UHGV virus genome: UHGV-1366603
Source: a virus
Reading direction: 5' to 3' (one strand)
Length of the DNA stretch: 64,000 nucleotides
The notes below the pieces were generated by a model. That model had not been told where the DNA came from. It was given only the letters and a program-made list of their open reading frames with translations, and did no database searches. Shown in pieces: positions 1 to 64,000 of this stretch (position 1 is the first letter of the stretch; each line of letters starts with the position of its first letter). A program made the position numbers and the translations under genes.

Positions 1-1
1 A

Positions 2-478
2 ATGGAAACCAGCCCGTTCTATCTGCTGCGTAACTCGTCGTATATGAACATGGGTGTCCACCTGACGATTGAGTTGTTCCGTGTGACTGCGCTGATTGCC
101 CAAGCTGCCATTCCGATTCTTCCGGTTATCTCTGTTACGTTCGGCATGATTCTGAACGACCCAGATAACACCATCTACGATCCGCCGCAGGAACGTTTTG
201 AAGCGATGCGCCGTACGCTGGTAGAAGAACTGAATACCATCAAAGACAAAAACACGAAAGCGGCTAACGAGCAACGTAAACGTATTCTGGATGGTATCGC
301 GGTAATTGACCGTATTCTCCTTACGGTTAAAGACAAAGATAACCTGTATCAGTTTATCTGGAAGACGCTGACACCGAAAGGGCGTCGTGACCGTGCTGCG
401 GTGGATTATCAGCGCGCTATCGGGAAGTATATGTCGAATGACCTCCGTATCGCTTCTGCCATGTTTAACGTCGATTAA
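2..478 (+). CDS. hypothetical protein, 5'-truncated at window edge
   Basis: Open frame from window start to stop at 476-478; next gene follows with RBS at 493. Confidence 0.6.
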   Translation: METSPFYLLRNSSYMNMGVHLTIELFRVTALIAQAAIPILPVISVTFGMILNDPDNTIYDPPQERFEAMRRTLVEELNTIKDKNTKAANEQRKRILDGIAVIDRILLTVKDKDNLYQFIWKTLTPKGRRDRAAVDYQRAIGKYMSNDLRIASAMFNVD

Positions 479-492
479 GTAAAGGTAAAACC

Positions 493-936
493 ATGACGCA
501 TAAAGTTTCTCTGAATTCGTTAGTTCTGGATTTTAAACGTGCTAACGAAGGTAAAGGTGTTCAGGCGCAGCGTGCCCTGACTGGCCTGGTTGCATTCTCG
601 CTGGCGTATAATGCTGATATGCCGGACAACGGACCGTATGGTTCTAACGAAGTTTCACAAATCAAACTTCGACCACTGATGAAAAACGTGGTATCCGACG
701 TTAACGAGCTTTACTGCGTTGACTTAGGCACTATTGAAGATCTGACCGTTGCGTTGTTCTGTAACCGTTACGACAGCGCCTGGGGTGGACGTCGTGCAAT
801 TGAAAACTTCTCCGTACGTGAGATTTTCAACGAAGCCTTAGGTGATGACGTTTGGAACACCGTCAACCTGTGGCTGGAACGTTTTGTCGACGCAGTGAAA
901 TTCTACATGGATGAAACGCGAGGCAAATTATCATGA
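493..936 (+). CDS. hypothetical protein
   Basis: 147-aa ORF, AAAGG RBS upstream, stop overlaps next start (ATGA). Confidence 0.7.
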   Translation: MTHKVSLNSLVLDFKRANEGKGVQAQRALTGLVAFSLAYNADMPDNGPYGSNEVSQIKLRPLMKNVVSDVNELYCVDLGTIEDLTVALFCNRYDSAWGGRRAIENFSVREIFNEALGDDVWNTVNLWLERFVDAVKFYMDETRGKLS

Positions 937-2606
937 GCATGGAAATGACAGCAAACATTGCACAGCCGCAATGGAAACTCGACGAACTTCCAACCATTAT
1001 CGAACAGCGAATGGAAGAACGTATCGATTCTGTCAGCCAGCTCAACCTCTACATGCAGCGTAACGAAGCCGATTTGATTTACGGTTCACGTATTATCGCG
1101 CAGATTGAAGCGATTCTTCGTGAAGTTCGTAAAGCGGGTCTAAACCGTGACGTTGCCGTAGCGACGGAATCTTTGCGTCCGGGTACCATTCCGAAAGCGG
1201 TGCAGAGCATCCTGACGTCGAACTACAGCCGTACTCATCAGAAAGAAACCGTCATCGCGCTAGAGTCTTACGCGAACTTCGGTAAGATCAGTCTTATCGT
1301 GATGGTAATGATGGGGATTATGAAAATCCTGAACTGGATTATCAGTAACGCTGTACCGTTTGCAGGGGCTGCTGACGTGGATGGGGACGAGTATCGTGAC
1401 AAACTCTTAGAGAAGATCGATGCGGTTCCTTTCATTGAACGTCTGAAAATCACCGCGCTGAAAGAAGCGTATATGGAGGCGTCAAAAGGACTGAAAGACG
1501 GTGAATTGAATAACCTGGAACTGGCTATTCTGATGGCGGATGAAGTCCTGACGAACATGAACGCAGAAGACCTGTTGAACAAGCTCAGTGCGGCACTGGG
1601 CCGTTCTCCGTTCGTAGGGATGTTTAAAGACTACACGAAACGTCGTCAGAACGAACAGCAGGTTATCCACGATATCCTCGATACGTTGCTGCGTACTAAT
1701 ATCGGTTGTGCGGTATTCAGTCAGCAGGTTTGTGACGAAGTGTACAAAGGTTTACCGGCGGACGTTCGTAAAGCAGGTGTCAACATTCCTAACGAAGCGT
1801 TCTACCGTCAGATGGGAAGAAACCTGGAGAGCTTCTCCGCAGGGTTAAAACGTCTAGAACAGTCGTTAAAAGACCTCAAGATGTATTACTTGTCAGGTGA
1901 CCGCACACTGGGCACAAATCAAGAAAACCGCATTAGTGCAACGGGCATCGTTCAAGCACTGGCGTTGCTTAACGGTGAAATCGAAATGGCGTTAACCGAT
2001 TTTGCATCGTGCCGTGGTGCACCGCTACCAACGATGATGGTGAAATCCGATCGTGGCTTAATCGGCTATTCGTCTCGCGAGTTCGGTAATGGTTTCATCA
2101 TCGCTTCTGCGGGGGTTAACTCGTATTTCGGTTCTGCGGCTAACATGGAAATTATGCGCCAGGAGCTGAGCTTTACCAGCGGTGATTCTCGTGAACTGTT
2201 AGCGTGTCTGATAACGTTAGTCCGTAGCGGGATTACTAAAGGACCAGCCGATACGTCTCTCGACCGCTTCAAAGTGGTGGAGAAACAGATCGAGAAAGTG
2301 GTTAGCCAGTTGAAAGACATGTCTCGCCAATCGCGTTCTGGTATGAACAGCAAAGCTTGGCAGATGATGGAACAAGCGTTCCGTGACGAAGCACAACGTT
2401 CAGAACTGTACGAACTGAACTTTGGTCGTGAACTGACGACGATGACCGTGATGGACCCAGACCGAAACGTGTGGGATTCTGTTGCGTTTACGACGGAACT
2501 GATTAAGTCCTGGACAACTGCCGCCGGTGCGCTGGCGACGATTCTGAAACGGGCTAAGAACAACCCGCTGGTAAAAGGTGGGAAGTTTAATAAACTCGTC
2601 GACTAA
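933..2606 (+). CDS. hypothetical protein (557 aa), probable virion/morphogenesis protein
   Basis: Long ORF translationally coupled to upstream gene; ends at bidirectional terminator. Confidence 0.75.
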   Translation: MSMEMTANIAQPQWKLDELPTIIEQRMEERIDSVSQLNLYMQRNEADLIYGSRIIAQIEAILREVRKAGLNRDVAVATESLRPGTIPKAVQSILTSNYSRTHQKETVIALESYANFGKISLIVMVMMGIMKILNWIISNAVPFAGAADVDGDEYRDKLLEKIDAVPFIERLKITALKEAYMEASKGLKDGELNNLELAILMADEVLTNMNAEDLLNKLSAALGRSPFVGMFKDYTKRRQNEQQVIHDILDTLLRTNIGCAVFSQQVCDEVYKGLPADVRKAGVNIPNEAFYRQMGRNLESFSAGLKRLEQSLKDLKMYYLSGDRTLGTNQENRISATGIVQALALLNGEIEMALTDFASCRGAPLPTMMVKSDRGLIGYSSREFGNGFIIASAGVNSYFGSAANMEIMRQELSFTSGDSRELLACLITLVRSGITKGPADTSLDRFKVVEKQIEKVVSQLKDMSRQSRSGMNSKAWQMMEQAFRDEAQRSELYELNFGRELTTMTVMDPDRNVWDSVAFTTELIKSWTTAAGALATILKRAKNNPLVKGGKFNKLVD

Positions 2607-2613
2607 AAAAAGA

Positions 2614-2656
2614 AGTACCCTACTCCTTTTCGGGAGTAGGGTAGCTTTTTATTTTT
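2614..2656. terminator. bidirectional intrinsic terminator
   Basis: Hairpin TACCCTACTCC/GGAGTAGGGTA flanked by A-run upstream and T-run downstream, between convergent genes. Confidence 0.8.
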
Positions 2657-2657
2657 C

Positions 2658-5612
2658 TTAGTCTGCGGTGGTGTCGTGACGGTTGTAAACGATAACAACA
2701 TCGTCTTTCAGACCGATGTCACCGCTGGCTTCAATATCCAGTTTCTTACCAATCGTTGCGCGTGCAGCTTCGGATACCACAGTAAACAGACGCATGTCTT
2801 TGTCTGGCCCCATCGCATCCAACTCAACGCCGATAATCGACGTGTCAAGCGTTTCGCTGAGCTTATTACCAATCTCTGTTGCCGAGATAGTAAGATGTGA
2901 ACCCAAGTAGTCGTTGATAACTTGAGACGTTTTCTTACGAATCTGCGTTAACAGATCGCTGTTGCTACGGTTAGCCGCTGTGAGGTAATAACGAACGGTA
3001 AACTGGTTTTCAGCCGGTATCGGTGTAACCACCCCGTCTTCGGTACGCGCATCGATATAACCCATCGTGGTGATAGGAACGAAATACCCTTCCGTACGCT
3101 CTAACAACATCGGTTTTAACGTCGGTAGAACCACGGTCACGTAGTTAACGATATTCTCAATAACCGCGTTCAGATAGGATTTCGCAGACGCTGTGGTAGC
3201 GAATTTATAACGTGCGTCGAAGACTGCCATTTCACTACGGAACTTAATAGAACGTGATTTCGCAATCTTAGGATTACCGTACTCGTCTTTTACTAAGTCC
3301 CCTTCGCGGTGCAGGATAATCTGCTGGCCGGTTTCGTCAAGCTTAGGATCGCCTTTACGGTGTTCATAAGTGATTTGTAGCGGTGGTGTACGGCCTGCGT
3401 CGTACGTGTAAACCGGAACCCCATTCTCATCACGTTTCACCACGTCAATTTCCCACGTTGCTAATACGTCTTTGTCGTAATACTCGTAGTTGATGCTGTC
3501 AGTAACAGCACGAGCTTTACGCCAATAGTACGTCATCGCTTTACCCAGTTCGATTTTGAATATCTCGTGGGTAATACCGATAGCGTCACGAGAAGGCGCT
3601 GTGATTAACGTATCCATCTCTACACGTTCGTAGTTCCCAGGGTAATAACCTGTGCAACCGTAGAACAGGTTAAAATCTGTCAACAGAGGAACGGGTGTTT
3701 CCGTTGGGTTACTTCCGTTAATGCGCGTGTTGGTGAGTACCAGTTCGTCGTTACGGTCAACGTCCAGGTTAGTTTCCAGCAAGAACTCCCAAACACGTTC
3801 GCTGCCCTGCTTACCGACTAACGTACCGTTAATGTACGCCAAGGTGTTATCGGAATTACGAGGGCGGAAAGACAGCTGTGCAAAGACTTGGTCATCAGTC
3901 AGTGCCTGGTAAGGTGCTTCTGACTTCGTAACCGTACGCAACACATAACCTGCTTCCGTTTTCTCGATAGTGTAGTCAGCGGTAACGACGCTGAGCTCCG
4001 TCGAGACGTTGGTCGCAATAAAGCGTTTGGAGTTTAATAGCGGTTTATCCAACTGGTAAATACGCACGTCAATCGCTTTGTTGTTAATATCAACAACGTA
4101 ATGGAACGGTGTAAACAAATAACGGTTCGTGTTTGCTGCGTTAATCAGGTCTTCCTTACGCATGGTCTTCGCTAACACCGTCATTTCGGCATCTACAGTC
4201 AGACTGGTATCCGTAAAGCGATACAGCGTATCAGGAAGAATGGTCAGGCGATTACCGTTGACTTTCACTGTCGGAAGATTAACCAGCTCGTTCCAGGAGA
4301 AATAGAACGGGGCAGTAATCGTACCAATCGGTGAACTGACGTTAGCAATTGTCGATTCCAACATCGGTGCTGTCATGAAGTACGTACGACTGGTCACGTA
4401 GTCGTTAGGTTTAGACAACGTGAGACCGTAATCGGAAACCGTAGCTTCAAGCTGCTTTTCTGTCACAGGCAGTTTACGAGCACCTACGGCGTTGTTAACA
4501 ACGCGAGTACGTAAATCGCTGAACGAAAGCTGACTACGACCACCCGACAGCATCTTCCCAGCTTTTGCTGCAAGCTGTTTAATAGAGAACGCTTTAATCG
4601 GGTTGATATAGTTCGCGTCGTACTCTTCGTTTAAATCGCGTAGACTGAAACTATACTCATCAGACGGGTATGCAGAGATGTCCAGCTCCAACGGCCCTAA
4701 GGTCGTATAGACGTCCATCCTGATAGTCCCACTGACGAGATTCTTCGCCATGTAAATAGATGGAATCGTACAACGGATGTTACCGTTACCCACCTGAATC
4801 AATGCTGTTGGTGTGTTCGGGTCGTAAACATCGCGACTGTGGGTGTGCTGAATCTCTACCCACTTGTTGCTACCCGTTGCCTTCATCCAAACACGAACGT
4901 AGAAGAATTTGTTAGTGTAAGCACGGGTCATGACGAAAGTATTGTTACCTTCGACGGTGTTACTTTCTTCTTTCACCGCATACTGCATAACCGGGATATG
5001 AATAGCCAGCAGCTGTGACGACGTTGTGTTAGTGGACGTTAGTTCCCATTCCAGTGCGTTCGTGGAAACTGGTGAAATCGGTGATTGTGTTTCAGTAATC
5101 CACAGTACCTGGAAAGCCGGGTTCTCGTTCGTTCCGTATGGAAGTACACGGATTTCAATTGGATATTGAATAGCAAACGTGTAACCAGAAACCGTAAAGA
5201 CCGTGTCACGTGGGATAACGACTTTACGAACCCCCGCGATTTGCAACGGATACGCTTTCGAGATTAAGCTGTCAACGTCAATTAACAGTAACAGTTCTGT
5301 AGTAGCAGGCTGCGCAAAGACGTCAACGTAATCCACGTCTGACATGTGTCGGAACAGGTCATCGTACGTCTGTGCCATTGACGGGAACGTTTTAGGAATA
5401 GATTCCTGGAGCCCCATCAACGTCGCGTGCCCCATCATTGTTCCCATTTCTGCCAAATAAACGACAGGGTCGGTAGGGTCACGGAGATAAATCTGACCAT
5501 CGGCATCTTCAACATCTTGAAGCTGGTTTAGCAGCATTGTCTGCATCGCCGCAGGGTTGTGTGCGAACAGCAGAAGTTTCTTTGCCAAAGTATCGTAAGT
5601 TGTTGAACTCAT
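2658..5612 (-). CDS. hypothetical large protein (984 aa), probable structural protein
   Basis: Long minus-strand ORF; start overlaps stop of upstream minus gene at 5612. Confidence 0.8.
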   Translation of the reverse strand: MSSTTYDTLAKKLLLFAHNPAAMQTMLLNQLQDVEDADGQIYLRDPTDPVVYLAEMGTMMGHATLMGLQESIPKTFPSMAQTYDDLFRHMSDVDYVDVFAQPATTELLLLIDVDSLISKAYPLQIAGVRKVVIPRDTVFTVSGYTFAIQYPIEIRVLPYGTNENPAFQVLWITETQSPISPVSTNALEWELTSTNTTSSQLLAIHIPVMQYAVKEESNTVEGNNTFVMTRAYTNKFFYVRVWMKATGSNKWVEIQHTHSRDVYDPNTPTALIQVGNGNIRCTIPSIYMAKNLVSGTIRMDVYTTLGPLELDISAYPSDEYSFSLRDLNEEYDANYINPIKAFSIKQLAAKAGKMLSGGRSQLSFSDLRTRVVNNAVGARKLPVTEKQLEATVSDYGLTLSKPNDYVTSRTYFMTAPMLESTIANVSSPIGTITAPFYFSWNELVNLPTVKVNGNRLTILPDTLYRFTDTSLTVDAEMTVLAKTMRKEDLINAANTNRYLFTPFHYVVDINNKAIDVRIYQLDKPLLNSKRFIATNVSTELSVVTADYTIEKTEAGYVLRTVTKSEAPYQALTDDQVFAQLSFRPRNSDNTLAYINGTLVGKQGSERVWEFLLETNLDVDRNDELVLTNTRINGSNPTETPVPLLTDFNLFYGCTGYYPGNYERVEMDTLITAPSRDAIGITHEIFKIELGKAMTYYWRKARAVTDSINYEYYDKDVLATWEIDVVKRDENGVPVYTYDAGRTPPLQITYEHRKGDPKLDETGQQIILHREGDLVKDEYGNPKIAKSRSIKFRSEMAVFDARYKFATTASAKSYLNAVIENIVNYVTVVLPTLKPMLLERTEGYFVPITTMGYIDARTEDGVVTPIPAENQFTVRYYLTAANRSNSDLLTQIRKKTSQVINDYLGSHLTISATEIGNKLSETLDTSIIGVELDAMGPDKDMRLFTVVSEAARATIGKKLDIEASGDIGLKDDVVIVYNRHDTTAD

Positions 5613-6916
5613 CAGTTAGTACCTGCCTCTGTAACAAGACCATTGACGCTGTCAAGTAATCCTGCTTTCTTGAGAATATATTGATAGTCTGCTTGGTAGA
5701 CATACCAGGTAAGCTTGCGCCGTACGGAATCGATATGTGGATAGCCGTAATAGTTAAATAAAGGCAATAACTGTGGCGCGATAGGAACAAGTTGGCTGCT
5801 GGCCATCGGGATAAAATTCCCCGAAGCGACTGAGCCGGGCTGCGGGAGCATATCTGGGTTAAACATCCCAACAGTTTTATTGAACATCTCCATGTAAAGC
5901 GGATCGTTAAACCGTGCCCCGATTGCTTGCCAGTTGATGTTAATCGTCACGTCGTCATTTAACTGCGGCTTTGAGTTATCGACGTTCGCCATTTGACCCG
6001 CGTTATCGTTCATCGGCCAGGCTACACAAATTGTCCAGAAACGGGTAATGTTCCCTAACGCATCGTAACGTAGACCGTAGATACGTGACTGGTAATCAAT
6101 GCGTCGTTGAATGGAGTTGCGCATCTTCGGACGGAACTTACCCATCTTAATACCCGCCATATACTCCAACCACACACCCATCATTCTCATTAACGGGTCA
6201 CCGTAGGGGTTGTTTAGGGACATTGACACAGAGAACGCGTTGTTGATTTCGTGCGTAGAATCAACCATACCCCACTGTTCGCGCATCAAGCCTTCACTGG
6301 CCATCCAGTTATCGACGGACTGATCGGGTGTTCCGCTTAAACTGATCAGCTGCGTACTGAGTATTGGTATGAACGCTTGTAGATTATCGAATCTTACCTG
6401 CGGCATAAACGGAGTACCTAAGCGGTTTCTTCGTATCCCCGTTTTGCTCTCAACAGGTGAGTCCGAAAACCCTAATTCGAAATCAGGGTCGAGAGCAGCA
6501 AGTATCGAATAATCTAAAGAGTCCTTCGGCTGCAATGCCATGTTTGACATTTTACGCGACTTGGCAATGTTGTCGTAGCACAGGTTGAAATCGGGCCGGG
6601 TAATAAATGTTAGACCACCGTATTCTCGGTTGATTGGCGTGGGGTTAGACGCCATCATATGGTTGAACCCCATGTAGGGGTTGGTCAAACGCTGCGCAGC
6701 AAGACCCAAACCTACAGTAAGGCGGATACGATCGTTCCATGCCGTAAGTTCGGTGTTTGCATCGTAAGGTGTTGCCGGATTGTTGTTGCTGAGTCGGTTA
6801 TTAAAATACCCGGCAACAGAAGGCACCGCGTCCGCGTTATTCGGATTGTGGAGAGAATCGTCGTAATCAGTATTCGGGTCATACCCCGGATCGTTCTTAT
6901 CTGTCTCGTCACTCAT
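5612..6916 (-). CDS. hypothetical protein (434 aa)
   Basis: Minus-strand ORF, GGAG RBS in palindrome AACTCCGGAGTT upstream of start at 6916. Confidence 0.75.
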   Translation of the reverse strand: MSDETDKNDPGYDPNTDYDDSLHNPNNADAVPSVAGYFNNRLSNNNPATPYDANTELTAWNDRIRLTVGLGLAAQRLTNPYMGFNHMMASNPTPINREYGGLTFITRPDFNLCYDNIAKSRKMSNMALQPKDSLDYSILAALDPDFELGFSDSPVESKTGIRRNRLGTPFMPQVRFDNLQAFIPILSTQLISLSGTPDQSVDNWMASEGLMREQWGMVDSTHEINNAFSVSMSLNNPYGDPLMRMMGVWLEYMAGIKMGKFRPKMRNSIQRRIDYQSRIYGLRYDALGNITRFWTICVAWPMNDNAGQMANVDNSKPQLNDDVTININWQAIGARFNDPLYMEMFNKTVGMFNPDMLPQPGSVASGNFIPMASSQLVPIAPQLLPLFNYYGYPHIDSVRRKLTWYVYQADYQYILKKAGLLDSVNGLVTEAGTN

Positions 6917-6942
6917 CTTTAACTCCGGAGTTCATTAGGAAA

Positions 6943-8049
6943 ATGTTAGAAAAAACGTTTGAGACAAGCGTTGTCTCTTTCCTCTCCAGACTTCCCATGC
7001 TGTTTCGTTCGCGTGCGGAGTCGATGGAGGAATTTAACTCCGTGCTCTATAATGAGCACATTACCTTAGTCGAACAAAGCCTGCTGGGTTTAGATTACCT
7101 TCCGGGAATTCTGGAGAAAATCCAAGTTTTGCTGGCAGGAAACCAACTTACTGCAATCTCACTGTTAACGGGTGTGCCTGACGTTGATATTATCGGTACG
7201 CTGGATCAAGTAAGCACTCGTCGTAGCGCACTCGATAACGCAGTGCGGAGCGGCTCACGCTTAGCAGCACTGGCAGTCGGCGAATCTTCCCGCCTAGGAT
7301 TACCATCATACGATAAAATCGGCATTGCTGTGGGTGAATGCGCCCGCCGTGTCGCACAGGAATCCAAAGGTTCCGTTACCGGCGGTAAAGCAGACCCGAT
7401 TAAACAACTGTTCGATCAGGAAGGACTGTCTAACGGGAAAATGTTCTCTGTAACGTTTGAACGTGACGGTAATAAAGTCGAACTTCCAATGCGTTTACGT
7501 TTGGACGTTAAGTCCCTTCCGACCGACCAGATTGAAACTCTGATTGCATTCAGCGACCAGACGAAAACGTTCTGGGAACGTTGGCTGCGTGCACGTGTAG
7601 GTGCACTGAGCTACGTTAAAGACATTGCGTTTTGTAACGACCTGGTAGAAGAATACCGTAAGAACCGTTATCGCGATAAGTCAGGCTACTATCGTAAGAT
7701 GATGGAGAAGAAAAACGGTAACTGGCTGTCTGGCTTGCTGACGCTGGCACCGTCTATTAATAACGCTTCTTCTGTCATGGTGGTTTCTCAAGACACTATC
7801 GACGGTCTGACTGCCCAGCTAGGCGGTGAGTTTGACGATTTCAATATTCGTCAGCGTGTCTTTAAAGACACCTTAACCGTCTATTACGTGGTAGTGGATA
7901 CCGCGTGGAACCGCGTTACTATTTATACTCGCGGTCAGAACGGTTCTCAGGAACTTGATAAATCCGATTTCAGCAAAGCGAAGTCCGGTAGCGCCGATGT
8001 GAACAAAATCATTGAAGCGTATCGCTCTGGCGCACAGCCAGTTCTTTAA
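6943..8049 (+). CDS. hypothetical protein (368 aa)
   Basis: ORF diverging from 5612..6916 with 26-bp spacer. Confidence 0.75.
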   Translation: MLEKTFETSVVSFLSRLPMLFRSRAESMEEFNSVLYNEHITLVEQSLLGLDYLPGILEKIQVLLAGNQLTAISLLTGVPDVDIIGTLDQVSTRRSALDNAVRSGSRLAALAVGESSRLGLPSYDKIGIAVGECARRVAQESKGSVTGGKADPIKQLFDQEGLSNGKMFSVTFERDGNKVELPMRLRLDVKSLPTDQIETLIAFSDQTKTFWERWLRARVGALSYVKDIAFCNDLVEEYRKNRYRDKSGYYRKMMEKKNGNWLSGLLTLAPSINNASSVMVVSQDTIDGLTAQLGGEFDDFNIRQRVFKDTLTVYYVVVDTAWNRVTIYTRGQNGSQELDKSDFSKAKSGSADVNKIIEAYRSGAQPVL

Positions 8050-8059
8050 GGGGTAAGGC

Positions 8060-8995
8060 ATGGCATTCCCGAATATGCTCGCTATGTTGTTGCCGAGCTT
8101 TGAAGCAACAAACTTGAAAAATCAGCTTTCGTCCAACTGCGATGCAATTGGCGAACAACTTTTACCACGTTTCCAGTCTTTACAAGAACTGGTAGCGTCG
8201 AAAGAAGGCAAACCGTTTAAATCGAAAACGGTACAAGAAATATCCGATGAAGTGGTTAACTACCTGCGGACTTCCGGTCTGGAAGCCAAAGGTCTCCGCA
8301 ATCCATCGATGTTAGAGTACATCGTTTCCTCGATGGAAAACGTGTTGCAGTTGCGTTCTTTCTTAGACCAATGTATTGCGCGTGACATTGGTAAATCGTT
8401 AGTCACGTCTTCAATGACGTTTAATAAATTAACGGTGCTCAGACTGCTTGACCTGATTGATTTCTTCACAGGTTACAGTGCTACGTTACTTAACTACGTT
8501 ACCGCAGAAGAGATTGCCGCTGTCGAAGGCTCGAATATTGAAGTGAAGGGCATCGGTCCGAATGACCTTCAATACCTCAATACTCGTTCGGTCTCTTACT
8601 GCATCGCCATCCGTGTTTTGGCAACGCCGGTAAATAAACTGAAAGCGGATTATGCCGAAATCCCAGAAGCGATTTTCAACGACGAAACTTACGGTGAGTT
8701 GGTTCAGCAGTTCGGTTCGGGCTCGACTGACCCGCTGGGAATGAGCAGTGTACCGTTCCCGATCTCATTGGTACTTCGCGTTCGTTTGAATATTGCTGAA
8801 AGGCAGATGGATAAATACGACGAGTGCGTAGAAGCAGCGAAAGCTGCGGAGTTGCGTATCCTGCTTTACAAAAAGCAAGTAGCGGAAGGTAAGGGAGATG
8901 CGCACATCGAAAAACTCATCGAGCTAAGTGAAAAGCATCTGTTGGAACTCAAGCATAAGCGTGAGCGTCTTGAGAAGAAATACGGTTTAGTGTAA
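8060..8995 (+). CDS. hypothetical protein (311 aa)
   Basis: ORF with AAGGGG RBS, 10 bp after previous stop. Confidence 0.75.
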   Translation: MAFPNMLAMLLPSFEATNLKNQLSSNCDAIGEQLLPRFQSLQELVASKEGKPFKSKTVQEISDEVVNYLRTSGLEAKGLRNPSMLEYIVSSMENVLQLRSFLDQCIARDIGKSLVTSSMTFNKLTVLRLLDLIDFFTGYSATLLNYVTAEEIAAVEGSNIEVKGIGPNDLQYLNTRSVSYCIAIRVLATPVNKLKADYAEIPEAIFNDETYGELVQQFGSGSTDPLGMSSVPFPISLVLRVRLNIAERQMDKYDECVEAAKAAELRILLYKKQVAEGKGDAHIEKLIELSEKHLLELKHKRERLEKKYGLV

Positions 8996-9012
8996 ACCGT
9001 TAGGAGAGCCTC

Positions 9013-9573
9013 ATGTTTGAGCACGATAGTCCCGATTTTAATGTGGCTGTAGAGCGCATTAAAACCTATATGTCGATTTTATCAAAAAACCCAATCGACA
9101 CACACGATGACGAGCTTATTCACAAAACGCTGGAAGCGTGTGCGGTTGTATTACCGTACTTTCGTCTGTTAGCTGCTGACTCTGTGCAGCAGGTATTATA
9201 TGACGAATATCCGCAGGTCGGATTTACCTTTAATACGTTTTATAACGAAAGCGTAGCCTTCCTGCTTGATGGTAAACGACGCACTGTGACGTTAGGACAG
9301 TGGTCCGTATTGCTGTCGTCGTACATGAATGATGTTCGCAATACGAAGAACGTTGAACAGACGGGCTCATTGGGTGCACGTCTTCTTGCTGCTGCGTTTG
9401 GTCGCCGGGGTACTGTACGTAATATGGGTTCCGCTCACCAGTCTGTTGAGTGTAGCAAACGTCTTTTATCTTATGCAGACCATGAACTGCTGGCACGCTG
9501 GATGACACGCCCGAACGGGTTGTCCGACATGATCTCGTCGTTAGCAGTGTTTTTGAAAATCGCACGTCCCTAA
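9013..9573 (+). CDS. hypothetical protein (186 aa)
   Basis: ORF with TAGGAGAG RBS. Confidence 0.75.
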   Translation: MFEHDSPDFNVAVERIKTYMSILSKNPIDTHDDELIHKTLEACAVVLPYFRLLAADSVQQVLYDEYPQVGFTFNTFYNESVAFLLDGKRRTVTLGQWSVLLSSYMNDVRNTKNVEQTGSLGARLLAAAFGRRGTVRNMGSAHQSVECSKRLLSYADHELLARWMTRPNGLSDMISSLAVFLKIARP

Positions 9574-9604
9574 GGGGGCCCCTCATTCTAGGGGCGTGTA
9601 ATTG

Positions 9605-9616
9605 GGTTATATAACC
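9605..9616. promoter_or_regulatory. perfect 12-bp palindrome GGTTATATAACC upstream of highly expressed paralog gene (candidate promoter/operator)
   Basis: Read directly; sits 17 bp upstream of ATG 9633 between RBS and a GC hairpin. Confidence 0.3.
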
Positions 9617-9632
9617 AAAGGAAATAAACGAA

Positions 9633-10904
9633 ATGGCAAATTTCGCAAAAACTCGCGCCGCTCGTGAATCAATGGAAGCGGCCGATGAAGTAATCGACGG
9701 TATCAGCAACGTTGAACCGGCAGAAGAGAACCTGGACGTCCAGCTTGCGGACGTTGCATCTATCGACGGTCAGCTCGAACAGCTGGAAACCGACGGTGAA
9801 ACCCTGGCTGCCGATACCGAGCGTACTGAAGACGCTATCGAACAGGCGGAAGAAGCCGTTGCTAACGGTGAAGAAATGCCGGAAGAAGCGGTTGCCCTGC
9901 ATGAAGTGGCACAGGAATCCATCGCACGTCGTTGGAACCTGGAGCGTACTAAACTGGCTCGCGAATCCTATCGCCGTGGCCGTGGCATGACTGCTGCTGC
10001 GCAGGAAGGCTGGAAAGAAACCCTGAAAGGTCTTTACGAGCGTTTCATTCAGTTCTGTAAAGAAGTAATTGCGAAGATCAAAGACCTGAAACTGAAATAT
10101 TTCAACGTCGGTAAGACCGCACAGAAACGTGCGAAGAAATATCAGGAAATGATCCGCAAGCTGGGCAAACAAGATAAAGACAACATTTCTGGCGGCTTTA
10201 TCACCAAACTGTCCATCGAAGGTAAATTCGATGCTGCTGGCTCTATTGCCATTGCTAAAGAAGTGACCGCAGGTAAAGCTAAAGGTGCTATCAGTGCACT
10301 GGAAAAACAAGCTGGTGAAGCTGTGACTGCTGTTACCAAAGGTGACGATGACGCATTCAAAGCGATGCGTGGTGATCAGCCGGTTGAACTGTTTGGTAAA
10401 GCAGCGTCTAAACTGCATTCTCTGCCGAACTTTGAAAACGGCGATGCGTCTAAACTGCTGGCTCTGCCGGGCAACGCTTACGTTCAGGCTGGTACTAAAG
10501 AACTGGCTGGCGGCCACAAGTTCACCGCAATTGCGTTCATGAGCACCGGTGACGCTTCTGACGATAAAGAAGTGGCTACTCCGTCTGTTTCCGAAATGGC
10601 TGGCGCGGCATCTGCTCTGGAAGCGATCGGTAAAGGCTTCGAAGCTGTACTGAAAGATTTCCGTGCTTACGATTCTGAAATCGTGAAACTGCAACAGGCT
10701 GCTGAAAAAGCGTCCAACGCGCTGAACAACGAAAAAGACGAAAGTAAGTGGGAAGGACTGCGTAATGCACGTCAGGCCGCTGATCAGTCTGTGAAGAACT
10801 ACCAGACCCTGAACCGTGCCGTTAGCTATGTTGCTAACACCGTTATTAGCGGTCTGAACGGTTACCTGGGTGCTGGTATCGGCGCGTACAAAAAGTCTAA
10901 ATAA
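9633..10904 (+). CDS. abundant acidic-N-terminus protein, paralog A (423 aa); candidate head internal/scaffold-like virion protein
   Basis: Starts MANFAKTRAARESMEA, same as downstream paralog; strongly host-optimised codons (ctg/cgt/ggt/aac); long antisense shadow ORF. Confidence 0.85.
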   Translation: MANFAKTRAARESMEAADEVIDGISNVEPAEENLDVQLADVASIDGQLEQLETDGETLAADTERTEDAIEQAEEAVANGEEMPEEAVALHEVAQESIARRWNLERTKLARESYRRGRGMTAAAQEGWKETLKGLYERFIQFCKEVIAKIKDLKLKYFNVGKTAQKRAKKYQEMIRKLGKQDKDNISGGFITKLSIEGKFDAAGSIAIAKEVTAGKAKGAISALEKQAGEAVTAVTKGDDDAFKAMRGDQPVELFGKAASKLHSLPNFENGDASKLLALPGNAYVQAGTKELAGGHKFTAIAFMSTGDASDDKEVATPSVSEMAGAASALEAIGKGFEAVLKDFRAYDSEIVKLQQAAEKASNALNNEKDESKWEGLRNARQAADQSVKNYQTLNRAVSYVANTVISGLNGYLGAGIGAYKKSK

Positions 10905-10943
10905 TTAGACTTACGCTCGTACAGTTCTTGAAATAAATCAATA

Positions 10944-10962
10944 GGGGAACGACGTGTTCCCC
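10944..10962 (+). other. intergenic hairpin GGGGAAC-GACGTG-TTCCCC between paralogs (weak terminator/processing site)
   Basis: Stem-loop seen in sequence; no strong T-run. Confidence 0.3.
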
Positions 10963-10980
10963 TTAGAGGAAAAGCTTAAA

Positions 10981-12243
10981 ATGGCAAATTTCGCAAAAAC
11001 TCGCGCCGCTCGTGAATCGATGGAAGCTACTGCTACTGTAGTTCCAGACGGCATCGAACTGCCAGCAGAATCTGTTGAAGGTACTCTGGCCGATATCGAA
11101 CATGATACCAAACCGATCGAAGCCCTGGACGCTGACGCTGAACTGCTGGCCGAAGACGGCGACGAAACTGATGCTCAACTGGATGTCCTGGATGAAGCTC
11201 AGGCCGCTGCCGACGGTGAAGGTGCTGGTGAAGACGGCGAAGAGCCGATGGACGCTGAAGAAGATATGCCGGACGACGCAGCGACTGCGCTGGACGTTGC
11301 TCAGGAATCTATCCGTTCTCGTTGGAACTTCGAACACCGTTCTTCCGTTGCACACGAATCCTACGGTTCTCGTAACCGTCGCCAGGTTGCTCGTGAATCC
11401 CTGTGGGAAGACATTAAAGCATTCCTGAAACGTATCTGGGAATGGCTGAAAGAACAAGGCCGTAAGATCAAAGATCGTTGGCTGAAATTCTCCAACCAGG
11501 GTAAATCCATCCAGGCTCGTTCTAAGAAATACGACGATGCTATTCGTAAACTGGGCAAACAGAAGAAAGATGAAATCTCTGGTGGCTTCATCAAGTCTCT
11601 GTCTATCGACGGTAAATTCGTTGGCGACGATCTGTCGCGCCTGAAGAATATCCTGAACCACGTCTCCACCTACTACAGTGGTAACGTTCAGAGCTTCCTG
11701 AACAACGGTACGGATATGGTTGGTAACGTCGTTAAAGGCGATGGTGCTAAAGTTGAGAAACTGAAAGCAGACTTCGCTGCTCTGGCTAAAGAAGACGTTA
11801 GCAAGTTCAAACTTGGTAACATGGCTCTGAAGATGGAGTACGACGAAGAAGGCGGATTTAGCTCCAGCTATGTGGAAGCTGAAAACCGTGCTGAAACCAA
11901 CGTGAAAACTCCGTCTGTTAGCGAACTGGCTAAGACCAATGCCTTCTTCAACGAAGTGGGTAAACAGATCGAGAAGAACGTTCTGGAATATCGTAAGACT
12001 GAACAGGCTCGCGAGAAATTCAGCCAGCAGATTGAGAAGCTGCTGAAAGAAATCGACAGCGTGAAGATCGACGAAAAACCGCAACTGACCGAATCTGTAC
12101 GTACCGCACGTCGTTACATCAACAGCATTAACCAGGCAGTGTCTCTGGGCGAGAAAGTTATTTCCTCTACTCAGAAACATCTGGCTGGCGGTCTGAACGG
12201 CTATATCTCCGCAGGTATCGCTGCTTACGAAAAATCTAAATAA
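10981..12243 (+). CDS. abundant acidic-N-terminus protein, paralog B (420 aa)
   Basis: Start set at MANFAKTRAARESMEA (track ORF begins upstream at 10954); shared N- and C-terminal motifs with paralog A (…GLNGY…AGI.AY.KSK). Confidence 0.85.
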   Translation: MANFAKTRAARESMEATATVVPDGIELPAESVEGTLADIEHDTKPIEALDADAELLAEDGDETDAQLDVLDEAQAAADGEGAGEDGEEPMDAEEDMPDDAATALDVAQESIRSRWNFEHRSSVAHESYGSRNRRQVARESLWEDIKAFLKRIWEWLKEQGRKIKDRWLKFSNQGKSIQARSKKYDDAIRKLGKQKKDEISGGFIKSLSIDGKFVGDDLSRLKNILNHVSTYYSGNVQSFLNNGTDMVGNVVKGDGAKVEKLKADFAALAKEDVSKFKLGNMALKMEYDEEGGFSSSYVEAENRAETNVKTPSVSELAKTNAFFNEVGKQIEKNVLEYRKTEQAREKFSQQIEKLLKEIDSVKIDEKPQLTESVRTARRYINSINQAVSLGEKVISSTQKHLAGGLNGYISAGIAAYEKSK

Positions 12244-12260
12244 TCTCTGATTGTTTAGTA

Positions 12261-12308
12261 GGAGAACCACCCTGTAATGGGGTGGTTCTCCCTTTTCTTT
12301 TTTTTTTC
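12261..12308 (+). terminator. intrinsic terminator
   Basis: GGAGAACCACCC-TGTAAT-GGGGTGGTTCTCC hairpin followed by long T-run. Confidence 0.9.
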
Positions 12309-12322
12309 GCATTAAAAATAAT

Positions 12323-12352
12323 CTCAGATAGATATTACCTTAGTGAGATTAC
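12323..12352 (+). promoter_or_regulatory. promoter-like motif copy 1 (CTCAGATAGATATTACCTTAGTGAGATTAC)
   Basis: 30-mer identical to 47177-47206; lies after terminator and 46 nt upstream of ATG. Confidence 0.55.
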
Positions 12353-12398
12353 GCTGTAATCATTTAACGACCTGTTTATTACGTTTAGGAGAATTATC

Positions 12399-13040
12399 AT
12401 GACACGTTACAATTTAGCCGACTTCTGCGATTGTGCCTTTTCTGTTGAAGGTGACAAACTTGTAATGGCTGCGCCAAACGCAAGAGTTTTATCGTTGTAT
12501 CAAGCCGAAGTTATTGCAATTTCGATTTGGTTGGCAAGGGCTATAGACGGCGGCTGTAAGGACCTTGATAAAGAAGTGTTGAAAGTCGGTCGTCGTGAAT
12601 TTGTGTATAAAGCAGAAATCCAGAACCGTTTACCAAAGACCTTTTTAAGCAGCTTGCTTAAAGATGTCAACACCCCAGTTGTCAGCCGAACATTTGACGG
12701 GGTGAAATATTACTCTTTTGAAGATTCGCACGTTGCTATCTGTGAAGGTGAGAATAAGTTTTTTACGACCGTTATCTACTTTCGTATTGCTGAACCTACG
12801 AAAGAAGAACTGGTTTGCAATACTGCGAACGATGTGGCCGTGATGCGTATGGACGATATCACCAGTGAACTATCTGGATTAAATGACATACCGCGTATTG
12901 TGGAGCGAGTCTTGGAAGGAGACGATTACTTTAAGTTGCTTCCGCTGGTAGCAAGCGAAGAAACAGAACAGGAAAGCGCTTTCATTCAGGTTAACCTTAC
13001 CGCTGCACAGGCGGTGGATCGTTTCTTCGAAGCTTTATAA
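12399..13040 (+). CDS. hypothetical protein (213 aa)
   Basis: ORF with TAGGAGAAT RBS downstream of promoter-like motif. Confidence 0.8.
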   Translation: MTRYNLADFCDCAFSVEGDKLVMAAPNARVLSLYQAEVIAISIWLARAIDGGCKDLDKEVLKVGRREFVYKAEIQNRLPKTFLSSLLKDVNTPVVSRTFDGVKYYSFEDSHVAICEGENKFFTTVIYFRIAEPTKEELVCNTANDVAVMRMDDITSELSGLNDIPRIVERVLEGDDYFKLLPLVASEETEQESAFIQVNLTAAQAVDRFFEAL

Positions 13041-13044
13041 TCAG

Positions 13045-13074
13045 AATGCCCTCCGTAGAGGGCATTATTTTTTC
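13045..13074 (+). terminator. intrinsic terminator
   Basis: AATGCCCTC-CGTA-GAGGGCATT hairpin followed by T-run. Confidence 0.8.
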
Positions 13075-13093
13075 GACCTTTAGGAGAATAGAA

Positions 13094-13645
13094 ATGAACA
13101 AATTTAATATCTTAGACGCTAAAATCGTATCCGAGTCTTCTATTCAGCAAGAAATCTTTCGTGTTCAGTTCGGTGAGAAAGTTCTGAATATTCCGCGCCC
13201 AGTTATGATTGGCTTAGCGATATTCGTTAACAACAGCCATTGCAACGGTTCGGCGTTGTCAGTTCTTGAGTACGGTAACTATCAGTTTTATATTCCAGAA
13301 CATCTCGAGTATAACCGTTTTATTGAACTTAAACCGTTCTATAAGTTCATGCTTGATGCAGGGTATTCGATTCTAACCAAAACGTATATTCGAGACTACT
13401 CGAAGTTAGAATCTTTCTATCGTGCTCGTGGTCTCCGTGTCCCACAACCGTTCGACGGATACCAGACCCGTGTTGTGTTAACTGCACCGCTAACGAAAGA
13501 ATTGGCTTCCTACAAACTGGATATCGAACAAAAACTGCTGCGTGACGACTTACTGAAAATCTATAACCAGTTGTCCGTGGTGCCTTCTTCAACTGTTTCG
13601 AACATTGAACCAGAGTACGGAATAAGACAATACATGGAAGGTTAA
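13094..13645 (+). CDS. hypothetical protein (183 aa)
   Basis: Start moved to ATG after TAGGAGAAT RBS; track start 13046 lies inside the terminator hairpin. Confidence 0.75.
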   Translation: MNKFNILDAKIVSESSIQQEIFRVQFGEKVLNIPRPVMIGLAIFVNNSHCNGSALSVLEYGNYQFYIPEHLEYNRFIELKPFYKFMLDAGYSILTKTYIRDYSKLESFYRARGLRVPQPFDGYQTRVVLTAPLTKELASYKLDIEQKLLRDDLLKIYNQLSVVPSSTVSNIEPEYGIRQYMEG

Positions 13646-13646
13646 G

Positions 13647-13952
13647 ATGAATCCGAGAGCCGACCGAATAGACGTGATACGTTTTGAAGAGTGTGAAACC
13701 GAGTACCAGGTTAAACGTATCGAATTACGTTTAGTTATCCCTAAGCTAAACGAACCTGAGTGGAACGGTGAGCTGATGGTGCCGCTCGCCGAACCAATTA
13801 AAACGGGAGCAGGTGAGATTAATTATCTTCATTTAGAAGCGGCTGGACGAAAAGTAACCGTTTGGCATCTTGCTGACGGTTACAAAACCAGTCAGCTTAC
13901 ACGTAAAGCTTTTATTCGGAAATTAAGAGAGTCGATGGGAGTTGTGAAATGA
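13647..13952 (+). CDS. hypothetical protein (101 aa)
   Basis: ORF starting 1 nt after previous stop; stop overlaps DHFR start. Confidence 0.7.
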   Translation: MNPRADRIDVIRFEECETEYQVKRIELRLVIPKLNEPEWNGELMVPLAEPIKTGAGEINYLHLEAAGRKVTVWHLADGYKTSQLTRKAFIRKLRESMGVVK

Positions 13953-14485
13953 CAGTTACTGTATCTTTGATTGCAGCAGCGGGACTTAATAATGAAATAG
14001 GGAAAGACAATAAACTCCCTTGGCATATTCCCGATGACTTGAAGAACTTCAAAGCACTCACGTCAGGTAAGGTCATCGTGATGGGACGTAAGACGTGGGA
14101 GTCGTTGGGGTATAAACCCTTACCAAACCGTCACCACGTTATCTTAACACGAAAACATGGCGGTGTTCCTGACATCGACGGTGTGTTGAACCTTAAAGGT
14201 GATATGGGGTCGGTTATCGAGTTTCTCAAGAAAGAAGTTGTGGAGAAAGATTACCCGAAAGAAATCTTTATTATTGGTGGCGCAGAGATTTACCAACAGG
14301 CGATGCCTTATGCGGATAAGATTTACTTGTCTCGTGTTGAGGTTAAGGTAGAGGGTGCAGATGCGTTCTTCCCTGAAATCGATCATGACGTGTTTAAATT
14401 GACTTATAACTTAACACACTGCTCGAAACCAGAAAGTGAAATTCCGCGTTGGCATTATCAGATTTGGAAAAGAGATGGAAACTGA
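13949..14485 (+). CDS. folA: dihydrofolate reductase
   Basis: Motifs matching E. coli FolA from memory: SLIAA…G…N.LPWH.P.DL..FK..T.GK..VMGRKTWES.G..PLP.R, IGG..IYQQ…A…YLS.V…VEGD..FP. Confidence 0.9.
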   Translation: MTVTVSLIAAAGLNNEIGKDNKLPWHIPDDLKNFKALTSGKVIVMGRKTWESLGYKPLPNRHHVILTRKHGGVPDIDGVLNLKGDMGSVIEFLKKEVVEKDYPKEIFIIGGAEIYQQAMPYADKIYLSRVEVKVEGADAFFPEIDHDVFKLTYNLTHCSKPESEIPRWHYQIWKRDGN

Positions 14486-14771
14486 GTTTGTAACCTTAGA
14501 AAAACTCTTTTTAGGCAGCGTCGCGAAAAGGAAGATAGCCAGTTTCACTTGGAGCCGTACTCCCGTAAAATACGCGTTTCTACGTCGTTTACACTACGAG
14601 AAAAGCATCAAGCTGGTCTTGGTCGTGTTGTTCGAAAACAAACGCGGATTGTTGATTAATAATCATCGTTTTGCGGCGGAAATCTGGGCGACCACATCTG
14701 GCGGCGAGGAAGCGTCTGTTGGCTTTGCTAACGATGAGGTTATCTTTGAGGGTATACCTTATCTGTTATAG
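14475..14771 (+). CDS. hypothetical protein (98 aa)
   Basis: Start placed at ATG overlapping DHFR stop; track ORF 14436 starts inside DHFR. Confidence 0.5.
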   Translation: METEFVTLEKLFLGSVAKRKIASFTWSRTPVKYAFLRRLHYEKSIKLVLVVLFENKRGLLINNHRFAAEIWATTSGGEEASVGFANDEVIFEGIPYLL

Positions 14772-14784
14772 CACAGATAAACAT

Positions 14785-14820
14785 AAAAGGGGACTTCGGT
14801 TCCCTTTTATTTTTTTTTCA
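14785..14820 (+). terminator. intrinsic terminator (UUCG tetraloop)
   Basis: AAAAGGGGAC-TTCG-GTTCCCTTTT followed by T-run. Confidence 0.8.
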
Positions 14821-14860
14821 TTTCGCGCCTGTGATATGACTATAACGAAGGAACAAGCCA

Positions 14861-16369
14861 ATGCAACAGTATTTTGAAATTCCGTCGTTAGACGCGACCA
14901 TTCGCAAACCAATAATCGATGGCGTTATACAACGTGTACTTAATGAATCAGGTATTGATAAAGCAGCGGTTGTTTTCCTCGATGAATTCAATAGCGCACA
15001 TCAGCCCGATTCCACGTTAGGCGACGGTACAGAAGTTGAGTACAGCTCGCCTGAAAAGGTGTATGTTGAAGTAGAAGAAGAACGCGATGAGTGGGCCAGA
15101 ATCAATCGTCAGGTTGGTCAGCAAGCCGAACCGTACTTCTTTGAAAACTCCGTCGATCAGGTGCGTGCCTGGCCCGTTAGAACGATGTATAACGTAACGG
15201 TAACGTTACGACGTACCAGTGCCTCGCGCGATGAGTTATTGCGCTGGACAAACCGTTTAGACTCGTTAGTGGACATGGGTCGGTATTCGACAATGACCGA
15301 GTCAGAAGCGTTTTATTATATTCCGAAGCCAGCACTGAAACTGTTGAATGCCTGCTATGTTGCCGCAGGAACTCGTGTACCGACGTTTGACGATTTTAAA
15401 GCCTATCTCAAAGCGTACTTTACCCCCGACGTGTTCCGCGCTGCTAACGTTGCCGGTGGTCAGGAATCTATTGCGGTACGCTATGCACCTACTCGCTTAG
15501 AGACTGTATACGACGTTCAGACACCTGCCTGGGATAAAGACGAGAACCACTGGGAAGCCACATTCGTTGTGCGTTTCTCTTATCAGCGTCCTGAAGAGAT
15601 TGTGGTTTCGTATCCGTATATCATCAACCAGACGCCGCTCCCTGATGAATACTGGCCAGAGATAGACCCACCGTGGGTGTCTAACGAAGAATTGGTGTAT
15701 CGTCATCCGCAACAAAAGAATCTCGATTCAACGTGGTGGATTAACGAAACCCGTCAGTATATTCGTTTACCGTATCTACTGTCACCGACAGAACAGTTCC
15801 ACCGTACACATTCCCCGTTAAAAGATAAACTCTTACACGTTTTCGGAACAGACGTTGTATTCGATGAAGACAACATGAGCTCACCGAAAGTGTTATCTGT
15901 GGAGGATTTACCGTACGAGTGGAATCCTGATTTGTTGCCGTATATCGAACACTGTCGTGCAATAGACCCTACCGGACAGACAGGTGTCTTCCGTGTGGAG
16001 TTGTTCGAAGAAGGCCAAATCATCGAACCGCGTTTCTATCATTGGGAAGACAATACCTTCTTTTTGAAAGGTCGTGATTTAAAAGTTAACAAGAGTTACT
16101 ACTTAACTGAATCGGTGATGTTCGACTGGCGAGGGATGAACCTGTGGCCACTCCAGCTTTATCCTAAAGCCGCGAAAGTGTTGATAGAATGGTTATTCCC
16201 GAAATGGGATGTACCGGACTGGTGGTGGGATAAACCCGTATTACCGCCGAGTGTTATCGACGACATTAATAAACTGATTCCTAACGTAGAAGCCCGCGTC
16301 TTGCTGACGGTGCTGAACTCGACCGTGATTACCATGCGAGGGACAGAGAATGCTCAAAGCGAAGCGTGA
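14861..16369 (+). CDS. hypothetical protein (502 aa), probable structural
   Basis: Long ORF, first of five-gene block ending at terminator 20418. Confidence 0.8.
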   Translation: MQQYFEIPSLDATIRKPIIDGVIQRVLNESGIDKAAVVFLDEFNSAHQPDSTLGDGTEVEYSSPEKVYVEVEEERDEWARINRQVGQQAEPYFFENSVDQVRAWPVRTMYNVTVTLRRTSASRDELLRWTNRLDSLVDMGRYSTMTESEAFYYIPKPALKLLNACYVAAGTRVPTFDDFKAYLKAYFTPDVFRAANVAGGQESIAVRYAPTRLETVYDVQTPAWDKDENHWEATFVVRFSYQRPEEIVVSYPYIINQTPLPDEYWPEIDPPWVSNEELVYRHPQQKNLDSTWWINETRQYIRLPYLLSPTEQFHRTHSPLKDKLLHVFGTDVVFDEDNMSSPKVLSVEDLPYEWNPDLLPYIEHCRAIDPTGQTGVFRVELFEEGQIIEPRFYHWEDNTFFLKGRDLKVNKSYYLTESVMFDWRGMNLWPLQLYPKAAKVLIEWLFPKWDVPDWWWDKPVLPPSVIDDINKLIPNVEARVLLTVLNSTVITMRGTENAQSEA

Positions 16370-17720
16370 TAAGCCGTCAACATTTGAACCCGTAGACCGG
16401 CCTATCCCCGAGTTAAATAAACCCCAGGACGGCGTAAAAGAAACCACCAATATCGTTACGCAACCCACCCGTACCACCGTTACTGATTTAGACCGTATTC
16501 CAAAGCAATACCTAATGAAGTATCTGGAAGGGTCAGCGTGGACGGTGGACTTCTTTAACTTCCTGAAAGGAAGAAACGACGCCAAGAAGTTTTTCGATTC
16601 GAAAGTGCTTACACCTGACCAACAGGTGGAGAAAATCATCGGGTTGGAACTGCGTGTAACGACACCGCTCGATCGTAGCCAAGACACCACGAACAAAACG
16701 TTCAGCATGTCAGGCGCTGCAACAATTGCAAACTCGATTATCCCTAACGAGGGTTGCTTTTTCATCGCCCCTATTGGTGATGGTCGTTTTGCGTTGTTTA
16801 ACGTTACCAACGTTGTGCGTATGTCGAATAACAAAGTCGCGACGTACAACATCGAATACACGTTACTTTTCGAAGTTGACCCAGAAACCGCAGAAACGAT
16901 TCGTCGTTGCACCGTACGTGAATACTACTACGTTGCAGAGCGTGCCTGGACAGGCGGTGATACACTTCTCACACCGAAAGAGTACCGCGCGTTCCTGGAA
17001 GTCGTTGACGCGATTGAAGATATTGAACAGACGTATGTGAAACGTTTCTACGACGGTGAAACGGCCACGTTGTTGTTCCCACACGATCGGCACAGTGACG
17101 GTTTGCGTAGCCGTGCTTACTACGACGTGTTCTTAGCGCTGTTTGTGCGCGCGCTGGGGTTACGTACCGTAGGTAAGGATATTCAGATTTATCCACATCC
17201 GCCGATGAACGTGGAGGATATTGAAACGGTGTGGACAGCGCTGCTGCAACAGTCGCCAACGTTCTTAGCAGATTACAAACGTGACAGTTCGGTGTGGCAA
17301 ACGAAAACTTTCCGTACGATGCAACATCGTAACTCGGTAACGTGGTCGCTGATTTCCGACACCCGATTCTTTACGGAAGAGTTAAAGCCAGGTTATGGGA
17401 TGGCGCAACGTTTCCCTGGCCAGTGGCCAGAATGGAAACCGTTTGAACCGGTTGAAGTTGAAAACTATCGTGGGAACGAAGGAGAGTCTATACCGGCCTT
17501 CTTACCGTTATCCTTTAAACCGTATCTGTTGAGCGAGACGTTCTACGACGGTTCTTACAGTTCGTTGTTGGAATACGGCTTGTACTTGTACCTGCATAAA
17601 CGTCCGCTACCGTCGGTAATTGCGTTAAAACTGTTTGAGGAAGTTTATAAGCTCCCGAAAGACGCACAGTTCTATTACATTCCGATGGTGTATCTGCTTT
17701 TAAGATATTCGAGGGATTAA
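16350..17720 (+). CDS. hypothetical protein (456 aa)
   Basis: ORF with GAGGGA RBS, 20-nt overlap with upstream gene. Confidence 0.8.
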   Translation: MLKAKRDKPSTFEPVDRPIPELNKPQDGVKETTNIVTQPTRTTVTDLDRIPKQYLMKYLEGSAWTVDFFNFLKGRNDAKKFFDSKVLTPDQQVEKIIGLELRVTTPLDRSQDTTNKTFSMSGAATIANSIIPNEGCFFIAPIGDGRFALFNVTNVVRMSNNKVATYNIEYTLLFEVDPETAETIRRCTVREYYYVAERAWTGGDTLLTPKEYRAFLEVVDAIEDIEQTYVKRFYDGETATLLFPHDRHSDGLRSRAYYDVFLALFVRALGLRTVGKDIQIYPHPPMNVEDIETVWTALLQQSPTFLADYKRDSSVWQTKTFRTMQHRNSVTWSLISDTRFFTEELKPGYGMAQRFPGQWPEWKPFEPVEVENYRGNEGESIPAFLPLSFKPYLLSETFYDGSYSSLLEYGLYLYLHKRPLPSVIALKLFEEVYKLPKDAQFYYIPMVYLLLRYSRD

Positions 17721-17721
17721 T

Positions 17722-18261
17722 GTGTCAGTGAAACGTAGTGCAGCGTTTATGCTGTTCCATAAGTGGGTAGCATGGCGTGTCCCTGAATGGACAACCATCA
17801 CCCAGTATATGTCGCAAGAACACGGATTGTTCTTGCCGGATGACGAAAAGAAAGCACGAGCGATTTTGTTGAACAAGAAAACGGTGTATATGCGGCCATT
17901 TGAAGTGGCGGTGTATGCTGAGACCGGTGCTGCGTTAGATGTTCATGATCCGAACGACGGTATTATCGTTTACGGGTATATCATGGAACACCTGGCAGAT
18001 TGGTTACATTACATGCAAGAACCTCACCTGACGACGCGTAAAGTGCCGATAGAAGGACTACGTCAGTTCAACGCCTTAGCATGTAAACTCTTTCCTGTTG
18101 CTAACCGTTACGGTTACTTTAAGAAACCGGAAGTGACGATGGCGACGTCGGTACAAGCGTTATTTGGAGAGGTGCGTTTAGAAACGCAGCAACACCGTTT
18201 TAACGATACGATAATGCGACGTATAGAAGCGATTTATCGTAAAAGGGGAGGTATACTGTAA
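17722..18261 (+). CDS. hypothetical protein (179 aa)
   Basis: ORF with apparent GTG start 1 nt after previous stop. Confidence 0.65.
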   Translation: MSVKRSAAFMLFHKWVAWRVPEWTTITQYMSQEHGLFLPDDEKKARAILLNKKTVYMRPFEVAVYAETGAALDVHDPNDGIIVYGYIMEHLADWLHYMQEPHLTTRKVPIEGLRQFNALACKLFPVANRYGYFKKPEVTMATSVQALFGEVRLETQQHRFNDTIMRRIEAIYRKRGGIL

Positions 18262-19580
18262 TGTCGTTTGGTCGGTTACAGAACATAGCAAACGTGCACA
18301 TTGCACAAGCGGCGGGATTACCGGCCATCGAATACGTACCTATCATTACGGTACGTGGTACAGTTATCAGCGTATTTAAAACGTTGTCGATAATCCATGC
18401 CAGTAACTTCGCACAGGACTTAACGACCATCACCCATCTTACCGTGATGATACCGTTGAGCCAACAGCGTGTGTTAACGTCCTCCGCAGACGGGGATTTG
18501 TCCGTGAAGATCTTAATGCGGACGATGAACAAGAAAACCGTTGCGAAACTCGACTATCGGGGTATCGTCGTGAACAACCACGATCCCGATATGGAATCGC
18601 CCACGATGTTCTTAGGTGAGTCTGACCAGAAAGCGTTAGCGGTCGTCACCCTGGAACTGATGGACGAGTCAATGTGGTTCTTACGTTGCCGTCAGGTCGG
18701 TGGGATTTATCACGAGACAGATGGCCTTAGCGTTGTTCGTGCGCTGCTGGCAGATACGTTACCTACCGGTGATGCGCCAGAAGGTCAGTTGGTGGGCGTG
18801 GAATACGAGGAAGAGGAGCAACAACCGTATCGGGATATTTTGATTCCTGACTCGGAAAGTTTCCTGTCTGTGTTCGATTACCTTCAGAATCGTTACGGGG
18901 TTTATAGCCAAGGATTGGGGGTGTTCCTTTACAAACACCGTTGGTATATTTTCCAACCTTGGGACTCTAAGAAGTTTTCATCAGCGAAGAATAAGCTGGT
19001 GATTATAAACCTACCGAAAGAGAAAGCAGCGTATCTGAATAAGACCTGCCACATTGACGGTGATGTGATTTACCTGATTTGTGGGGGTGATGTCCACACC
19101 TTCGAAGATAAAGACTCCTTAGCGCTAAACCAAGGTACCGGTTATCGTGTGGGGTCTATCCGTGCGTTGGATGGTCGTGCGTCCTCGTTCTCGTCAGGCG
19201 ACGTTTCTGCTACAACGTCTGATTCGTTCGTCTCAGCGGCTGACCCGACGCAATATCCAGGCGGCGTAGTTAACGCACCAATTGACCCGAACCAACACTT
19301 CTCGGACACAGATAAACCGCAACGGTCTAAGTTAGCGGCGGCGAAAGGGACGTTAACCGCAACAACCTGGAACGCTTCAACGTATGGCTTACTCCGTCCG
19401 GGGATGGCAGTAAAATACATTTATGCGAATAACTATGGTGTATACACGCGTTACGGAACATTAGTTGCAGAAGTTTTCCAAGGTGCAATTGATGGCGGTT
19501 CAGCGGCTTCACCACGGTTTAATACCATTAGTCAGTTGACGTTGTGGCTGACTAATGAAAATTTTACATCCACAACGTAA
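18261..19580 (+). CDS. hypothetical protein (439 aa)
   Basis: TAATG junction, AGGGGAGG RBS. Confidence 0.8.
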   Translation: MSFGRLQNIANVHIAQAAGLPAIEYVPIITVRGTVISVFKTLSIIHASNFAQDLTTITHLTVMIPLSQQRVLTSSADGDLSVKILMRTMNKKTVAKLDYRGIVVNNHDPDMESPTMFLGESDQKALAVVTLELMDESMWFLRCRQVGGIYHETDGLSVVRALLADTLPTGDAPEGQLVGVEYEEEEQQPYRDILIPDSESFLSVFDYLQNRYGVYSQGLGVFLYKHRWYIFQPWDSKKFSSAKNKLVIINLPKEKAAYLNKTCHIDGDVIYLICGGDVHTFEDKDSLALNQGTGYRVGSIRALDGRASSFSSGDVSATTSDSFVSAADPTQYPGGVVNAPIDPNQHFSDTDKPQRSKLAAAKGTLTATTWNASTYGLLRPGMAVKYIYANNYGVYTRYGTLVAEVFQGAIDGGSAASPRFNTISQLTLWLTNENFTSTT

Positions 19581-19612
19581 GTTATGTCGACAGCAACCTA
19601 AAGGATTTGTTA

Positions 19613-20413
19613 ATGAGCAATTTACTTACTTTCCGCATGTCTGGTCAAACGTTAATGCAGATTGACGAGTACGAAAAAGAACATTTCGCTAAACCGTCCA
19701 AACTGTTAGAACGTTGCTTAAAGGTTATTCCAGGCGGCGAGCATTGTCAGCTAGATTTCGTCATGGCGTCTTCTGCTGACAAAACGGTCTCTGTTATCTA
19801 CACGGTTGACGGAGTACAGGGCCATCGCTTATTACCGATTGAAGAAAAAGGTTCTTTGGGTAATTTGTTGTTCTTGCACGCAATCACGACAGCGGTAGTG
19901 ACGGGTGCACTGGAAGCACAGTACGGTTTCGCGTATTGCTATTTCTACGCACAGAAACTGGCGAATGCGGTAGTTCCAGGGGAGCCGGAAACGTATCCGA
20001 AGTATATCGAACGTTTGCTTCCGACACACTTTGCTGAGTCTGACGACTATGAGTTCAATGCTTTCCGTTTCACGATGATTGGCGAAGCACGCGATCCTGA
20101 AAACACCATCGCGTTACGTGCTGTTGTTCGTTACGCGGTAATTTCGTCTGACAGCGGAATGGCAAGCAACTTCAACGAAGTGTTCCCGGTTATGCAACTA
20201 GGTCCGTATATCACGTTTAACGCGTACGTACCGTTTACTTGTCAGTTAATCGGCCCGCAGGATAACGATTCTATCCTCCCGATTACTGAAGAGAAAGGTC
20301 TGCATATTCGTGACGCCGTAGAAGTCATCAACGATAAACGTTTTACGATCTCATCGAAAAGCGGCATTGCTGATGAAGAACTTGCGGTCGTGAACAAAAT
20401 GCAAGTGATGTAA
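19613..20413 (+). CDS. hypothetical protein (266 aa)
   Basis: Start set at ATG after AAAGGA RBS (track uses TTG at 19607). Confidence 0.75.
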   Translation: MSNLLTFRMSGQTLMQIDEYEKEHFAKPSKLLERCLKVIPGGEHCQLDFVMASSADKTVSVIYTVDGVQGHRLLPIEEKGSLGNLLFLHAITTAVVTGALEAQYGFAYCYFYAQKLANAVVPGEPETYPKYIERLLPTHFAESDDYEFNAFRFTMIGEARDPENTIALRAVVRYAVISSDSGMASNFNEVFPVMQLGPYITFNAYVPFTCQLIGPQDNDSILPITEEKGLHIRDAVEVINDKRFTISSKSGIADEELAVVNKMQVM

Positions 20414-20417
20414 AATT

Positions 20418-20457
20418 ATCCCGTTACCTTTGTGGGTAACGGGATGTCCTTTTATTT
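20418..20457 (+). terminator. intrinsic terminator
   Basis: TCCCGTTACC-TTTGTG-GGTAACGGGA hairpin then T-rich tail. Confidence 0.8.
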
Positions 20458-20577
20458 ACTCGTAAACGCGTCTTAGACGTTGTTTTACACCTTAAGACGA
20501 TTAATGGTGTTTAAAAAATAAAAGGTCGTCAGAATGCGATACAGCGCGTTTTAGAGGGTGTTTTAATTAAAATATTT

Positions 20578-20610
20578 TCAGATATATATTACTTAGGTGA
20601 GAGAATTACG
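20578..20610 (+). promoter_or_regulatory. promoter-like motif (TCAGATATATATTACTTAGGTGAGAGAATTACG)
   Basis: Variant of the 12323/47177 motif, contains TATATTAC and GTGAGA; 39 nt upstream of ATG 20650. Confidence 0.5.
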
Positions 20611-20649
20611 TAATACTCATTTATCGAATACCTAATTAGGAGCTATATC

Positions 20650-20793
20650 ATGATTTCTGTAAAACACAAAAAAGCTATCTTCGCTGTTGTTATCGCTGTT
20701 GTTCTGGGTTGCCTGTACCTGGATATCGACAAAGGCTACGACACTTGCATCGACAACGGTAACTCCGTTGCGCAGTGCACTGGTCGTGGTTAA
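20650..20793 (+). CDS. small single-pass membrane protein (47 aa), highly codon-optimised; missing from ORF track (<60 aa)
   Basis: TAGGAG RBS; MISVKHKKAIFAVVIAVVLGCLYLD… hydrophobic helix; own promoter-like motif and terminator. Confidence 0.7.
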   Translation: MISVKHKKAIFAVVIAVVLGCLYLDIDKGYDTCIDNGNSVAQCTGRG

Positions 20794-20798
20794 TGTAT

Positions 20799-20828
20799 AA
20801 GGCACCTTCGGGTGCCCTTAATTTTTTA
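20799..20828 (+). terminator. intrinsic terminator (UUCG tetraloop)
   Basis: GGCACC-TTCG-GGTGCC followed by T-run. Confidence 0.8.
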
Positions 20829-20847
20829 TCTATTGGAGTATTTTTAA

Positions 20848-21663
20848 ATGAAAACTATCAAAGACTATTTTCCGACCGGCATCAGTAGCGACCATTTCGT
20901 ACCAGCGGATTCGATGGAAATCATCAGTAAGTCCAGTAGCGGTGAGTTTGTTATTTACCTAACTAATGTAGGAGGTAGACCGAGTTTCATTCTCCTCGAG
21001 CCTAAAGAAGTAAGTGTCTGTACGGTTGCTGTAAATGTTTCTTGCAGCCTTAGCTGGTTGAAGTCCAGATTGCTACGCTTGCTCGTGGTTAATACTGACC
21101 CAGTAGTACGCTTAGAGCGATTAAAAGCAATGAATGAAGTTATCCTGGGTTTTCTGCTACATCCTATTTACGGTAACCCTAAAGTCGCAGAAGCAATACA
21201 AAACGTACAGTTGGTGGAGTGGAGTGATATTGACTACGAGCGTGCCTCCGAATTTGTATTACAGGCAGACGACAACACCGGTGTGTTCTCACGAACGTTA
21301 GATAATGTAACGGTAACTGCACGTGTGTTGTTTGGTTTACAGCGCGTAGAGTTTGAATTGAAACACGTCTACGTGAGCAATAAACCGGAGATGGTGGAAA
21401 CGTTGATTCGTGCGTTCGCATACCCGTTAGATGGTGAATGGGAACAGCAGATTAATGATGCGTTAGGAGCCATGCATTTCCTGGCTGAAACGTTAAGGAA
21501 GGATGAGAAATTGAAAGGTCGTGTTTATCCAGAACACGATTTTGTTTGTGAAGAATGTGGAGCACAGTATCAAATCCGTGTTCCTTTAACCGGCCTAACA
21601 TTCCCGCAAGCCAACGTGCAATGTAAGGAATGTGGCCATGTTCAATACGTAGCGATTAAATAA
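20848..21663 (+). CDS. hypothetical protein (271 aa) with C-terminal CxxC…CxxC zinc-ribbon
   Basis: ORF with GGAG RBS; C-terminus CEECGAQYQ…CKECGH. Confidence 0.8.
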   Translation: MKTIKDYFPTGISSDHFVPADSMEIISKSSSGEFVIYLTNVGGRPSFILLEPKEVSVCTVAVNVSCSLSWLKSRLLRLLVVNTDPVVRLERLKAMNEVILGFLLHPIYGNPKVAEAIQNVQLVEWSDIDYERASEFVLQADDNTGVFSRTLDNVTVTARVLFGLQRVEFELKHVYVSNKPEMVETLIRAFAYPLDGEWEQQINDALGAMHFLAETLRKDEKLKGRVYPEHDFVCEECGAQYQIRVPLTGLTFPQANVQCKECGHVQYVAIK

Positions 21664-21668
21664 AAGCA

Positions 21669-21713
21669 ACCCCTAATCCCGAAAAGGATTAGGGGTACAC
21701 TTTATTTATTTTC
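21669..21713 (+). terminator. intrinsic terminator
   Basis: CCCCTAATCC-CGAAAA-GGATTAGGGG then T-rich tail. Confidence 0.8.
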
Positions 21714-21737
21714 GCTCTTAAAAAAGGAAATTGTGTC

Positions 21738-21893
21738 ATGAAGAATGTTAATGCAATGCTTAACCAGTCATTTGTTAACCAACAGCGTTTTCAGGAACGC
21801 TTAGCACAACTTAAAACACAACACAGACCGCCACAACAAAGAGTGGTTAAGAGCAAGTTTGGCGAAATGGTTTTCGAAAGAAAATCTTTCTAA
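21738..21893 (+). CDS. small basic protein (51 aa), bracketed by two terminators; missing from ORF track
   Basis: ATG with AAGGAAA RBS; MKNVNAMLNQSFVNQQRFQERLAQLKTQHRPPQQRVVKSKFGEMVFERKSF. Confidence 0.45.
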   Translation: MKNVNAMLNQSFVNQQRFQERLAQLKTQHRPPQQRVVKSKFGEMVFERKSF

Positions 21894-21903
21894 TAACCGT
21901 TAA

Positions 21904-21930
21904 GGGGGTGTGACAGCACCCCCTTTTTTA
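21904..21930 (+). terminator. intrinsic terminator
   Basis: GGGGGTG-TGACAG-CACCCCC then TTTTTT. Confidence 0.8.
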
Positions 21931-22052
21931 CGCTTTAACTTTTCCAAAGAGAAGTTAAAGCAAGGTACGCTGCCACAACAGCGTACCTTTTACAACACCA
22001 TTACGTTTCCGTAATGGATTTCTTTAATCACCCTACAAAGAGGGCTTATACC

Positions 22053-22226
22053 ATGAACAATGGTTACTACTTTACTGACAAAATGCTTGCAGAACAGTAT
22101 GCAGCAAAAACCAATTTACAGCAACGTATCTACGAGTATAGTCAACTCGGCGTGAATAAACGATTAAAACCATCCACCAACCGTTTCACACAGATAATCA
22201 CTGAAAAAAGGAGCGAACGCTACTAA
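22053..22226 (+). CDS. small hypothetical protein (57 aa; track gives 22014 start)
   Basis: ORF ending before GGGGGTG…CACCCCC hairpin; start uncertain. Confidence 0.4.
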   Translation: MNNGYYFTDKMLAEQYAAKTNLQQRIYEYSQLGVNKRLKPSTNRFTQIITEKRSERY

Positions 22227-22234
22227 CTAATACA

Positions 22235-22254
22235 GGGGGTGCACTACCACCCCC
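22235..22254 (+). other. hairpin GGGGGTG-CACTAC-CACCCCC without T-run (same stem as terminator 21904)
   Basis: Read directly. Confidence 0.5.
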
Positions 22255-22361
22255 TACTTGGTTCAGTAGTTGACTTTCGTTCATAATTATTAGATGTCTT
22301 GTTTTTTTTTTGCTTTTCGGGACGCATAAGGGGTCGTAGGGGGAGCCGAAGCTCCCCAGAC

Positions 22362-23924
22362 TCAAAAGAGTTCGTCTCCCATACCGCCTGTAAAGACGTT
22401 AATCGACGATGCAGTTACTGTTTCTTCTTTATCGCAATCCCAAGGCAGAATGCCAACTTCACGGAAAGGTATTACTGTATAATGGTAAGCTTCTTTAGTA
22501 TCGATAATTGTACGGTGTTTACCACGTTGTACTTCTAAGTAACTATGTCCATTGACAACACGTTTGTTAAAATACATCTCACCGTCAGCTTCGTTATCCA
22601 AGCTGGAGCAGTTATCGTAAAGACCGCGACCTGGTAAGTTCTTGCAGAAACTTGCTGGGTCTAACGCTTTTAATTTTTTGCCTTCTGGTGAGATTTGGTG
22701 TGGTGCTAACAAGAAACCACGGTTACGTACTACCTGGATGTTTCGAGCGATACGATAAATTTCTTTAATGTCGCTACCGGCAATCCCGTTACCGTGACCT
22801 GCTTTACTGATAGTCCCGAAATAGTCTCCGCGAATCCCAGCTACATGATAACCTCGACGCTTTAAGTCCAGTATTAAGTCGTTTAAGTAGTGTATTTTAA
22901 AATCTGAGTTTGTGTGTTTCTGAAAGATGTATTCCCAACCGTTAGCCCGCATTTTACTACAGAGGTAGTCCGACATTTTTGTGTTGTGCAAAGCTTTCTC
23001 TTCGTCGGTAGCGTTTTCAGAAGCAACCATAACCGGTGCTTCACCTTCAAAATGACCGTAGAGCGCTTGGTACGCATACGCCAAGTTAACGTCCAGTTCG
23101 TTCTCTAAACTTAAATCGAGAATAACCGGCTGCAAATCCCCTTTAACGTTTTCCATTACTTTTTCAGGTGTATTGAATACCGGAATACTGATAGACAATA
23201 ACAGACTAAAAAGTGATTTACAGTTAAAAGGCAGTGCAGGCATTAGCCAAAGTTCTTCGGTAATCCCTTTGTTACAACCCAGCATCTGGTTAATGGCTTT
23301 CCATCCGGTACGTAAACCGTTACCCGCCGCTTTCTTACTGATGGAGTCGAACACGTGTACGAACGGTGCACGGTTATCCGTAATAAGTTCGCCTACAAGT
23401 GAGGGAATCTTATTATGAGAGCGTTCACTGAACGTAGAGAGACTATCTCTGAGGTCGTTGAGCGCCGTTTGTAAATCAACGCGCGTTTCGGTTCCGTTCA
23501 GTGCGCCTAACGTACGACCTAATTTTTGTTTCAGTTGTACGCCTTGAATAGCTTGACGTAATTGGAAGTAGTATTGTGCTACTTGACGGTTAAGATGCTC
23601 GATGCGTGCTTCTGGTTCTTCTGGAATATCATCTTCCAGGAATTTGGTAATCGTATCGTATAGAGGACGTATTTGCGTAGTGGCCAATTTCAAACGTTTC
23701 ATGACGTTTGTGTGGTCGTAAGGCATACCGCCGTCTATGATGGATGTGATGATATCCTTGATTTCGACGAGGGCGGCACGTTCGTCACCTTCCTCTACGT
23801 AATCAGGAAGCTTAGCCTCTAACAGCACTTTTCTTATGACCTCATGATCCTTCTCAGGGTCGGTCAACAGACTTTCAGTGTATAGTGTGGCTAATGCGGT
23901 TATCAACATCATTTTGTTATTCAT
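22362..23924 (-). CDS. hypothetical protein (520 aa)
   Basis: Long minus-strand ORF; AAGGA RBS overlapping start of divergent gene 23938. Confidence 0.8.
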   Translation of the reverse strand: MNNKMMLITALATLYTESLLTDPEKDHEVIRKVLLEAKLPDYVEEGDERAALVEIKDIITSIIDGGMPYDHTNVMKRLKLATTQIRPLYDTITKFLEDDIPEEPEARIEHLNRQVAQYYFQLRQAIQGVQLKQKLGRTLGALNGTETRVDLQTALNDLRDSLSTFSERSHNKIPSLVGELITDNRAPFVHVFDSISKKAAGNGLRTGWKAINQMLGCNKGITEELWLMPALPFNCKSLFSLLLSISIPVFNTPEKVMENVKGDLQPVILDLSLENELDVNLAYAYQALYGHFEGEAPVMVASENATDEEKALHNTKMSDYLCSKMRANGWEYIFQKHTNSDFKIHYLNDLILDLKRRGYHVAGIRGDYFGTISKAGHGNGIAGSDIKEIYRIARNIQVVRNRGFLLAPHQISPEGKKLKALDPASFCKNLPGRGLYDNCSSLDNEADGEMYFNKRVVNGHSYLEVQRGKHRTIIDTKEAYHYTVIPFREVGILPWDCDKEETVTASSINVFTGGMGDELF

Positions 23925-23937
23925 GGAGCATCCTTAA

Positions 23938-24462
23938 ATGCAAATTCGTTTTAGTCCACCGTGGGAAGTTCAGCCTAACATAGATAAAGGCGCTGCCGTT
24001 AAAAGTGTAGAATTGCTCCAGGCAGGGTTCTTTAACTGGTTATATGACTGTCCGAATGGTTTCAGTTCTATCATTATACCTGAAGTAAGTCGTTCTGCTA
24101 TTTATAAAGCGTTGATGGCTCCGCCTGTGCTTCCAGGTAAATATTATGATCAGGTGTTACGTCTGGTCGAATCAGGCGAAAAGGTTTCCCTTGACGATTT
24201 ATATGGGGAAACAATTCCTTGTCGCTTACGCTGGGTCTTTACCCAACGTGGTGATACGATTGTGGCGTCATTTGCAGAAGCGAAGTCCGGTTCGGGTTTT
24301 TCTTCGGGTGAAGACCACGCTGCGAAAAAGATGTTCTGCGCAGAACTTTTTAAATATATGCGTACCAAGACTCGCGTCGTGGATGACTGCTTCAGTACCT
24401 CAACGCAGTTTGCCGCTAACGAAGTGCTGACGCAATTATACGCATGTCATTTATCTCATTAA
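23938..24462 (+). CDS. hypothetical protein (174 aa)
   Basis: ORF with GGAG RBS, 13 bp from divergent gene start. Confidence 0.75.
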   Translation: MQIRFSPPWEVQPNIDKGAAVKSVELLQAGFFNWLYDCPNGFSSIIIPEVSRSAIYKALMAPPVLPGKYYDQVLRLVESGEKVSLDDLYGETIPCRLRWVFTQRGDTIVASFAEAKSGSGFSSGEDHAAKKMFCAELFKYMRTKTRVVDDCFSTSTQFAANEVLTQLYACHLSH

Positions 24463-24474
24463 GGTATTAAACAA

Positions 24475-26760
24475 ATGAAAGATACCCGAATCTCTAATTT
24501 AGAGAAACTCGTAGAAGCCGGTACTAGTCTGGCCCAAAACGTCATCGGCAACAACACCGCCAGCGAAATGTGGAATACGATTGTTGCAGGCGAGTCCGTA
24601 CGCAGCAACGCAAAAGTGTTTGGCGCTCTGCGTGACGAAGCATCACAGCACTATGCCAACGCTTTTGGTGGCAAGAAAATGTCTCATGCTGCGACTGTCG
24701 CCTCCGCAATGATTCTGGGCGCAGCTAACCACGGTAAAGACCTGCAAGAACGTGTTGCCCAGGAATACGCTAAGCCGGAATTCCACACCAAGTATAACCT
24801 GGATATTGGTATCCCTGGTGCGCAAGGTGGTGACTGGGGTCGTGAGCGCATGGTTGTTGCTCAGGAATACTACAGCAACAAAGACTACGACAAAAACCTG
24901 GGCCTGACCTGGACCCTGAACGTACGTGCTCTGGAAACTCAGTCCAAGTTTGCTGAAACACTGTTCCCGACCATTACCGTCGACACCAACGATGTTGGTA
25001 TTACCGTACGTACTAAAGTGACTACCGTTTCTCGCGGTATCATGAACGCGCTGCTGAGCAAAGACGTCGTTGAAGATCATCGTCGTCCGCTGCACAACGC
25101 ACTGACTGACCACACCGTTCTCCAGGACGAAGCGATCAACATCGTTCCTTACGTAATGGAAACCGGTGAAAACCAGGAATACTTCGTAAGCGAAGAACTG
25201 GTTCCGAACGAAACCGTTCGCCTGGGTCGTGTACCTCCGTATCCGACTAACTACCTGAGCTTTGCAAACGACACGCTGAACCTGTTCCAGCTGTCTGCGC
25301 ATCCGGGTATCGTTCAGGAAGGTTACGAAGAAACTGATGAAATCGCACCGGGTTGTGCTCTGGGCAGCCTGCTGATTTCTGTACGTAAACCGGCCGAAGA
25401 AGCGAAAGCGGGTAAATTCATCAAACTGCACGTTCGTGACATGCAGTTCGCAACCTTCCAGCGTCCTGCTGAAGGTGACGGCCGTGAACTGGTTCTGCAA
25501 TTCCGTCGTACCGCGTTCTCTCTGAATGCGAAAACCACTGACTGGAAAGGCGACGCTATTCCGGCTCTGCAAGCACTGGGCCAGAACTCCTACACCCTGC
25601 GCTACGTTATCACCATCACCATGTCCCTGTTCACCAGCGGCCAGTTCGGTGGTAAAGTAGACATTTCCGGCCACAAACTGGAAATCGAAGGTCTGTACGA
25701 TGCAACTGGTAACAAAGTTGATACCAAGTCTGGTACCGGTAAAGTTATCCTGGATGGCCTGAAACTTGAACTGATGGGCTGGCGCTTCGATGGTACTCGT
25801 ACCAACGAAAACCGTCGTACCCAGGGTCTTCTGCTTGACCCAATTTGGGAACAGGAAAACTACAAACTGCAATACGGTTCTCCGATTCTGACCAAGTCTC
25901 CGGTTGGTGTTGAATACGACGACACTGAACGTCTGGACGACCTGATCTCTGCGGTGAACATCCGTAACGAACAGCTGGCTATTACTCAGACGCTGTCTTA
26001 CACCGAAGCAGTACGTAACGCAGCCGCTGCGATGATCACTCCGTGGGACAAACCGGCTATCCGTGGTCTGGGCCGTCACTGGGTTGCTCCGTGGTTCAAA
26101 GAGTCTGACTACAAAGTCGATGAAGTTGTTCAGTCTCTGGATACCAAAGAAGCGCTGATCAACGCTCGTCAGGGTCTGTTGCAGCGTATCGGTAGCCAGG
26201 TAACTCAGGCTATCCAGGATTCTCGTTTCATTCCTGCACTGCGCCTGCTGACCGCTGATCCGGACATTCTGCCGAAAGTTATTATCGCAACTGACGAACC
26301 GACTGCATCTATGCTGCTGCTGGTTCAGGGCGACCAACGTCTGCTGGGCGACCGTTATGAATACGAAGTCGTTACCACCAACGATGACCGCTGGCGCATC
26401 TACAACGCAGCTGACGATTCCTGGACTCGTCGTCTGCAATGGTTCCTGAAAGTTCCGACTGCGGACGATGGTTCCTACTGCGTACTGAACTGGGGTAACC
26501 ACTTCTGGTCTCCGATCATGGTTACCAACATCAACATCCAGCGTAACGGTTCTACTTCTAAAGAACTGGCTGTACAGCCGCGTAACGCGCATATCTGCCA
26601 CTGCCCGATCACTGGTCTGATTTGGGTTAAAGGCATCACCAAACTGGTTGAAGAAAAACTGGCTTACAACGTTTCTGTAGAACAGAACGGCCAGAAACAA
26701 ACCGACGGTGGTGTAGCAGGTAATGTTGCTGGCGACGGTAAAGACAAAGCTGGTAAATAA
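24475..26760 (+). CDS. major virion structural protein (761 aa); candidate major capsid protein (alternatively tail sheath)
   Basis: Extreme host-optimised codon usage, strong terminator after it, 685-aa antisense shadow ORF; size matches phiKZ-type major capsid proteins (from memory). Confidence 0.85.
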   Translation: MKDTRISNLEKLVEAGTSLAQNVIGNNTASEMWNTIVAGESVRSNAKVFGALRDEASQHYANAFGGKKMSHAATVASAMILGAANHGKDLQERVAQEYAKPEFHTKYNLDIGIPGAQGGDWGRERMVVAQEYYSNKDYDKNLGLTWTLNVRALETQSKFAETLFPTITVDTNDVGITVRTKVTTVSRGIMNALLSKDVVEDHRRPLHNALTDHTVLQDEAINIVPYVMETGENQEYFVSEELVPNETVRLGRVPPYPTNYLSFANDTLNLFQLSAHPGIVQEGYEETDEIAPGCALGSLLISVRKPAEEAKAGKFIKLHVRDMQFATFQRPAEGDGRELVLQFRRTAFSLNAKTTDWKGDAIPALQALGQNSYTLRYVITITMSLFTSGQFGGKVDISGHKLEIEGLYDATGNKVDTKSGTGKVILDGLKLELMGWRFDGTRTNENRRTQGLLLDPIWEQENYKLQYGSPILTKSPVGVEYDDTERLDDLISAVNIRNEQLAITQTLSYTEAVRNAAAAMITPWDKPAIRGLGRHWVAPWFKESDYKVDEVVQSLDTKEALINARQGLLQRIGSQVTQAIQDSRFIPALRLLTADPDILPKVIIATDEPTASMLLLVQGDQRLLGDRYEYEVVTTNDDRWRIYNAADDSWTRRLQWFLKVPTADDGSYCVLNWGNHFWSPIMVTNINIQRNGSTSKELAVQPRNAHICHCPITGLIWVKGITKLVEEKLAYNVSVEQNGQKQTDGGVAGNVAGDGKDKAGK

Positions 26761-26775
26761 TACCGAATAAAAAGT

Positions 26776-26816
26776 GTCTAAGCCCTTCGGGGCTTAGACC
26801 TTTTATTTTTTTTTTC
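26776..26816 (+). terminator. intrinsic terminator (UUCG tetraloop)
   Basis: GTCTAAGCCC-TTCG-GGGCTTAGAC followed by long T-run. Confidence 0.9.
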
Positions 26817-26831
26817 TTTCTATTATTTTTT

Positions 26832-26856
26832 GGATAGATATTATCAAAGGGAGACT
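26832..26856 (+). promoter_or_regulatory. promoter-like motif (GGATAGATATTATCAAAGGGAGACT)
   Basis: Resembles AGATAGATATTAC core of other copies; after terminator. Confidence 0.4.
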
Positions 26857-26943
26857 GTCAGTTGGTTTAAAGGAGACTTTATGGAAAAATTACAGTTAAA
26901 ACTAAAGATATGTACCATTATTAAAACTTAATCTGGCCCCTAC

Positions 26944-27954
26944 ATGAACCGTCTTGATATTGATGTGGTGCCCAGTATTACTGACCGCTCGTTGTATCAA
27001 AAGTCAGGACTGCAAAAACTCATCACTTTTGAGAATAATACTGGTGTGCCAATTTACGTCACTGAAACCAGTGGCGGTAGCTTTATTTTAACTCCGTCCA
27101 AAAGCCCGGCTGATGAGCATGGGGTTGTTGTTTATGTAACGTATCAATCGTTCGGAAATCTGGTTAACCTGAACGGGTTTGCAGAAGTCTTACCAGAAAA
27201 ACAATTCACTAAATTCTGTGCAGATTTAAAGGAGAAAGGAGAGGTCACACTCCGATACGTGGTTGACGATATCGGTGCTTTATTACGTGGGGACTTGGTT
27301 GTATTGAAGCAGCTAGGATTCGCTTTTTCAATTACACCAGTTCGATTAGAAAGTACGCCACCGAGCGTAAGACCAGGAGGCGAGAGAACTGAATTTACAT
27401 TAGGTGTTATTGTTGTGCAGCGTTACGACGATCCCGAACTATATCGTTGGATTAGATTCTACGGAACGCGCATGGAAGTACAGCCGATACTATCGCGGTA
27501 TTACGAACCGGGTGTGTATATGGTAATCGGAGGAGGAGACAAAGTAGAAGGGAGTAGGATGATTCACTTCGAGTTCGATGACTTACTGTCACCGTTCCGT
27601 GTTTTTAAAGATAAAGAAACAGCCACTGCGTTTCGATGGCAAGAAACGTTACCGGATATTCACGAGATAAAGGAAAAGCTGGAAAGTCAATACAGAGAAA
27701 AATTAGAAAGTTTGGATTCGGCAAAAGACAAACTGGAAATAGAACACAAAAAACAACTACAGAATTTGGCTTTGGAAAAGGAGCGTTTGACTCTAGCGTA
27801 TAAACAACAAGAACTAGAAGCAAAGTCTCGGGCAGAGGCACGAAAAGAATTCTACGAGACTCGTTCTTACATTCGTAAAGATGGGTCAGACCTATTTAAA
27901 TCAGTCCCTGCGTATCTGGCGGCGGGTGTCGCATTTATAGGGATGCTAAAGTAA
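26944..27954 (+). CDS. hypothetical protein (336 aa) with C-terminal coiled-coil and hydrophobic tail
   Basis: ORF; repetitive KEKLESQYREKLESLDSAKDKLEIEHKKQLQNLALEKERL and C-terminal AYLAAGVAFIGML. Confidence 0.75.
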   Translation: MNRLDIDVVPSITDRSLYQKSGLQKLITFENNTGVPIYVTETSGGSFILTPSKSPADEHGVVVYVTYQSFGNLVNLNGFAEVLPEKQFTKFCADLKEKGEVTLRYVVDDIGALLRGDLVVLKQLGFAFSITPVRLESTPPSVRPGGERTEFTLGVIVVQRYDDPELYRWIRFYGTRMEVQPILSRYYEPGVYMVIGGGDKVEGSRMIHFEFDDLLSPFRVFKDKETATAFRWQETLPDIHEIKEKLESQYREKLESLDSAKDKLEIEHKKQLQNLALEKERLTLAYKQQELEAKSRAEARKEFYETRSYIRKDGSDLFKSVPAYLAAGVAFIGMLK

Positions 27955-27964
27955 GGAGCGTGGC

Positions 27965-29740
27965 GTGTTTAAAGATGCAATCAGAAAGCTTAAAGAGGAT
28001 GGCAAAATAGTACCCTTTAACCGAGCGATTGCGGAAGGTGTCGGTTATACACAGGCCAAAGACGGTATACACGAGCGTGTTCAGATTATCTTGAAACGTG
28101 AGCTGGATTATCATCCTGTTGATAATCCGCGTGTTCCTGAAGGGCTGGCTGTATTAGGCGTACGGTTAATGTCACCGTTTGAAACGTTCATCTATAAGCT
28201 GTCTCGTTCTGAGAGCAGCAGAATGGATAGACGTCGTGGCGTGATGTCCATTGCGAATACCGATGCGTATATGGTCATGTCAACATTCCGTATTCCAGGA
28301 GATTCTCGACCGATCTCAAGACCGATTAACTTACCCTTTATCCGTCGTGGCGGTTTAATGAACTATTACGGTACGACGTATCACGTTGCACCGGTTATTC
28401 ACCAGCCAGGTATCTGTCGCGAACACGGTGGGGTATTTGTTAACTTTGACTTTAAACGTAAAGCCTCGTTGAAATTCTGTAAGCAACCTGTCCGTGTGTT
28501 AGTCAACGGTAAAAAAGAGGAGCTATTCTTACCAGGCACCAAAAACCTGTTCAAAGCGAAGAACGCAACACATCCTGATACTGACGAGAAACCGTTAATG
28601 TATTGGTTGTTCGGACGTTACGGATTTAAAGAAGCGATTAAACGCTATACTGGTGTTGATGTAGAAATTTATCCGTCGTTTAAGATCCCAGAACTCGATC
28701 TCAACGAGAAAGTTGTAATCAGTTCCGGTGAATCGAAATATAACCGTTCGATAATGTACGCGGTTGTCGTACCCGCAGAAGCATTGCCGAACGTGGATAA
28801 AGTTGGTTGGGATCAAAACGAGCATTTGTTGCTGGCCGCAATTGCTGCGTTCTTCAAAGCCGCTCACTACTATTGCAGTAAACAATCTATTAAGAACGGT
28901 AACGTCACGCCGCTCCCGCCGCTGTTTACCGCAATTAATGAGTTAGCGATGGAAGACGATATTGCTAACCTGAACTCTGCTCCGATTTGGCGTGAGATTC
29001 TGGGAAGAAGTATCGTAGGACTAAAACCTTCCGATATTGAGTTAGCACACAGTATGGCGAAACACTATACTGAATGCGATCGCTACGTTAACTCAACGTT
29101 CCGTGCAGAACTGAAGATGACCGATCCTGACATTCCAGACGACATGGATATGTTTGATTTCTTCTGGTATGCAACGAAACTGATGGTACGTACCCGGTTG
29201 ACCAAACAGGGTGACATTCCGTCGATGTACGGAAAACGTTTAACCGTGACTGACTACTTACTGTTAGGTGACCGTGGGTTTACACCAACGGTAGCGGCTA
29301 TTCGTTTCCATCTGGGACAAACGGAGAATCGTTCGCCAGAATCCTGCGCGAATATGATTCGTAGCGCACTCAATAAAGAAATTGTCACGAGTCTGGTGTT
29401 GCGTAATATCACCGGTAACGGTGGTGTAAGCTATTTCAACGCATCAACAGAGTCCATGGTACTAGGAGTATCCACACACGCAATCAGTCAAACTGAAACG
29501 GAATCTAAACGTAACAGCAAAGGCGGTAAAACGGTTAACCTTAACGACCGTACGAAACATGCTTCTGCATCGCACCTAGAATGCGGTAACGTTTATTACA
29601 TTCCGAAGTCGTCCCCATTCAAATGGGGTGTCCTTAACCCGTACATGAAAACTAACCGTCAGTTAGTGATGGTCCGTAATCCAAAACTTGACGAGTTAAT
29701 CCAAGCAACCGAAGAAGACATTGCGAAGATTGGCCGTTAA
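27965..29740 (+). CDS. hypothetical protein (591 aa)
   Basis: ORF with AAGGAG RBS and apparent GTG start. Confidence 0.7.
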   Translation: MFKDAIRKLKEDGKIVPFNRAIAEGVGYTQAKDGIHERVQIILKRELDYHPVDNPRVPEGLAVLGVRLMSPFETFIYKLSRSESSRMDRRRGVMSIANTDAYMVMSTFRIPGDSRPISRPINLPFIRRGGLMNYYGTTYHVAPVIHQPGICREHGGVFVNFDFKRKASLKFCKQPVRVLVNGKKEELFLPGTKNLFKAKNATHPDTDEKPLMYWLFGRYGFKEAIKRYTGVDVEIYPSFKIPELDLNEKVVISSGESKYNRSIMYAVVVPAEALPNVDKVGWDQNEHLLLAAIAAFFKAAHYYCSKQSIKNGNVTPLPPLFTAINELAMEDDIANLNSAPIWREILGRSIVGLKPSDIELAHSMAKHYTECDRYVNSTFRAELKMTDPDIPDDMDMFDFFWYATKLMVRTRLTKQGDIPSMYGKRLTVTDYLLLGDRGFTPTVAAIRFHLGQTENRSPESCANMIRSALNKEIVTSLVLRNITGNGGVSYFNASTESMVLGVSTHAISQTETESKRNSKGGKTVNLNDRTKHASASHLECGNVYYIPKSSPFKWGVLNPYMKTNRQLVMVRNPKLDELIQATEEDIAKIGR

Positions 29741-29779
29741 CCACGAAAGACGTATTAAGACCTATTAGGAGAATTAAGA

Positions 29780-31390
29780 ATGGCAAGCTACAGTGAAACT
29801 CGTGAATTTATCTTGAAAGTTTTTATGGCTAAACAGGATCAACTGTTGAACTATCTCGTCGACGCGATGAACGCGAAAGGGATAAAAGAAGATCCGTTTG
29901 TTAATGCAGCCTGCATTGTGGGTAACTGGTATCTGCAAAACCGTCGTCCTATTGACCAAACTAACGTTGCGGTTATCGAAACCTTTAAGGCAACGCTCTA
30001 TAGCCGTCTGTTAGGTTTAGGTCTGACCCCGTTGCAGCCGGACATTCATAGCGCGTTAGAGAAAGCGTTTGTGCTGGCGAATCAGCTTGCAGAAGAAGCC
30101 CGTCGTGCAGGGCAGGGTGGATTTGGTGTACGTACTGAACCGGTTAACTTCGGTATTCAGAATTCGCAGAATGCGCAACCAACTGCACCGATTCAGGGTT
30201 CTTCTGTACCGATGGCCAGCTATACTCCGGCCGGTGTAACAGTGCAACCTGTACAACCCGCTCCGGTATTCGGCGGTACTCCGCAACCTCAACCTCAGCC
30301 GCAAACGCAGCCTGCTATTATTCAGCCGACTGTTCCGCAGGAAGTGATGAATAAAAGCAAGCCTGTGGATATGAATAAGGAAACGATGGATGACATCATT
30401 CAACGTGCTAACCGTCCTCACCATGACATTTTGCGGGTAGAAATTGTGGAAGACTATTTAGATCACGAGCTGAAAGAAAAGATTCAGCAAAACGTTGTTT
30501 CGCCGAAAGAAGCTAACACACGCGTCAAGAATTCTGTGTATGCAGAACATCGTGACTGGGGTGATAAGGTTAGTGAACTGGTTGAAGATAACGACAAACA
30601 ATATTGCTCGTATGACGATGCGGGTATCATGGTGAAAGTCGAAAGCGAATATCGTCTGTATCCGATGGCACAGACTGAAACTTCTGCGGTGTATCTCCAG
30701 GAGTTTTATAGCTCGGTTCGCCAGATTATCGACGATCTCGATACCGTACGTGATATTGACGATATTGAAAAGCTGATGGAGCGTGTTTCTAACGACGTCT
30801 TCAGACTGCGTGACCTTGCACAGCGTCTGTTAATGTACTTCCTCACCAAATCTGATGAGAATGAAACGTATCGTAGCGAATGCTCAGCGTTTACTCGTCG
30901 TTTCATTGCAACATTAACCGTGCTGGTTCACAACGCGATCTCCGTGGCATCTGCTTACGGTAAAGACGTTCCGGGTACGAAATTCGTACAGTTGGAATGC
31001 TGCCTGGATGACATGACCTACTTTAAAGAGACAGTGTATGGTCGTACCATCGGTGAAAACGGCGTGAGCAAGTCTGCGGATTACTTCCGTGAAATGTTCC
31101 TGCTGATTGCGCGTTCTCTGCGTAAGCTGCACATTCGTCTGACCTGCGATAATAAAGCCATTGAACTGTCTCAGGTAACGTACACGATTTCTCTGCAAGC
31201 AGATTATCAATCCGCTAACGATCGTCATATCGTGGAAATCTCATCGTTTGGTAATAGCTTCGAACCGATTGTTTCAATCTACGAAGTCATTAACCAGAAA
31301 GCACCAGAAGCGTTCATTAAACTTAAGACCCCGTCTCACGTTTATTCGCTACTGAGCACCGGTGACGTTACTGCACCAGTTCGTTATTAA
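29780..31390 (+). CDS. hypothetical protein (536 aa) with Pro/Gln-rich linker
   Basis: TAGGAGAAT RBS; PQPQPQPQTQP linker. Confidence 0.8.
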   Translation: MASYSETREFILKVFMAKQDQLLNYLVDAMNAKGIKEDPFVNAACIVGNWYLQNRRPIDQTNVAVIETFKATLYSRLLGLGLTPLQPDIHSALEKAFVLANQLAEEARRAGQGGFGVRTEPVNFGIQNSQNAQPTAPIQGSSVPMASYTPAGVTVQPVQPAPVFGGTPQPQPQPQTQPAIIQPTVPQEVMNKSKPVDMNKETMDDIIQRANRPHHDILRVEIVEDYLDHELKEKIQQNVVSPKEANTRVKNSVYAEHRDWGDKVSELVEDNDKQYCSYDDAGIMVKVESEYRLYPMAQTETSAVYLQEFYSSVRQIIDDLDTVRDIDDIEKLMERVSNDVFRLRDLAQRLLMYFLTKSDENETYRSECSAFTRRFIATLTVLVHNAISVASAYGKDVPGTKFVQLECCLDDMTYFKETVYGRTIGENGVSKSADYFREMFLLIARSLRKLHIRLTCDNKAIELSQVTYTISLQADYQSANDRHIVEISSFGNSFEPIVSIYEVINQKAPEAFIKLKTPSHVYSLLSTGDVTAPVRY

Positions 31391-31400
31391 GTTTGGATTG

Positions 31401-31427
31401 GGGGTGGAAACATCCCCATTTTTAAGG
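31401..31427 (+). terminator. weak intrinsic terminator
   Basis: TGGGG-TGGAAACAT-CCCCA then TTTTT. Confidence 0.4.
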
Positions 31428-31434
31428 AGTGTGT

Positions 31435-31683
31435 ATGGCCGCTTATGTTGATTACAGTAAAGCCAAGATAGAGCTAAACGTAATTGATACCGTAGAGCGT
31501 TTAAAGCAACAACTTTCTTTGGAGTTATATCAACTTCGCGTCCGTATTCACGAGCGTGAACAACTTATTGAGAAACGTCCATTATTTATCGACGAGAAGC
31601 AGGTAAAACTTATCACTGCGGAGTTAGAAGTTATGGCCACAGAGAAACTGTTACTCGAAGAACGTATCGCTGCTATTGGTTAA
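31435..31683 (+). CDS. small coiled-coil protein (82 aa)
   Basis: AAGGAG RBS 5 nt upstream of ATG (track starts at GTG 31429). Confidence 0.7.
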   Translation: MAAYVDYSKAKIELNVIDTVERLKQQLSLELYQLRVRIHEREQLIEKRPLFIDEKQVKLITAELEVMATEKLLLEERIAAIG

Positions 31684-31693
31684 TCACCACACA

Positions 31694-31727
31694 AGGAGAG
31701 CTTCGGCTCTCCTCCTTTATTTTTATT
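31694..31727 (+). terminator. intrinsic terminator (UUCG tetraloop)
   Basis: GGAGAGC-TTCG-GCTCTCC then T-rich tail. Confidence 0.8.
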
Positions 31728-31771
31728 CCCCAATTTATTATAGCCGCCCACTATAGCGAGGGAATGAGGAA

Positions 31772-32071
31772 ATGATTAAATATGTTGTTATTAATGTAAA
31801 CTACGAACGTAGTCCACGTTTTCGCTTCGAATTACCTGAAACCAATGCAACCATGGAGTTTAATCGTTACCTGTTAGAACATTCAAACACCAAAGTCAAT
31901 CACGGTAGATACTGGCTTATCTACTATAATGCCCGTAATGAGTTACTGAAAGCCGTTAAGAAATCAGGTCAGTCAGAACTGTTAGCGAAACTGATGGCGT
32001 TTGATAACGATCCTTTAGCGATAGGAATTATGTTAGACCTTGCTATCAATAAAGACGAGATAGCGTGGTGA
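31772..32071 (+). CDS. hypothetical protein (99 aa)
   Basis: ORF with GAGGA RBS. Confidence 0.7.
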   Translation: MIKYVVINVNYERSPRFRFELPETNATMEFNRYLLEHSNTKVNHGRYWLIYYNARNELLKAVKKSGQSELLAKLMAFDNDPLAIGIMLDLAINKDEIAW

Positions 32072-32077
32072 AAAAAA

Positions 32078-32133
32078 AAGAAAGCTACTCCGACCCCAGA
32101 AGGGTCGGAGTAAGCTCGAATTATTTTTTTTTT
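32078..32133. terminator. bidirectional intrinsic terminator
   Basis: A9 run, CTCCGACCC-CAGAA-GGGTCGGAG hairpin, T11 run, between convergent genes. Confidence 0.85.
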
Positions 32134-32138
32134 GCTAT

Positions 32139-34856
32139 TTAGAGAGTTTCATCGGTGTTTTCGTCTGTACCGGTATCCGTCTCGTCCGTGCCTTCAGTTG
32201 AAACGTCTTCTTCCGTTGTCGTATCGGTTTCTGTCGTTTCATCATCGGTCATGTCCAAGTCTTCATCACCGCCCAGATCGTCACCACCTAAGTCCTCATC
32301 GCCTCCTAAGCCACCGTCATCTTCAGTGCCGCCACCAAAGTCGCTACCACCGCCGAAGTTATTGGCGTCTTCAGGATTCAGATCGGCTGCTTTTGCTAAC
32401 GTCTGAACTTTACCTGTCGCACGTTTTGCTAACTGAATCAGCGTCTTCGATGCCGCTGCAATTTCATCAGAAATCATCTTGACGTTTTCACCACGTTTAT
32501 CTTCATCGTAGATCAAATCAAACAGATCGGTTTCGATGCCCTGATTACGTAGCCAGTTGCGCGCGTAGAAGGTCTTAACCATCGTCTTGAGGTCATCAGG
32601 TGACATTTCAATACCTTCGTTCTGAAGCATATTAGCAATGTCATCCGTGACCACCAGATCTGCAAGTTTCTCGATAAATTCATAGCGTTTATCGAAGAGA
32701 TCAGCTTGAGATGCTGTTGCAGAAGTATCGGGCGGCGGCAAGGTGACCTTCATACCGTTGATAAACTTCGCCATATACTCTGACGTTTGTTTTGTCATCT
32801 CTTCGCTAGTTACATTCGGATTCTGCTCACGGATATACTCAACGATAATACGGATGAGTTCTGCTTGCAGTTTCGGTGAAGCTTGCAGACTGTTTGTAAC
32901 GTAGCGCGTAAGCGGGGTTGAGAGAATTTCCTGTTTCTTCACAATCTGTTGAGTAACCAACAGCGATTTAGAATAAATCTGAGAAGCAAACTCCAGGTTC
33001 TCCGGGGTAAGTACAAGGTCAGGATCAACACACGCGATGTGACATGTACGGCGTAACAGGTTCTCGTCGATTTGTTGATCAGGAACTTTATACTCCGGCG
33101 TGGTATCAGACACAGACACTTTGTGGCTGGCGTAGTAATCGTTACCCGTTACGTTAAAGGCAATCCCCGCATTAGCCCCCATTGACCAGGCGTCGTTGAT
33201 ATCGCCCCACATCGGCAGACGTCGATTGTAGGAGTTAAGGATATCTGATTTAACTTGGTCAACGGTTTTCTGACCGTTTGCATCATCTGGTGACAGCTCA
33301 ATGTCATACTGCATGTGACGTGCCGAGTTCAGTACAGATGAGTTCATCGTTGCGAACAGCAGCGCCATCCTGACAGTAGAGATAATAAAGGAGCGTTCAG
33401 TAATAGAAACCCCGATACCGTCCTCGTTAAAGTCCGTTGCAAAATAGCATAGGTTATTAACCGGAATGTAAACCACCTGAGTATGACGTTTTGCGAGATG
33501 ACGCGCCAACAGAATACGACCGAATGTTTCGGTAATATTCATGCTGATTTCTGCGCCACCTAGTGCCTGACTTAATGCGCGAGCAAATTCGTTTTCAGCG
33601 ATTTCACCACAACGTGCACTTAAACGGTTGGCGATTTCCGGGGTAATACGAGAAGTGTTCCCTAAGCCCAGATTAGAACGGTTAATGATGCTGTCCGTCA
33701 TCCCGTCGTTATTCAGGTAGTTCATAAAGTTCGCATCGCCGTACAGCGAGGAGCGAGCATTGATGAAGTTACCCATGTCATCTACGATGGTCAGATAACC
33801 AATAGGGTTACGAACGTCATCGCCAATTACCAGTGGCAGCGTTGACTCTGCGGGCAGTAAACGTTCGATGTATTCGATTTTGTTATTCTCATCCATTGAG
33901 ATAATAGGAATATCACCGTACGTTTGTGTTTTCGGTGTTGACTTATACGCCTCGTTTAAATCGCCCAAGTTAATGAACCCTTTTTCAGCAGCGTCACGCT
34001 GACGGTCATCGAAAGATTGGTTAGGGTCGAACGGACTGCCACCGTTTGGTGTAGACGGCTTTTCATATGCGGCTTGCTCTAATTGCCCGTACAATCCCGT
34101 ACGTGCGTTCTCATGCGCGATACGACGATACAAATCCGGCAGCATGGTAATGCGTGGGTTATCGGTAATCGTGATTTCCATCTGGAATTTATCCGAGAAC
34201 ATCGAATCATGCTTACCGAAATCGATTTTCAACGTTTGAGGACCAGTAACGGCTCCGTGTAAACGGTTGAGAATTGATTCTACACCAACTCGCTGCCCTT
34301 CTTTCGGCGCATTAATAGGCCCGAGAATACCAAGCTGTTGTTCGAAGAACGCCGTTTGAGAACGACGAACAGATTCAGTAGCGACCTTTGTATTCAGGCC
34401 GAATAATTGGTCGAAGCCGGTATCCGAGATTATCATCACTGGACTTGCGCCTTTGGTTTTTAACGCATCGTAAATCCACTGATATAATTTCTTAGGTAGC
34501 TGACGAATGTTATCGTGATAATCACGGGTCGGTGTCAGTAGCGCGTTACGCAGATCAATGGGGATGTCCGCGATGTTGTCGTAAATCAACGTCGTGTTGA
34601 TTAAGTCTTTTGTTGATAGCAGGCTCGAAGTTGCAATAGTAACGATTGTTTCGAGTTCAGGTAACGCATCAAAGATACGTTCCGCATTTTTGATAGTACG
34701 AATACGTGAACTCGCAATTGCCGTGAGTTCTTGACGTGTTGGCGTAGAACCACCCTCGCTACGCGTACCGCGTTGTTGCTGAGGTGCTGGGCCCGTAGTT
34801 TTACGAAGAATTGCAGCTACGGCGGGGTCGCCCGTTAATTTACTAATATCGTCCAT
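32139..34856 (-). CDS. large protein (905 aa) with Gly/Asp/Glu/Thr-rich acidic C-terminal tail; candidate portal or other head protein
   Basis: Long minus ORF; C-terminus GGGSDFGGGTEDDGGLGGDEDLGGDDLGGDEDL…TDETDTGTDENTDETL; GGAG RBS. Confidence 0.8.
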   Translation of the reverse strand: MDDISKLTGDPAVAAILRKTTGPAPQQQRGTRSEGGSTPTRQELTAIASSRIRTIKNAERIFDALPELETIVTIATSSLLSTKDLINTTLIYDNIADIPIDLRNALLTPTRDYHDNIRQLPKKLYQWIYDALKTKGASPVMIISDTGFDQLFGLNTKVATESVRRSQTAFFEQQLGILGPINAPKEGQRVGVESILNRLHGAVTGPQTLKIDFGKHDSMFSDKFQMEITITDNPRITMLPDLYRRIAHENARTGLYGQLEQAAYEKPSTPNGGSPFDPNQSFDDRQRDAAEKGFINLGDLNEAYKSTPKTQTYGDIPIISMDENNKIEYIERLLPAESTLPLVIGDDVRNPIGYLTIVDDMGNFINARSSLYGDANFMNYLNNDGMTDSIINRSNLGLGNTSRITPEIANRLSARCGEIAENEFARALSQALGGAEISMNITETFGRILLARHLAKRHTQVVYIPVNNLCYFATDFNEDGIGVSITERSFIISTVRMALLFATMNSSVLNSARHMQYDIELSPDDANGQKTVDQVKSDILNSYNRRLPMWGDINDAWSMGANAGIAFNVTGNDYYASHKVSVSDTTPEYKVPDQQIDENLLRRTCHIACVDPDLVLTPENLEFASQIYSKSLLVTQQIVKKQEILSTPLTRYVTNSLQASPKLQAELIRIIVEYIREQNPNVTSEEMTKQTSEYMAKFINGMKVTLPPPDTSATASQADLFDKRYEFIEKLADLVVTDDIANMLQNEGIEMSPDDLKTMVKTFYARNWLRNQGIETDLFDLIYDEDKRGENVKMISDEIAAASKTLIQLAKRATGKVQTLAKAADLNPEDANNFGGGSDFGGGTEDDGGLGGDEDLGGDDLGGDEDLDMTDDETTETDTTTEEDVSTEGTDETDTGTDENTDETL

Positions 34857-34867
34857 TGGGGTCTCCG

Positions 34868-37051
34868 ATGCAGAGATTTAACATATTTCGTGAACAGAAC
34901 ATCGCGTTGGCGAAATCACTGATTATTAAATCAGAATCAATCGCACAACAGATGAATCTGGCAATAACCGAGAACGGCGGTTTCGTTTCCGATAACCGAA
35001 GTACGTGGCGATACTACCTGCATTTAGCAGGACAACGTCACGAATGGGATAAGCCCATTTACATAACGTCGCTCGACACGCAAGAGCAGATAGAATTAAC
35101 GACAGCCAACCTGTCCCGTCATAAAAAGACCTCAAACGTATTTCGTTCGAACGGCGAGTACATTGAGGAGCTGATCAGAACGTATCCTGACTACGCGATT
35201 TATATCCGAGGTGTGTTTAATCCGGTGGATATAAACTACGCCATCCGTGTGGCCGACTGCTCTATCCTCTATTACGACAGTTCATTAGTGGAGTCGCAAG
35301 AGACGTCGCTGATGTCGAGATTGGAAGACAGAATAAGGGCAGCTCATGTTCGCTATATGTCAGAAGGGTGGAAAGTTCACAACGATGCGTTCGTGTTAGC
35401 GTTCTACTGTATTCTGTATCCGCAGCTACCCGGCATTATTGGTTACATCCGTTCTTCTTTACAGCATACCACGGAAACGCATTCGTTTTACGTGACAGAG
35501 TTCTTAGCATCACACCAAGAACTTCACGAGTTTATGCCTTATCTGACCCAGAAACAGAAATTCATTCTGTATCGGAATATTCGTTACTGGGAGCGTAACT
35601 CAGGGAAAGAGGAGATTTTCGACTGGCAGATTGATGCGCTACTGACAGGTTGGGGGATGCCTGCGGTTGGGTATAATGTTGCGCAACAGATACACGAACC
35701 GAAGGATGATGACGATTCCACGTTAACACCGTTACCGATTGGTTATCAGCAATCGCTTAACTATACGGAAAAGGATTCTGGTCGAGACCTTGACATTGTA
35801 ACGACGACGGACATTATCCAGAAGGAAGTCGCGTTAGCGTACAATAACCCGGCGTACGAACCGGAGTATCAGGAAGACTTAGATACCCGTTTAAGTTTAA
35901 CGCAATACCCTAACCTGAAAACCAAACTCATTGAAGTTACAGCAGTCGACCCAGAGGCGATTGAGCGCTTCGAGTATCTGCATAACCTCTTTAACGAATG
36001 GGTACATCTCGTCGCGAAAGGGAAATACAACATTTACCACGAGATTCTTAACCCAACAAACGGGGATACCTTAAAGCTTAGCTCAAAAGAGTTATTGGCG
36101 CTGTTCTTGTACGCGGCGTATAAAGGGTATTCTGACGTTGCGTTAGAAGAGATTCCTGTGTTCAACGTATTCGGGGTGTTAATCAAACGCTGGGTTCCAT
36201 TCGACGAAATGGAACAACATTTAATCCCGAGCTGGGAAAACCGTTTCGATGCGTTGATTAACTATTATACCGATACGCACACAGAAGTCGTCGGAACGAT
36301 TCTCAGTGCTGACGAACTCTACGACACGGTTAATGAAATCATTACCCAGAAACGTCGTCGTTGGCGTTATAGCCAAAACCGTCGGAAGATTCCTGACCGC
36401 GCTGCGGGCTTGATGCTGTTTAACTACCATTATCGTGATTATCGTTGCGATTTAAAACTGAACTACCGTAACTACGATGAGTTCTTTAAAACGTTTGGGT
36501 TAGATTATACGTTGGTTTCTGCGGAGACGTGGCAAGACATTGCTATTGACGCGTTTAACACCGCAACTAACCTCGAAACCCGCGCAACGATTTCACAGTC
36601 TGAGATTCAGCGTGCGATGGTACGACTGATGACGAAGCTGTCATCCTACACCGTACATTTTGCTGCACGAATGGGGTCAGATTCTTACGACGTTATGGAC
36701 CCGCTCTGTCCTATCTTAGGGGATATCCCTATGAGTGGGGAGGGGTCGGTTACCATTATTGAACCCCTCTTAGGCGTACAGCAAGTTACGCGTCACCAGT
36801 ATATGTCCACCGACACTGTGTTACCGGCAGCGCCTGTTATTAAAGAACTGTCGATGCCGCAGCACATCAAACTCAGGATGAACATTTACATGGGCATCCG
36901 AGTGAAAGTAACACAGCAGGTTGTGGTGGATATTAACGAGCCGACTACCGGGGTTGTTAAAGTGAAATCTTCGCTTGACGATTGGACGTTAAACGAACAG
37001 GTGAAAATTAACGATCTGGACGGCTTCACGCTTGACCAGCTACCTAAGTGA
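34868..37051 (+). CDS. hypothetical large protein (727 aa)
   Basis: Start set at ATG 34868 (track uses TTG 34856); diverges 11 bp from 905-aa gene start. Confidence 0.8.
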   Translation: MQRFNIFREQNIALAKSLIIKSESIAQQMNLAITENGGFVSDNRSTWRYYLHLAGQRHEWDKPIYITSLDTQEQIELTTANLSRHKKTSNVFRSNGEYIEELIRTYPDYAIYIRGVFNPVDINYAIRVADCSILYYDSSLVESQETSLMSRLEDRIRAAHVRYMSEGWKVHNDAFVLAFYCILYPQLPGIIGYIRSSLQHTTETHSFYVTEFLASHQELHEFMPYLTQKQKFILYRNIRYWERNSGKEEIFDWQIDALLTGWGMPAVGYNVAQQIHEPKDDDDSTLTPLPIGYQQSLNYTEKDSGRDLDIVTTTDIIQKEVALAYNNPAYEPEYQEDLDTRLSLTQYPNLKTKLIEVTAVDPEAIERFEYLHNLFNEWVHLVAKGKYNIYHEILNPTNGDTLKLSSKELLALFLYAAYKGYSDVALEEIPVFNVFGVLIKRWVPFDEMEQHLIPSWENRFDALINYYTDTHTEVVGTILSADELYDTVNEIITQKRRRWRYSQNRRKIPDRAAGLMLFNYHYRDYRCDLKLNYRNYDEFFKTFGLDYTLVSAETWQDIAIDAFNTATNLETRATISQSEIQRAMVRLMTKLSSYTVHFAARMGSDSYDVMDPLCPILGDIPMSGEGSVTIIEPLLGVQQVTRHQYMSTDTVLPAAPVIKELSMPQHIKLRMNIYMGIRVKVTQQVVVDINEPTTGVVKVKSSLDDWTLNEQVKINDLDGFTLDQLPK

Positions 37052-37058
37052 GAAAACC

Positions 37059-37586
37059 ATGGCATATCGCGTCGACTTAACGAAAACTCCGAAACAAATT
37101 CTGGTAGATCGTATTAACTACGTTTTCGGGGTATCCTATACCACTGATAACATCGATTTTAACGATAAAGGTGTGCAGCCACTGACGAAAGACGAAGCCC
37201 GTCGTTACGGACTGGAATCGAAAGTGGCGGCCGACTTTAAAAACGGTGTTACAGGGAACCAGGAATTCATCTTAACCCGTGTTGACCTGGCAACGTTCTT
37301 AGCTGACGAACCGGTTACAGTACCGAAAGGCGAAGTAACCAGCAGCCAAGAACTGGCAGACTATATCGTTGCCCAGACCGGTATTGATTTGACCAAAGAT
37401 GACATTATGATCGAGCCTATCAGTGAGGAACTCGATTCTTATGATGTTCGCTTAGTCCCGAATCACTTATCTTTTAAAGGAACGATTCCGGTCGTATTTA
37501 CTGACCCCACACCACGCACGTTGGCGTCTCTCGTGACGAAACTTGCGCTGGACGGGTTCCGCCCTGGAGAATTAATCAATGTCTAA
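37059..37586 (+). CDS. hypothetical protein (175 aa)
   Basis: Start set at first ATG (track TTG at 37032 overlaps upstream gene). Confidence 0.65.
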   Translation: MAYRVDLTKTPKQILVDRINYVFGVSYTTDNIDFNDKGVQPLTKDEARRYGLESKVAADFKNGVTGNQEFILTRVDLATFLADEPVTVPKGEVTSSQELADYIVAQTGIDLTKDDIMIEPISEELDSYDVRLVPNHLSFKGTIPVVFTDPTPRTLASLVTKLALDGFRPGELINV

Positions 37587-38466
37587 TGTCAAAGTTTACG
37601 ACGGTAAACTCTCGACGGTAACACTTAATGCGATGCGTCTGGCTACCGCATTAATTACCGGTGCCGATGTGCAATACCCACAGAAGTCCACACTGAATGA
37701 GTTTTATAAGCTCATGCAAACCCCAGTGCCGGACGGTAAAGCACGTCCCCATTTGCAGTACATGGCGATTGGTAACCGTGGCCACATGGTCGACACATCA
37801 GACGTTGTTGCTGATGTTGTTCCTGTAGCTAAAGAACCTATCGCGTCCGGGATGTTTTCACGCGTTCCGTTTGTCCTGCGTACTAAAGACAACGATTTGT
37901 CTGATGAACAGCGTAAGAACTACGCTTTCCGTACTCTGGAAACCATCAACAAACGTGAGTATTGGGCGTACTACTTAAAACGCATTGACATGCGTGCAGT
38001 AAAAACTACCGACTACGACATTAAGCGTGAGAACGGTGTTGAAACTGTAGAAGACTTTGTCTATACGGATACTGAACTGAACCCGGTACCGAAAGTGTTA
38101 CCGGACTACGATTACGACGATGACGGTACCGTTGCAATTCCTGACGGCCGTTATGTGGAATCAGGCGCAGACCTGGTTATTCCGTGGACGGACTTTGACG
38201 TTCAGGAGTACATGAACGTGACCAGCATTATGCGCGGTAGCCCTCGTAGTTCGATTATCTCTGAACTGGCACTGTGCTCTGGTTTAGACCAAGTAACGTC
38301 TGGTGACTCTGCCACAGGTTCGAAGTTCAGCTACACTGAAGCTATCGGTGTACAAGCCCTGTATTACATTTCGATGTTTACTAACCTGGCGCAGACGAAC
38401 GATAAACTGTCACTGACAATCCGTATCGGTCAACCTGCACCGTTCTTCTTAGGGACAGCGAATTAA
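37579..38466 (+). CDS. hypothetical protein (295 aa)
   Basis: GGAGA RBS, 8-nt overlap with upstream gene. Confidence 0.8.
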   Translation: MSNVKVYDGKLSTVTLNAMRLATALITGADVQYPQKSTLNEFYKLMQTPVPDGKARPHLQYMAIGNRGHMVDTSDVVADVVPVAKEPIASGMFSRVPFVLRTKDNDLSDEQRKNYAFRTLETINKREYWAYYLKRIDMRAVKTTDYDIKRENGVETVEDFVYTDTELNPVPKVLPDYDYDDDGTVAIPDGRYVESGADLVIPWTDFDVQEYMNVTSIMRGSPRSSIISELALCSGLDQVTSGDSATGSKFSYTEAIGVQALYYISMFTNLAQTNDKLSLTIRIGQPAPFFLGTAN

Positions 38467-39110
38467 TGTTGATTCCTGAGCCGAGACTTCCCGATAAAAT
38501 GGTCAGGATCGCGGCGATAGACCCCGGTACGAGCCATCTCGGGATGGCGGTGCTGGATTGGGAATATGGCAGCGACCAAGCCGAAGTGGTGTGGGCTGAT
38601 ACCATGCACGTATTAGACCCAACACATCCAAGTGCGTTTGCAGAGTGTGTCGGTAAACGCGACGATCGCTTAGTAAAACTCGAAGCGTGCTACCGTGAGT
38701 TTCTTCGGATTGCGCGTCCGACGTTTGTTGCAACAGAAACGCCGTTTATGCGGCGGGCAAAACTCTCCGCGTATGAGTCTGGCGTAGAGTTACAGCTGAT
38801 GTTAAGACGGGCGTTATGGGACGTGTTTCCAGAGAAAGTCTTACACGGGTTCAATCCGATTATTGTAAAATCATTCGTTGGTGTGGAAGCGAAAGGAACG
38901 GACAAAACAGATATGTTTCGTGCCGTAACGAAGTTGTATCGCGACCACGCGTTGTTTGACATTACAACGTTGGATGAGCACAGTATCGATGCCGTGGCGG
39001 TGGGGAATATCTTTGTCAGGGTAAACCTGTTAAACTTGAATAGTCTCCTACCGCCAAAACAAAAGTCTGCTAAGACAGCAAAACGGCGGAGAAGACGTCG
39101 GAGGAAATAG
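38466..39110 (+). CDS. putative RuvC-like Holliday-junction resolvase/endonuclease with poly-Arg C-terminal tail
   Basis: N-terminal VRIAAIDPGTSHLGMAVLD (RuvC IDPG motif), internal ETPF and DEHSIDAVAVG acidic motifs, C-terminal KRRRRRRRK. Confidence 0.55.
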   Translation: MLIPEPRLPDKMVRIAAIDPGTSHLGMAVLDWEYGSDQAEVVWADTMHVLDPTHPSAFAECVGKRDDRLVKLEACYREFLRIARPTFVATETPFMRRAKLSAYESGVELQLMLRRALWDVFPEKVLHGFNPIIVKSFVGVEAKGTDKTDMFRAVTKLYRDHALFDITTLDEHSIDAVAVGNIFVRVNLLNLNSLLPPKQKSAKTAKRRRRRRRK

Positions 39111-39112
39111 CG

Positions 39113-39691
39113 ATGTCGCAACCAACACAAGACGTGTCAGCCGCAATTCTTGACATTCTTATCCAAGCAGGAAACAGAAAGTTAAGTAAAGAGCAGTCCG
39201 AAGAACTGTCTAAGATTCTCAAAGACAACTTCGGTGACGACGTCTCTGTAGACGTAACGCGGTCGGGTACAAAGATTCTGTCGGAGCTACGCCCAACGCT
39301 TCTTGAGAACATTGGAAAGATGGCGGAAAACTTTCAGCAGCAAGCCACAAACGCTGTAGAGAGTTTAGGTGACGAAGTAAGCAAAGAAACGATGTTGACA
39401 CTGTGGCCAAAACTTGCCGGTGCACAGAAGTTCATTATTGTTCTGCTTGCACTCGCCACTGTGGTCGTGACAGGCTTCTTAGCGTACGACACGCATCAGA
39501 ACTTTCCAAAAGACAGTATGGAAGTGTTATTTGTATCCTTACTTCCGCTGTTCGGATTGGTAGTATTTGCAACGTGGCCAATTAAAACGTTGGCTTACAA
39601 GTCGTTGGAGATTGCTACCAAAGTTGTCGAGAAGAAACTTGAGAAATCAGGTCAGGTCGTCGCGAAGACGGAAACAAAGACAGCGAAATAA
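39113..39691 (+). CDS. membrane protein (192 aa), two predicted TM helices
   Basis: Hydrophobic segments FIIVLLALATVVVTGFLAY and LFVSLLPLFGLVVFATW. Confidence 0.75.
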   Translation: MSQPTQDVSAAILDILIQAGNRKLSKEQSEELSKILKDNFGDDVSVDVTRSGTKILSELRPTLLENIGKMAENFQQQATNAVESLGDEVSKETMLTLWPKLAGAQKFIIVLLALATVVVTGFLAYDTHQNFPKDSMEVLFVSLLPLFGLVVFATWPIKTLAYKSLEIATKVVEKKLEKSGQVVAKTETKTAK

Positions 39692-39693
39692 AA

Positions 39694-39735
39694 CCAACCT
39701 CTACCTTCGGGTAGAGGTTTTCTTCTTTTTATTTT
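39694..39735 (+). terminator. intrinsic terminator (UUCG tetraloop)
   Basis: AACCTCTACC-TTCG-GGTAGAGGTT then T-rich tail. Confidence 0.85.
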
Positions 39736-39743
39736 ACAATTTT

Positions 39744-39760
39744 TGATCATACTGTGAGAC
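39744..39760 (+). promoter_or_regulatory. promoter-like element with GTGAGA half-site (TGATCATACTGTGAGAC)
   Basis: After terminator, upstream of AAGGAGACTT RBS and ATG 39780; shares TGTGAGA with other copies. Confidence 0.35.
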
Positions 39761-39779
39761 TTGAACAAGGAGACTTATC

Positions 39780-40433
39780 ATGGAACCACTACGTTTAATG
39801 ACCAGAACGCTACTGATTCCTATCTGGGAATTGAAGCTTGCCCCATTGCCTGCCTCTAATGGGGAGGTCATTGATTTTATTAAAGACGAAGAATTCGTGT
39901 TGACGGCTTTCCAGGAGACGCTGCATCGTTATTATAATGCAGTGCCTTTATCTGGCGGATTAGATTGCCCTGGTGTAGAAGGGAGTACGTCTGCGTTAAT
40001 TGCAGAGTATTTAGAACAGAAAGGAATCGGGGTTGGGAAAGGTCGGGTTTATGTGGACGTCGATAAACTGAAGAGTTATCAGATTGAGCTGACGTTTCAG
40101 ATAAGAAAATTACTTACTCGCTACGGTCTTTTCTCGATTAACTGTAAGGTTGATGACGTACGGATGTTAGACCACGGTTTTACCACCGCCCTCAAAACTT
40201 GTCGCGGTAAAAGATTCGTACAATTTGCGTGGTGGGTACCAGTATTGCGTGGTGAGAGAAAAACGGTGGAGGGGTTGTACGGCTGGGCGCTATGGAGCGA
40301 AGTTCCAGTAAATAAACTCGATGCGGTTATTCCAAAGCACCGAAACGTTCCGCTTAGCAGTTTATTTACTTCCGGCGAGAACACTACGTGGGCTGAATTC
40401 GTTAATAACGTTATGTCAATTGGGGAACAATGA
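39780..40433 (+). CDS. hypothetical protein (217 aa)
   Basis: AAGGAGAC RBS; first gene of accessory block. Confidence 0.8.
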   Translation: MEPLRLMTRTLLIPIWELKLAPLPASNGEVIDFIKDEEFVLTAFQETLHRYYNAVPLSGGLDCPGVEGSTSALIAEYLEQKGIGVGKGRVYVDVDKLKSYQIELTFQIRKLLTRYGLFSINCKVDDVRMLDHGFTTALKTCRGKRFVQFAWWVPVLRGERKTVEGLYGWALWSEVPVNKLDAVIPKHRNVPLSSLFTSGENTTWAEFVNNVMSIGEQ

Positions 40434-40909
40434 TGCAGCAATTAGATATTACTGAAGACAAAATCTCCGCTAAATTTCCACAATTACGCGAATACATTAA
40501 GGACTTAAACTCGATACGCGAAACACCTGTTCGTATTACGTTAGCGATAGAAGACGATATTACGCACGGTATTGCGATTTGGGAACCGGGCAATCTTATC
40601 TATCTGGTGGTAGCAGAAGGTTCTCGTCGTTTCGGCGTGGGTTCGTTCTTATTGCAGTACGTTCAGTTGAATTCCGATCGTCAAATGGTGACGTGTCGTG
40701 TCCACCCTTCGAACATTGACGGCCTGTGTTTCTTTTCGAAAAAAGGCTACCAGATTGACCGTTGGTATATCGCCAGCGACTCTCGTCGGTATTTTCGTAT
40801 GACGAACGGTAACGTTGTTTCGTCATACGCCCCGCCGGAAGAAGGATATTTGGTGGATTTTATCGAAAACACGCCCATCTTTCTCTCTGTTGCGGATAAA
40901 ATTTATTAA
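40430..40909 (+). CDS. GNAT-family acetyltransferase (159 aa)
   Basis: GNAT motif A-like LVVAEGSRRFGVGSFLL; ATGA coupling to upstream gene. Confidence 0.6.
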   Translation: MMQQLDITEDKISAKFPQLREYIKDLNSIRETPVRITLAIEDDITHGIAIWEPGNLIYLVVAEGSRRFGVGSFLLQYVQLNSDRQMVTCRVHPSNIDGLCFFSKKGYQIDRWYIASDSRRYFRMTNGNVVSSYAPPEEGYLVDFIENTPIFLSVADKIY

Positions 40910-40925
40910 CCGTTGAGAGTCTAAA

Positions 40926-41402
40926 ATGATACGTGTCGAATATGAGACGCGGTGCTTAGAAGACAATCGAGCAAAAGCATTACGTTGTGTTGAAATCGTC
41001 CCCGAACACGAACTGGATATTCAAGCTGGTAAGGTTCGGGGCGTTCCGGTTAAGATCGTACAACATAGCCATTGTTCGCAATATAAAGAGAAAGCTGTCC
41101 CAGTAGTACGTTCCAGTAAACGAGAAGACTTTTCAGAACTCCGTAAGTGTTTTCAACGACACTACCGCCGGAGTAAATGGAAAGTGTTGGTATTAATGTT
41201 AGTCGACGATTTCATTAAAGACCTGGTTTGGGAAGAAGTGCTTAAAGAGCGTGGTTTTCAACCCAAACCGTTCTCGTATCACTGGGAACGTTTCAAAAAG
41301 AAATACCACGAGTCATTGCGTTGGTCTCCGAACACCCGGAATATGATGCCGCGTTTAGAGTCAATGTCTTGGCTTCGTGTTTATCTCGATGAGGTAAACT
41401 GA
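40926..41402 (+). CDS. hypothetical protein (158 aa)
   Basis: ORF; stop overlaps next start. Confidence 0.7.
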   Translation: MIRVEYETRCLEDNRAKALRCVEIVPEHELDIQAGKVRGVPVKIVQHSHCSQYKEKAVPVVRSSKREDFSELRKCFQRHYRRSKWKVLVLMLVDDFIKDLVWEEVLKERGFQPKPFSYHWERFKKKYHESLRWSPNTRNMMPRLESMSWLRVYLDEVN

Positions 41403-41791
41403 TGAAACGTTTTATTACTCCATTTCTAATGTTACTTTCGTTTTCTGTATTAGCGGATTTTAAACCTTACGATATCAGTCGTTACGAACCTGCTGTTCCT
41501 GGCGATAAACCGGTTGTGTTTAAAGCAGACGACCAACCCGTCACTGCGGTTCAAAACGATGAGTTTGCAGTGGTGAATTACGGCAAAACGGACTTATGCC
41601 CTGCGGGTGGATTTTATCTGGTGAACATCAAACGTCGAACTTATCAGTTTGTTGATCCGGGTAGCTGCTCTGCAATGGTTAAGGTGACGTTAGAAACCGT
41701 ACCTTACACGAATAAAAACATTAATATACAACGTTTAACCTTTTATGCGGGTGATGAAATCACAGCACGTTATCCGTTATACGGGTATTAG
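41402..41791 (+). CDS. secreted/periplasmic protein (129 aa) with N-terminal signal peptide
   Basis: MKRFITPFLMLLSFSVLA signal-like N-terminus; two Cys pairs. Confidence 0.7.
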   Translation: MKRFITPFLMLLSFSVLADFKPYDISRYEPAVPGDKPVVFKADDQPVTAVQNDEFAVVNYGKTDLCPAGGFYLVNIKRRTYQFVDPGSCSAMVKVTLETVPYTNKNINIQRLTFYAGDEITARYPLYGY

Positions 41792-41814
41792 TGATTAGCC
41801 CCCACGGAGTTCGT

Positions 41815-42453
41815 ATGTCTTTTGTAATTGATTTCGACGTTGGCCACAGACAGAACTTACTTAATCTCGTTAGTTATTGTAACAGTGACAGTGTACGGAA
41901 AAAGCTTTCGGCTGAAAAGGTAGACGTTACGCTCGTCGGTGCCCCAACACCGGAAGGACGCTATAAGGTAAAGTTAACGAACCGTAACGACATAAACGAT
42001 GCGGTACTGATTACCTACACAAAGCTTCAACTGAACGACTTCCTTGAGATTCCTGCCAAGTATCTGGATTGGTTTGATTTCGAAAACGGTCAACCTAAGA
42101 ACTACGATACGTGGGCAGCTTCCGCTAAAGTCGCTGTAGAGAAAATGTGCCAAGACCGAGGTATGGTGATATCGCGCGCTTGGGACACCGGTTCACAGTG
42201 TCACATTGAGTTTGACGAGTCTATCGAACGCTATGTGGTTGTTTACGAGTGCGACTCTTTTATTTATAGTGCGAGAAACCGATTCATCTTACCTCTACAC
42301 TTAGGGCAGGTGATTAACGACACGACATTAGACGGTCTTGATTACAATAACGAACTGAACAAGAAACCATTGGCGGATTTGGACGGTGAGTTAGAAGTGT
42401 GGATGGGTCAGGCGTTGGTTGAGACAGTCGTCTTAAGCGGCCTGGAAATGTAG
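41815..42453 (+). CDS. hypothetical protein (212 aa; track gives GTG start 41791)
   Basis: ATG preceded by GGAG RBS. Confidence 0.7.
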   Translation: MSFVIDFDVGHRQNLLNLVSYCNSDSVRKKLSAEKVDVTLVGAPTPEGRYKVKLTNRNDINDAVLITYTKLQLNDFLEIPAKYLDWFDFENGQPKNYDTWAASAKVAVEKMCQDRGMVISRAWDTGSQCHIEFDESIERYVVVYECDSFIYSARNRFILPLHLGQVINDTTLDGLDYNNELNKKPLADLDGELEVWMGQALVETVVLSGLEM

Positions 42454-42465
42454 TAGTAACGGTGG

Positions 42466-42506
42466 GTAGAGAGAGCTTTCGGGCTCTCTCTACTTTTCTT
42501 TTTTTT
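42466..42506 (+). terminator. intrinsic terminator
   Basis: GTAGAGAGAGC-TTTCGG-GCTCTCTCTAC followed by T-run. Confidence 0.9.
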
Positions 42507-42535
42507 CATTAACGACGGTCTTTATGGAGGTGACC

Positions 42536-43090
42536 ATGAAAGAATATAAAATCGCGATCATCGGGTCTCGAGAAACACCGGAAGACGTTATGCAGGAAAT
42601 GTTGGAAACGTTACGGGAAGGGTTTCGAATCTTACGAAAGAAAGGCTACACGATTACCACCCGTTCTGGAGGATGTTATAAAGGCCCAGACCAACTTCAG
42701 TTCATGTTAGCACGCACCGAGGACGTTAAGAGCGTTTGTTACCTGCCGGATGAAAAGAAAATGTGGCTAGGGAAAATACACCCTAAAGTAGAGTTCCGTT
42801 ATATCCCACAAGACGTGCAGTACCGAGCAGTTGTTGCTTCACTCCACCCAAACCCAGATAAGCTCTCACCGATTGCCTGGGCGTTACACGGTCGTAATCT
42901 GAATATCATCTCAGGTGACCGTTTAGACGAACCGGTAGACGCAGTGTATTATTTCAGCGACCACGACAAACACGGAAACGCAAAGGGTGGTACTGCGATG
43001 GGTGTAAAATACGCGAAGTCAGTCGACGTTCCTTGTTACTACCATACCGCCGATCGAGATAAGTGGTTGGAAAGTCTTCGTTTATTATGA
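42536..43090 (+). CDS. SLOG/DprA-like Rossmann-fold protein (184 aa)
   Basis: KIAIIGSRE…TITTRSGGCYKGPDQ resembles DprA/Smf and SLOG-family glycine-rich motifs; GGAGGTG RBS. Confidence 0.5.
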   Translation: MKEYKIAIIGSRETPEDVMQEMLETLREGFRILRKKGYTITTRSGGCYKGPDQLQFMLARTEDVKSVCYLPDEKKMWLGKIHPKVEFRYIPQDVQYRAVVASLHPNPDKLSPIAWALHGRNLNIISGDRLDEPVDAVYYFSDHDKHGNAKGGTAMGVKYAKSVDVPCYYHTADRDKWLESLRLL

Positions 43091-43240
43091 ACTTGACTTT
43101 AACCGCTTTACAAAGGGAATCCCGATAAGCGTCGTAGTTGAGTTCAGCGATTCGCCGTGCGATGGGAACAGAAGTTACTGCGTATCCGACAGCAGGGTGA
43201 ACTGGGTAAAAGTAAGATCAAAGCAAACGAGTAAATTATC

Positions 43241-44374
43241 ATGTCAACGTTAGATAGCGACTTAGAAGTGCTTTGTGACGATTACGACCGACTCGTAGCG
43301 TTAGAATCCATTGGAGTAAAAGATAATTATCCGGCTATCGTTGCTATCCGTAAACGTTGGCTTTTGGATGATGTGGTTGTTGCGTCAGAGTCTTCGGCCA
43401 TGATGCACCGCGCACAGTTTTTGTCAGACACGGAACCTGATAAAGGGATAGGCAAAGCGGCTGCGCGACTCACCGGACGTGCTGTTCGTGGCGTCAGTCG
43501 GGTAGCAGGCCGTGCTGCCAGTGCAGGTGCAAAAGCATCAGCGAACTTTGCAGGTAAACATTCCAAACAGCTTGCTTTACGTTTTGTGGACTTTGCTGAG
43601 GCTGCGGGTAAAGAAGTCATTAAGGAATTAAAAGAAGCGACGTCTAAAGCGACGACCTTAGAGCGCAAACTGCAAAAGTTAAATGCACGTCTAAGTTTAA
43701 TCGGTGACAAAGACACCTTAAAACCGGTTGACTGCGACACGGGAAGCTGGACGACCAAAGTTTGTTTAGAAGACAAACCTAATGTAAAAGCGTGTATTGA
43801 GTTCAGTAAGAACCTGAACGCAATGGATGCGATGGTCAACGATTATACCGTTAAAACGCGTACTATTCTCGGTAAGAGTAAGAAAGTTACTGAGAGTGGT
43901 TTGGAGAGAGTAGGTCGGTCAACGAACTGGGCGATTAAACGTAGTGCAGGGTTGTTCGGTATTATCGATCCGTTTAAAACGGTGAAAGCGTATCCGTGGC
44001 CAGGTAACGTGGTGGTCGTTGAACACGACAACGGTAAGATTGAGTGGGCGATTGCCCGTGATGGTGATTTTGGCCACACAATCAAATCTCTGAACTTACA
44101 CGAAATCGGTTCAGCTCTCGAAGCCGTTGAAAAAATTATCCGTGCTTTACGTCAGCGTGGTACGAAGCGTCGTAGTGTTGGTTATACCGGTATTTACGAT
44201 GAAATTCAGCGAATGAAAAAAGAATTGAAATCGTTAGACGGTCGTGAATTACGTGACGCTACCGTTCGGTATAAAAACGCACTGCGTTTAGAAGATGCGT
44301 TTACTACCTCGTTAGTGCGTGTTGCGGAAGGCTTACTGGAATGGTGCAGGTTGTCGCTGATTGAGGTTAAATAA
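43241..44374 (+). CDS. hypothetical protein (377 aa), Ala/Arg-rich N-terminal region
   Basis: ORF; TAATG coupling to downstream GNAT. Confidence 0.75.
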   Translation: MSTLDSDLEVLCDDYDRLVALESIGVKDNYPAIVAIRKRWLLDDVVVASESSAMMHRAQFLSDTEPDKGIGKAAARLTGRAVRGVSRVAGRAASAGAKASANFAGKHSKQLALRFVDFAEAAGKEVIKELKEATSKATTLERKLQKLNARLSLIGDKDTLKPVDCDTGSWTTKVCLEDKPNVKACIEFSKNLNAMDAMVNDYTVKTRTILGKSKKVTESGLERVGRSTNWAIKRSAGLFGIIDPFKTVKAYPWPGNVVVVEHDNGKIEWAIARDGDFGHTIKSLNLHEIGSALEAVEKIIRALRQRGTKRRSVGYTGIYDEIQRMKKELKSLDGRELRDATVRYKNALRLEDAFTTSLVRVAEGLLEWCRLSLIEVK

Positions 44375-44841
44375 TGCGTATCACTATTATTCTCAAACCC
44401 GACAGTAAATACGGAAAGTTATACGGCGACCAGGTACTCAAACTGCACAACATGTTGTTCGCAGAAGAGAAAGTGCGTATTAGTCAGTTAACTGGACGTG
44501 ACACGTTCAACCCCATCGAACGTTTAGAAGAGATTTGGCCTCAAGATTATCTCTGTGCTTGTGCGGTGGGTGACAACGAACAGCTTCTGGGATTTATGAC
44601 GTTCTCATTGGGTTCTTGCTCAAAAGACACGTTTGTTTACATCGGGAATTACTATGTGATTCCTGAAGCACGCTCTCAAGGGGTAGGGCGTGCGCTTATG
44701 GACAAAGTCCGTGAATACGGAAAGTCTAAAGGTTGTGGTTGGATGAGTCTGGATGTGTTAGACAACAACGTTAAAGCTATCTCCTTGTATGAGAAAATGG
44801 GATTCCGTACCGAATGCAGGGAAATGATAAAGGAAATCTAA
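44374..44841 (+). CDS. GNAT-family N-acetyltransferase (155 aa)
   Basis: Classic GNAT motifs YVIPEARSQGVGRALMDKV and AISLYEKMGF. Confidence 0.8.
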   Translation: MRITIILKPDSKYGKLYGDQVLKLHNMLFAEEKVRISQLTGRDTFNPIERLEEIWPQDYLCACAVGDNEQLLGFMTFSLGSCSKDTFVYIGNYYVIPEARSQGVGRALMDKVREYGKSKGCGWMSLDVLDNNVKAISLYEKMGFRTECREMIKEI

Positions 44842-44842
44842 A

Positions 44843-45475
44843 ATGGCTGCAAGATTCGTACCGTTTCATGACGGGTCTAGATATACTTTTGGTGTAGAGC
44901 GTTACGCTGTGGGTTTTCGTCCTGGTTGGAGAGTGGTACGAATCGATAAAGCGTGTTGGTGTTTACCGACCGGCATTTTTGATTACTTTACGCCTGAAGC
45001 TTTAACGCGGTTTGTTTCTCTGGGTTCTCCCACGCAACGTGCTGCGTGGGAAAAGAATATTCGTTGCCGTTATTTGGGTAAAACACGAAACGCGACGGTA
45101 CGCGGTGTTTATCACGTAGGAAGCCGTTGGTTACACGTTGAGCCAACACATCTCCGTTGTGCCGTCACGCCCTTTAACGGTGAATATCGCGGTCAGGTGT
45201 ACACTGGGTTACATTTTGCGTTCCCGGATAACCCTGACCTTAATTATTTTCTGGCTACCCCGAAAGACGTTACATTAGCCACGTTCTATAAATACCTTTT
45301 GTTCTATCCTGCGTACGTCGTTGCAGAATACGAACACAAAGCATTTCCTCTACCTTACGGTAGAGACAGGAGATTAGCAGGATGTTCTATCGAGAACTTC
45401 AGCAATACACCGACGCTCTCCGAAAAGCGACCATTGATGCTCACAACAACCTCAGAGATGTCGTTAGCGTTATAG
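44843..45475 (+). CDS. hypothetical protein (210 aa)
   Basis: ORF beginning 2 nt after GNAT stop; 3' end overlaps next ORF by 94 nt. Confidence 0.6.
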   Translation: MAARFVPFHDGSRYTFGVERYAVGFRPGWRVVRIDKACWCLPTGIFDYFTPEALTRFVSLGSPTQRAAWEKNIRCRYLGKTRNATVRGVYHVGSRWLHVEPTHLRCAVTPFNGEYRGQVYTGLHFAFPDNPDLNYFLATPKDVTLATFYKYLLFYPAYVVAEYEHKAFPLPYGRDRRLAGCSIENFSNTPTLSEKRPLMLTTTSEMSLAL

Positions 45476-45753
45476 AACAGTGTTCGGATGTATTGTATGC
45501 GGAAACGATTGAAACGCCAACCCGCGACGGTGTGAAATCGCTCCAGCTACACGTTTGTAGTAAACACGGCAGTCTGTCGTTAAACTTCCGTGTAGGTTTA
45601 GATTATTACATGGTTCGTAAGAGCTATTTAAGTTGTGACGGTGACCTCTATCCGGTTGTCTGGAACAACGATTATTCTAAGTTTGTTTATCCACTTGAAG
45701 AACACCGACGCACGGTTTATGAATTTGTGAAAGCTGTTCTCGAGGGGTTCTAA
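45382..45753 (+). CDS. hypothetical protein (123 aa)
   Basis: ORF with AGGAG RBS. Confidence 0.6.
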   Translation: MFYRELQQYTDALRKATIDAHNNLRDVVSVIEQCSDVLYAETIETPTRDGVKSLQLHVCSKHGSLSLNFRVGLDYYMVRKSYLSCDGDLYPVVWNNDYSKFVYPLEEHRRTVYEFVKAVLEGF

Positions 45754-45766
45754 AGAGGGTATTGTG

Positions 45767-46372
45767 ATGTCAGAGATGATTCTCGACTCATTACTGCTGA
45801 TTACGGTGGCGTATATCAACAAAACCGGTAAGCTACCAAAGCGTGGGGTGACGATTGAACGGGAGGGGTTTAAGCACCGCTACCCGTTAACGAAAGTTCT
45901 CGATTTGGCAGCGCGGTTAGCGAAGATGCGTAGACCGACGTCAGACGCAGCACCGAAGTACGTCTTAGTGGTACTCCAACGTGCGATTTCTGAAGTCCGT
46001 CGTGCGCGTCGTCGTGCCTCGTTTCGCTTTTATCCAAACTCTACGCAACAGGTTGTGGGGGTCTATAACGAAATGGTTGTTGATTTACGTGCCGAACGCT
46101 GTAACGTTACAGGACTTGCGTATAACCGCCTCAAACGCATTCTGGACGACTCAGACGCGTTTACCACACCGCAAGAAGGTCAAGCGGCTTTAGCGCTTCT
46201 ACGAGGCGCTGAGCTCGTTATTGTGGACACCGCAGTACAGGCCGCAAGAATGCAGCACTATCTTGCTAAGCAAGGGTTAGTTTTACTGTGTGTACCGTCT
46301 GCACAGACTGCTAATCTTACCGCACCGGAAACGTCAGAAGTGTGGAGTGGTCCGATTGTTGACCATCAATAA
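45767..46372 (+). CDS. hypothetical protein (201 aa)
   Basis: ATG after AGAGGG RBS (track GTG 45764). Confidence 0.7.
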   Translation: MSEMILDSLLLITVAYINKTGKLPKRGVTIEREGFKHRYPLTKVLDLAARLAKMRRPTSDAAPKYVLVVLQRAISEVRRARRRASFRFYPNSTQQVVGVYNEMVVDLRAERCNVTGLAYNRLKRILDDSDAFTTPQEGQAALALLRGAELVIVDTAVQAARMQHYLAKQGLVLLCVPSAQTANLTAPETSEVWSGPIVDHQ

Positions 46373-46379
46373 AACCTTA

Positions 46380-46416
46380 CCCCTACCTATCGGTAGGGGC
46401 GGGTTTCTTTTTTATC
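46380..46416 (+). terminator. intrinsic terminator
   Basis: CCCCTACC-TATCG-GGTAGGGG then T-run. Confidence 0.85.
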
Positions 46417-46510
46417 CTAAAATTTATTACAACCAATAGCTATTATGTGAACGCCGGTATGGAATAAAGAAGTATCGGTTTAAATTTTTGTGCGTAAAGG
46501 TAAAACGATA

Positions 46511-47134
46511 ATGCTTAAGACAGTGTCTATTGATGGCCCTGACTTTTCTGGGAAATCGACGTTGTGCAAAATGGTAAAAGGTATGCTGGAATCTGCGGGG
46601 TTAAAGGTCTGCATCCGTAATCACCCTACGACGGAGACCGAAGCGGGTATCCGCGCACGCAGTTTAGTCATTCAGTCCGCAGCAAAAGCAAAAATTGCCG
46701 AAGCGATGTGCGACGATTTCCTCCACACGTTAGACCATGTTGTTGACGATTACGATGTTGTTATTTTCGACAGGTTCTGTCCCTCTACAGTCGTTTACCA
46801 GGGTGTCGACGGTAAAGACGAAGTTTTCCGACGTAAGCTAACGCGTCATTTCCACGCACCAGATTTGTACGTTTGGACAGATGTGGATTACGACGGCGCA
46901 GTAGCACGCTTTAAGAAACGGGTAGAAGAACAAGGTAAGAATTGGGACGATGAGGTTCTTACCGTTAAGTATTTAAAAGACAACCAAAGTTGGGAAGCGT
47001 TACGTGACCACTACCGCTTCGCCCACCACATTCTCACTGAAGGCGGTTGTCTACACCATTTATTACCCGTGAAGCAAGACGACGATTACCGGTTAAAAGC
47101 GGCTGAAATCGTTGCTTGTATTTTAGAGAATTAA
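46511..47134 (+). CDS. tmk: thymidylate (dNMP) kinase-like P-loop kinase
   Basis: P-loop GPDFSGKST and DRF.PSTVVYQG matching E. coli Tmk DRH.LSTQAYQG (from memory); start set at ATG 46511 (track GTG 46490). Confidence 0.75.
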   Translation: MLKTVSIDGPDFSGKSTLCKMVKGMLESAGLKVCIRNHPTTETEAGIRARSLVIQSAAKAKIAEAMCDDFLHTLDHVVDDYDVVIFDRFCPSTVVYQGVDGKDEVFRRKLTRHFHAPDLYVWTDVDYDGAVARFKKRVEEQGKNWDDEVLTVKYLKDNQSWEALRDHYRFAHHILTEGGCLHHLLPVKQDDDYRLKAAEIVACILEN

Positions 47135-47141
47135 TCACATA

Positions 47142-47176
47142 CCCCTACCTTCGGGTAGGGGGTTATTTAATTTTTT
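47142..47176 (+). terminator. intrinsic terminator (UUCG tetraloop)
   Basis: CCCCTACC-TTCG-GGTAGGGG then T-run; same stem as terminator 46380. Confidence 0.85.
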
Positions 47177-47206
47177 CTCAGATAGATATTACCTTAGTGA
47201 GATTAC
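47177..47206 (+). promoter_or_regulatory. promoter-like motif copy 2 (CTCAGATAGATATTACCTTAGTGAGATTAC)
   Basis: Identical 30-mer to 12323-12352; same 46-nt spacing to ATG and similar leader. Confidence 0.55.
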
Positions 47207-47252
47207 ACAATAACCTCTTTACGACTTGTTCTACAGATTAGGATTAATTACC

Positions 47253-47612
47253 ATGACTTATAATCACAACTCTATTGTTTTAGCAAAACGTAAATTCGGT
47301 CTTCATCTTTCTTACGTGATTCGTCATTTGACAGCGAAAGACATTACACAGCGTGAACTTGCCCAGCTTGCGAAAGTTTCACAATCGGTTATTTCATCTA
47401 TTAAGAACGATCGTAGCGAACGCCTGAGTCTACCGATAATGATGAAGGTTGCTGATGCAGTTCGTCTGAAATACCAGATTACGTTTAATTCCATTAAAGG
47501 GCGTTGCTCAGTAACGGTTCACGTAGAGTCTGCGTTGGACTACGTTGCAAATACGTCCCTTAAACGTACCGCGAAGAATATTCGTTTTGTTACTAACAGC
47601 GCAACACACTAA
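47253..47612 (+). CDS. helix-turn-helix (XRE/Cro-like) DNA-binding protein (119 aa)
   Basis: HTH-like segment ITQRELAQLAKVSQSVISSIKN; ATG after TTAGGA RBS (track TTG 47226). Confidence 0.6.
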   Translation: MTYNHNSIVLAKRKFGLHLSYVIRHLTAKDITQRELAQLAKVSQSVISSIKNDRSERLSLPIMMKVADAVRLKYQITFNSIKGRCSVTVHVESALDYVANTSLKRTAKNIRFVTNSATH

Positions 47613-47633
47613 CCAACCTAAAGGAGTAATATC

Positions 47634-48317
47634 ATGGCACCGAGAACTAAGAAAACCGAAGTTAAAGAAACTGTAGAAAAGCCGACTGATAATAAGGAAG
47701 CGGAAGTTAAGCAGACTGGGCCTAACAAGAAACTTGTGCTTATGTCACCCGCCACAGAAATACACGGGGATAAAATCTTAAGTTACACTCCGCGCGCGAG
47801 TTTAACGATCGATATTTACCATTACCCGGTATTCGACCTGTACACGCTTGTCTGTCGACTCGACGATGAGATACTGGCAGTCGTTCCAGGTATCCACAAA
47901 GAAAAACTGCTTACGGGTTCAGTCATTAGCGAGATTTTCCTGCGCTTGATGTTTAAATCAGACGATAAGATGATCAGCCAGATTGCTAGTAAATTGACTG
48001 ACTTCTTTGTTGAGGCTTCAACGTGGTTAGGCTTTCACCCAACGGCTTATTTCGTTTTCGACACCAAAATGTTGTATGCTGAAATGGGCGATAGCGTTAA
48101 ATATCCTATCTTGCTTAATGAAGAAGTCGTTCCTTTTTCCCTTACCAGTCCTAACAAACATCTTCGCTTTCATCCGGCGTTAGAAAGCCTGATTGAATAC
48201 AATCGGTTGGAAAAATATTACGCTTATCATCGCATGTTCTTTGAACTTCTGCGTGATAAATTAAGAGGCAAAGTTCCAGATTCTAGTGCAGCATTCACTA
48301 GTTCTAAGCTTTGGTAG
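47634..48317 (+). CDS. hypothetical protein (227 aa)
   Basis: ORF with AAGGAG RBS. Confidence 0.75.
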   Translation: MAPRTKKTEVKETVEKPTDNKEAEVKQTGPNKKLVLMSPATEIHGDKILSYTPRASLTIDIYHYPVFDLYTLVCRLDDEILAVVPGIHKEKLLTGSVISEIFLRLMFKSDDKMISQIASKLTDFFVEASTWLGFHPTAYFVFDTKMLYAEMGDSVKYPILLNEEVVPFSLTSPNKHLRFHPALESLIEYNRLEKYYAYHRMFFELLRDKLRGKVPDSSAAFTSSKLW

Positions 48318-48330
48318 TTTGTAACAAACA

Positions 48331-48358
48331 GGGAGCTTCGGCTCCCTTTTTCTTTTTA
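48331..48358 (+). terminator. intrinsic terminator (UUCG tetraloop)
   Basis: GGGAGC-TTCG-GCTCCC followed by T-run. Confidence 0.85.
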
Positions 48359-48403
48359 CAACTTTTTCTTTTGTTGTGAGGAAAGCCGATAAGGAGTATT
48401 AAA

Positions 48404-49390
48404 ATGGTATATCGTAAAACGATAGAAAGAACCTCTTCTGATTTAACCGTAGGACGCTTAACCCGTAGAGATATTCGCAATCCTCAACTTCAGGCATGTT
48501 TAACGGGCCCTAACGGTGCGGTGATTCGTGAAGCACTGTGCAATACTGAGCTGAATACGTTCTCTTTACAAAAAGGAAAAACAATCCAAGGGTTTATCAT
48601 CACAAAACACATTTACGGTGATCCAACGTTACACTGCTTGTATATGCATGAAATTGTACCTGGGTGTTTGAACAAACTGAGCCTTCTATTGGTACTTGAC
48701 TATACTGGGTTTACGTACCTTAACCGAATTGCCAGGGGCGTGGAAGAAATCGCTGAGCTTAACGATTTAGGGTTTAGACATACCCACACAGCATATCGTT
48801 TAGGTACGCGTAAGCTACTGGATGTCACTTTACCGACGAACGTGAAGAACGTCTCCGGCGACTTCTATAAAGACTTAACCAGAGCACAACGTGAACAGCT
48901 CATGACGTTGTTTGGCACTAGCGTCGTTGAAAACATCAATGCTGACCCTGTAACGCGTTCTCGACAAATAATGCCGCAAGTTGAAACATTGGTGGAATTA
49001 GCGCGGCACGTCAATCACTACACTTACGTTTGGATGGACGGTAATGACGTTGTGGGTGTGGTGCAAGTTAAATCACGCAATCTTAGCGAGTGCGAACTAA
49101 AAGCCATTGCGGTAAGTGAATCACACCGGGGCCGTGGGATTGGGCGTGCGTTGTTGTACCGTGCTTTACAGATTGCTTCGACAACAGCAGCACCGTTAGA
49201 AATAGGCTGTTACAATAACAACCCAGCATTTAGACACCTGGCTGTAGATTTGTTTAAATTCCGTCCCTACGAGTACGAATTTGTTTTAGTGCGCGACGAC
49301 GATGTCGTCAGTTGGGAGCGTCGGAAAAACCGCGTCGAGTTAGTGTTAGGCGACGAAATGTCATCGTTACAAGGCGGAATTAATGCATAA
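48404..49390 (+). CDS. GNAT-domain protein (328 aa), C-terminal acetyltransferase domain, possibly tandem GNAT
   Basis: C-terminal AIAVSESHRGRGIGRALLYRALQ GNAT motif; AAGGAG RBS. Confidence 0.65.
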   Translation: MVYRKTIERTSSDLTVGRLTRRDIRNPQLQACLTGPNGAVIREALCNTELNTFSLQKGKTIQGFIITKHIYGDPTLHCLYMHEIVPGCLNKLSLLLVLDYTGFTYLNRIARGVEEIAELNDLGFRHTHTAYRLGTRKLLDVTLPTNVKNVSGDFYKDLTRAQREQLMTLFGTSVVENINADPVTRSRQIMPQVETLVELARHVNHYTYVWMDGNDVVGVVQVKSRNLSECELKAIAVSESHRGRGIGRALLYRALQIASTTAAPLEIGCYNNNPAFRHLAVDLFKFRPYEYEFVLVRDDDVVSWERRKNRVELVLGDEMSSLQGGINA

Positions 49391-50198
49391 ACCAATTATA
49401 AAGTGGATGGGTGGTAAATCACGGATTATCGACACCTTACTACAAGTCTTACCTGAACGTACAACATTCGTTGAACCGTTTGTTGGTGCAGGGTCGGTGT
49501 TTTTGAACACACGTTATAAACGTTACATTCTTGCTGACTCTAACCCCGATTTAATACAGTTGCTGAATGTGGCGAAAGACCAACCTGAAGAACTTATCTT
49601 AAAGTCGAAACCACTATTCGAAGACGGTAACGATTGTATTAAGTATATGGAACGCCGTGAGTTGTTTAATCGCGAAACGGATATGGCTCCGTTAGACCGG
49701 GCAGCAATGTTTCTGTACTTAATGCGTCACGGTTTTAACGGGATGTGTCGTTACAACGGCAGCGGGGGTTTTAACGTTCCGTTTGGTCGCTATCCTAACG
49801 GTGTGTATTACCCGTTAGACGAGATTCGTGGTTGGGCTAAACGTTGTCAAGAACCGGAATACTTAGAAATTGTTTGTGAAGATTTCCGAACAGTTTTAGA
49901 GCGTACACCGGAAGAGAGTGTGATTTACGCAGACCCGCCTTATATACCGCTCTCAGAGACCGCTAAACACGCCCAATACCATCGGAAGGAGTTTTCCCAG
50001 GCTGACCATCGAGAACTCGCCAGAGCGCTGTTTAAGCAGGTTGAGAGGGGGAATAGCGTTGTGTTGTCCAATGCAGATACGTTACTAACGCGTGAGATTT
50101 ATTACGGGTTCGAATGGCGTTCTGTGGAAGTAGGGCGATACATGGGTGCGTCAGGTGCTGCCCGTAAAACGGTAACGGAATTGTTAGGAGTGCTCTAA
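49383..50198 (+). CDS. dam: DNA adenine methyltransferase (Dam, GATC N6-adenine MTase)
   Basis: IKWMGGKSR, VEPFVGAGSVFLNT, YILADSNPDLI, FNGMCRYNG.GGFNVPFGRY, DPPYIPLS, all matching E. coli Dam from memory. Confidence 0.9.
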   Translation: MHKPIIKWMGGKSRIIDTLLQVLPERTTFVEPFVGAGSVFLNTRYKRYILADSNPDLIQLLNVAKDQPEELILKSKPLFEDGNDCIKYMERRELFNRETDMAPLDRAAMFLYLMRHGFNGMCRYNGSGGFNVPFGRYPNGVYYPLDEIRGWAKRCQEPEYLEIVCEDFRTVLERTPEESVIYADPPYIPLSETAKHAQYHRKEFSQADHRELARALFKQVERGNSVVLSNADTLLTREIYYGFEWRSVEVGRYMGASGAARKTVTELLGVL

Positions 50199-50971
50199 TG
50201 CGTATAGTGGATATCCACGATTATCGTAATGACCATTTAGCGATTGGTGTCGATGGGAAAATGGTTTCGTTAACCCGCGTACGCAAAGGGTTAATGGAAA
50301 AGGAGATCATTCGGGAGTCCGAAGACCCTACCTTTATCATCCTTTCGAACACTAATCAGTTACAGGGCATCTTTTCAGGGCGTGCTGACGGTAAGATTTT
50401 CTATATGTCCGCAATCGTTGTGTTTGCGAAGAAGAACATTAACTTCGCCCAACTCAAACGTTTGTTAAACGTGAAGATGTTTGATGTCACCTACCCTGCT
50501 AATGACCTAAAACGTCGTGATCAGTTAATGACGTTTTTAGGTATGCAACCAACGTCTATCGATTACGACCTTACGATTACTGAGAAGCCGGAAGTGCGCA
50601 CTGACTTACCTGACGTAGACGATGTTGAATCCTTAACGTTAGAAGAGACGTTTACGATTCCTAAGGTTGTTAATGTCAACCTGGACACGCATTGTTTAGG
50701 GTTGTTAGCCGTAGGTGCAGCAGAAGGGTTGTGTTGTCGTAAAGACGGTAAGGTTGAAGGTATCTTAGTCTATTCGAAAATCAACGAAAAGACGTTTGCC
50801 ACTGAAGGCTTTTTCTATAACGATTGCACTTACGGAAACGCACTACTAACCACGTATTTCCGTATTGCTTATCTGAAAGGCGCAACTGTACGCCTCACGT
50901 TTCCATACACAGCCCCACCGTCTATGGGTGGAGTTGAGGTAGAACCATTAACCGGCCACTTTATCTTTTAA
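50198..50971 (+). CDS. hypothetical protein (257 aa)
   Basis: TAATG coupling to Dam. Confidence 0.75.
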   Translation: MRIVDIHDYRNDHLAIGVDGKMVSLTRVRKGLMEKEIIRESEDPTFIILSNTNQLQGIFSGRADGKIFYMSAIVVFAKKNINFAQLKRLLNVKMFDVTYPANDLKRRDQLMTFLGMQPTSIDYDLTITEKPEVRTDLPDVDDVESLTLEETFTIPKVVNVNLDTHCLGLLAVGAAEGLCCRKDGKVEGILVYSKINEKTFATEGFFYNDCTYGNALLTTYFRIAYLKGATVRLTFPYTAPPSMGGVEVEPLTGHFIF

Positions 50972-50980
50972 GGATGATGA

Positions 50981-51208
50981 ATGGAAATCAAACGTATTGT
51001 AACCAAAAACAAACAGATTGTTTACGTCGCAGGCGATAACGAATTCTCGGCGGTAATCAACAGCGAAAATGCGCTCATTATCGGTTATCCGGGTAAAGTT
51101 ATTACGCGCAGTCACCAACGTGTGATTGACAAACTTATCGCAAAAGCGAAAGCGCGTGACGGTGTTGGTTCAGTACAAACCCACACGGGGTTAACGCTGG
51201 CCCTCTAG
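50981..51208 (+). CDS. hypothetical protein (75 aa)
   Basis: ORF with AAGGA RBS. Confidence 0.6.
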   Translation: MEIKRIVTKNKQIVYVAGDNEFSAVINSENALIIGYPGKVITRSHQRVIDKLIAKAKARDGVGSVQTHTGLTLAL

Positions 51209-51247
51209 TCAGCAGGTAATATGACCTCTTAACTGGAGACTTTAATA

Positions 51248-51754
51248 ATGAGTGAGACTCTGGATTTTAATCAGCTCGAACAACACGATTTCGACCTCGG
51301 TGTTCGTGATATCGATGCTGATCATGAAACACGTTGTAAAGAGCTGTTTAACCGTTACGGTCAGCTCATCACCGGTGCCTCTGACGACACCGAATTCAGT
51401 TTAGATGAGTTTGAAAAAGTTCTGTCGTGTTTTATCACTGACTGTCTGGCGAAGAAAGCGTTGCTGGTCGAACTGAACTTAGACTCCGTCGAACCTACTG
51501 ATGCTCACGCCGTGTTGAAAGAGTCCATTATCCCAACTGATGAGATTATGGACACGGTAGCCGGTATTCGCGGTACGTTTGAAACTGCCGTAGAAGAATA
51601 CACGGAACAGCTTCGTGAATCAGGACTGACGTTGTGTGCGCCAGCAGGTGAGCCATTACCGTCCGACGAAGAAACTGAAGAAGCGCGTAGTCGCTTAGCG
51701 CGTTATGTTATTACGTCTATCTTGGTAGATGATCGCGAAGAGAATCTGCTATAA
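51248..51754 (+). CDS. strongly acidic protein (168 aa), candidate DNA mimic
   Basis: GGAGACTT RBS; very high Asp/Glu content. Confidence 0.7.
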   Translation: MSETLDFNQLEQHDFDLGVRDIDADHETRCKELFNRYGQLITGASDDTEFSLDEFEKVLSCFITDCLAKKALLVELNLDSVEPTDAHAVLKESIIPTDEIMDTVAGIRGTFETAVEEYTEQLRESGLTLCAPAGEPLPSDEETEEARSRLARYVITSILVDDREENLL

Positions 51755-51757
51755 GCT

Positions 51758-51797
51758 GCCCCTCTCTCCGTTTGGAGAGAGGGTGTATTTATTTTTA
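51758..51797 (+). terminator. intrinsic terminator
   Basis: GCCCCTCTCTCC-GTTT-GGAGAGAGGG then T-rich tail. Confidence 0.85.
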
Positions 51798-51852
51798 CGC
51801 GTATAGCCGTAGTTATGCACAAGTAAACAAAATTAATTGAGGAAACAATCTG

Positions 51853-52170
51853 ATGTGGTTAAGTGCTATTCACCGTGATTTGCCAAAACGTGACGTGTCG
51901 TTTACTGTTGAGGACGCACCGATTGAGGTAGGCGTCGCTAAATTCGAAAGAATCGAAGAAGGGCAGTTTGTTGTAATGGATGGCAACGACAACGAATTTA
52001 TGTTGTATCATCCAGAAGTGGATACCTCTGAAATTTGTGACGGTGTTCTTTTGTTGTCCTGGCAAAACCAAGAAACTAAAGAATGGATGTGGTGTGTTGC
52101 TAAACCGACAAATGAAGCTGGAACCGCATACGTGTTTGGGGAAATTTATGTCGAACCCGAGCCACACTAA
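51853..52170 (+). CDS. hypothetical protein (105 aa)
   Basis: ORF with GAGGA RBS. Confidence 0.7.
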   Translation: MWLSAIHRDLPKRDVSFTVEDAPIEVGVAKFERIEEGQFVVMDGNDNEFMLYHPEVDTSEICDGVLLLSWQNQETKEWMWCVAKPTNEAGTAYVFGEIYVEPEPH

Positions 52171-52217
52171 TTTCGATATAGCTTCAGCATTGTGTTGTTA
52201 ATGGTCTAAAAAATTTA

Positions 52218-52248
52218 AGATATATTTCATCTATGTGAGAATTCTCAC
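52218..52248 (+). promoter_or_regulatory. promoter-like element with perfect 14-bp palindrome GTGAGAATTCTCAC (52235-52248)
   Basis: AGATATAT… then TGTGAGAATTCTCAC; 24 nt upstream of ATG 52272. Confidence 0.45.
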
Positions 52249-52271
52249 TTAACTAAATGGAGTAATCTAAA

Positions 52272-52541
52272 ATGGCTAAGATTTACATTGTTGAGAAACG
52301 TGCGGGTAATGTTCTTTCCTATTACGAAGAAGGTAAACCTGAAAAAGTTAAAACACTCAAACTCGACGGGTATGAAGTGAAGAGTTTACGCAAAGGTGTG
52401 AAGATTACCTTTAAAGGTTTGGCTCGCGTAAATAACTTACACATTGTTAAGGCCGATGGTACGATGGCTGCGTTAGCGCCTGTCAGTGCTGCGAAAACGA
52501 CAGCCGGTCGTGGCTGCTACGGTAGCAGTCGTAAGATTTAA
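52272..52541 (+). CDS. small basic protein (89 aa), monocistronic unit
   Basis: TGGAG RBS; promoter-like element before and terminator after. Confidence 0.7.
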   Translation: MAKIYIVEKRAGNVLSYYEEGKPEKVKTLKLDGYEVKSLRKGVKITFKGLARVNNLHIVKADGTMAALAPVSAAKTTAGRGCYGSSRKI

Positions 52542-52546
52542 GCAGT

Positions 52547-52588
52547 GCCCCTCTCTCCTAACGGAGAGAGGGTACTTTTATTTTTCTT
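52547..52588 (+). terminator. intrinsic terminator
   Basis: GCCCCTCTCTCC-TAAC-GGAGAGAGGG then T-rich tail; stem identical to terminator 51758. Confidence 0.85.
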
Positions 52589-52599
52589 CGAGGTGCGTG

Positions 52600-53088
52600 A
52601 TGACAACGGTATTAGTAACAAAGGATTACATTTTAGCTGACCGACTTGTGGACTATGCTGGCACAGTTAAAGAATTGCCCAAACTACATAAACACAAAAA
52701 CAAGTTTGTTTTCTACACTGGGGAACGTGTACTGGACACCGAGTTTTGGAAAATATCAATGACCGCTGTTATAGAAAAATATTTAGACGTGGATAAACGC
52801 AAGGAAGTTGAGCCTTTGCTTGTGGATTTTTTCGAAAAAGAGCGAATATTCGATCAGATTGTCATTTTTACGGCTAGAAAAACTCATTGGCTCACATTAG
52901 TAGCAGGTAAGTTTGAAGATCTTGTAATAAATGAAAATGCGGTTTGGGCAACGGGTTCTGGTGGAGGTTTTGCACGGGCTGCTTGGGCGACAGGAATATC
53001 AGAAAAGAAAATTATGCCGTTGGTAGGTTCTATTGATCCGTCTAGCTCGACCACCTATGACTTGTTTTACAGGAAGAGTTTACGATGA
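52600..53088 (+). CDS. HslV/proteasome-beta-like Ntn-hydrolase peptidase candidate (162 aa)
   Basis: Start set at ATG after GAGGTG RBS (track ORF 52486 runs through the terminator); N-terminus MTT…; ENAVWATGSGGGFARAAWATG resembles HslV [21 protein letters not shown]. Confidence 0.5.
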   Translation: MTTVLVTKDYILADRLVDYAGTVKELPKLHKHKNKFVFYTGERVLDTEFWKISMTAVIEKYLDVDKRKEVEPLLVDFFEKERIFDQIVIFTARKTHWLTLVAGKFEDLVINENAVWATGSGGGFARAAWATGISEKKIMPLVGSIDPSSSTTYDLFYRKSLR

Positions 53089-53606
53089 AAATAAATGCGG
53101 TTTTAATTGGCGATGAAATATTCGTGAATACAAAAACACAATATTTGTGTTACGAAGGTATTACTGTAATAGATGAGTATTACGGTAAATACGGTTGGTG
53201 GATTCCATCCCCTAATTCTTTACGATTAGAAGAAGCTTTAACTGCTGAAGAGAACAAACTGGATGATGAATGGACTTATATTAGCTCTGTAATTGATGTT
53301 AGCGGACGAATTAAAGACGTCTACTGGGCTAAAGGTATAGGGTGGCGTGTTACGCTACATCAAGCCACACCGGTAAGATTGTTGTACGACCACACTGACA
53401 CTTCGGAGTTAGCGTTTACCATTGAGACGCTCTCGGTGCGTAAAGATTTAGATAACGTAGGTAAAGGGAAGTGGTCGATTGAACGTATAGAGGAAATTCT
53501 CAGTCACTTTAAAGCCAACAACCAATTTAAACGTTGGTGTACGCTACCTGAGTTAGTAGAAGAGTTGAAAAAGCGGGATTGCAAGCCGCTACCTTTTAAT
53601 CCGTAA
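53085..53606 (+). CDS. hypothetical protein (173 aa), translationally coupled to HslV-like gene
   Basis: ATGA overlap. Confidence 0.7.
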   Translation: MKINAVLIGDEIFVNTKTQYLCYEGITVIDEYYGKYGWWIPSPNSLRLEEALTAEENKLDDEWTYISSVIDVSGRIKDVYWAKGIGWRVTLHQATPVRLLYDHTDTSELAFTIETLSVRKDLDNVGKGKWSIERIEEILSHFKANNQFKRWCTLPELVEELKKRDCKPLPFNP

Positions 53607-53650
53607 CTTTTTACGAATGCAGCTATTTTAATGATTAGGAGAATATAGAG

Positions 53651-54046
53651 ATGACAGCAATACTAGGTGTAATGGCAAGAAAAGCCGACATCGTTGAAAC
53701 GTTTATTGAACAATACAACAACTCGCCGTATACGCGTTTTAGATTACATAAACCGAAGAATAGTACAGAATGGGTTCGTTGGTTCAGGATTTGGGATAAA
53801 ACAATAAGTAAAATTGATCCGTTATTTAGAATAACGGTTGAACCAGCTTATTGGATTGTAATGGAAATTTCGCTATTACGTATTATCGAAAAACGTCCGA
53901 TTGACACTATGACGATGTTTGGGAAAGATACGTATAAAATGTTGACCAACGGTTTTGTGGGTAATGGGGAACACACGTTGTATCAAGCGATGCTGGAAAT
54001 GTGTTTGTTCGATTTAGTTACTTACGAATTGGGGATTTCAAAATGA
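53651..54046 (+). CDS. hypothetical protein (131 aa)
   Basis: TAGGAGAAT RBS. Confidence 0.7.
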   Translation: MTAILGVMARKADIVETFIEQYNNSPYTRFRLHKPKNSTEWVRWFRIWDKTISKIDPLFRITVEPAYWIVMEISLLRIIEKRPIDTMTMFGKDTYKMLTNGFVGNGEHTLYQAMLEMCLFDLVTYELGISK

Positions 54047-54507
54047 ATTGCTTCGAATCTAAAGAAATTGTTGAGTTGTTTAAGCAGCGTGAGAAAACAA
54101 CATTCCGTGACCTGTACGATTCCGATTACCGTCCTCTGTTTGCGGTATTGTTGAAACTGGATAAAGAACCCGAAATCGCACTAGCAGAGGTTCAGCATCA
54201 TCACATCAGTTTCGTGTTAACTGAAAACAAGGAACGTTGGGTAGATGACATACTGGGTCGTATTGCGCTTTTGGAAACACCGCATCGTTGGGAAGTGGTT
54301 ATTCAGAAATCACTCTTCCCGCGTGAAGACATTTTCAACAACTATCGTCCGAAACAGTATTACAACCACGACGGGTCGCCAAAACGTGCTTTCCTGGCAC
54401 CACAACACTTCGTAACCTACGTAACGTTGCGTTACAAAGACACCGTGGTGCCGTTTGACACCTACCTGGAAATGCGTGAGATAATCTTAGGGAAGAATCC
54501 GTCATGA
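54043..54507 (+). CDS. hypothetical protein (154 aa)
   Basis: ATG overlapping previous stop (ATGA); track ORF 54001 over-extends. Confidence 0.65.
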   Translation: MNCFESKEIVELFKQREKTTFRDLYDSDYRPLFAVLLKLDKEPEIALAEVQHHHISFVLTENKERWVDDILGRIALLETPHRWEVVIQKSLFPREDIFNNYRPKQYYNHDGSPKRAFLAPQHFVTYVTLRYKDTVVPFDTYLEMREIILGKNPS

Positions 54508-54986
54508 TTCAATTTTCTGTTGACTCAGAAAGACTGGCGTCATTTAAAGAGCGTGCTCAGACTGCAATCAAAAACGGTTACATTGAGAAAGGTGTTCGTG
54601 ATACTTGTAAACTAATCAACGGCCATCCGCACCTGGCGACAATGTGGAGCTGTGAAGGTCACGGTATGTATTCTAAATCGCCGGGAAACTTGCATATTGT
54701 TTTTGCAACAGATGGTATCGGAAGCCAGCTTCCAATGCAGATTATGTCCGAACTTGCAAAAAGCGATCTGCCCAATTTCTGGAATCTTAGTTTGTGTCGT
54801 CTTTATATACCGGACGCATACACGGATTTGGTATATCTTGAACCTGACTATGGGTTAAACACCGACGACACGTCTTACTGGTCTTGGAAAATCGGATACA
54901 TGTGCTTGATTAATCGTCCGGCATTAATTGAGGCACGACAGGCTCTTTATAAAGCATTTCACACAGTATTAGTTGAGAATAAATAA
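54504..54986 (+). CDS. hypothetical protein (160 aa)
   Basis: ATGA coupling. Confidence 0.7.
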   Translation: MIQFSVDSERLASFKERAQTAIKNGYIEKGVRDTCKLINGHPHLATMWSCEGHGMYSKSPGNLHIVFATDGIGSQLPMQIMSELAKSDLPNFWNLSLCRLYIPDAYTDLVYLEPDYGLNTDDTSYWSWKIGYMCLINRPALIEARQALYKAFHTVLVENK

Positions 54987-55678
54987 TGGCTACCAAACAA
55001 AAGAAACCTCGTAACAAAAAGTATAACCCGAAAGCAGCTGCTAACCGTACTGCACACACCATTGCTGAAAATGCGTTAAACCGCATTACTTTCGTCGGTA
55101 GCTCAATTCGTCCTATCGGTCCGTACGCAGGTCGTGGTTTCCAGTTTACAACGTCGCCGCGTATGCGCATGGCAGCGACCGATATGTTAATCGGTGGTCT
55201 GTTTGACGAACCACGTAACTGGAAGTTATGGGTTGCGCATCTGTACGAAACGGATAATGGTGTACAGGCAGAAACCGTCGTGGCCACGCTTGACGATTAC
55301 ACGTTAAGTGATTTCTGTCAACACGGCGACAAAATCATCAAGTCGCTACGTGAGACAGAAGAAAACTACTTCGGTTACGCTTTCGTTGCTGCGCCTAACG
55401 AACGCTATGATTTCGACCAGGGAGAAGAACGTTTACTGGAAAACTTCATGCATTCTGGACTGTTAGACAAATCCTTACACTTACCTGAAGAAGAACTGAT
55501 GGTTTCGCGTAAGGATATGGTAACGTTGCTGTTAGCCGACCGTGGTCGTTTTGATATCACCGAGCCGCATGTGCGTAAAGTACAGAAACTCGTGGATAAA
55601 GTAGACGAAACTGACCTGGACACTAATGAAGTCGCAACACGTATTCAAAGTGTAGTAAACCAGATTGAGGATTACTAA
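54986..55678 (+). CDS. hypothetical protein (230 aa), basic N-terminus
   Basis: TAATG coupling. Confidence 0.75.
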   Translation: MATKQKKPRNKKYNPKAAANRTAHTIAENALNRITFVGSSIRPIGPYAGRGFQFTTSPRMRMAATDMLIGGLFDEPRNWKLWVAHLYETDNGVQAETVVATLDDYTLSDFCQHGDKIIKSLRETEENYFGYAFVAAPNERYDFDQGEERLLENFMHSGLLDKSLHLPEEELMVSRKDMVTLLLADRGRFDITEPHVRKVQKLVDKVDETDLDTNEVATRIQSVVNQIEDY

Positions 55679-55680
55679 AC

Positions 55681-56211
55681 GTGATAGCACGACTTGTGAG
55701 TTGGTTTAAGCAATGTCGTGCAAAGGCGGTCGAATGGCCGCCTATTACGCATGACGAGAAAGTGGCTCTTTTTTTGAGATATAACAAAGACTTGAAGAGA
55801 TTAGGTGGATTAATGCGCTTAACGGAACGTCAGGTTTTTGCTAAGATTTCGAGCAGCGAGTTGCGTAAAGAAGTAATTCCACACCTATCCTTTTTAGGGC
55901 AGGTTTATGCAATTACGACAGAGGAATTTTTATCAACCCAAGGTAGCGAACGGCCACATATTCGGTTTTCCGTCGTAGGTGAACCTGATACGGTAGGTGA
56001 AATCGATTTTAAGATGCTGTATCGCAGAATAAAAGATGATGGGTTTATACATGTTAAACGATTATCAGAAACTTCTGTGGTGATTTATCATCGCACTGAT
56101 CAGGATTTGTTAGGGTGCGTTATAAGGCTAACAAATTTACGTAGTTTTTACGTTGATTTACTTACAGACTTTTATCCGGAACCTTGGTGTTTTATAGATG
56201 AAAATAAATGA
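55681..56211 (+). CDS. hypothetical protein (176 aa)
   Basis: Apparent GTG start after GAGGA RBS. Confidence 0.6.
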   Translation: MIARLVSWFKQCRAKAVEWPPITHDEKVALFLRYNKDLKRLGGLMRLTERQVFAKISSSELRKEVIPHLSFLGQVYAITTEEFLSTQGSERPHIRFSVVGEPDTVGEIDFKMLYRRIKDDGFIHVKRLSETSVVIYHRTDQDLLGCVIRLTNLRSFYVDLLTDFYPEPWCFIDENK

Positions 56212-56410
56212 CGGATATATCATTTCAGCAATCGTTTCAACTGCGTTGATTGTAGCGATGTTGATGTTCTACGTTAAGACGTCTGACGAATCACGTAGAG
56301 ACTCCCTTTATCGTGAATGTATGTCAGGCACTACTGTAGATAATCCACGCTACGCTGAATTAGTAATGGCGTGTACGGAATACGCTAATCGAATGGGAGG
56401 AGGGAAATGA
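56198..56410 (+). CDS. small membrane-anchored protein (70 aa), paralog of next gene
   Basis: N-terminal hydrophobic helix; LYREC…AELVMAC motif shared with 56407 gene. Confidence 0.6.
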   Translation: MKINDGYIISAIVSTALIVAMLMFYVKTSDESRRDSLYRECMSGTTVDNPRYAELVMACTEYANRMGGGK

Positions 56411-56604
56411 AAATTTGGTTGCCGATTCTAGTTTTTATCGTTATTGCAGGGGCACTCGCAAGTGCTGAGTTAGATAGCCGTACTTTAGAAACGAAACGTG
56501 AATTGTACCAGGACTGTATAAAGGATTACACACCGGGTACAGAGCTTCATGCACAGGCTGTAAAAAGCTGTGCGTTGATGGCTGAATCGCAGACTCGCTC
56601 CTAA
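56407..56604 (+). CDS. small signal-peptide/membrane-anchored protein (65 aa), paralog of previous gene
   Basis: GGAGGG RBS; MKIWLPILVFIVIAGALASA; LYQDC…AQAVKSC motif. Confidence 0.65.
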   Translation: MKIWLPILVFIVIAGALASAELDSRTLETKRELYQDCIKDYTPGTELHAQAVKSCALMAESQTRS

Positions 56605-56978
56605 TGCGTATCTGGACGCTACAACTCGCTAAGTGGCGGTTAGCTAAGCAGAAAGGATTTCACGCAGTGGATATCACTGTGAAGTCAGGTCGAAAGGAAC
56701 TCGCCCCCGACTGGGATTTCCTAATGGCGTATAAATCTTCTGCCAAGGACGCTGCCGCTGAACGTGAGTACACGATAAAGTATTTGTACAAACTCGAACG
56801 ACTGTTAGATACTGATGCCGAAGTTTTAGTGTCATTACTCAGACACGATGACTTGGTTTTGATGTGTTACTGTCCCGTAGGTAAGTTTTGTCATCGTCAC
56901 CTACTGGCGAACAAACTTCAAGAAGTAGGAATGATGTTCGGTATCGACGTTGCGTTGTGTGGAGAATTAACCGAATGA
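56604..56978 (+). CDS. DUF488-like protein (124 aa)
   Basis: LVLMCYCPVGKFCHRHLLA resembles the conserved C.C…CHR motif of DUF488/YeaO-type proteins (from memory). Confidence 0.5.
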   Translation: MRIWTLQLAKWRLAKQKGFHAVDITVKSGRKELAPDWDFLMAYKSSAKDAAAEREYTIKYLYKLERLLDTDAEVLVSLLRHDDLVLMCYCPVGKFCHRHLLANKLQEVGMMFGIDVALCGELTE

Positions 56979-57039
56979 AAAATTTTATCAAAACCTTCCG
57001 AAAATCACCAATCGTTCTTGATTTTTAGGTACAGAATAG

Positions 57040-57088
57040 TCTCCTACCGCCCGATTCTATGGGCGGTAGGTGTTTTATTTTTTTTTGA
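57040..57088 (+). terminator. intrinsic terminator
   Basis: CCTACCGCCC-GATTCTAT-GGGCGGTAGG followed by T-run. Confidence 0.9.
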
Positions 57089-57102
57089 TCTTGGAGGGTT
57101 AA

Positions 57103-57666
57103 GTGGCCACATCTTACGTACCTGATTTGAGTCTGACCTCAGCAGAGCTAGTGGTCGCTTTAATCAATCATGATAACGGGTTACAGCTTACGCTAAACGA
57201 AATACGTATTAGTGGAACTGTAACAAACCCATCCCCAACAACTTCGCGTCGTAACACTATCACTGAAATCAGTAAAATCAGAAAACCGGATGGTGCGTCT
57301 GTTGTGGTTTATTACGACAGACTCGACGCAGATGAAGTATTAACGTATGAACCCATTCTGATTTCGTTAGACGGTACTGAAGACAACGTTCGTGACATTC
57401 TTAGTGTTGTAAATGAATTCTGCGGAACGAACTTACAACCCGAGGATTTACGTGCTTCAGATATCACTTTAGGTAACGATCCCATTTCCGTTAACGTTGC
57501 TGACGATTCTCCTGCCTGGATGAATGCGTTTATGGTGACGTTATTTGATAAAACCGAACGTGCGTTAGCGAACGAAGAAGATGAAATCTTCTGCATCGGT
57601 GACGATAGCGTTCTTACATTCGAGGTTACAGATGGCGACAGCACTGAAGAAGACGAGACTCCATGA
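57103..57666 (+). CDS. hypothetical acidic protein (187 aa), first gene of tail fibre module
   Basis: Apparent GTG start after GGAGGG RBS. Confidence 0.65.
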   Translation: MATSYVPDLSLTSAELVVALINHDNGLQLTLNEIRISGTVTNPSPTTSRRNTITEISKIRKPDGASVVVYYDRLDADEVLTYEPILISLDGTEDNVRDILSVVNEFCGTNLQPEDLRASDITLGNDPISVNVADDSPAWMNAFMVTLFDKTERALANEEDEIFCIGDDSVLTFEVTDGDSTEEDETP

Positions 57667-58093
57667 GCTCGAAAGCTACGCAGGCACACCGCAGGGTGGG
57701 GTACTGCTGTATAGCAAAGACAATAAAGAATATAAAATTGATGTTGATAAGTTAGCCCCGGTTGCGACAGTCACAACGGTTAACGGTGCGAATAATGCAG
57801 CCACGCTGGATTTCAATACCAGCACTGACATTATTCTGGTGTTAAACGATCCCACCACTACAGTGAAGTTCGCAGCCCTTACCAACGTTGCGGAAAATAC
57901 CCGTTTCGAAGTAATGCTAACGTTTAAGCAAGGAACGGGGGCGAATAAAGTAACCTGGCCTGAAAACGTTAAGTGGCCTCACGGTGCACAACCGGTTTTA
58001 TCCTACGCGGCAAATGCGGAGGACACTCTGTCGCTTTATACCCTTGATGGGGGTGCCACCTGGAAAGGTTCTCTTCTTGCAGCGGGTTACTAA
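57632..58093 (+). CDS. tail fibre N-terminal anchor-domain protein (153 aa)
   Basis: Start set at MATALKKTRLHELESYAGTPQGGVLLYSKDNKEYKIDV, which parallels the N-terminus of the 61177 fibre; GAGG RBS. Confidence 0.6.
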   Translation: MATALKKTRLHELESYAGTPQGGVLLYSKDNKEYKIDVDKLAPVATVTTVNGANNAATLDFNTSTDIILVLNDPTTTVKFAALTNVAENTRFEVMLTFKQGTGANKVTWPENVKWPHGAQPVLSYAANAEDTLSLYTLDGGATWKGSLLAAGY

Positions 58094-61000
58094 ATGAGAA
58101 AACATTTTCAGCGTCACGCGATTAGCTACGCGTTATCGTTAGCTTACGGACACCAATCCTTCGTTACCCGGAATACGGGAACGACTCACGACGCGCACAA
58201 CGAACACTATATTCAAAACGAAGAAGGTGTTCTGTCGAATAACCGTCATTTCATTGCTGACACTATGGCGGAATACCAACCGAACGGGGACGCGACGACC
58301 GAGGGTCAGTCGTTACACGTTATTGGTTACTGCCACATGTATATCGCAACGAAAGACGAAAGATGGTTAGATGCGGCGAAACACGCCTGGGATGCGTACA
58401 ACACGTACTTCTACGTCGGACAACCTATTCCGACCACACCCCAGCGTCGGATTTGTAACTGGTTGGTAAACGGGAAAGAACCGGTATTAGCACATTACCC
58501 AATACACCCTACAGAACCTACCCAAGGTGGGTATAAAAGCGTCCCTGTAAGGTTTACAAACGGACAGTGTAAAATACCGCATGGTGCACCGTTCTGGGGA
58601 GAGTATTTGGATACCTTTACGTTTGCGCATCGTGGTCACCCTGCCTGGGAAGCCATTAACGCAGACGTACAGATTATTAAGGAAGACAAAGAAGGGTCAA
58701 TTAATTGGGAAGACGTTTTAACTCACGTTATTACCAATCCTGATAAACCCTACGAGGCCAAAGCCTGGGTTGATTGGCCTACGTTATTAAACAACGCTAC
58801 AGGGTACACCCCGCTTTGGGGTGGCAGTGCAACAAAAGCCCCTAAACACGACGTTGACTGGATAATTGCCTGGACAGGTAACAAAATCCAGGATAGTGAG
58901 ATTATTGAGACAGGATTAGCAGACGCTGATAAAGGTACCGTACAGTTAAAAGACACGCAGTTAAACGGTGTCTATTTGATTAACTACGCGGTAAAACTGC
59001 CTGTCGAACACGGGGGTTACGAGTTTAAACGTAACGAACCGTGGCACAACCGTCCAGTTCACACGCCGTTCTTAGGATCGAAAAACCAATACGGTAACGC
59101 CGCTGATGCTGAACTGTGGTTTATTGACGCCTGTTATTTGCTGTGGCGAATCACGGGTGAAGAGAAATACAAACAAGCATTAGACTGTGCTTTCTACACA
59201 GCACACGAGTACACGTATATTGATGCGGTAGATAAATTCTTCCGTCGTTCTACCGCTGCGGAAACACCGTTTACGGATGGTATTTCGTACGACTTCAATT
59301 ACCCGGACACCGTAAGTGCTACCTACGGCCGTGATGAGAATGGGGATATTACCATCCATGTGCCTGAAGCGGCACAACACTTTATGGAGCAGAAAGCGGT
59401 TCGATTCAGGATTAACAAAGACTCCAAACTACGTGTCACGTACGGCGGGGTTTGTAAGAACGGTGATCCTGTCTACTGTAAAGCAATGGTAAACATTAAC
59501 CCTGTGAAAGCCGACACCGAGGAAGTAAACTGGTACGGCTTAACCTTACCTCAGTCTACGGTAAATACCGTTAAGCAGTACGATATTGACTTAGGCCAAC
59601 TTGCCCGTATCACCACCCCAGAAGGAGAAGACTACCTGATAGCCGACGCCCGTGCGTGTTCGGACTATGGTGGTTGTACGTGGGAAGAACGTTTTGAGAA
59701 CAGCATTTACGACGGTCGCGCGGGTACCGTTATAGAAGCTGAATTTCCTGATGACGGTGCCGGGTTTATTATCGGGTTCTGGTTAACCGCTGAAGAGAAG
59801 GTAAAACCGGTTTCTATTGTCTACCGTGCGGACGCAGATTTTAACCTGCGTTTAGTCGACAGTGATAACTGGCGTTGGTGGTGGATGTTACCCAACACAA
59901 ACAACGAATGGCGTCAGGTAACGTTGAATCCGGATGATGCCACACTTTCCGGTTATCAGCCAGACCACACAGACGACGACCCTAAACCGGCAGCACCGAA
60001 TTTCGATAAGGTGGATCAGGTCACGATTCTCCCTGACTCTACGGTTGACCATGCACATTTTGCCTACTATTGTGTTAACGATGTTCCACCGCTCTTTAAT
60101 AAAGACGACGGTTATATTCTCACCTTCCGTATTGGGTTACGCGGCGGTGGAGAGTATGATGCGAAGGTCGGCGACTGTACGATCAAAGATTACCGATTGG
60201 ATTCGTTAGCGTATTGTCCGGGTACGATACCGTTCTCGAACAACTATTCAGAAGGTTCAGAACAGTTAGGTGCCTGGCACGGGATGCCTTATCCGGGTTA
60301 TCAGTATCCGTTTATGTACACTATCCACAAAGACGACCGGTATAAGCTGTGGTTAGATAACCAGATTCAATTCTTGTACGATTCGCAGTTGGCTTACCAA
60401 CGGCAACTCGGTGAATTAGGGCCCGGTTGTGCAGCGTATATCTGGAACCGTTGGGACAACTACAGCTACGGAGAAGCAGATACCTGGACAACGTTCCATT
60501 GGGGCGACGACCATCCGTGGGCAGGGTATCAACCTCGTGCGTTTCATGCTGCGTGTCGGTGCTGGTACGAACTGAAACTAAGAGGTAAAGAGATTCCTGA
60601 GGCGTTAACAAGCTATATTGAAAACTGGGTGAATTGGCTAGGTGGGTTTGTGGATCGGTTTAACGGACACACCCCTAACGAGTTCCCTACAGCACCTGAT
60701 AAACCCGTTTGGGTGGAAGATGACTTCACCGCACATATGTGTGCGTTGTGGTTAGCAGGCTGTTGTTGGGCATTACTCGCTGGTGCAACTAATCCGAACT
60801 ACGATAAGGTAGTTAATGCGGCAATTAAGGAGTTAGGTGAAGGGTTTACGATTACCTCAATTCCGAATAAGCCGATTAACGGGGCGTGGTCTCCAGCCGC
60901 TCGAGAGTCTTCCGATAACGGAATGGCTTTTGGGTTCTACAGTGGGGAAGCGTTCCGTGCGTTAGGTCTCTACGTTACTTACAAAACCTACGGAGCCAAC

Positions 61001-61099
61001 GCTAATATTTATCGTGACTTAGCGATTGCTGACCACAGTCAAGCGGTCTTAGACGTTACGTTAACGATAGAAGACGATGCATTAAAACCAGAGCAATAA
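58094..61099 (+). CDS. large tail spike/fibre-associated protein (1001 aa), possible polysaccharide-degrading domain
   Basis: ORF starting directly after anchor-domain gene; large aromatic-rich protein next to tail fibre. Confidence 0.75.
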   Translation: MRKHFQRHAISYALSLAYGHQSFVTRNTGTTHDAHNEHYIQNEEGVLSNNRHFIADTMAEYQPNGDATTEGQSLHVIGYCHMYIATKDERWLDAAKHAWDAYNTYFYVGQPIPTTPQRRICNWLVNGKEPVLAHYPIHPTEPTQGGYKSVPVRFTNGQCKIPHGAPFWGEYLDTFTFAHRGHPAWEAINADVQIIKEDKEGSINWEDVLTHVITNPDKPYEAKAWVDWPTLLNNATGYTPLWGGSATKAPKHDVDWIIAWTGNKIQDSEIIETGLADADKGTVQLKDTQLNGVYLINYAVKLPVEHGGYEFKRNEPWHNRPVHTPFLGSKNQYGNAADAELWFIDACYLLWRITGEEKYKQALDCAFYTAHEYTYIDAVDKFFRRSTAAETPFTDGISYDFNYPDTVSATYGRDENGDITIHVPEAAQHFMEQKAVRFRINKDSKLRVTYGGVCKNGDPVYCKAMVNINPVKADTEEVNWYGLTLPQSTVNTVKQYDIDLGQLARITTPEGEDYLIADARACSDYGGCTWEERFENSIYDGRAGTVIEAEFPDDGAGFIIGFWLTAEEKVKPVSIVYRADADFNLRLVDSDNWRWWWMLPNTNNEWRQVTLNPDDATLSGYQPDHTDDDPKPAAPNFDKVDQVTILPDSTVDHAHFAYYCVNDVPPLFNKDDGYILTFRIGLRGGGEYDAKVGDCTIKDYRLDSLAYCPGTIPFSNNYSEGSEQLGAWHGMPYPGYQYPFMYTIHKDDRYKLWLDNQIQFLYDSQLAYQRQLGELGPGCAAYIWNRWDNYSYGEADTWTTFHWGDDHPWAGYQPRAFHAACRCWYELKLRGKEIPEALTSYIENWVNWLGGFVDRFNGHTPNEFPTAPDKPVWVEDDFTAHMCALWLAGCCWALLAGATNPNYDKVVNAAIKELGEGFTITSIPNKPINGAWSPAARESSDNGMAFGFYSGEAFRALGLYVTYKTYGANANIYRDLAIADHSQAVLDVTLTIEDDALKPEQ

Positions 61100-61121
61100 T
61101 AACCCGCTTATAAAAAATATT

Positions 61122-61150
61122 GGGGGGGGGTAAGCTACTCCCCCGATCTT
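61122..61150 (+). other. G9 homopolymer tract plus weak hairpin (possible weak terminator)
   Basis: TGGGGGGGGG TAAGCTACT CCCCC then GATCTTT. Confidence 0.3.
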
Positions 61151-61176
61151 TAGCTCCCGATAGAGAACTTAATATC

Positions 61177-64000
61177 ATGGCGAAAGCGGTAAAGAAAATA
61201 CGATTGCATAATCTTAGGCCGTATACCGGTGATATCGGTGAAGGCGTTTTACTTTTCTCCAAGGATGAGAAAGATTATAAGTTACCAGTCCGTGAGGTTA
61301 TTGCAGATATTGACACCGTACGTAATGCGGTGGCTGATGCACAAACAGCAGCAGCGCAATCACAAGAAGCTGCAACTCAGGCTACACAAGCAAAGAATTT
61401 AGCAGAAACAGCAAAACAACAAACTGACACCGTTGCGGCTACGGTTGCTCAACAAGCACAAACCGTAACAGAAAAAGCAACGGAAGTCGGTACAAAACAC
61501 ACTGAAGTGTTAGCCGCGAAAACGGCGGTAGATACCCAGGTTGTGTCCGTTAATGAGAAAGCGCAAGCGGTAGCGGCAAGTGAGGCCAACGTCACGCAAG
61601 CAGAGACTACTGTTACGAAGAAAGCAGAAGCCGTTGCGACACAAGCCGGTCAAGTTGAACAGTCTCTTACGGCAGTTAACGAAGCTGTCGCGTCGGTAGA
61701 GTCGTCAAAAGCCTCTGTAGAAGCTACAGCAACGCAAGTTACCTCGGACAAAGAAACCGCAGAGAATGCGGCAACCCGTTCTGAGGCAGCCGCTAAGCGA
61801 GCAGAAGAAATTGTTGCACAAGGTACTGTTGATGCAACAACGTCCAGTAAAGGTATCGTTAAACTTAATAATACCTTAACCAGTGACTCGGTTACTGAAG
61901 CTGCTACTCCGTCAACGGTTAAGCAGTTAAATGATGATTTGCAGTTAAAAGCAAACCGTCACAACCCAACCTTTACCGGTACGGTAAAAGCACCAACCCC
62001 TGCTGCGGATTCTAACGACACGAGTGTCTCAACGACTGCATGGGTACGACAAGCGATTGCTGAATTAGTGGACTCTTCTCCCGAGACGTTAGATACGTTA
62101 TCAGAAATTGCAGCCGCGTTAGGAAACGATCCTAACTTTGCGACAACGATAACGAATCAGCTCGCGGGTAAACAGCCGTTAAGTCCGTTACTGACAGCGA
62201 TTGCCGCAGTCACCACCGCTGCAAACAAACTCCCTTACTTTACCGGTAGTAATCAGGTAGGGTTAGCGGATTTCACCTCGACCGCACGCGATTTATTAGC
62301 AAAAGGGTCGACGGCCGATATCATTAGCTTCCTGGGTTTGAAAACTACCGTCGATAAAGCTGCGGGGGCGATGCAGCGCAATTCTAATGGTGCAGATATT
62401 CCTGACAAAGCCACCTTCGCGAAGAATATTGGATTGTCAGCAGAGACGTATCTGAAGTTTAATGGGGAGATGGCAGTAGATGCAGATATCAACACCTTCG
62501 GCCCAGTCGAAGCGTTTATGGGTGTTTGGTCTAAAGCCACGTCTACGAATGCAACAATTGCAAAGAACTTCCCGGAAGATGATGCAGTTGGTTACTTAGA
62601 AGTATTCAAAGCAGGTAACTACAGCGGAAGTCAACGTTTTACCATACGTAACGGTAACGTCTATACTCGTCGTTTAACAGGAACCTGGAACGGTACTAAC
62701 GGCCCTTGGTCACCCTGGAGAATGACAACCACCGCGAACCGTCCGCTCTCTACCACTATTGACCTTAACACCTTAGGTGGTGTTGAACACATGGGTCAGT
62801 GGCGTAACTCCAGTTCTTCTCTTGCGACGTTCGATCGTCATTATCCCGAAGAAGGTGGTAATGCTCAAGGTGTGTTAGAAGTAATGGAAGGTGGTCTCTA
62901 CGGACGTATGCAACGTTACACCACTCGTCGTGGTACGATGTATATCCGTGGGTTGACTGCGACTTGGGATGCGTCTAATCCGCAGTGGGAAGACTGGATT
63001 CAAGTTGGGTATCAGGTAGACGGTGCCTACTATAAGGGTAGCTTTAATAACTTAACTAAACCCGGTCGTTTTAGTGTTACCGGTGAGGCTACTGACGGAC
63101 CGTTAACAGGGCCTTCTGGTGAAACTTTGTTAGGTGTCTGTGAAGTCACCCTGCGCTTAGACGGTGTAGGTGTCGAACAAAATTACACCACTTACGGTAC
63201 AGGTGCTATTTATAAAGGTCGTAAGTTCCATCGTATCCGTACGGGGAATGTCTGGAGCGAGTGGCGTGAAGTTTATACGTCTAGTTCATTAGCGATGCTT
63301 TTAGGAATCGGTGGAGTTGCAGCTAAGGTCGATCCGTTGGACTGGCAAACCTACGACTTCGTTCCTGGACAGATGTTAACGACACCGTTGAACACCATGA
63401 AAAACATTCCTGCGGGAATGGATTGGGGTGTGATCAACGGTAACTTAGTTAACATCCTTGTAGGTCCGTCTGACGACACTGGTACCGGCCGCAGTATGCT
63501 GGTTTGGCGTAGCACGGTGTCTACTGCCAACTATCGCTTCTTTGCGGTACGTATCGCCGGTGAGAAGGGTAGTCGTACGATTACACCACGCCAGATGCCT
63601 GTATTGAACGCAGCGCACACCTGGGCAGAGAAACAGACCTTTGCAAAAGGGTTAGCAGGTGAGTTAACAGGCAATGCTTCAACCGCCACTAAATTAAAGA
63701 CGGCACGTAGAATTGGTGGGGTCGCCTTCGACGGTAGCGGCGATGTTAACCTCCCAGGTGTTAACCAACAAGGTAATCAAAACACCACGGGTAACGCCGC
63801 GACAGCCACTAAACTTCAAACTGCCAGAAATATTAACGGTGTGAGATTCGATGGTTCTGCTGACATCAATATCAACACCCTGGTGGGTCGTGGTCGGGTT
63901 ACCGCTCTAACCGGTTCAAACAAAGGTACACCTGGTATTCAAATGTACGAAGTTTACAATAACGGTTATCCAACCGCTTATGGTAACTTACTGCATTTGG
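61177..64000 (+). CDS. tail fibre protein, 3'-truncated at window edge
   Basis: Not in ORF track (no stop in window); Ala/Thr/Gln-rich coiled-coil, SSKGIVKLNN…ATPSTVKQLND and NPTFTGTVKAPTPAADSNDTSVSTTAWVRQAI tail-fibre motifs, two tail-fibre repeats near 63673-63870. Confidence 0.85.
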   Translation, partial: MAKAVKKIRLHNLRPYTGDIGEGVLLFSKDEKDYKLPVREVIADIDTVRNAVADAQTAAAQSQEAATQATQAKNLAETAKQQTDTVAATVAQQAQTVTEKATEVGTKHTEVLAAKTAVDTQVVSVNEKAQAVAASEANVTQAETTVTKKAEAVATQAGQVEQSLTAVNEAVASVESSKASVEATATQVTSDKETAENAATRSEAAAKRAEEIVAQGTVDATTSSKGIVKLNNTLTSDSVTEAATPSTVKQLNDDLQLKANRHNPTFTGTVKAPTPAADSNDTSVSTTAWVRQAIAELVDSSPETLDTLSEIAAALGNDPNFATTITNQLAGKQPLSPLLTAIAAVTTAANKLPYFTGSNQVGLADFTSTARDLLAKGSTADIISFLGLKTTVDKAAGAMQRNSNGADIPDKATFAKNIGLSAETYLKFNGEMAVDADINTFGPVEAFMGVWSKATSTNATIAKNFPEDDAVGYLEVFKAGNYSGSQRFTIRNGNVYTRRLTGTWNGTNGPWSPWRMTTTANRPLSTTIDLNTLGGVEHMGQWRNSSSSLATFDRHYPEEGGNAQGVLEVMEGGLYGRMQRYTTRRGTMYIRGLTATWDASNPQWEDWIQVGYQVDGAYYKGSFNNLTKPGRFSVTGEATDGPLTGPSGETLLGVCEVTLRLDGVGVEQNYTTYGTGAIYKGRKFHRIRTGNVWSEWREVYTSSSLAMLLGIGGVAAKVDPLDWQTYDFVPGQMLTTPLNTMKNIPAGMDWGVINGNLVNILVGPSDDTGTGRSMLVWRSTVSTANYRFFAVRIAGEKGSRTITPRQMPVLNAAHTWAEKQTFAKGLAGELTGNASTATKLKTARRIGGVAFDGSGDVNLPGVNQQGNQNTTGNAATATKLQTARNINGVRFDGSADININTLVGRGRVTALTGSNKGTPGIQMYEVYNNGYPTAYGNLLHL
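63673..63870 (+). repeat. two tandem phage tail-fibre repeats (protein level)
   Basis: NASTATKLKTARRIGGVAFDGSGDVNL and NAATATKLQTARNINGVRFDGSADINI. Confidence 0.7.

Follow-up and report, generated by a model that had tools for sequence, protein, structure and literature searches.

The gene considered here occupies positions 42536–43090 of the plus strand in a 64,000-nucleotide stretch of the virus genome UHGV-1366603 (hereafter the window, meaning the whole stretch of DNA that was analyzed) and encodes a single-domain DprA-like SLOG protein of 184 aa belonging to PHROG 768. The listing of open reading frames gives a slightly longer frame (42524–43090, plus strand). A Shine-Dalgarno sequence GGAGGT, read from the sequence at 42526–42531 (plus strand), is separated by a 4-nt spacer from the ATG at 42536, and the first methionine of the homologues is equivalent to this same ATG. 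Because the position of GGAGGT and the homologue starts agree, we consider 42536–43090 to be the best gene model. A gene with these limits had been proposed in an earlier note on this DNA, and it proved to be real: besides the signals just described, its product matches the phrog_768 profile ("DprA-like DNA recombination-mediator protein") over its full length (E=2.4e-42; residues 1–175 on profile positions 1–173 of 191).

Upstream of the gene, an intrinsic-terminator-like hairpin followed by a T-run (42464–42505, plus strand) closes the preceding gene cluster. The hairpin has a 14-bp stem (42464–42495) with a 4-nt loop and a dG of -23.1 kcal/mol (z=-5.4); all of 200 shuffled sequences were less stable. 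The SPN3US orthologue is preceded at the same position by a different hairpin and T-run, which suggests a conserved transcript boundary. Between the SLOG gene and the next gene, which begins at 43241, no terminator was detected. The description of the gene as its own unit after a terminator at 42466 is therefore only half shown: the upstream terminator is real, while a downstream one was not found. Scans for sigma-70 promoters around the SLOG gene were uninformative; jumbo phages of the phiKZ/SPN3US type are transcribed by their own RNA polymerases. It should be mentioned that the segment TTAACGACGGTC (window 42496–42535, 3' of the terminator T-run) is similar to TTACGAATCGTC (SPN3US extract 5944–5994), both representing a short element before the Shine-Dalgarno sequence. 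From its sequence, this element could be a promoter element for the phage RNA polymerase.

A megablast search with 3 kb around the gene (41500–44500) against 50,697 deposited phage records gave no match. Since no close relative was found in this way, the assignment of the phage relied on protein searches. The SLOG protein is 57–61% identical to proteins of the phages Asesino, phiEaH2 and SPN3US (tblastn), whose group has genomes of roughly 240 kb, and the best deposited phage protein is only about 60% identical. Proteins with 96% and 75% identity were found in public metagenome assemblies; the former, from Logan assemblies (P0001), comprises 351 member sequences and occurs on two contigs, the longest of 33.8 kb. 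Judged by protein similarity, the window is that of an SPN3US/Asesino-like jumbo phage, which appears to represent an undeposited lineage related to SPN3US (Seoulvirus) and the Erwinia Asesino jumbo-phage group.

The order of the neighboring genes matches ACQ60_gp181 to gp168 of SPN3US. Upstream of the SLOG gene lie genes for phrog_8722, 8034, a GNAT acetyltransferase, 9187, 5248 and 10571, and downstream those for an internal head protein, a second GNAT and 9255. In SPN3US the corresponding gene is likewise flanked by the genes for phrog_10571 and the internal head protein, with a terminator hairpin upstream in both phages. On sequence and gene order, the SLOG gene is identified as the syntenic orthologue of SPN3US_0092 (ACQ60_gp174), labeled in RefSeq "DprA-like DNA recombination-mediator protein". 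Two differences from the SPN3US group were revealed. SPN3US has a small gene, SPN3US_0093 (90 aa), after the orthologue, which tblastn over the whole window did not detect; the SLOG gene and the internal head protein gene are separated here by a 150-nt gap (43091–43240) containing no open reading frame of at least 40 aa. In addition, most homologues of the SPN3US group carry an insertion of roughly 15 residues after helix 2, which is missing from the SLOG protein.

Several other features of the neighborhood were noted. The two GNAT acetyltransferase genes (40430–40909 and 44374–44841; phrog_7861 and phrog_3810) are paralogues, each product weakly matching the profile of the other, and they bracket the cluster as gp178 and gp171 do in SPN3US. 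The 129-aa phrog_5248 protein (41402–41791) starts with MKRFITPFLMLLSFSVLA, which resembles a cleavable signal peptide, and may be an exported phage protein. Two open reading frames of the same strand but in different frames, 44843–45475 and 45382–45753, overlap by 94 nt, while the corresponding pair annotated in SPN3US (gp170/gp169) overlaps by 55 nt; the true start of the second frame may lie further downstream.

To return to the SLOG protein, a model predicted with AlphaFold2 from a 14-sequence alignment was confident (pLDDT 92.4, pTM 0.89) and has the form of a three-layer alpha/beta Rossmannoid with a parallel sheet; several SLOG families match it in structure. In a Foldseek search against the PDB, H. 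pylori DprA (HpDprA) was the top match (E 2e-5), followed by YpsA, Moco carrier protein (MCP) and TM1055. The nearest solved structures were DprA and ShosA, with a narrow lead over MCP, TM1055 and YpsA, and LOG scored lower. On the predicted fold alone, DprA would be favored over the other SLOG families only marginally. Among predicted viral structures (BFVD), PHROG 768 and Phi92_gp047-like proteins matched the model with TM 0.70–0.76.

Sequence profiles were more selective. A profile built from 117 family sequences (alignment A2, drawn from 4391 cluster representatives) and compared with all PDB sequences gave significant matches solely to DprA (5e-5 to 7e-4): 3maj at 5e-5, HpDprA at 3e-4 and SpDprA at 7e-4, the best LOG match having an E of 0.31. 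It should be mentioned that DprA was reached by this 117-sequence profile only, searches of PDB sequences with the single sequence and with the 14-sequence profile returning noise. With hhalign, the whole Rossmann domain of E. coli Smf could be aligned, including the R-N pair and the GGT/SGS loop (E 0.0023).

Comparison with curated profiles was less decisive. The DprA/Smf family (PF02481; gathering cut-off 29.6 bits) gave no match to the query at E<=10; two of the 14 close homologues matched it (best E 0.007), and members of the family fused to other domains, described below, scored 19–23 bits. Among precomputed Pfam labels of 120 close family members, PF02481 occurred 13 times and LDcluster4 twice. 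YAcAr (DUF2493, PF10686; SLOG proteins related to YspA and cpYpsA) matched the query weakly and over the C-terminal GGT region only (residues 146–176; 15.2 bits, E 0.019), below its gathering cut-off of 28.2 bits; weak matches to it were found in four of the 14 homologues, and viral YAcAr proteins were second-tier structural matches (TM 0.42–0.52). NCBIfam and PADLOC gave no matches, PADLOC none even at E<=10. Weak Pfam matches to TyrRS_C and Ig_PIFI were dismissed as chance.

Thus, membership in the SLOG superfamily is secure, and a position nearest to the DprA clade is supported by profile, fold and motifs. Since no Pfam threshold (DprA, LOG or YAcAr) was reached, we call the protein DprA-like rather than a DprA. 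It is a new member, about 60% identical to its deposited relatives, of a known and widely annotated family that is experimentally uncharacterized. The earlier note had described it as a SLOG/DprA-like Rossmann protein, and this description stands: evidence from profile, fold and motifs agrees, no search placed the protein in an unrelated family, and the predicted structure is a SLOG Rossmann fold.

In the A2 alignment ten residues are invariant (G10, R12, G45, G50, D52, R120, N121, G151, G152 and T153), and S11, T14, P15, S44, H104, P105, L117, H118, G127, P133 and A160 are at least 90% conserved. Most of them fall into a few segments, all encoded on the plus strand. The glycine-rich loop after strand 1 (G10-S11-R12-E13-T14-P15; 42563–42580) corresponds to DprA motif 1 'G-S/T/A-R' and aligns on G50-T51-R52 of HpDprA. 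It overlaps the peptide KIAIIGSRE, which had been noticed previously and occupies residues 5–13 (42548–42574). The second glycine-rich loop, after strand 2 (S44-G45-G46-C-Y-K-G50-P-D52; 42665–42691), with SGGAxGAD in the family and SGxAxGID in DprA, aligns to DprA 'SGxAxGxD'. It lies within TTRSGGCYKGPDQ, the other peptide pointed out before, at residues 41–53 (42656–42694), and the two peptides are 27 residues apart, close to the earlier figure of about 25. The sequence L117-H118-G119-R120-N121 (42884–42898) in helix 112–126 corresponds to DprA motif 2 'F/L/Y-x-x-R-N/D' and aligns to the R-N of E. coli Smf; L117 is 90% and H118 94% conserved. An invariant loop before the last helix (G151-G152-T153; 42986–42994) occupies the position of DprA SGS and LOG PGGxGTxxE, although the LOG glutamate is absent. 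Finally, the pair H104-P105 (42845–42850), conserved at 98% and 94%, has no counterpart in published DprA motifs.

The meaning of these motifs can be judged from HpDprA, in which one thymine of the bound ssDNA is inserted into a pocket formed by Arg52, Phe140, Arg143, Asn144 and Gly164 (PMC3950713). R143 and N144 hold the inserted base, motif 2 spans F140–N144, and the substitution R52E causes an about 315-fold loss in ssDNA affinity (PMC3950713). Wang et al. proposed "G-S/T/A-R" and "F/L/Y-x-x-R-N/D" as signatures of ssDNA-binding DprA and contrasted them with the LOG signature "PGGxGTxxE" (PMC3950713). Alignment shows that both ssDNA-binding signatures are invariant or nearly so in the family, and that the four loops expected to form the pocket (GSR, SGGxxGxD, LHxRN and GGT) are conserved. 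The catalytic motif of LOG (PF03641), in contrast, is replaced by KGGTAMG, without the Glu, and the LOG profile gave no Pfam match. The only invariant acidic residue, D52, is also present in the non-catalytic DprA. On sequence grounds H104 and H118 look enzyme-like.

The family also differs from bacterial DprA in several respects. DprA/Smf proteins are usually multi-domain, with an N-terminal SAM and/or a C-terminal winged-helix/DML1 domain, whereas the SLOG protein is one compact domain of 184 aa; this is a weak argument against DprA, because some bona fide DprAs have one or two domains (PMC3950713). T14-P15, H104-P105 and H118 are peculiar to the PHROG 768 family, and the model predicts one additional strand and helix, inserted between strand 3 and the helix bearing the R-N pair. 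The isoelectric point did not discriminate: the median pI is 8.3 in the family and 6.6 for the Rossmann domain of E. coli Smf. We conclude that the protein is not a canonical transformation DprA.

What the RefSeq and PHROG annotations mean, taken literally, is a dimeric mediator that loads host RecA or a phage UvsX-like recombinase onto SSB-coated ssDNA in place of T4 UvsY. We regard this as improbable. DprA is indeed the nearest family by fold and profile, but the PF02481 threshold is not reached, SAM and C-terminal winged-helix domains are lacking, and the family also occurs in N4-like phages and in T4-like phages, which possess the UvsY mediator. Because of its presence in phages that have UvsY, plain substitution of the mediator is not the whole story. 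A replacement of UvsY in jumbo phages was nevertheless suggested by Iyer et al. (2021), who regarded the protein of jumbo phages as an ssDNA binder of the DprA/Smf type (PMC7824862). A further argument against it comes from the related ORF83, a phage protein annotated as "Smf/DprA" and reported to counter Salmonella Avs3: it was described to have lost the dimerization and RecA-contact residues of DprA, and its AF3 complex with RecA was poor (ipTM 0.18) (EVADES preprint 10.1101/2025.06.06.658234).

The structural proximity to ShosA raised the question of a decoy that copies this DprA-like antitoxin and neutralizes the host ShosTA defense. Such a role is very improbable. ShosA (PDB 8zva) has 308 aa with extra parts and acts via RecA binding, whereas the SLOG protein has 184 aa; in score, ShosA has no advantage over other SLOG families; neither a defense-system profile (ShosA/ThsA type, including PADLOC at E<=10) nor an evident partner gene (ShosT PRTase, or SIR2/TIR) was found; and the family is far more widespread than expected for a counter to one system.

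An exhaustive profile search revealed the 4391 cluster representatives mentioned above (E<=1e-3), mostly stand-alone proteins of 160–200 aa, and tblastn detected family members in 721 deposited phage records. These phages are of the jumbo, T4-like (Straboviridae), rV5/phi92-like, PAK_P1-like and N4-like kinds. The family was also found on 28 plasmids, 12 of them conjugative. In the conjugative plasmid pNL1 the gene is located among those for an SOS-response-associated (SRAP) peptidase, a thermonuclease and SSB, a conjugative Aromatoleum plasmid has RdgC and DUF1071 genes in its vicinity, and in other phages it stands amid small accessory genes. In Pseudomonas phage PAK_P1 it is located about 1 kb downstream of a Prs-like and NamPT-like pair, plus a phosphatase; the adjacent genes of the pair are annotated 'ribose-phosphate pyrophosphokinase' and 'nicotinamide phosphoribosyl transferase', and we take them to resemble the phage NAD-reconstitution pathway NARP1.

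Among the 150 top representatives, 25 exceed 230 aa, and 19 of these were scanned against Pfam. NADAR was present in six (P0044, P0054, P0059, P0070, P0164 and P0166), being N-terminal in P0054 and C-terminal in the other five, with P0164 carrying both Macro and NADAR. DUF4326 was found in two (P0066 and P0108), additional YAcAr or LDcluster4 SLOG domains in three, and an SF1 helicase in one (P0145). Precomputed labels add further DUF4326 and NADAR fusions, P0263 and P0295 belonging to the former, and in two of the plasmid genes the domain is fused to Macro. The fusion members retain intact pocket motifs. The same partners (Macro, NADAR, DUF4326 and SF1 helicase), as well as enrichment in jumbo phages, are described for the viral YpsA-like SLOG clade, to which YAcAr belongs (Iyer et al., 2022; PMC9503650).

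The domains to which the family is fused have acquired a new meaning with recent work on DNA ADP-ribosylation. NADAR strips ADP-ribose from guanine in ssDNA (PMC11543638), and the phage NADAR and Macro proteins AdfN and AdfM reverse the damage done by DarT, also in a jumbo phage that forms a nucleus (PMC13309987). Since NADAR and DarG-type Macro domains act on ADP-ribosylated ssDNA, such fusions are no longer specific to soluble ligands. In our view, a DprA-type ssDNA-gripping domain joined to hydrolases or helicases would most simply be an ssDNA-targeting module.

It can be hypothesized that the pocket of the stand-alone, single-domain SLOG protein accommodates a single nucleotide, which would most likely be part of ssDNA (base and phosphate), as in HpDprA. 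The protein would then act as an accessory ssDNA-binding factor on intermediates of phage replication, recombination or repair and could help the phage to tolerate or repair ssDNA damage, for example by nucleases or by ADP-ribosylation of bases. In other elements the chemistry would fall to hydrolases (NADAR, Macro) or helicases on the same polypeptide as the domain; the stand-alone protein would work in trans. That the stand-alone protein grips ssDNA as an accessory factor in phage DNA repair or counter-defense is the reading that we tentatively prefer, at somewhat less than even chances. Besides the motifs and profile matches, it is favored by the fusions to an SF1 helicase, NADAR and Macro, by the plasmid neighbors SSB, SRAP peptidase, RdgC and DUF1071, by the family's median pI, for what it is worth, and by the independent proposal of ssDNA binding in jumbo phages (PMC7824862). 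Several points speak against it. The extra DprA domains are absent, and the tight binding of ssDNA by DprA involves a dimer with two pockets (PMC3950713). The near-invariant H104 and H118 lie outside published DprA motifs. The fusions to NADAR, Macro, DUF4326 and YAcAr fit a soluble ADP-ribose pathway equally well (PMC9503650), and if the phage forms a nucleus, the protein would meet phage DNA only after import into it.

The soluble pathway just mentioned leads to the main alternative. For viral SLOG domains, Iyer et al. (2022) predicted a role in sensing or breaking down soluble derivatives of ADP-ribose (PMC9503650). Applied to this family, the pocket would bind, sequester or cleave (at the N-glycosidic bond) a free NAD- or ADP-ribose-derived or AMP-like nucleotide and so blunt host immune signaling or NAD-centered defense alongside NADAR, Macro, DUF4326 and Nudix enzymes. 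This is possible but doubtful. The conserved histidines and NAD-themed partners agree with it, while the missing LOG motif and an invariant acid (D52) shared with non-catalytic DprA do not; the sequence profiles find DprA and not LOG or ThsA, and no PADLOC or NCBIfam match was obtained. Moreover, local profile searches of the window for genes of NADAR, Macro, DUF4326 or a second SLOG protein found none. We rank the binding of ssDNA above that of a soluble nucleotide because of the DprA-only profile matches, the intact DprA motifs and the reading of the fused domain as an ssDNA-targeting module.

The case of ORF83 bears on the same question, as AMP binding was predicted for it and its amoeba-virus homologues are fused to DUF4326 (10.1101/2025.06.06.658234). 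Compared by description only, it is alike in being a small stand-alone phage SLOG protein with a pocket R-N pair, a GGT-type threonine and DUF4326-fused relatives. At the same time, its N90-to-T112 spacing is 22 residues versus 29–32 in the PHROG 768 family, and its best PDB matches are LOG proteins, not DprA. A Marseillevirus SLOG protein was a second-tier structural match to our model (TM 0.44). The different spacing and this TM value argue for placing ORF83, known to us by description, in a sister SLOG family rather than in PHROG 768, which also weakens the case for a soluble ligand. ORF83 is absent from the Silas et al. preprint with its supplements and from an anti-defense survey (PMC11724313). 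Its identification with gp83 of Erwinia phage PhiEaH1 was considered and proved wrong, that gp83 being a virion protein. The second anti-Avs3 protein is a DNA ligase, ORF55 (10.1101/2025.06.06.658234), and we speculate that this hints at DNA repair, rather than nucleotide hydrolysis, as a possible basis of the anti-Avs3 phenotype.

The family and both functional readings, ssDNA and soluble nucleotide, are already in the literature (PMC7824862; PMC9503650), and they are the two themes, recombination mediation and nucleotide-signal processing, to which the earlier note had linked phage SLOG domains. The "DNA recombination-mediator" label of the family, however, rests only on remote homology, and its function bears on the annotation of very many phage genomes. 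As it stands the interest is modest; it would be higher if the family proved to counter host defense by a new activity toward ADP-ribosylated nucleotides. In such a scheme, which we consider rather unlikely though worth stating, PHROG 768 would not mediate recombination but would be a broad viral and plasmid counter-defense module whose DprA-type pocket, putatively augmented by the two conserved histidines, would recognize, or even excise or hydrolyze, ADP-ribosylated nucleotides. The targets would be ADP-ribosylated ssDNA bases (DarT-type damage) or soluble ADP-ribose-derived immune signals, and the stand-alone protein would serve as a trans partner of NADAR/Macro hydrolases or as a new anti-Avs, anti-DarT or anti-Thoeris factor. 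If true, the DprA branch of SLOG would gain a new biochemical activity, and thousands of phage annotations reading 'DprA-like' would have to be relabeled. Re-read after the work on ssDNA de-ADP-ribosylation, the NADAR and Macro fusions suggest that the family may join the phage toolkit against DNA-targeting or NAD-centered immunity.

It should also be mentioned that the fusion protein P0164, encoded on a metagenome contig (1128–3653), combines a DprA-like SLOG domain, NADAR and Macro in one chain of 841 aa. With this domain composition, it would be a promising candidate for an ssDNA de-ADP-ribosylase of dual specificity (guanine and thymine) that carries its own ssDNA-binding module.

Follow-up and report, generated by a model that had tools for sequence, protein, structure and literature searches.

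Look-alike terminator hairpins in an undescribed jumbo phage related to SPN3US and phiEaH2

Genes and hairpins of the window

The region of interest carries a thymidylate kinase gene and, further downstream, two small genes, each set enclosed by two hairpins with identical stems (Table 1), and it lies within a 64,000-nt stretch of UHGV virus genome UHGV-1366603 that we refer to as the window. The window belongs to an undescribed SPN3US/phiEaH2-like jumbo phage. Its major capsid protein is ~80% identical to that of phiEaH2/Asesino and ~78% identical to that of SPN3US, a megablast search of INPHARED with the window returned no match, and IMG/VR holds four relatives that are 80-98% identical to it. 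The phage falls in the phiKZ-like lineage, whose members are transcribed by their own multisubunit RNA polymerases. Our outgroup set comprises eight phages from four genera (SPN3US, phiEaH2 and six more).

Table 1. Hairpins, genes and neighbouring features discussed in the text
Feature	Position	Strand	Remarks
Terminator GGAGAACCACCC..., then after 31 nt promoter-like motif TCTCAGATAGATATTAC	12261..12338	+	composite junction
Hyperplastic tandem array	21700..22260	+	small paralogous ORFs 21738-21893 and 22054-22226
GGGGGTG/CACCCCC hairpins	21902-21925, 22232-22257	+	stems at 21904 and 22235; one ends each array ORF
GGGAGC-TTCG-GCTCCC hairpin	22341..22356	-	third such copy; just 3' of minus-strand helicase gene
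Terminator AGGAGAGC-TTCG-GCTCTCCT	31694..31713	+	GGAGAGC TTCG at 31694; -14.3 kcal/mol
Terminator AACCTCTACC-TTCG-GGTAGAGGTT	39696..39719	+	'variant' member; -16.2 kcal/mol; identical in four relatives
Terminator GGGTAGAGAGAGC-TTTCGG-GCTCTCTCTACTT	42464..42495	+	'related' member; GTAGAGAGAGC at 42466; -23.1 kcal/mol
Terminator T1, ACCCCTACC-TATC-GGTAGGGG, then T-tract	46379..46412	+	-17.6 kcal/mol; 7 nt past stop of ORF 45764-46372
T1 stem-loop CCCCTACC/GGTAGGGG	46380-46399	+	loop TATC
Thymidylate kinase gene	46511..47134	+	between the two CCCCTACC terminators; annotation of SPN3US and phiEaH2 orthologues
Terminator T2, ACCCCTACC-TTCG-GGTAGGGGG, then T-tract	47141..47174	+	-16.7 kcal/mol
T2 stem-loop CCCCTACC/GGTAGGGG	47142-47161	+	loop TTCG
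Promoter-like motif TCTCAGATAGATATTAC	47176..47192	+	15 nt past T2
Terminator AGGGAGC-TTCG-GCTCCCT, then T-tract	48330..48347	+	GGGAGC TTCG at 48331; -13.0 kcal/mol
Terminator T4, TGCCCCTCTCTCC-GTTT-GGAGAGAGGGT, then TTTATTTTT	51757..51796	+	-22.6 kcal/mol; repeat family D12
T4 stem-loop CCCTCTCTCC/GGAGAGAGGG	51760-51783	+	loop GTTT
Two small genes, 105-aa and 89-aa ORFs	51853..52541 (51853-52170, 52272-52541)	+	inside CCCTCTCTCC pair; ancestral in outgroups
Terminator T5, TGCCCCTCTCTCC-TAAC-GGAGAGAGGGT, then TTTTATTTTT	52546..52585	+	-22.8 kcal/mol
T5 stem-loop CCCTCTCTCC/GGAGAGAGGG	52549-52572	+	loop TAAC
Recombinant patch	52638..53058	+	begins 66 nt past T5

All of the hairpins named in the initial annotation are present where it placed them, and its observation that UUCG loops predominate holds, with TTCG-containing loops forming the commonest class (~11 of 24 hairpins). 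RNA folding of ten hairpins gave -13 to -23 kcal/mol. Among the 16 plus-strand hairpins whose distance from the preceding stop codon was measured, one begins 64 nt past it and the others 3-17 nt past it. T-tracts follow on the 3' side, on the same strand as the gene that precedes the hairpin, minus-strand genes included; the hairpin at 22341..22356 has no T-tract next to it. By this anatomy, and by analogy with experiments on phiKZ and 201phi2-1, the hairpins would be ordinary hairpin-plus-U-tract (intrinsic-type) terminators. Hairpins with cUUCGg tetraloops were reportedly described in intercistronic regions of phage T4 by Tuerk et al. 1988. They resemble those of the window in that the extra-stable C(UUCG)G cap is the most frequent loop class among intergenic terminators, but that work is said to concern loop stability and not the reuse of whole stems.

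Across the clade, terminators follow a common design: a C/T-rich 5' arm that begins (A)CCC and ends CC, most often a UUCG loop, a G/A-rich 3' arm and, 1-3 bases further on, TTTTATTTT. A single genome contains numerous distinct stems of both the pyrimidine-first and the purine-first class. At orthologous sites the stems differ yet pair perfectly. For example, site 42464 reads TAGGAGAGAACC/GGTTCTCTCCTG in clade B, with several changes each compensated on the opposite arm, the 39696 orthologue in IMG/VR contig 3300031418_000005 is CCTCTCTCC-ACAT, and at sites 31399 and 47142 the stem is replaced outright between genomes. Stems are better conserved than the flanking coding sequence. Near-identical genomes also differ by exact loop inversions, at site 2616 (TTTTCG vs CGAAAA; TCCG vs CGGA) and at site 13045 (CGTA vs TACG).

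Template-switch (quasi-palindrome correction) mutations create and maintain hairpins by a mechanism described for rRNA genes (PMC8794818), and loop inversions of this kind are its signature. The perfect stems, multi-base compensated changes and loop inversions of the window and its relatives (sites 2616, 13045 and 42464) resemble its products, although for phage terminators it is sequence patterns only that point to this process. Intra-hairpin template switching probably contributes to the perfect stems and would also account for the loop inversions, and perfect pairing would be kept by selection for termination.

Stem sharing relative to chance

Stem identity among GC-rich hairpins might be no greater than expected, and this possibility was named at the outset as grounds for discarding the idea of reuse. 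Sharing was above chance in every null model. For the 5' arms, the number of pairs with at least 8 nt in common was three, compared with 0.21 expected from arm shuffles (P=0.001), 0.37 under a Markov model (P=0.017) and 0.44 under a position-specific model (P=0.017). Spacing is 330-790 nt in all three pairs, and in two of them no other terminator lies between the members (P ~0.02). The looser members (CCTCTACC, GTAGAGAGAGC, and GGAGAGC vs GGGAGC) show a family resemblance that alone is not above chance. Exact stems are indeed shared, but their exact reuse is local in the window and not genome-wide as first proposed.

Within SPN3US, five arm pairs of at least 10 nt were found vs 0.04-0.09 expected, and this excess stands under the position-specific null (P<0.001). 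The identical SPN3US stems lie dispersed over 18-160 kb and are not adjacent, and therefore local copying is not a general rule. Furthermore, the window and non-orthologous SPN3US terminators share nine arms vs 1.5 expected, identical 10-nt arms among them. The recurrence of the arm excess in this comparison shows that much of the resemblance is a clade-wide terminator design.

We think it probable that a shared template, local copying and possible convergence together make the terminator stems alike. The first of these is shown, in that this phage group builds its terminators to one template. Such design constraints leave a small sequence space, so that stems recur even between genera. Taken to its limit, a tiny design space, in which the ends are C-rich and 3-5 positions in the middle vary, could yield coincident stems by convergence with no copying. 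The arms are strongly position-biased, the 10-nt identities with SPN3US involve non-orthologous sites, many phages, unrelated ones included, contain CCCCTACC-N4-GGTAGGGG (95 IMG/VR stretches), and stems at different sites can be 1-2 compensated steps apart (for example, CCTCTACC vs CCTCTCTCC at the 39696 site). However, the excess over the position-specific null in both the window and SPN3US, the spacing of all three window pairs (<800 nt), the loop and base flanks shared within the CCCTCTCTCC pair (28 nt in g078609), the rarity of its stem in IMG/VR and the location of the GGGGGTG pair inside an evident tandem duplication make it unlikely that convergence accounts for everything.

Another view is that particular stems are needed by the phage RNA polymerases, by a termination/antitermination factor or by an RNA-binding protein, and that selection, not copying, keeps them identical. 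In SPN3US the CCCTCTTACC-TTCG hairpin occurs three times in identical form between dissimilar flanks, and stem conservation exceeding that of flanking coding sequence would also fit. We are doubtful of this view given the many different stems in one genome, pyrimidine-first and purine-first alike, and the outright stem replacements at orthologous sites. Moreover, 201phi2-1 terminators work in uninfected Pseudomonas too, and thus a phage-specific reader is not needed.

Three IMG/VR contigs of 309-325 kb each contain multiple copies of the exact CCCCTACC-TTCG hairpin followed by a CTTTATGCCGT tail. Identical hairpins dispersed among dissimilar flanking genes, as seen in these giant contigs and in SPN3US, might be copies of a self-spreading REP-like or MITE-like repeat. 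This origin is extremely improbable, because conserved ends and target-site duplications are absent, the hairpins sit 3-17 nt past stop codons at sites that are orthologous across genera, their orientation follows the direction of transcription, and searches with the hairpins gave no Rfam or repeat-family match.

Origins of the three pairs

In the tandem array, each ORF is trailed by the same multi-hairpin intergenic cassette of ~100 nt, which holds two further hairpins. The copy number and content of the array vary among five close genomes, and all four relatives differ. The GGGGGTG pair therefore goes back to a duplication in which a small gene and the terminator cassette behind it were repeated in tandem.

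The CCCTCTCTCC pair consists of T4 and T5. In the eight outgroups, from four genera, the T4 and T5 stems are unlike each other: the T4 site has CCTCCTTGCC and other stems, and the orthologous T5 site is of the CCCTACC type in 8 of 8. In the window and its four relatives, both sites carry CCCTCTCTCC (5 of 5 genomes; T4 is kept in 4 of 4 relatives), and at least five stem variants occur at the two sites across 13 genomes. In the window, the two copies are identical over TGCCCCTCTCTCC 5' of the loop and over GGAGAGAGGGT 3' of it; in relative g078609 the copies share 28 identical nt, TGCCCCTCTCTCCGTTTGGAGAGAGGGT. Three relatives have GTTT as the T5 loop, and the fourth has TAGC. The stem is rare, being present in 10 IMG/VR stretches and, in the relatives, only at the T4 and T5 sites. 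The pair thus appears best explained by copying between neighbouring, originally different terminators. Specifically, two terminators ~790 nt apart would have been made identical, likely by short-patch gene conversion or by template switching during replication, the hairpins having outer stems and T-tracts in common. Gene conversion is suggested by the pattern alone, from which the donor-recipient tract is not delimitable.

For the CCCCTACC pair, copying of the kind proposed for CCCTCTCTCC is one possible origin; convergence is another, because the stem is common in phages. The T1 stem is kept at the orthologous site in 4 of 4 relatives with loops TATC, TCAC or TAAC, and in these relatives the enclosed thymidylate kinase shows 89-99% amino-acid identity. 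At the T2 site, clade B relatives have an unrelated stem (GGTACCACC-CAAC-GGTGGTACC) and outgroups have CCCCTCTTACC or CCCCTCTTGCC. The loops of the window pair differ from each other.

No more than one or two small genes lie inside each pair, and close relatives differ in whether a further gene-plus-terminator unit separates T1 from the thymidylate kinase gene. The enclosed genes might accordingly have arrived as moron- or PeSL-like mobile cassettes that duplicated a target terminator on both sides. However, thymidylate kinase and the 105-aa and 89-aa ORFs are syntenic in the eight outgroups, where the flanking terminators are unlike, so the genes are older than the terminator identity and the repeats are not insertion footprints; we judge this origin very unlikely. 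The variable unit itself resembles lambdoid morons (Juhala/Hendrix; PMC2839356), in which some relatives have, and others lack, a gene plus a terminator of its own between two neighbouring genes. An SPN3US gp167-like gene is found in g078609 and g029126 and is missing from the window, and such a unit leaves the identical stems unexplained.

Known terminator families and mosaic boundaries

The look-alike pattern is already known from related giant phages. In phiKZ, ONT-cappable-seq revealed a conserved motif, BCCYCCCCHWWDGGGRRGGBYTTATKYYGT, in 61 terminators (PMC10914365), and the same method found terminator motifs in 201phi2-1, the commonest in 59 terminators (PMC11512511). These giant phages belong to the same broad lineage, and the likeness extends to one template (C-rich 5' arm, short loop, G-rich 3' arm and TTAT-containing tail) and to near-identical copies scattered in the genome. 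Even with up to three mismatches allowed, the window contains no match to the literal phiKZ consensus. The window stems, which fall into pyrimidine-first and purine-first classes, show greater length and variety, their exact identity is confined to neighbouring pairs, and they are known from sequence alone.

It had also been suggested that a promoter motif is reused together with the hairpins. The TCTCAGATAGATATTAC promoter-like motif has four matches vs 0.14 expected, and its T2-side copy lies in a 66-nt repeat common to 12311-12376 (family D3, 80% identity). Joint reuse is not borne out, as the identity of the CCCCTACC and CCCTCTCTCC pairs ends a few bases beyond the hairpin, with the motif outside. 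The arrangement recalls the promoter-early stem-loop (PeSL) cassettes of T4-like phages (PMC2839356, PMC4122927), which likewise combine an intergenic terminator hairpin with a repeated promoter, are repeated around small variable genes, and have junctions at which replacements and indels between close relatives start or stop. In contrast, the promoter-like motif of the window, TTTCAGATAGATATTAC, is not sigma-70-like and occurs at only ~4 of ~23 terminators, and identity in the two main pairs covers the hairpin alone and not a ~100 bp cassette. We reject membership of the window cassettes in the T4 PeSL family and retain a resemblance only.

The proposal that intergenic cassettes are duplicated or recombined stands in part: the GGGGGTG duplication, the probable CCCTCTCTCC copying and the clustering of recombination boundaries agree with it, but the genes flanking the CCCCTACC and CCCTCTCTCC pairs are not paralogues. 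A breakpoint comparison among related phages, which had been recommended as a check, placed 12 of 28 mosaic patch boundaries within 112 nt of a terminator, where 2.5 were expected (P=2e-6), and the boundaries cluster at terminator and promoter junctions. Such enrichment is partly expected, because viable crossovers must hit gene boundaries, where terminators sit. Allele exchanges tend to start or stop at these junctions because the junctions are conserved islands amid variable genes. The gene at 12399-13040 is replaced in three relatives between the 12261 junction and terminator 13045, and in clade B the gene upstream of the 48330 terminator is replaced, with homology restarting exactly at the start of the hairpin. 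At 52488-52637, a conserved island separates two divergent patches, and the recombinant patch that follows T5 shares ~91% identity with clade B g113438 but ~71% with the relatives that are closest to the window elsewhere.

Identical stems in neighbouring terminators

The sharing of stems between terminators in this window is real and non-random, yet it falls within known biology. Among 22 strong hairpins, three pairs have 5' arms with at least 8 nt in common, against 0.21 pairs expected on shuffling within arms (P 0.001), 0.37 under a first-order Markov model (P 0.017) and 0.44 under a position-specific model with C-rich arm base and top (P 0.017). The members of these pairs are separated by only 330-790 nt, and two of the three pairs are direct neighbours in terminator order (P ~0.02). 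Because the observed pairs exceed the expected number in all three null models and their members lie close together, we do not attribute the identity to the chance likeness of GC-rich hairpins, which the initial annotation had named as the outcome that would overturn its reading.

Every hairpin named in that annotation was found in place, and the exact pairs within its proposed stem families stand (see table). The CCCCTACC stem is identical over its whole length at T1 and T2, the terminators around the thymidylate kinase gene. The same is true of CCCTCTCTCC at T4 and T5, which enclose two small genes, and here the identity also takes in the flanking TGCC (5') and T (3'). The third pair, (A)GGGGGTG, has one small ORF between its hairpins. 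The looser members (CCTCTACC, GTAGAGAGAGC, and GGAGAGC compared with GGGAGC) show family resemblance only.

By PHROG profiles and tblastn, the window is assigned to a jumbo myovirus of the SPN3US/phiEaH2 group, with a major head protein ~80% identical to those of phiEaH2 and Asesino and ~78% identical to that of SPN3US. A megablast search of 46000-53000 against INPHARED (50,697 GenBank phage records) gave no match, blastn against SPN3US-like phages gave only ~68% identity, and the lineage is known from IMG/VR contigs only. Loci from four such contigs were joined into ~60-kb counterparts of the window. Two belong with the window to clade A (3300045988_095954 and 3300045988_078609, hereafter g095954 and g078609; 93-98% identical) and two form clade B (3300045988_113438 and 3300029126_000001, the latter g029126; ~80-88% identical). 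The full genome of SPN3US was also assembled and its 60 strong hairpins catalogued.

The strongest case for copying is the CCCTCTCTCC pair. This stem occupies both sites in all five genomes; three carry GTTT in both loops, and in g078609 the two copies have 28 identical nt in common. The flanking genes are syntenic in SPN3US, SPAsTU, MET_P1, phiEaH2, Asesino, ChrisDB, pSal-SNUABM-04 and Kwan, and in these eight outgroups the two sites are unlike each other. The upstream site carries (A/G/T)CCTCCTTGCC in Seoulvirus and Erskinevirus and other stems elsewhere, and all eight have a CCCTACC-type stem at the downstream site. A CCTCTCTCC-N4-GGAGAGAGG stem occurs in only 10 IMG/VR stretches and, in the relatives, is confined to the T4 and T5 sites; no third 'donor' copy of CCTCTCTCC was found elsewhere in the relatives' genomes. 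The simplest reading of these comparisons is that T4 and T5, ~790 nt apart, descend from two different terminators that became homogenised in this lineage's ancestor. Copying between T4 and T5 is well supported, with its polarity given by parsimony on an unrooted comparison. Gene conversion or template switching, acting through the common CCCT...AGGG outer stem and the T-tract, may have been the mechanism.

For the CCCCTACC pair, we judge copying and convergence to be about equally probable because its two loops are not alike and its stem is widespread elsewhere. T1 is the same in every one of the five genomes apart from a single C-to-T wobble change that clade B carries. At T2, clade A has CCCCTACC-TTCG, clade B has the unrelated GGTACCACC-CAAC, and SPN3US and phiEaH2 have CCCCTCTTACC or CCCCTCTTGCC. 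Judged from these stems, the clade A version looks like the ancestral stem minus 3 nt per arm, a shortening that could reflect conversion from T1 or slippage in one arm, with the opposite arm then corrected to match. The stem is a common solution in phages: the exact CCCCTACC-N4-GGTAGGGG hairpin is present in 95 IMG/VR stretches and, with a CTTTATGCCGT tail, is multi-copy in three contigs of 309-325 kb.

Tandem gene duplication was rejected for both the CCCCTACC and CCCTCTCTCC pairs because the flanking genes are not paralogous. Likewise, insertion of a cassette that duplicated the terminators was rejected on the synteny of the enclosed genes across the eight outgroups. A mobile palindrome of the REP/MITE type, expected to have conserved ends or target duplications and to insert at non-orthologous sites, is likewise not indicated: the dispersed identical hairpins lack flank similarity, and hairpin positions are orthologous across genera.

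Duplication of cassettes, as the initial annotation had proposed, is directly visible around the GGGGGTG pair, where a gene and its terminator have been duplicated together. In this region, small paralogous ORFs (51-57 aa) that show a common pattern stand in tandem, each followed by a ~100-nt repeated cassette containing three hairpins: GGGG(G)TG, the invariant GCTTTAACTTTTCnAAAGAGAAGTTAAAGC, and one whose CTG-N6-CAG top is conserved and whose lower stem covaries. The number and identity of the array units are different in all four relatives.

Features of the window discussed in the text
Feature	Position	Observation
Loop-inversion site	2616-2643	Loops TTTTCG/CGAAAA and TCCG/CGGA
Internal-head-protein genes	9633-10904; 10954-12243	Adjacent paralogues
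Divergent patch	11625-12165	Relative to g078609
Terminator-promoter junction	12261-12338	
66-nt repeat/leader	12311-12376; 47165-47230	80% identical
TTTCAGATAGATATTAC motif	12322-12338; 20576-20592; 26828-26844; 47176-47192	
First replaced gene	12399-13040	
Loop-inversion site	13045-13066	Loops CGTA/TACG
Small-ORF array	21700-22260	
(A)GGGGGTG hairpins	21904; 22234	Third exact pair
Hairpins without T-tract	22232-22257; 22341-22356	
Major head protein	24475-26760	
Replaced stems	31399; 47142	
Compensated site	42464-42495	Loop inversion plus one substitution
T1	46379..46412 (+)	CCCCTACC stem at 46380
Alternative segment	46432-46489	Contains TATTATGTGAAC
T2	47141..47174 (+)	CCCCTACC stem at 47142
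Second replaced gene	47634-48317	
Hairpin after second replaced gene	48330	
T4	51757..51796 (+)	CCCTCTCTCC stem at 51760
T5	52546..52585 (+)	CCCTCTCTCC stem at 52549
Possible loop inversion in T5	52549-52572	Relative to relatives
Gene past T5	52600-53088	
Recombinant patch	52638-53058	

Terminator anatomy and design

The hairpins have loops of 3-8 nt and stems of 7-14 bp, and RNA folding of ten of them gave -13 to -23 kcal/mol (z-scores -2.2 to -6.1). A T-tract (5 or more T in 8 nt) lies 0-3 nt past the stem and shares its strand with the upstream gene, for plus- and minus-strand genes alike. The distance from stop codon to hairpin is 3-17 nt in 15 of the 16 plus-strand hairpins measured and 64 nt in the other. 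Loops containing TTCG are the largest class (~11 of 24 hairpins), in agreement with the predominance initially described. Four properties of intrinsic terminators are thus present, namely a G+C-rich hairpin, a 3' U-rich tract, a post-coding position and compensatory change. By anatomy we regard these elements as intrinsic-type terminators, and we infer termination itself from phiKZ and 201phi2-1. Two hairpins have no adjacent T-tract on either strand and, because of this, may not be simple intrinsic terminators; both are stable hairpins at the convergent junction of the small-ORF array and a minus-strand helicase gene. An Rfam gathering scan over the whole window yielded no match.

In phiKZ, the consensus BCCYCCCCHWWDGGGRRGGBYTTATKYYGT is common to 61 terminators (PMC10914365), and 201phi2-1 has recurrent terminator motifs, the most frequent in 59 terminators (PMC11512511). 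The terminators of the window repeatedly show the same C-rich 5' arm, G-rich 3' arm and TTAT-containing tail. The literal phiKZ string has no match in the window with up to 3 mismatches allowed, and therefore the resemblance is one of design and not of sequence membership. Approximately half of the arms are pyrimidine-first, beginning with (A)CCC and ending with CC; a G/A-rich arm and then a TTTTATTTT-type tail come after them, and this design with its tail is present in SPN3US too. Each of the three 309-325 kb IMG/VR contigs holds at least 5 copies of CATAAAG-CCCCTACC-TTCG-GGTAGGGG-CTTTATGCCGT, in which AT-rich flanks lengthen the stem and the tail fits the YTTATKYYGT portion of the phiKZ consensus.

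Stem reuse extends across the clade. The 60 SPN3US hairpins include 5 pairs with at least 10 nt of arm in common, against 0.04-0.09 expected (P<0.001), with members 18-160 kb apart, and the window shares 9 arms with non-orthologous sites of SPN3US, against 1.5 expected. Three identical SPN3US hairpins, CCCTCTTACC-TTCG-GGTAAGAGGG (67345, 94154 and 180981), are spread over 114 kb with nothing in common outside the hairpin. Since none of 10 pairs of identical stems in SPN3US are adjacent, local copying is specific to the lineage of the window and no general rule. SPN3US also carries, at 137590 and 186744, two oppositely oriented hairpins whose 11-bp stem and 5-nt loop are identical.

Stem change and loop inversion

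When the five genomes are compared site by site, most orthologous stems prove identical, including those beside genes of ~80% identity, and the loops are variable. Where stems do change, pairing is retained: clades A and B differ at site 42464 by several changes, each compensated on the opposite arm, the stem is wholly replaced between genomes at two sites, and relatives and outgroups have differing yet perfectly paired stems at orthologous positions. At sites 2616 and 13045 the loops of close genomes are reverse-complementary, and site 42464 shows a similar flip. Template-switch mutations create and maintain hairpins, and exact loop inversion is their signature (PMC8794818). The flips seen here are as would be expected from template switching or from recombination within an inverted repeat, and template switching would offer a route for copying a change in one arm into the opposite arm. 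The loop of T5 might represent a further inversion.

Promoter linkage and mosaic exchange at terminator junctions

The promoter-like motif TTTCAGATAGATATTAC is present in four copies in the window against 0.14 expected; three sit 15-31 nt past a terminator, and most terminators are without it. It is probably a promoter for a phage polymerase. Two copies fall within a 66-nt repeat or leader, and the motif is found in intergenic regions of SPN3US and phiEaH2 as well. The initial annotation had allowed that the promoter might be included in the repeated unit, but in the CCCCTACC and CCCTCTCTCC pairs the identity stops short of it, and past the hairpins the copies can be aligned over short motifs and the T-tract only. 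A second promoter-like pattern that follows some terminators, TTAC-N14-17-TGTGA, is not above chance (5 against 3.15 expected), and a sigma-70 consensus scan returned fewer sites than in shuffled sequence.

By analogy, the system may work somewhat like the PeSL cassettes of T4 (PMC2839356, PMC4122927), with variable small genes between repeats and with replacements and indels that map to junctions. Junction-bounded replacements in the window affect two genes and the small-ORF array. PeSL repeats are also known to recombine into mini-circles. In contrast to PeSL, which has a sigma-70-like early promoter within ~100 bp, the window motif is not sigma-70-like, and because this defining feature fails we do not file the system as a PeSL member.

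Two-state segmentation of the identity between the window and clade A gave 14 divergent or unalignable patches. Recombination breakpoints, which the initial annotation had suggested seeking at these cassettes, do concentrate there: of the 28 patch boundaries, 12 are found no more than 112 nt from a terminator, where 2.5 would be expected (P=2e-6). This is an association and not proof of causation, because any viable crossover has to coincide with a gene boundary. At the level of patches, 8 of 14 have a boundary near a terminator (P=8e-4). The first replaced gene is exchanged between the terminator-promoter junction and terminator 13045. The second is replaced in clade B, with homology restarting at the first base of the hairpin that follows. 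Homology to g078609 stops 32 nt past T1, where g078609 and g029126 have an additional gene that ends in a GGGGTG terminator of its own. In g095954, a 150-nt conserved island containing T5 has a divergent patch on each side. The patch that begins just past T5 is ~91% identical to clade B 3300045988_113438 and ~71% identical to clade A.

This patch, an allele of the gene past T5, is a clear inter-lineage recombinant. The extra gene between T1 and the thymidylate kinase gene (L007/L008, ~9100-9990) is an orthologue of SPN3US gp167, carried by one genome of each clade and missing from the rest. In its place the window has a 60-nt segment, such that alternative cassettes have identical flanks.

We regard these elements as intrinsic-type terminators built on a phiKZ-like giant-phage template, to which local duplication and homogenisation have been added, and placed at the seams of mosaic exchange. 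We also offer, as a speculation that we consider rather unlikely, that SPN3US/phiKZ-type junctions are PeSL-like linkers for phage-encoded RNA polymerases, whose neighbouring hairpins evolve in concert through short-patch conversion or template switching and thereby stay competent for recombination, and that these conserved islands serve as preferred crossover points for allele and cassette exchange between co-infecting giant phages. An uncultured SPN3US-like jumbo lineage shares the terminator template mapped experimentally in phiKZ and 201phi2-1, which should make transcription units in genomes of this kind easier to annotate. Beyond this, the gain is modest: a clean case of neighbouring terminators turned identical after ancestral difference, loops that have often flipped between genomes otherwise nearly the same, and mosaic patches whose edges gather at terminator junctions. 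Should these patterns prove general, recombination in giant phages would both produce regulatory hairpins and be mediated by them, with relevance to module exchange and to the engineering of such phages.

Elsewhere in the window, the two internal-head-protein genes are 98% identical over 49 nt at their 5' ends and 77% identical at their 3' ends, which suggests gene conversion between these tandem paralogues. The second of them overlaps a patch that is divergent relative to g078609.

Follow-up and report, generated by a model that had tools for sequence, protein, structure and literature searches.

The question raised by this locus is whether a Dam-like gene of an uncultivated human gut virus (UHGV-1366603) encodes a genuine GATC methylase and, if so, what purpose such an enzyme could serve in a phage. 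The gene lies within the 64,000-nucleotide stretch of viral DNA analyzed here (the window) and spans positions 49383–50198 of the plus strand, from an ATG start to a TAA stop. Its 271-aa product was assigned to the orphan alpha-class (D12) N6-adenine DNA methyltransferases on the basis of the open reading frame, matches to Pfam, NCBIfam and PDB entries, and an AlphaFold2 model. The product matches the Pfam family PF02086 (MethyltransfD12) over 249 of 253 profile positions (E-value 1.2e-57, 196 bits, the cut-off being 22 bits) and the NCBIfam model TIGR00571 ‘dam’ with 254 bits (cut-off 115). Its score of 256 bits against NF008152, the strict E. coli Dam equivalog, is under the cut-off of 441, indicating that the window Dam is a family member and not an ortholog of the E. 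coli type. Among solved structures, E. coli Dam (EcoDam, 2g1p) aligns to residues 3–269 with an E-value of 5.6e-64 and 44% identity over the full length, followed by DpnM (5.5e-41) and, distantly, T4 Dam (about 1e-7). These matches are far beyond chance, and the open reading frame is a real, intact gene of a Dam-type DNA adenine methyltransferase; the assignment made in the earlier note for this span is thus upheld by sequence, individual residues and predicted fold.

The AdoMet-binding motif I, EPFVGAG (residues 31–37; 49473–49493, plus strand), was located by alignment to EcoDam and 13 relatives. In its FVGAG part (residues 33–37), F33, G35, and G37 correspond to EcoDam F35, G37, and G39, while E31, P32, and G35 are invariant in an alignment of 44 sequences. 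The acidic residue for the AdoMet ribose is present as D52 (EcoDam D54). The catalytic motif IV, DPPY, for which the earlier note had pointed to a match with E. coli Dam, is indeed found at residues 184–187 (GAC CCG CCT TAT; 49932–49943, plus strand) and is invariant among all aligned relatives. Motif I, the recognition domain and DPPY are colinear with EcoDam, and the C-terminal position of DPPY corresponds to the alpha order.

The target-recognition hairpin comprises residues 118–137 (49734–49793, plus strand) in the alignment. In EcoDam, the first base pair is read by K9 and Y138 and the fourth by R124; Y119 intercalates, N120 is hydrogen-bonded to a base, and L122 and P134 make contact with the neighboring pair (PMC4417163). 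The corresponding hairpin residues of the window Dam are F118 (Y119 in EcoDam), N119 (N120), M121 (L122), R123 (R124), P133 (P134), and Y137 (Y138); the hairpin also holds N125, N131, and R136, and K7 is identical to K9 of EcoDam. In EcoDam numbering, the residues kept are K9, FxGxG, D54, N120, R124, N126, N132, P134, R137, Y138, DPPY, and R249, and the two substitutions, Y119F and L122M, are conservative and both recur in relatives.

The AlphaFold2 model, computed from the 44-sequence alignment with a mean pLDDT of 90.5 and a pTM of 0.89, comprises a Rossmann catalytic domain and a helical DNA-binding domain with a beta-hairpin. EcoDam structures are its best Foldseek matches in the PDB (target-normalized TM 0.91–0.93, rmsd about 2 Å), followed by DpnM, Mcbe1, and T4 Dam. 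The presence of all residues for AdoMet binding, catalysis and GATC reading is well supported by alignment and model, and the retention of the recognition residues in an EcoDam-like predicted fold lends good support to the view that the enzyme is GATC-specific. The solved structures closest to it (EcoDam 2g1p and entries beginning with 4rt, DpnM, and T4 Dam 1yfj) include known GATC methylases. EcoDam shares with the window Dam the motif order, DNA-contact and catalytic residues that are identical or conservatively replaced, and orphan status, but the window enzyme is phage-encoded, falls under the NF008152 cut-off and carries Y119F and L122M. T4 Dam, which shares the Pfam family and the fold, is likewise an orphan GATC methylase encoded by a phage, but with only about 20% identity (E-value 1e-7) and a TM of 0.7–0.8 it represents another branch of the family. 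DpnM (M1.DpnII, PDB 2dpm) is a GATC-specific alpha-class methyltransferase with 30% identity and a TM of 0.80–0.84; unlike the window Dam, near whose gene no endonuclease gene was found, it is part of a restriction-modification system.

The orphan status is evident from the gene neighborhood. The best PADLOC model for the window Dam is oMTase (orphan methyltransferase, 1e-86), the six scanned neighbors of dam gave no PADLOC match to nuclease or defense models, and no nuclease families were found among the neighbors by Pfam or PHROGs. A restriction-modification pair was therefore ruled out, since no neighbor carries a nuclease signature in Pfam, PHROGs or PADLOC, and by these sequence comparisons the window Dam is a solitary methyltransferase without an adjacent cognate endonuclease gene.

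The phiKZ-type major capsid protein encoded in the window (PF25620 PhiKZ_MCP, E-value 1e-207), together with further virion proteins, among them that of the tail tube, and a divergent DnaB helicase, identifies the virus as a jumbo phage. An uncultivated phage of the human gut, it resembles SPN3US and Erskinevirus. Over the 6.8 kb around dam that were compared, the window matches a human gut metagenome contig of 223,427 bp without any difference (ENA ERZ918879 / ERR636350, PRJEB7369). A related phage with the same five-gene dam unit and an 82% identical Dam is present in an assembly labeled Shigella sonnei (GCA_013884755.1, contig AAUULN010000002.1), which points to Shigella or E. coli as the host, and a close relative of the same type was also found in a Logan-assembled run. 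The occurrence of a virulent-type jumbo phage in an isolate assembly points to carry-over of lytic phage during isolate sequencing. The closest relatives of the window phage, with Dam proteins 82–99% identical, come only from metagenomes and the Shigella sonnei-labeled assembly; megablast against the phage collection returned no near-identical DNA to the dam locus, and the window phage represents a lineage separate from the SPN3US-like phages. The nearest cultured phages are the Erwinia phages phiEaH2, Stratton, and Asesino (capsid protein 80%, Dam 71–74% identical), followed by the Salmonella SPN3US group (78 and 67%, respectively), and the hosts of the cultured relatives are Salmonella, Erwinia, E. 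coli, and Proteus. Formation of a phage nucleus has been shown experimentally for SPN3US and Asesino (PMC13282480; PMC11724907). Chimallin (ChmA) was not identified among the scanned open reading frames of the window, which covers 64 of 223 kb. With chimallin being encoded beyond the window, it is from the relatedness of the capsid protein that the window phage is judged to be a probable nucleus-forming phage as well (Chimalliviridae).

The unit upstream of dam is closed by a terminator-like hairpin and its T-run (48330–48357, plus strand), and the transcription unit of dam thus starts downstream of this hairpin. The first gene of this unit (48404–49390, plus strand) encodes a 328-aa protein with a C-terminal GNAT acetyltransferase domain (PF00583, E-value 5e-12; phrog_8663), and its stop codon overlaps the ATG of dam (ATGCATAA). 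The stop codon of dam in turn overlaps the ATG of a gene for a 257-aa protein of phrog_9941 (TAATG; 50198–50971, plus strand). No nuclease signature was seen in this protein; its structure model, built from homologs of about 90% identity only, has a pLDDT of 33. Two further small genes, encoding proteins of 75 aa (phrog_7896) and 168 aa (phrog_8221), occupy 50981–51754 on the plus strand, and another, strong terminator-like hairpin (51760–51783, 10-bp stem with seven G-C pairs) with a T-rich tail extending to 51793 marks the end. The location of these overlapping or adjacent genes between two hairpins suggests a five-gene unit, composed of the GNAT-like gene, dam as its second member, and three small genes.

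A weak relationship between the family of the 257-aa protein and the GNAT-like family emerged from profile comparison (78% probability, E-value 1.8e-5), and dam thus appears, by sequence comparison, to be situated inside an array of distant GNAT-like paralogs. The array consists of GNAT, Dam, and one hypothetical protein in the window (48404–49390 and 50198–50971 flanking dam), of GNAT, Dam, and two hypothetical proteins in SPN3US (35846–39304), and of GNAT1, GNAT2, and a hypothetical protein, without Dam, in CR5 (34110–36712). A Mom-like adenine acyltransferase role was considered for the adjacent GNAT gene and rejected, as only generic GNAT families match it; Mom-type enzymes of jumbo phages are reported in other phage groups, fused to nucleases. 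The wider neighborhood contains genes for thymidylate kinase (PF02223; 46490–47134), an HTH DNA-binding protein (phrog_7126; 47226–47612), and an HslV-like protein of a peptidase family (phrog_1040; 52486–53088), all syntenic with SPN3US-like phages. G+C-rich terminator-like hairpins recur between genes as two near-identical pairs (46380–46399, 47142–47161, 51760–51783, and 52549–52572), with the structures CCCCTACC-N4-GGTAGGGG and CCCTCTCTCC-N4-GGAGAGAGGG, each present twice.

In 52 phage records the capsid protein shares 68% or more identity with that of the window, and every one of these phages also encodes Dam; one further record, SPFM16, appeared in the Dam list only. In all 52, dam follows the genes for thymidylate kinase and the HTH protein and is found about 25 kb downstream from the capsid gene. 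In contrast, no methyltransferase is annotated genome-wide in CR5 of the sister genus Derbicusvirus, and a tblastn search over all 224 kb of its genome was empty; the order at its syntenic site is thymidylate kinase, GNAT1, GNAT2, and a hypothetical protein. EarlPhillipIV, also of Derbicusvirus, likewise contains no Dam within the syntenic 50 kb. The earlier note had placed the gene in an accessory block. The small, poorly conserved neighboring genes and the absence of dam from Derbicusvirus are consistent with this description, whereas its synteny in 52 of 52 database phages of the SPN3US/Erskinevirus/Machinavirus clade is not, and the term applies to dam only insofar as neither the family-wide core nor the sister genus contains it.

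In a neighbor-joining tree, the Dam proteins of jumbo phages form one clade, the subclades of which mirror the genera. Together with the clade-wide synteny, this indicates that dam is a clade-conserved, vertically inherited gene, and it was probably acquired once, in the ancestor of the SPN3US/Erskinevirus lineage. The nearest bacterial homologs in the tree are from metagenome-assembled genomes of Shewanella and Plesiomonas, followed by the prophage-type enzymes of Pectobacterium, Dickeya, and Serratia; tentatively, since the tree has no bootstrap values, the jumbo-phage Dams are closer to prophage-type than to chromosomal Dam. Comparison of the window gene with its 82% identical ortholog yielded a dN of 0.13 and a saturated dS; no dN/dS ratio can thus be given, and the low dN at saturated dS indicates purifying selection. 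The RefSeq starts of Asesino gp121 (36842–37573, 243 aa) and SPN3US gp161 (36875–37669, 264 aa) look to be placed too far downstream. The short forms lack the conserved N-terminal K-W-x-G-G-K carrying the equivalent of EcoDam K9, and the open frame and the tblastn alignment extend further upstream by 29 codons in Asesino gp121 and about 8 codons in SPN3US gp161.

The roles suggested in the earlier note, protection against restriction and modulation of mismatch repair, are plausible for a phage Dam. The analyses above document the family, the fold, the residues for catalysis and target recognition, the missing nuclease partner, conservation across the clade and purifying selection; from these we infer, with a probability of roughly three in four, that the product is an active orphan Dam that methylates the replicating DNA of the phage itself at GATC and thereby protects the progeny. 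The enzyme would use S-adenosylmethionine to methylate N6 of adenine in 5′-GATC-3′, the target base being flipped into the DPPY pocket in the manner of E. coli Dam. The phage DNA would be enclosed in a proteinaceous phage nucleus, as in the cultured SPN3US and Asesino, from which host Dam is probably kept out. If so, the phage Dam would be the only route to GATC-methylated progeny DNA: by acting on the replicating phage DNA it would produce fully GATC-methylated genomes, shielded from MutH and from cleavage of the MboI/DpnII type in Dam-positive enterobacterial hosts. Phage nuclei are known to exclude host restriction enzymes (PMC12908238).

A stronger version of this proposal is that Dam is retained across the PhuZ-less chimallivirus clade and that the phage imports its own Dam since the nucleus shuts out that of the host. 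Full GATC methylation would then carry the progeny through a brief exposed stage in the next Dam-positive host, where MutH or GATC-specific restriction could act, and avoidance of GATC would be an older, parallel solution, which the Dam-less sister genus still displays in full. We regard this version as doubtful, although, if true, it would be the first ‘nuclear’ epigenetic self-mark required by compartmentalized phage replication. A literature search on SPN3US-like Dams, part of which was unspecific, returned no biochemical, methylome, localization, knock-down or virion-proteome data.

The count of GATC sites proposed in the earlier note revealed strong depletion: the window contains 112 sites, whereas a second-order Markov model predicts 278 (O/E 0.40, Poisson P about 1e-29), making GATC its second most depleted tetranucleotide, behind CTAG. 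Methylation is thus not the sole answer of the phage to GATC-directed pressure. Avoidance of GATC by enterobacteriophages has been linked to the action of MutH on under-methylated DNA (PMC5014478, citing McClelland 1984, Deschavanne and Radman 1991). A phage Dam giving full protection should relax this depletion. In syntenic 50-kb segments, O/E was 0.17 and 0.20 in the Dam-less CR5 and EarlPhillipIV and 0.41 in the Dam-encoding SPN3US, while the values of 0.24 in Asesino and 0.27 in Machina, which also encode Dam, run counter to this expectation. Depletion is most pronounced in the two Dam-less phages, and over the complete 224-kb genome of CR5, with its 160 sites, O/E is again 0.17. Compared with CR5, GATC is significantly less scarce in the window and in SPN3US (p about 2e-6). 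For Asesino and Machina the difference from the Dam-less phages is not significant (p = 0.13 and 0.18), and the entire contrast between Dam-encoding and Dam-less phages amounts to one evolutionary event. Relaxation of GATC depletion after Dam acquisition is therefore only partly borne out. In every relative examined, GATC is the first or second most depleted tetranucleotide (O/E 0.17–0.41), and CTAG is also low in these phages (O/E 0.28–0.68).

The persisting depletion is also what would be expected if the phage genome were not reliably methylated, as would be the case if Dam acted mainly on host DNA in the cytoplasm, upsetting mismatch repair, SeqA-dependent replication control or Dam-regulated genes, with the phage genome not being a substrate. 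Consistent with such a role, dam is located among small non-structural genes, next to HTH and GNAT-like proteins of the kind involved in host takeover (for GNAT roles see PMC7824862), and import into the phage nucleus is selective and should not be assumed (PMC12908238). Enterobacteria, however, methylate GATC almost fully. An additional Dam would accordingly have little effect in the hosts of the cultured relatives, and action on host DNA appears unlikely. Alternatively, GATC methylation could be an epigenetic signal for packaging, replication or transcription timing, similar to P1 Dmt, rather than a means of protection. A regulatory function has been suggested for many orphan methyltransferases of phages, and in P1 the GATC sites at pac have to be methylated (PMC12707154). 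The strict conservation of dam, although the nucleus should already shield the DNA, suggests a need beyond anti-restriction, and DNA-modification systems are otherwise rare in Chimalliviridae (PMC13282480). Against this, regulatory GATC clusters were sought across the 64-kb window and not found (six triples within 200 bp versus 5.3 expected, p = 0.44), and GATC is not enriched upstream of window genes (1.47 per kb versus 1.78 per kb in coding sequence); these figures concern 64 of 223 kb, and the genome ends or a pac site may lie elsewhere. A signaling role seems quite improbable.

A different specificity, another substrate or an inactive protein could be argued from Y119F and L122M and from the score below the equivalog cut-off, but the catalytic, AdoMet-binding and base-contacting residues are all kept, the two substituted positions also carry F and M in relatives of the chromosomal type (F, for example, in the Photobacterium enzyme), the gene is under purifying selection, and the predicted fold matches EcoDam at an rmsd of about 2 Å. 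This makes such a deviation extremely unlikely, and protection of the progeny DNA by its own GATC methylation remains the preferred explanation.

The counterparts in SPN3US-like phages (SPN3US gp161, phiEaH2 AFQ96573, Asesino gp121, and those of the SPFM phages) share 65–74% identity with the window Dam, are of equal length and occupy the same position at about 25 kb; phiEaH2 and Asesino, however, lack a 330-aa GNAT-like gene immediately before dam. These orthologs have already been annotated as DNA adenine methylases, with a proposed anti-restriction function (PMC6614189), the Dam genes of jumbo phages have been surveyed (PMC7824862), and nanopore sequencing of other methyltransferase-encoding Erwinia jumbo phages has revealed methylated GATC (PMC11780129). 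The window gene is thus a conventional phage orphan Dam, annotated in all close relatives, and its identification is correct but ordinary. Nucleus-forming phages reportedly seldom carry genes for DNA modification (PMC13282480), and what deserves attention is that Dam is fixed in one whole nucleus-forming clade, which infects Dam-positive enterobacteria, while GATC is still avoided. SPN3US and Asesino provide a tractable system for asking whether the phage nucleus keeps out DNA-modifying enzymes of the host and what pressure is left on GATC.

Two other patterns of site usage were observed. The site of Dcm / EcoRII, CCWGG, is strongly depleted in Machina, CR5, and EarlPhillipIV (O/E 0.23–0.29) and not in the window, SPN3US, and Asesino (O/E 1.0–1.1), a pattern that does not track whether a phage encodes Dam. 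All six phages contain less CATA than expected (O/E 0.42–0.53), with a milder deficit of TATG (0.67–0.72), and on the sense strand of the window genes TATG outnumbers CATA about threefold (2.6 versus 0.9 per kb). TATG is a late-promoter element of the phiKZ-type non-virion RNA polymerase, and the scarcity of CATA might reflect avoidance of antisense promoters.

Follow-up and report, generated by a model that had tools for sequence, protein, structure and literature searches.

A predicted HslV-family peptidase gene and its coupled partner gene in an enterobacterial jumbo phage lineage with no detectable HslU-like gene

Canonical bacterial HslV (ClpQ) on its own is a very weak peptidase without the unfoldase HslU, and enterobacteria carry hslVU. 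Variations on this arrangement include CodW of B. subtilis, an HslV homologue with an N-terminal serine nucleophile that works with the HslU homologue CodX, and Anbu/BPH (PDB 5NYW, 5OVS), which are proteasome-beta/HslV-like threonine peptidases without a dedicated ATPase gene. A further proteasome homologue, connectase, acts as a transpeptidase. Proteasome-type peptidases are also widely annotated in phages, and the literature searched yielded no work on the function of any phage HslV-like protein. HslV genes unaccompanied by HslU were already remarked upon in a related phage in 2020 (PMC7823757).

Here we examined a 64-kb stretch of viral DNA (the window) that derives from a ~222-kb phiKZ-related jumbo phage. 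A megablast search of the locus against a phage collection returned no match, and this phage is represented only by 'plasmids' in bacterial assemblies; both E. coli and Enterobacter harbour near-identical copies as circular elements of this kind. A relative, NZ_CP173450.1 (221,873 bp), is colinear with the window and 93-98% identical to it. The gene of interest, V1 (52600..53088, forward strand; 162 aa plus stop), is predicted to encode a divergent HslV-family N-terminal-threonine peptidase. It runs from an ATG at 52600 to a TGA at 53086-53088 and is preceded by a Shine-Dalgarno-like GAGGTG (52589..52594, forward strand) read from the sequence 5 nt upstream of the start codon. A terminator-like hairpin on the same strand (52549..52572), comprising a 10-bp stem (CCCTCTCTCC/GGAGAGAGGG) and a T-run, ends the upstream gene (52272-52541) and leaves 27 nt to the V1 start codon. 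An alternative upstream start, GTG at 52486, was rejected, as the longer reading frame would cross this hairpin and is used by no homologue; the PGAP annotation of NZ_CP173450.1 is the 162-aa form, and an MTT start is found in all 23 members of the close V1 family. A second hairpin with an identical stem is located at 51760-51783, against a chance expectation of 0.

The V1 product begins MTTVLVTKDYILADR, and its residues 111-132 read NENAVWATGSGGGFARAAWATG. Both the MTT start and this internal segment had been pointed out in the preliminary description and were confirmed in ORF 52600-53088, as was the E. coli HslV segment quoted there for comparison, the HslV sequence used for this differing from PDB 5ji3_A at one of 176 residues. 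Directly 3' of V1 lies a 173-aa partner gene (53085..53606, forward strand), a position that it occupies in every V1-bearing lineage. The partner start codon and the V1 stop codon share an ATGA (53085..53088, forward strand) read from the sequence; as the partner start at 53085 falls within CGATGAAA, this overlap is real, and it indicates that the two genes are probably coupled in translation.

Sequence comparison places V1 as a divergent member of the HslV/proteasome-beta superfamily, an Ntn-hydrolase homologue. V1 matches phrog_23394 over residues 1-162 (6.4e-11) and phrog_1040, annotated 'peptidase HslV family', over residues 1-159 (2e-7; profile positions 14-157). E. coli HslV matches the same span of phrog_1040 at 1.6e-22, making this family a bridge between the two proteins, and the phage proteins Machina gp125 and CR5_121 match both PHROGs as V1 does. 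A profile search for V1 relatives across 1.84 billion representatives gave 67 clusters, nearly all of which align from residue 1 with an MTT or MSL start. When the narrow 23-sequence V1 profile was broadened to a 61-sequence family profile (A7), the top-ranked solved structures were HslV chains, with T. brucei at 2.3e-12, S. aureus at 1.9e-7, T. maritima at 4.5e-7 and E. coli at 2.8e-6; 20S beta subunits followed at ~1e-4, and BPH scored below all HslV chains (7e-4 and 0.035). Comparison with E. coli HslV by hhalign gave a probability of 94% (E 1e-7), and 6 of the 61 distant relatives matched Pfam PF00227 Proteasome (best 2.5e-7). The HslV-like, Ntn-hydrolase identity originally suggested for V1 is thus borne out by the phrog_1040 match, the A7 matches to HslV chains and the residue alignment described below.

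The distance from HslV proper is nevertheless considerable. The V1 protein had no match in Pfam, and neither a phmmer search with it nor the narrow 23-sequence profile found HslV in the PDB; by hhalign, the narrow profile aligned with the single E. coli HslV sequence over the GSGG segment only (probability 33%). Scores against the NCBIfam equivalogs TIGR03692 (13.6 bits, cutoff 157.75) and NF003964 (13.4 bits, cutoff 137) fell far below threshold, and the NCBIfam search yielded no more than a motif-level match at 0.04. Because V1 lies below the curated HslV and Pfam thresholds, it is a superfamily homologue rather than an HslV orthologue, the link to HslV having come only through the PHROGs and the broadened profile. 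The resemblance is not due to chance, since the key residues are near-invariant in the 61 divergent relatives.

The residues aligned with the HslV active site are spread along the V1 gene (all codons on the forward strand). Thr2 (52603..52605), the predicted N-terminal nucleophile after removal of Met1, aligns with HslV Thr1; as the threonine is residue 2, V1 has no propeptide. This position is Thr in all 23 close family members, and Thr (54) or Ser (7) in all 61 distant relatives. Asp14 (52639..52641), in an A-D-R motif, corresponds to Asp17 of HslV and 20S subunits and is kept in 61/61 distant relatives, and Lys28 (52681..52683), aligned with HslV Lys33, in 60/61. The loop G119-S120-G121-G122-G123 (52954..52968) was aligned with the HslV G-S-G-G loop by both hhalign and HMMER; G119 and G121 are present in 61/61 distant relatives, while 34 of them have Ser and 27 have Thr at position 120. 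The conservation of the threonine, the lysine and the glycine loop, raised as a check in the preliminary description, therefore holds in both close and distant families, and the putative catalytic constellation is conserved.

The fold comparison called for in the preliminary description was only weakly positive, since the model was poor: only one of five AlphaFold models of V1 exceeded a pLDDT of 45, and this reached a mean of 61.9. Its predicted order of secondary structure (six strands, two helices, four strands, two helices) agrees with that of HslV. Foldseek searches of the PDB with this poor model returned 20S beta subunits, HslV or Anbu as 8 of the top 10 matches (best E 4.6e-3, probability 0.95-0.96), with Anbu at rank 9 (E 0.2) and connectase chains among the weak matches at ranks 16 and 44.

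As the preliminary description had it, no HslU-like gene adjoins V1. An HMM built from four phage HslU-like proteins found no HslU-like or AAA+ ORF in the 64-kb window at E < 1, and the window contains no G..G.GK[ST] (Walker-A) motif. Beyond the window, the state of the rest of this phage genome was read from the colinear, 93-98% identical relative, and neither an HslU-like gene nor a remnant of one was found by tblastn, HMM or Walker-A pattern searches of the window and of the whole of NZ_CP173450.1. Likewise, no HslU-like gene was found in NZ_CP134650.1 or on four IMG/VR contigs of the same lineage. In Machinavirus and Derbicusvirus, by contrast, the V1-partner pair is joined ~2 kb downstream by an HslU-like AAA+ gene, of which Machina gp129 matches TIGR00390 hslU at 1.4e-60, and HslU-like genes are also present in many further jumbo phages of Erwinia and Salmonella. 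The proximity of the two genes in these sister genera suggests an ancestral phage HslVU-like ATP-dependent protease, and the 'stand-alone' condition previously ascribed to V1 is apparently derived.

Both V1 and its partner are under purifying selection despite the lack of a phage HslU, with dN/dS values in the HslU-less lineage of 0.05-0.21 for V1 and 0.05-0.17 for the partner. The most constrained parts of V1 are the N- and C-terminal thirds, which bear the catalytic positions (omega 0.04-0.2), the N-terminal third with Thr2, Asp14 and Lys28 having a dN/dS of 0.04-0.12. The central third, which would correspond to surface helices in HslV structures, is the most variable between alleles and lineages. 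V1 has diverged far more than its surroundings, sharing 68-72% amino-acid identity where its neighbours share 89-96%, between genomes that are otherwise 92-96% identical. Across about 50 clusters of sequences from the lineage, V1 showed no frameshifts or stops.

The coupled 173-aa partner noted previously (53085-53606) is real and is conserved with V1 in all three phage lineages that carry V1. It matches phrog_25529 (1.3e-19) and, by tblastn, Machina gp126 (5e-17), and aligns by hhalign with the Derbicusvirus partner, phrog_8172, over 157 columns (probability 94%, E 9e-8). The 4-nt overlap with V1 recurs in Machina and pEa_SNUABM_43 (12525-12528); in Derbicusvirus a 2-nt gap takes its place. 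No match to the partner was found among Pfam, NCBIfam, PADLOC or PDB profiles, nor by Foldseek with its AF2 model (pLDDT 43). Its N-terminus and predicted order of strands and helices are vaguely like those of HslV, for which reason it was tested as a degenerate HslV or alpha-like paralogue; with an hhalign probability of 0.5% against V1 or the beta family, this was set aside for want of support rather than disproved. No fold or family could be recognised for the partner, and gene order is the only basis for guessing at its role: we take it to be a functional partner of V1, whether as a regulator, an adaptor, a cap or a dedicated substrate. It is the partner, and not an unfoldase, that is the sole invariant genomic companion of V1.

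With moderate confidence we regard V1 as a very divergent HslV (ClpQ)/proteasome-beta Ntn peptidase that most likely depends on its partner and acts independently of HslU. Host methionine aminopeptidase would remove Met1, so that Thr2, through its free amino group and its hydroxyl, would form the catalytic centre, and Asp14, Lys28 and the G119-S-G121 loop would do what Asp17, Lys33 and the GSGG loop do in HslV. V1 would presumably form rings enclosing the active sites and would be made together with the ATGA-coupled 173-aa partner. With the unfoldase gene apparently gone from this phage lineage and V1 and the partner retained, the pair would have to work without a phage unfoldase, and its targets may be unfolded or specific proteins. 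The mechanism is patterned on the behaviour of the family. The sequences show homology, residue conservation, coupling, synteny, lack of HslU and purifying selection; from there we infer catalytic activity, oligomeric state, partner role and targets. Given the weakness of canonical HslV alone, an unfoldase-free mechanism is not the default expectation. A more far-reaching version, which we rate as quite unlikely, would make V1 and the partner a two-component, unfoldase-independent proteasome-like machine directed against specific host or defence proteins, to which the HslU-like gene was simply added on, the partner either gating or activating V1 or being processed in a connectase-like manner.

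The general dependence of canonical HslV on HslU for real activity raises the alternative that V1 docks on the HslU hexamer of its Salmonella, E. coli or Enterobacter host, the two together making up a hybrid ATP-dependent protease by which degradation would be redirected in the course of infection. All known hosts of this phage type are enterobacteria (Salmonella, E. coli, Enterobacter), purifying selection on V1 persists after loss of the phage unfoldase, and the most variable region is the central third with its presumed surface helices, all of which would fit such an arrangement. We nevertheless consider it unlikely. V1 is ~25% identical to E. coli HslV (MAFFT) and far under the HslV equivalog model, so conservation of the pockets that bind the HslU tail is not to be assumed. 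The phage HslU-like proteins, moreover, end in ...TLRKTLRG or ...RAKEKP, presumably unlike the C-terminal tail of E. coli HslU, which suggests that the ancestral docking mode was already different, and it is the partner alone, not an unfoldase, that invariably accompanies V1. We therefore think the borrowing of host HslU less likely than a partner-dependent, HslU-independent peptidase.

The fact that V1 is paired one-to-one, and apparently coupled in translation, with a single small protein in every lineage would also suit a non-degradative Ntn enzyme, with V1 acting as a site-specific processing enzyme, transpeptidase or small-molecule amidase and the partner possibly its dedicated substrate. 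The independence of V1 from an unfoldase gene in this lineage, the distance of its family from canonical HslV and the weak Foldseek matches to connectase agree with this reading, but the profiles rank HslV and proteolytic 20S beta subunits first with no connectase among the 60 matches listed, the HslU unfoldase near V1 in sister genera points to protein degradation, and the partner showed no conserved motif of the cleavage type; we judge it distinctly improbable. Loss of the phage unfoldase and the divergence of V1, far greater than that of its neighbours, could alternatively mark a catalytically inert relic of a phage HslVU or a purely structural scaffold subunit. This is highly improbable given catalytic positions that are invariant across the lineage and conserved in the 61 distant relatives, the low dN/dS, in particular in the N-terminal third, and a reading frame that is intact in the clusters of the lineage. 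The partner-dependent, HslU-independent peptidase remains our preferred reading.

V1 had been put forward as an unusual host-takeover or anti-defence device. Its only PADLOC match, to SduA at 0.004, is meaningless and lends no support to a defence or anti-defence classification. Nor is the gene unusual: orthologues have been annotated before, whether as 'putative HslV-like ATP-dependent protease' or as 'peptidase HslV family', jumbo phages commonly carry a second HslV paralogue, and the occurrence of HslV without HslU had been remarked before. V1 is thus a modest variant, not a new kind of device. Its interest lies in a natural experiment, in which the same gene pair is accompanied by an HslU-like unfoldase in Machinavirus and Derbicusvirus and lacks one, while still under selection, in the Salmonella/E. 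coli/Enterobacter lineage, making it testable whether a viral HslV homologue needs an unfoldase, borrows that of its host or relies on a new small partner. In practice the gain is modest, mainly improved annotation of a gene pair that recurs in jumbo phages and a candidate for manipulation of the host proteome.

Among known systems, the direct orthologues of V1 (PHROG 1040/phrog_23394) are Phobos gp123, CR5_121, Machina gp125 and pEa_SNUABM_43_00125, which share the gene order GNAT, Dam, ..., V1, partner, as well as the coupling; V1 is only 25-30% identical to them, and they have a downstream HslU-like gene whereas the V1 lineage does not. A second HslV-family paralogue, which many jumbo phages (SPN3US-like, Machina-like, Caitlin/ChrisDB-like and EL-like) carry as gene 1, belongs to the same superfamily with the same catalytic residues. 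The present phage type has one copy of it outside the window (NZ_CP173450.1, 150905-151405); this gp1-type protein is found by the A7 HMM (E 6e-20) and missed by the narrow V1 HMM, is closer than V1 to canonical HslV and is not followed by a 173-aa partner. The 20S beta subunits differ in having a propeptide and alpha-type subunits, where V1 has no propeptide and a partner without beta-family similarity, and they score below HslV. Anbu/BPH also score more weakly than HslV and are bacterial rather than phage proteins; we know of no equivalent in them of the coupled partner of V1. A nucleophile swap like that of CodW is seen in the Met-Ser-Leu start of 7 of the 61 extended family members, V1 itself having Thr. 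The best-scoring solved family for A7 is bacterial HslV (PDB 1NED, 1G4A, 5JI3), which is similar in size (176 aa versus 162 aa for V1) and shares the Met-Thr-Thr N-terminus without a propeptide and equivalently placed Asp, Lys and G-S-G-G residues. HslV has G-D-G around the aspartate where V1 has A-D-R, and in place of an adjoining hslU, V1 is coupled to an unrelated 173-aa protein.

The gene beginning MTT at position 52600 could be confirmed as an ORF on the + strand (52600-53088) whose ATG follows GAGGTG and whose stop is the TGA at 53086-53088. Its 162-aa product, here termed V1, begins MTTVLVTKDYILADR and contains the HslV-like segment NENAVWATGSGGGFARAAWATG as residues 111-132. In the ORF listing the frame extends upstream to a GTG at 52486, a start we rejected as the longer ORF would overlap the last part of the preceding gene and read through a strong terminator-like hairpin (52549-52572); because every homologue begins at MTT, 52600 was retained. 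The hairpin is one of two on the + strand (51760-51783 and 52549-52572) with identical 10-bp stems, CCCTCTCTCC....GGAGAGAGGG, followed by T-runs, where none are expected by chance. The former lies just upstream of gene 51853-52170, and the latter just downstream of gene 52272-52541 and 27 nt before V1.

Searched alone, V1 had no match in Pfam or the PDB and only a motif-level match to the NCBIfam HslV models (0.04; 13.6 bits versus a cutoff of 157.75), although over its whole length it matched phrog_23394 (6.4e-11) and phrog_1040, 'peptidase HslV family' (2e-7), the same span of which is matched by E. coli HslV at 1.6e-22. The E. coli HslV sequence taken as reference differed from PDB 5ji3_A at one of 176 residues, and the E. 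coli segment quoted in the preliminary description is correct. A profile of 23 V1 family members, searched against 1.84 billion representative proteins, recovered 67 clusters. Their lengths are 144-282 aa except for a single 44-aa fragment, and nearly all align from the first residue and begin MTT, with MSL in one sub-branch. In an alignment of 61 of these relatives (16-35% identity to V1), Asp14, Gly119 and Gly121 were invariant and Lys28 was kept in all but one (60/61), with Thr (54) or Ser (7) at residue 2 and Ser (34) or Thr (27) at residue 120; Thr2, a lysine near position 30 and the GSGG loop are thus all conserved in homologues.

Six of the 61 relatives matched Pfam PF00227 Proteasome directly (best 2.5e-7). 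Against solved structures, the 61-sequence profile ranked HslV first (T. brucei 2.3e-12, S. aureus 1.9e-7, T. maritima 4.5e-7, E. coli 2.8e-6), followed by 20S beta subunits (~1e-4) and BPH (7e-4). Alignment to E. coli HslV with hhalign (probability 94%, E 1e-7, first 52 columns) paired Thr2 with Thr1, Asp14 with Asp17 and Lys28 with Lys33, the GSGG segments aligning separately from this N-terminal stretch. The Ntn-hydrolase kinship proposed for V1 is borne out by the phrog_1040 link and the profile matches to solved HslV, and homology to HslV is well supported by these comparisons; since V1 failed the HslV equivalog test, it should be named an HslV-family homologue and not HslV. This case rests on sequence profiles and not on structure prediction: the AlphaFold2 model from a 23-sequence alignment was poor (mean pLDDT 61.9, pTM 0.51; the other four models near 40), and its predicted order of six strands, two helices, four strands and two helices is that of HslV.

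The 173-aa partner ORF (53085-53606) begins inside CGATGAAA, so that the reported ATGA coupling to V1 is real. The partner has homologues in Machina (gp126; tblastn 5e-17) and, at profile level, in Derbicusvirus, where the corresponding gene encodes a protein (hhalign probability 94%, E 9e-8, 157 columns) that PHROGs places in a separate family from that of the window's lineage. It immediately follows V1 in all three lineages: the two genes overlap by 4 nt in the window's lineage and in Machinavirus, and 2 nt separate them in Derbicusvirus. Searches of Pfam, NCBIfam, PADLOC and the PDB returned no match, profile comparison with V1 revealed no similarity, and its AF2 model was unusable (pLDDT 43). 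Just after the partner, a 131-aa ORF (53651-54046, +) with no family match is a presence/absence variant, found in the window and three compared loci (L005, L006, L008) and absent from L007, NZ_CP173450.1 and NZ_CP134650.1. The overlapping ORFs that follow (54043-54507 and 54504-54986, +) both match phrog_7413 (8.5e-5 and 1.8e-26) and are therefore tandem paralogues, the second with a sub-threshold Pfam TYW3 match (0.0011).

The window belongs to a phiKZ-related jumbo phage and encodes a major head protein (24475-26760), a phiKZ-type internal head protein (43241-44374) and a tail protein (58094-61099). No near relative was found in the phage collection; 62 of the 64 kb are colinear, at 93-98% nucleotide identity, with NZ_CP173450.1, which is recorded as a 'plasmid' of E. 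coli 98232 (circular, 221,873 bp), and the 6-kb locus (50000-56000) is ~92% identical to NZ_CP134650.1, a complete circular 222,441-bp 'plasmid' of Enterobacter ludwigii 51A:C. Together with the many ~224-kb contigs of Salmonella isolate assemblies that carry V1, these suggest a carrier, pseudolysogenic or plasmid-like state of a ~222-kb phage in enterobacteria. The locus shares its gene order with Machinavirus of Erwinia and Salmonella (Machina, Huxley, pEa_SNUABM_43, pSal-SNUABM-04; 26-56% protein identity where detected) and, to a lesser degree, with that of Derbicusvirus (CR5, Phobos, Derbicus). Machinavirus also keeps in place a GNAT N-acetyltransferase gene (328 aa) overlapping a Dam-type N6-adenine methyltransferase gene (271 aa; window 48404-50198, +).

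V1 had been described as stand-alone, which is accurate for the window's lineage but not for its sister genera. An HMM built from four phage HslU-like proteins gave no match at E < 1 anywhere in the window's 64 kb, and the G..G.GK[ST] motif was absent. Machinavirus and Derbicusvirus, however, encode ~2 kb downstream of the V1-partner pair, in the same orientation, a 578-687-aa true HslU homologue (TIGR00390, 1.4e-60). A long insertion splits its AAA+ domain, its N-terminal part is closely similar to that of E. coli HslU, and an S80 prohead protease gene comes next. This HslU-like gene, of which RAY gp116 is a described homologue, is widespread among Erwinia and Salmonella jumbo phages. Where Machina and relatives have the block, the window has only three small ORFs (55678-56604). 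In the complete, colinear NZ_CP173450.1 the prohead protease is relocated (171118-171921) and no HslU-like sequence was found by tblastn, HMM or annotation; NZ_CP134650.1 yielded no full-length match, and four IMG/VR contigs of the lineage were not among the matches of an HslU pattern scan. Loss of the gene is the simplest reading of its absence. Phages such as Caitlin and ChrisDB have the HslU-like gene without V1 and partner nearby, and peptidase and unfoldase are therefore not strictly tied. In SPN3US-like phages (JN03, SPLA1a, EC001, Lh1B) the match to the HslU-like protein is confined to its residues 1-68 (e.g. MT799840.1 105688-105891) and may represent a truncated remnant.

We propose that V1 is probably catalytically active, an HslV-family peptidase with an N-terminal threonine, with the coupled protein as its probable working companion, and that the phage unfoldase may have been ancestrally associated with V1 and become dispensable in the window's lineage. 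V1 is unlikely to be an inert relic: pairwise comparisons in the HslU-less lineage give dN/dS of 0.05-0.21 for V1 and 0.05-0.17 for the partner, which argues against decay, and within V1 omega is 0.04-0.12 in the N-terminal third holding Thr2, Asp14 and Lys28 and 0.17-0.36 in the middle third. Borrowing of the host HslU, a reading open to a lineage with no such gene of its own, seems improbable to us, and a non-degradative, connectase-like role for this threonine-bearing protein more doubtful still. Comparison of V1 (window 52600-53085) with L005-L008, NZ_CP173450.1 (L023) and NZ_CP134650.1 (L027) distinguished two circulating V1 allele types, with protein identities of only 68-72% between them in genomes that agree at 92-98% in the DNA on either side. 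Synonymous divergence is far higher in V1 than in the adjacent partner gene, a pattern that points to probable allele exchange or recombination at the V1 gene alone.

The suggestion that V1 is an unusual device does not hold, as orthologues are already labelled HslV-type and a second paralogue is gene 1 of several jumbo-phage groups. Phobos gp123 and CR5_121 are 'peptidase HslV family' in RefSeq, and the pEa_SNUABM_43 orthologue is a 'putative HslV-like ATP-dependent protease' beside a 'putative HslU-like ATP-dependent protease'. For pSal-SNUABM-04, HslV genes were reported at ORF 1 and ORF 116 and HslU was stated to be absent (PMC7823757), which is contradicted by an HslU-like gene in that phage (MT710307.1 106144-107874, 90% identical, annotated 'putative DnaA protein'). 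The second, more canonical paralogue is gene 1 in SPN3US-like, Machina-like and EL-like phages; SPN3US, Machina, Caitlin, ChrisDB, phage EL and others carry this 'gp1 type' under the label 'peptidase HslV family'. In NZ_CP173450.1 it lies outside the window (150905-151405, - strand; 166 aa, MTTIVFDGKTLACDGQ...AIGSGAQYA; E 6e-20 with the 61-sequence profile), adjoining tRNA-Ile and overlapping by 4 nt an upstream 125-aa ORF unannotated by PGAP. The literature searched contained no functional study of V1 orthologues or phage HslV paralogues. The value of the locus lies in a natural comparison with and without the unfoldase and in a conserved partner protein. Relative to HslV itself, V1 falls far below the equivalog cutoff (13.6 versus 157.75 bits), yet keeps the equivalents of its Thr, Asp, Lys and GSGG.
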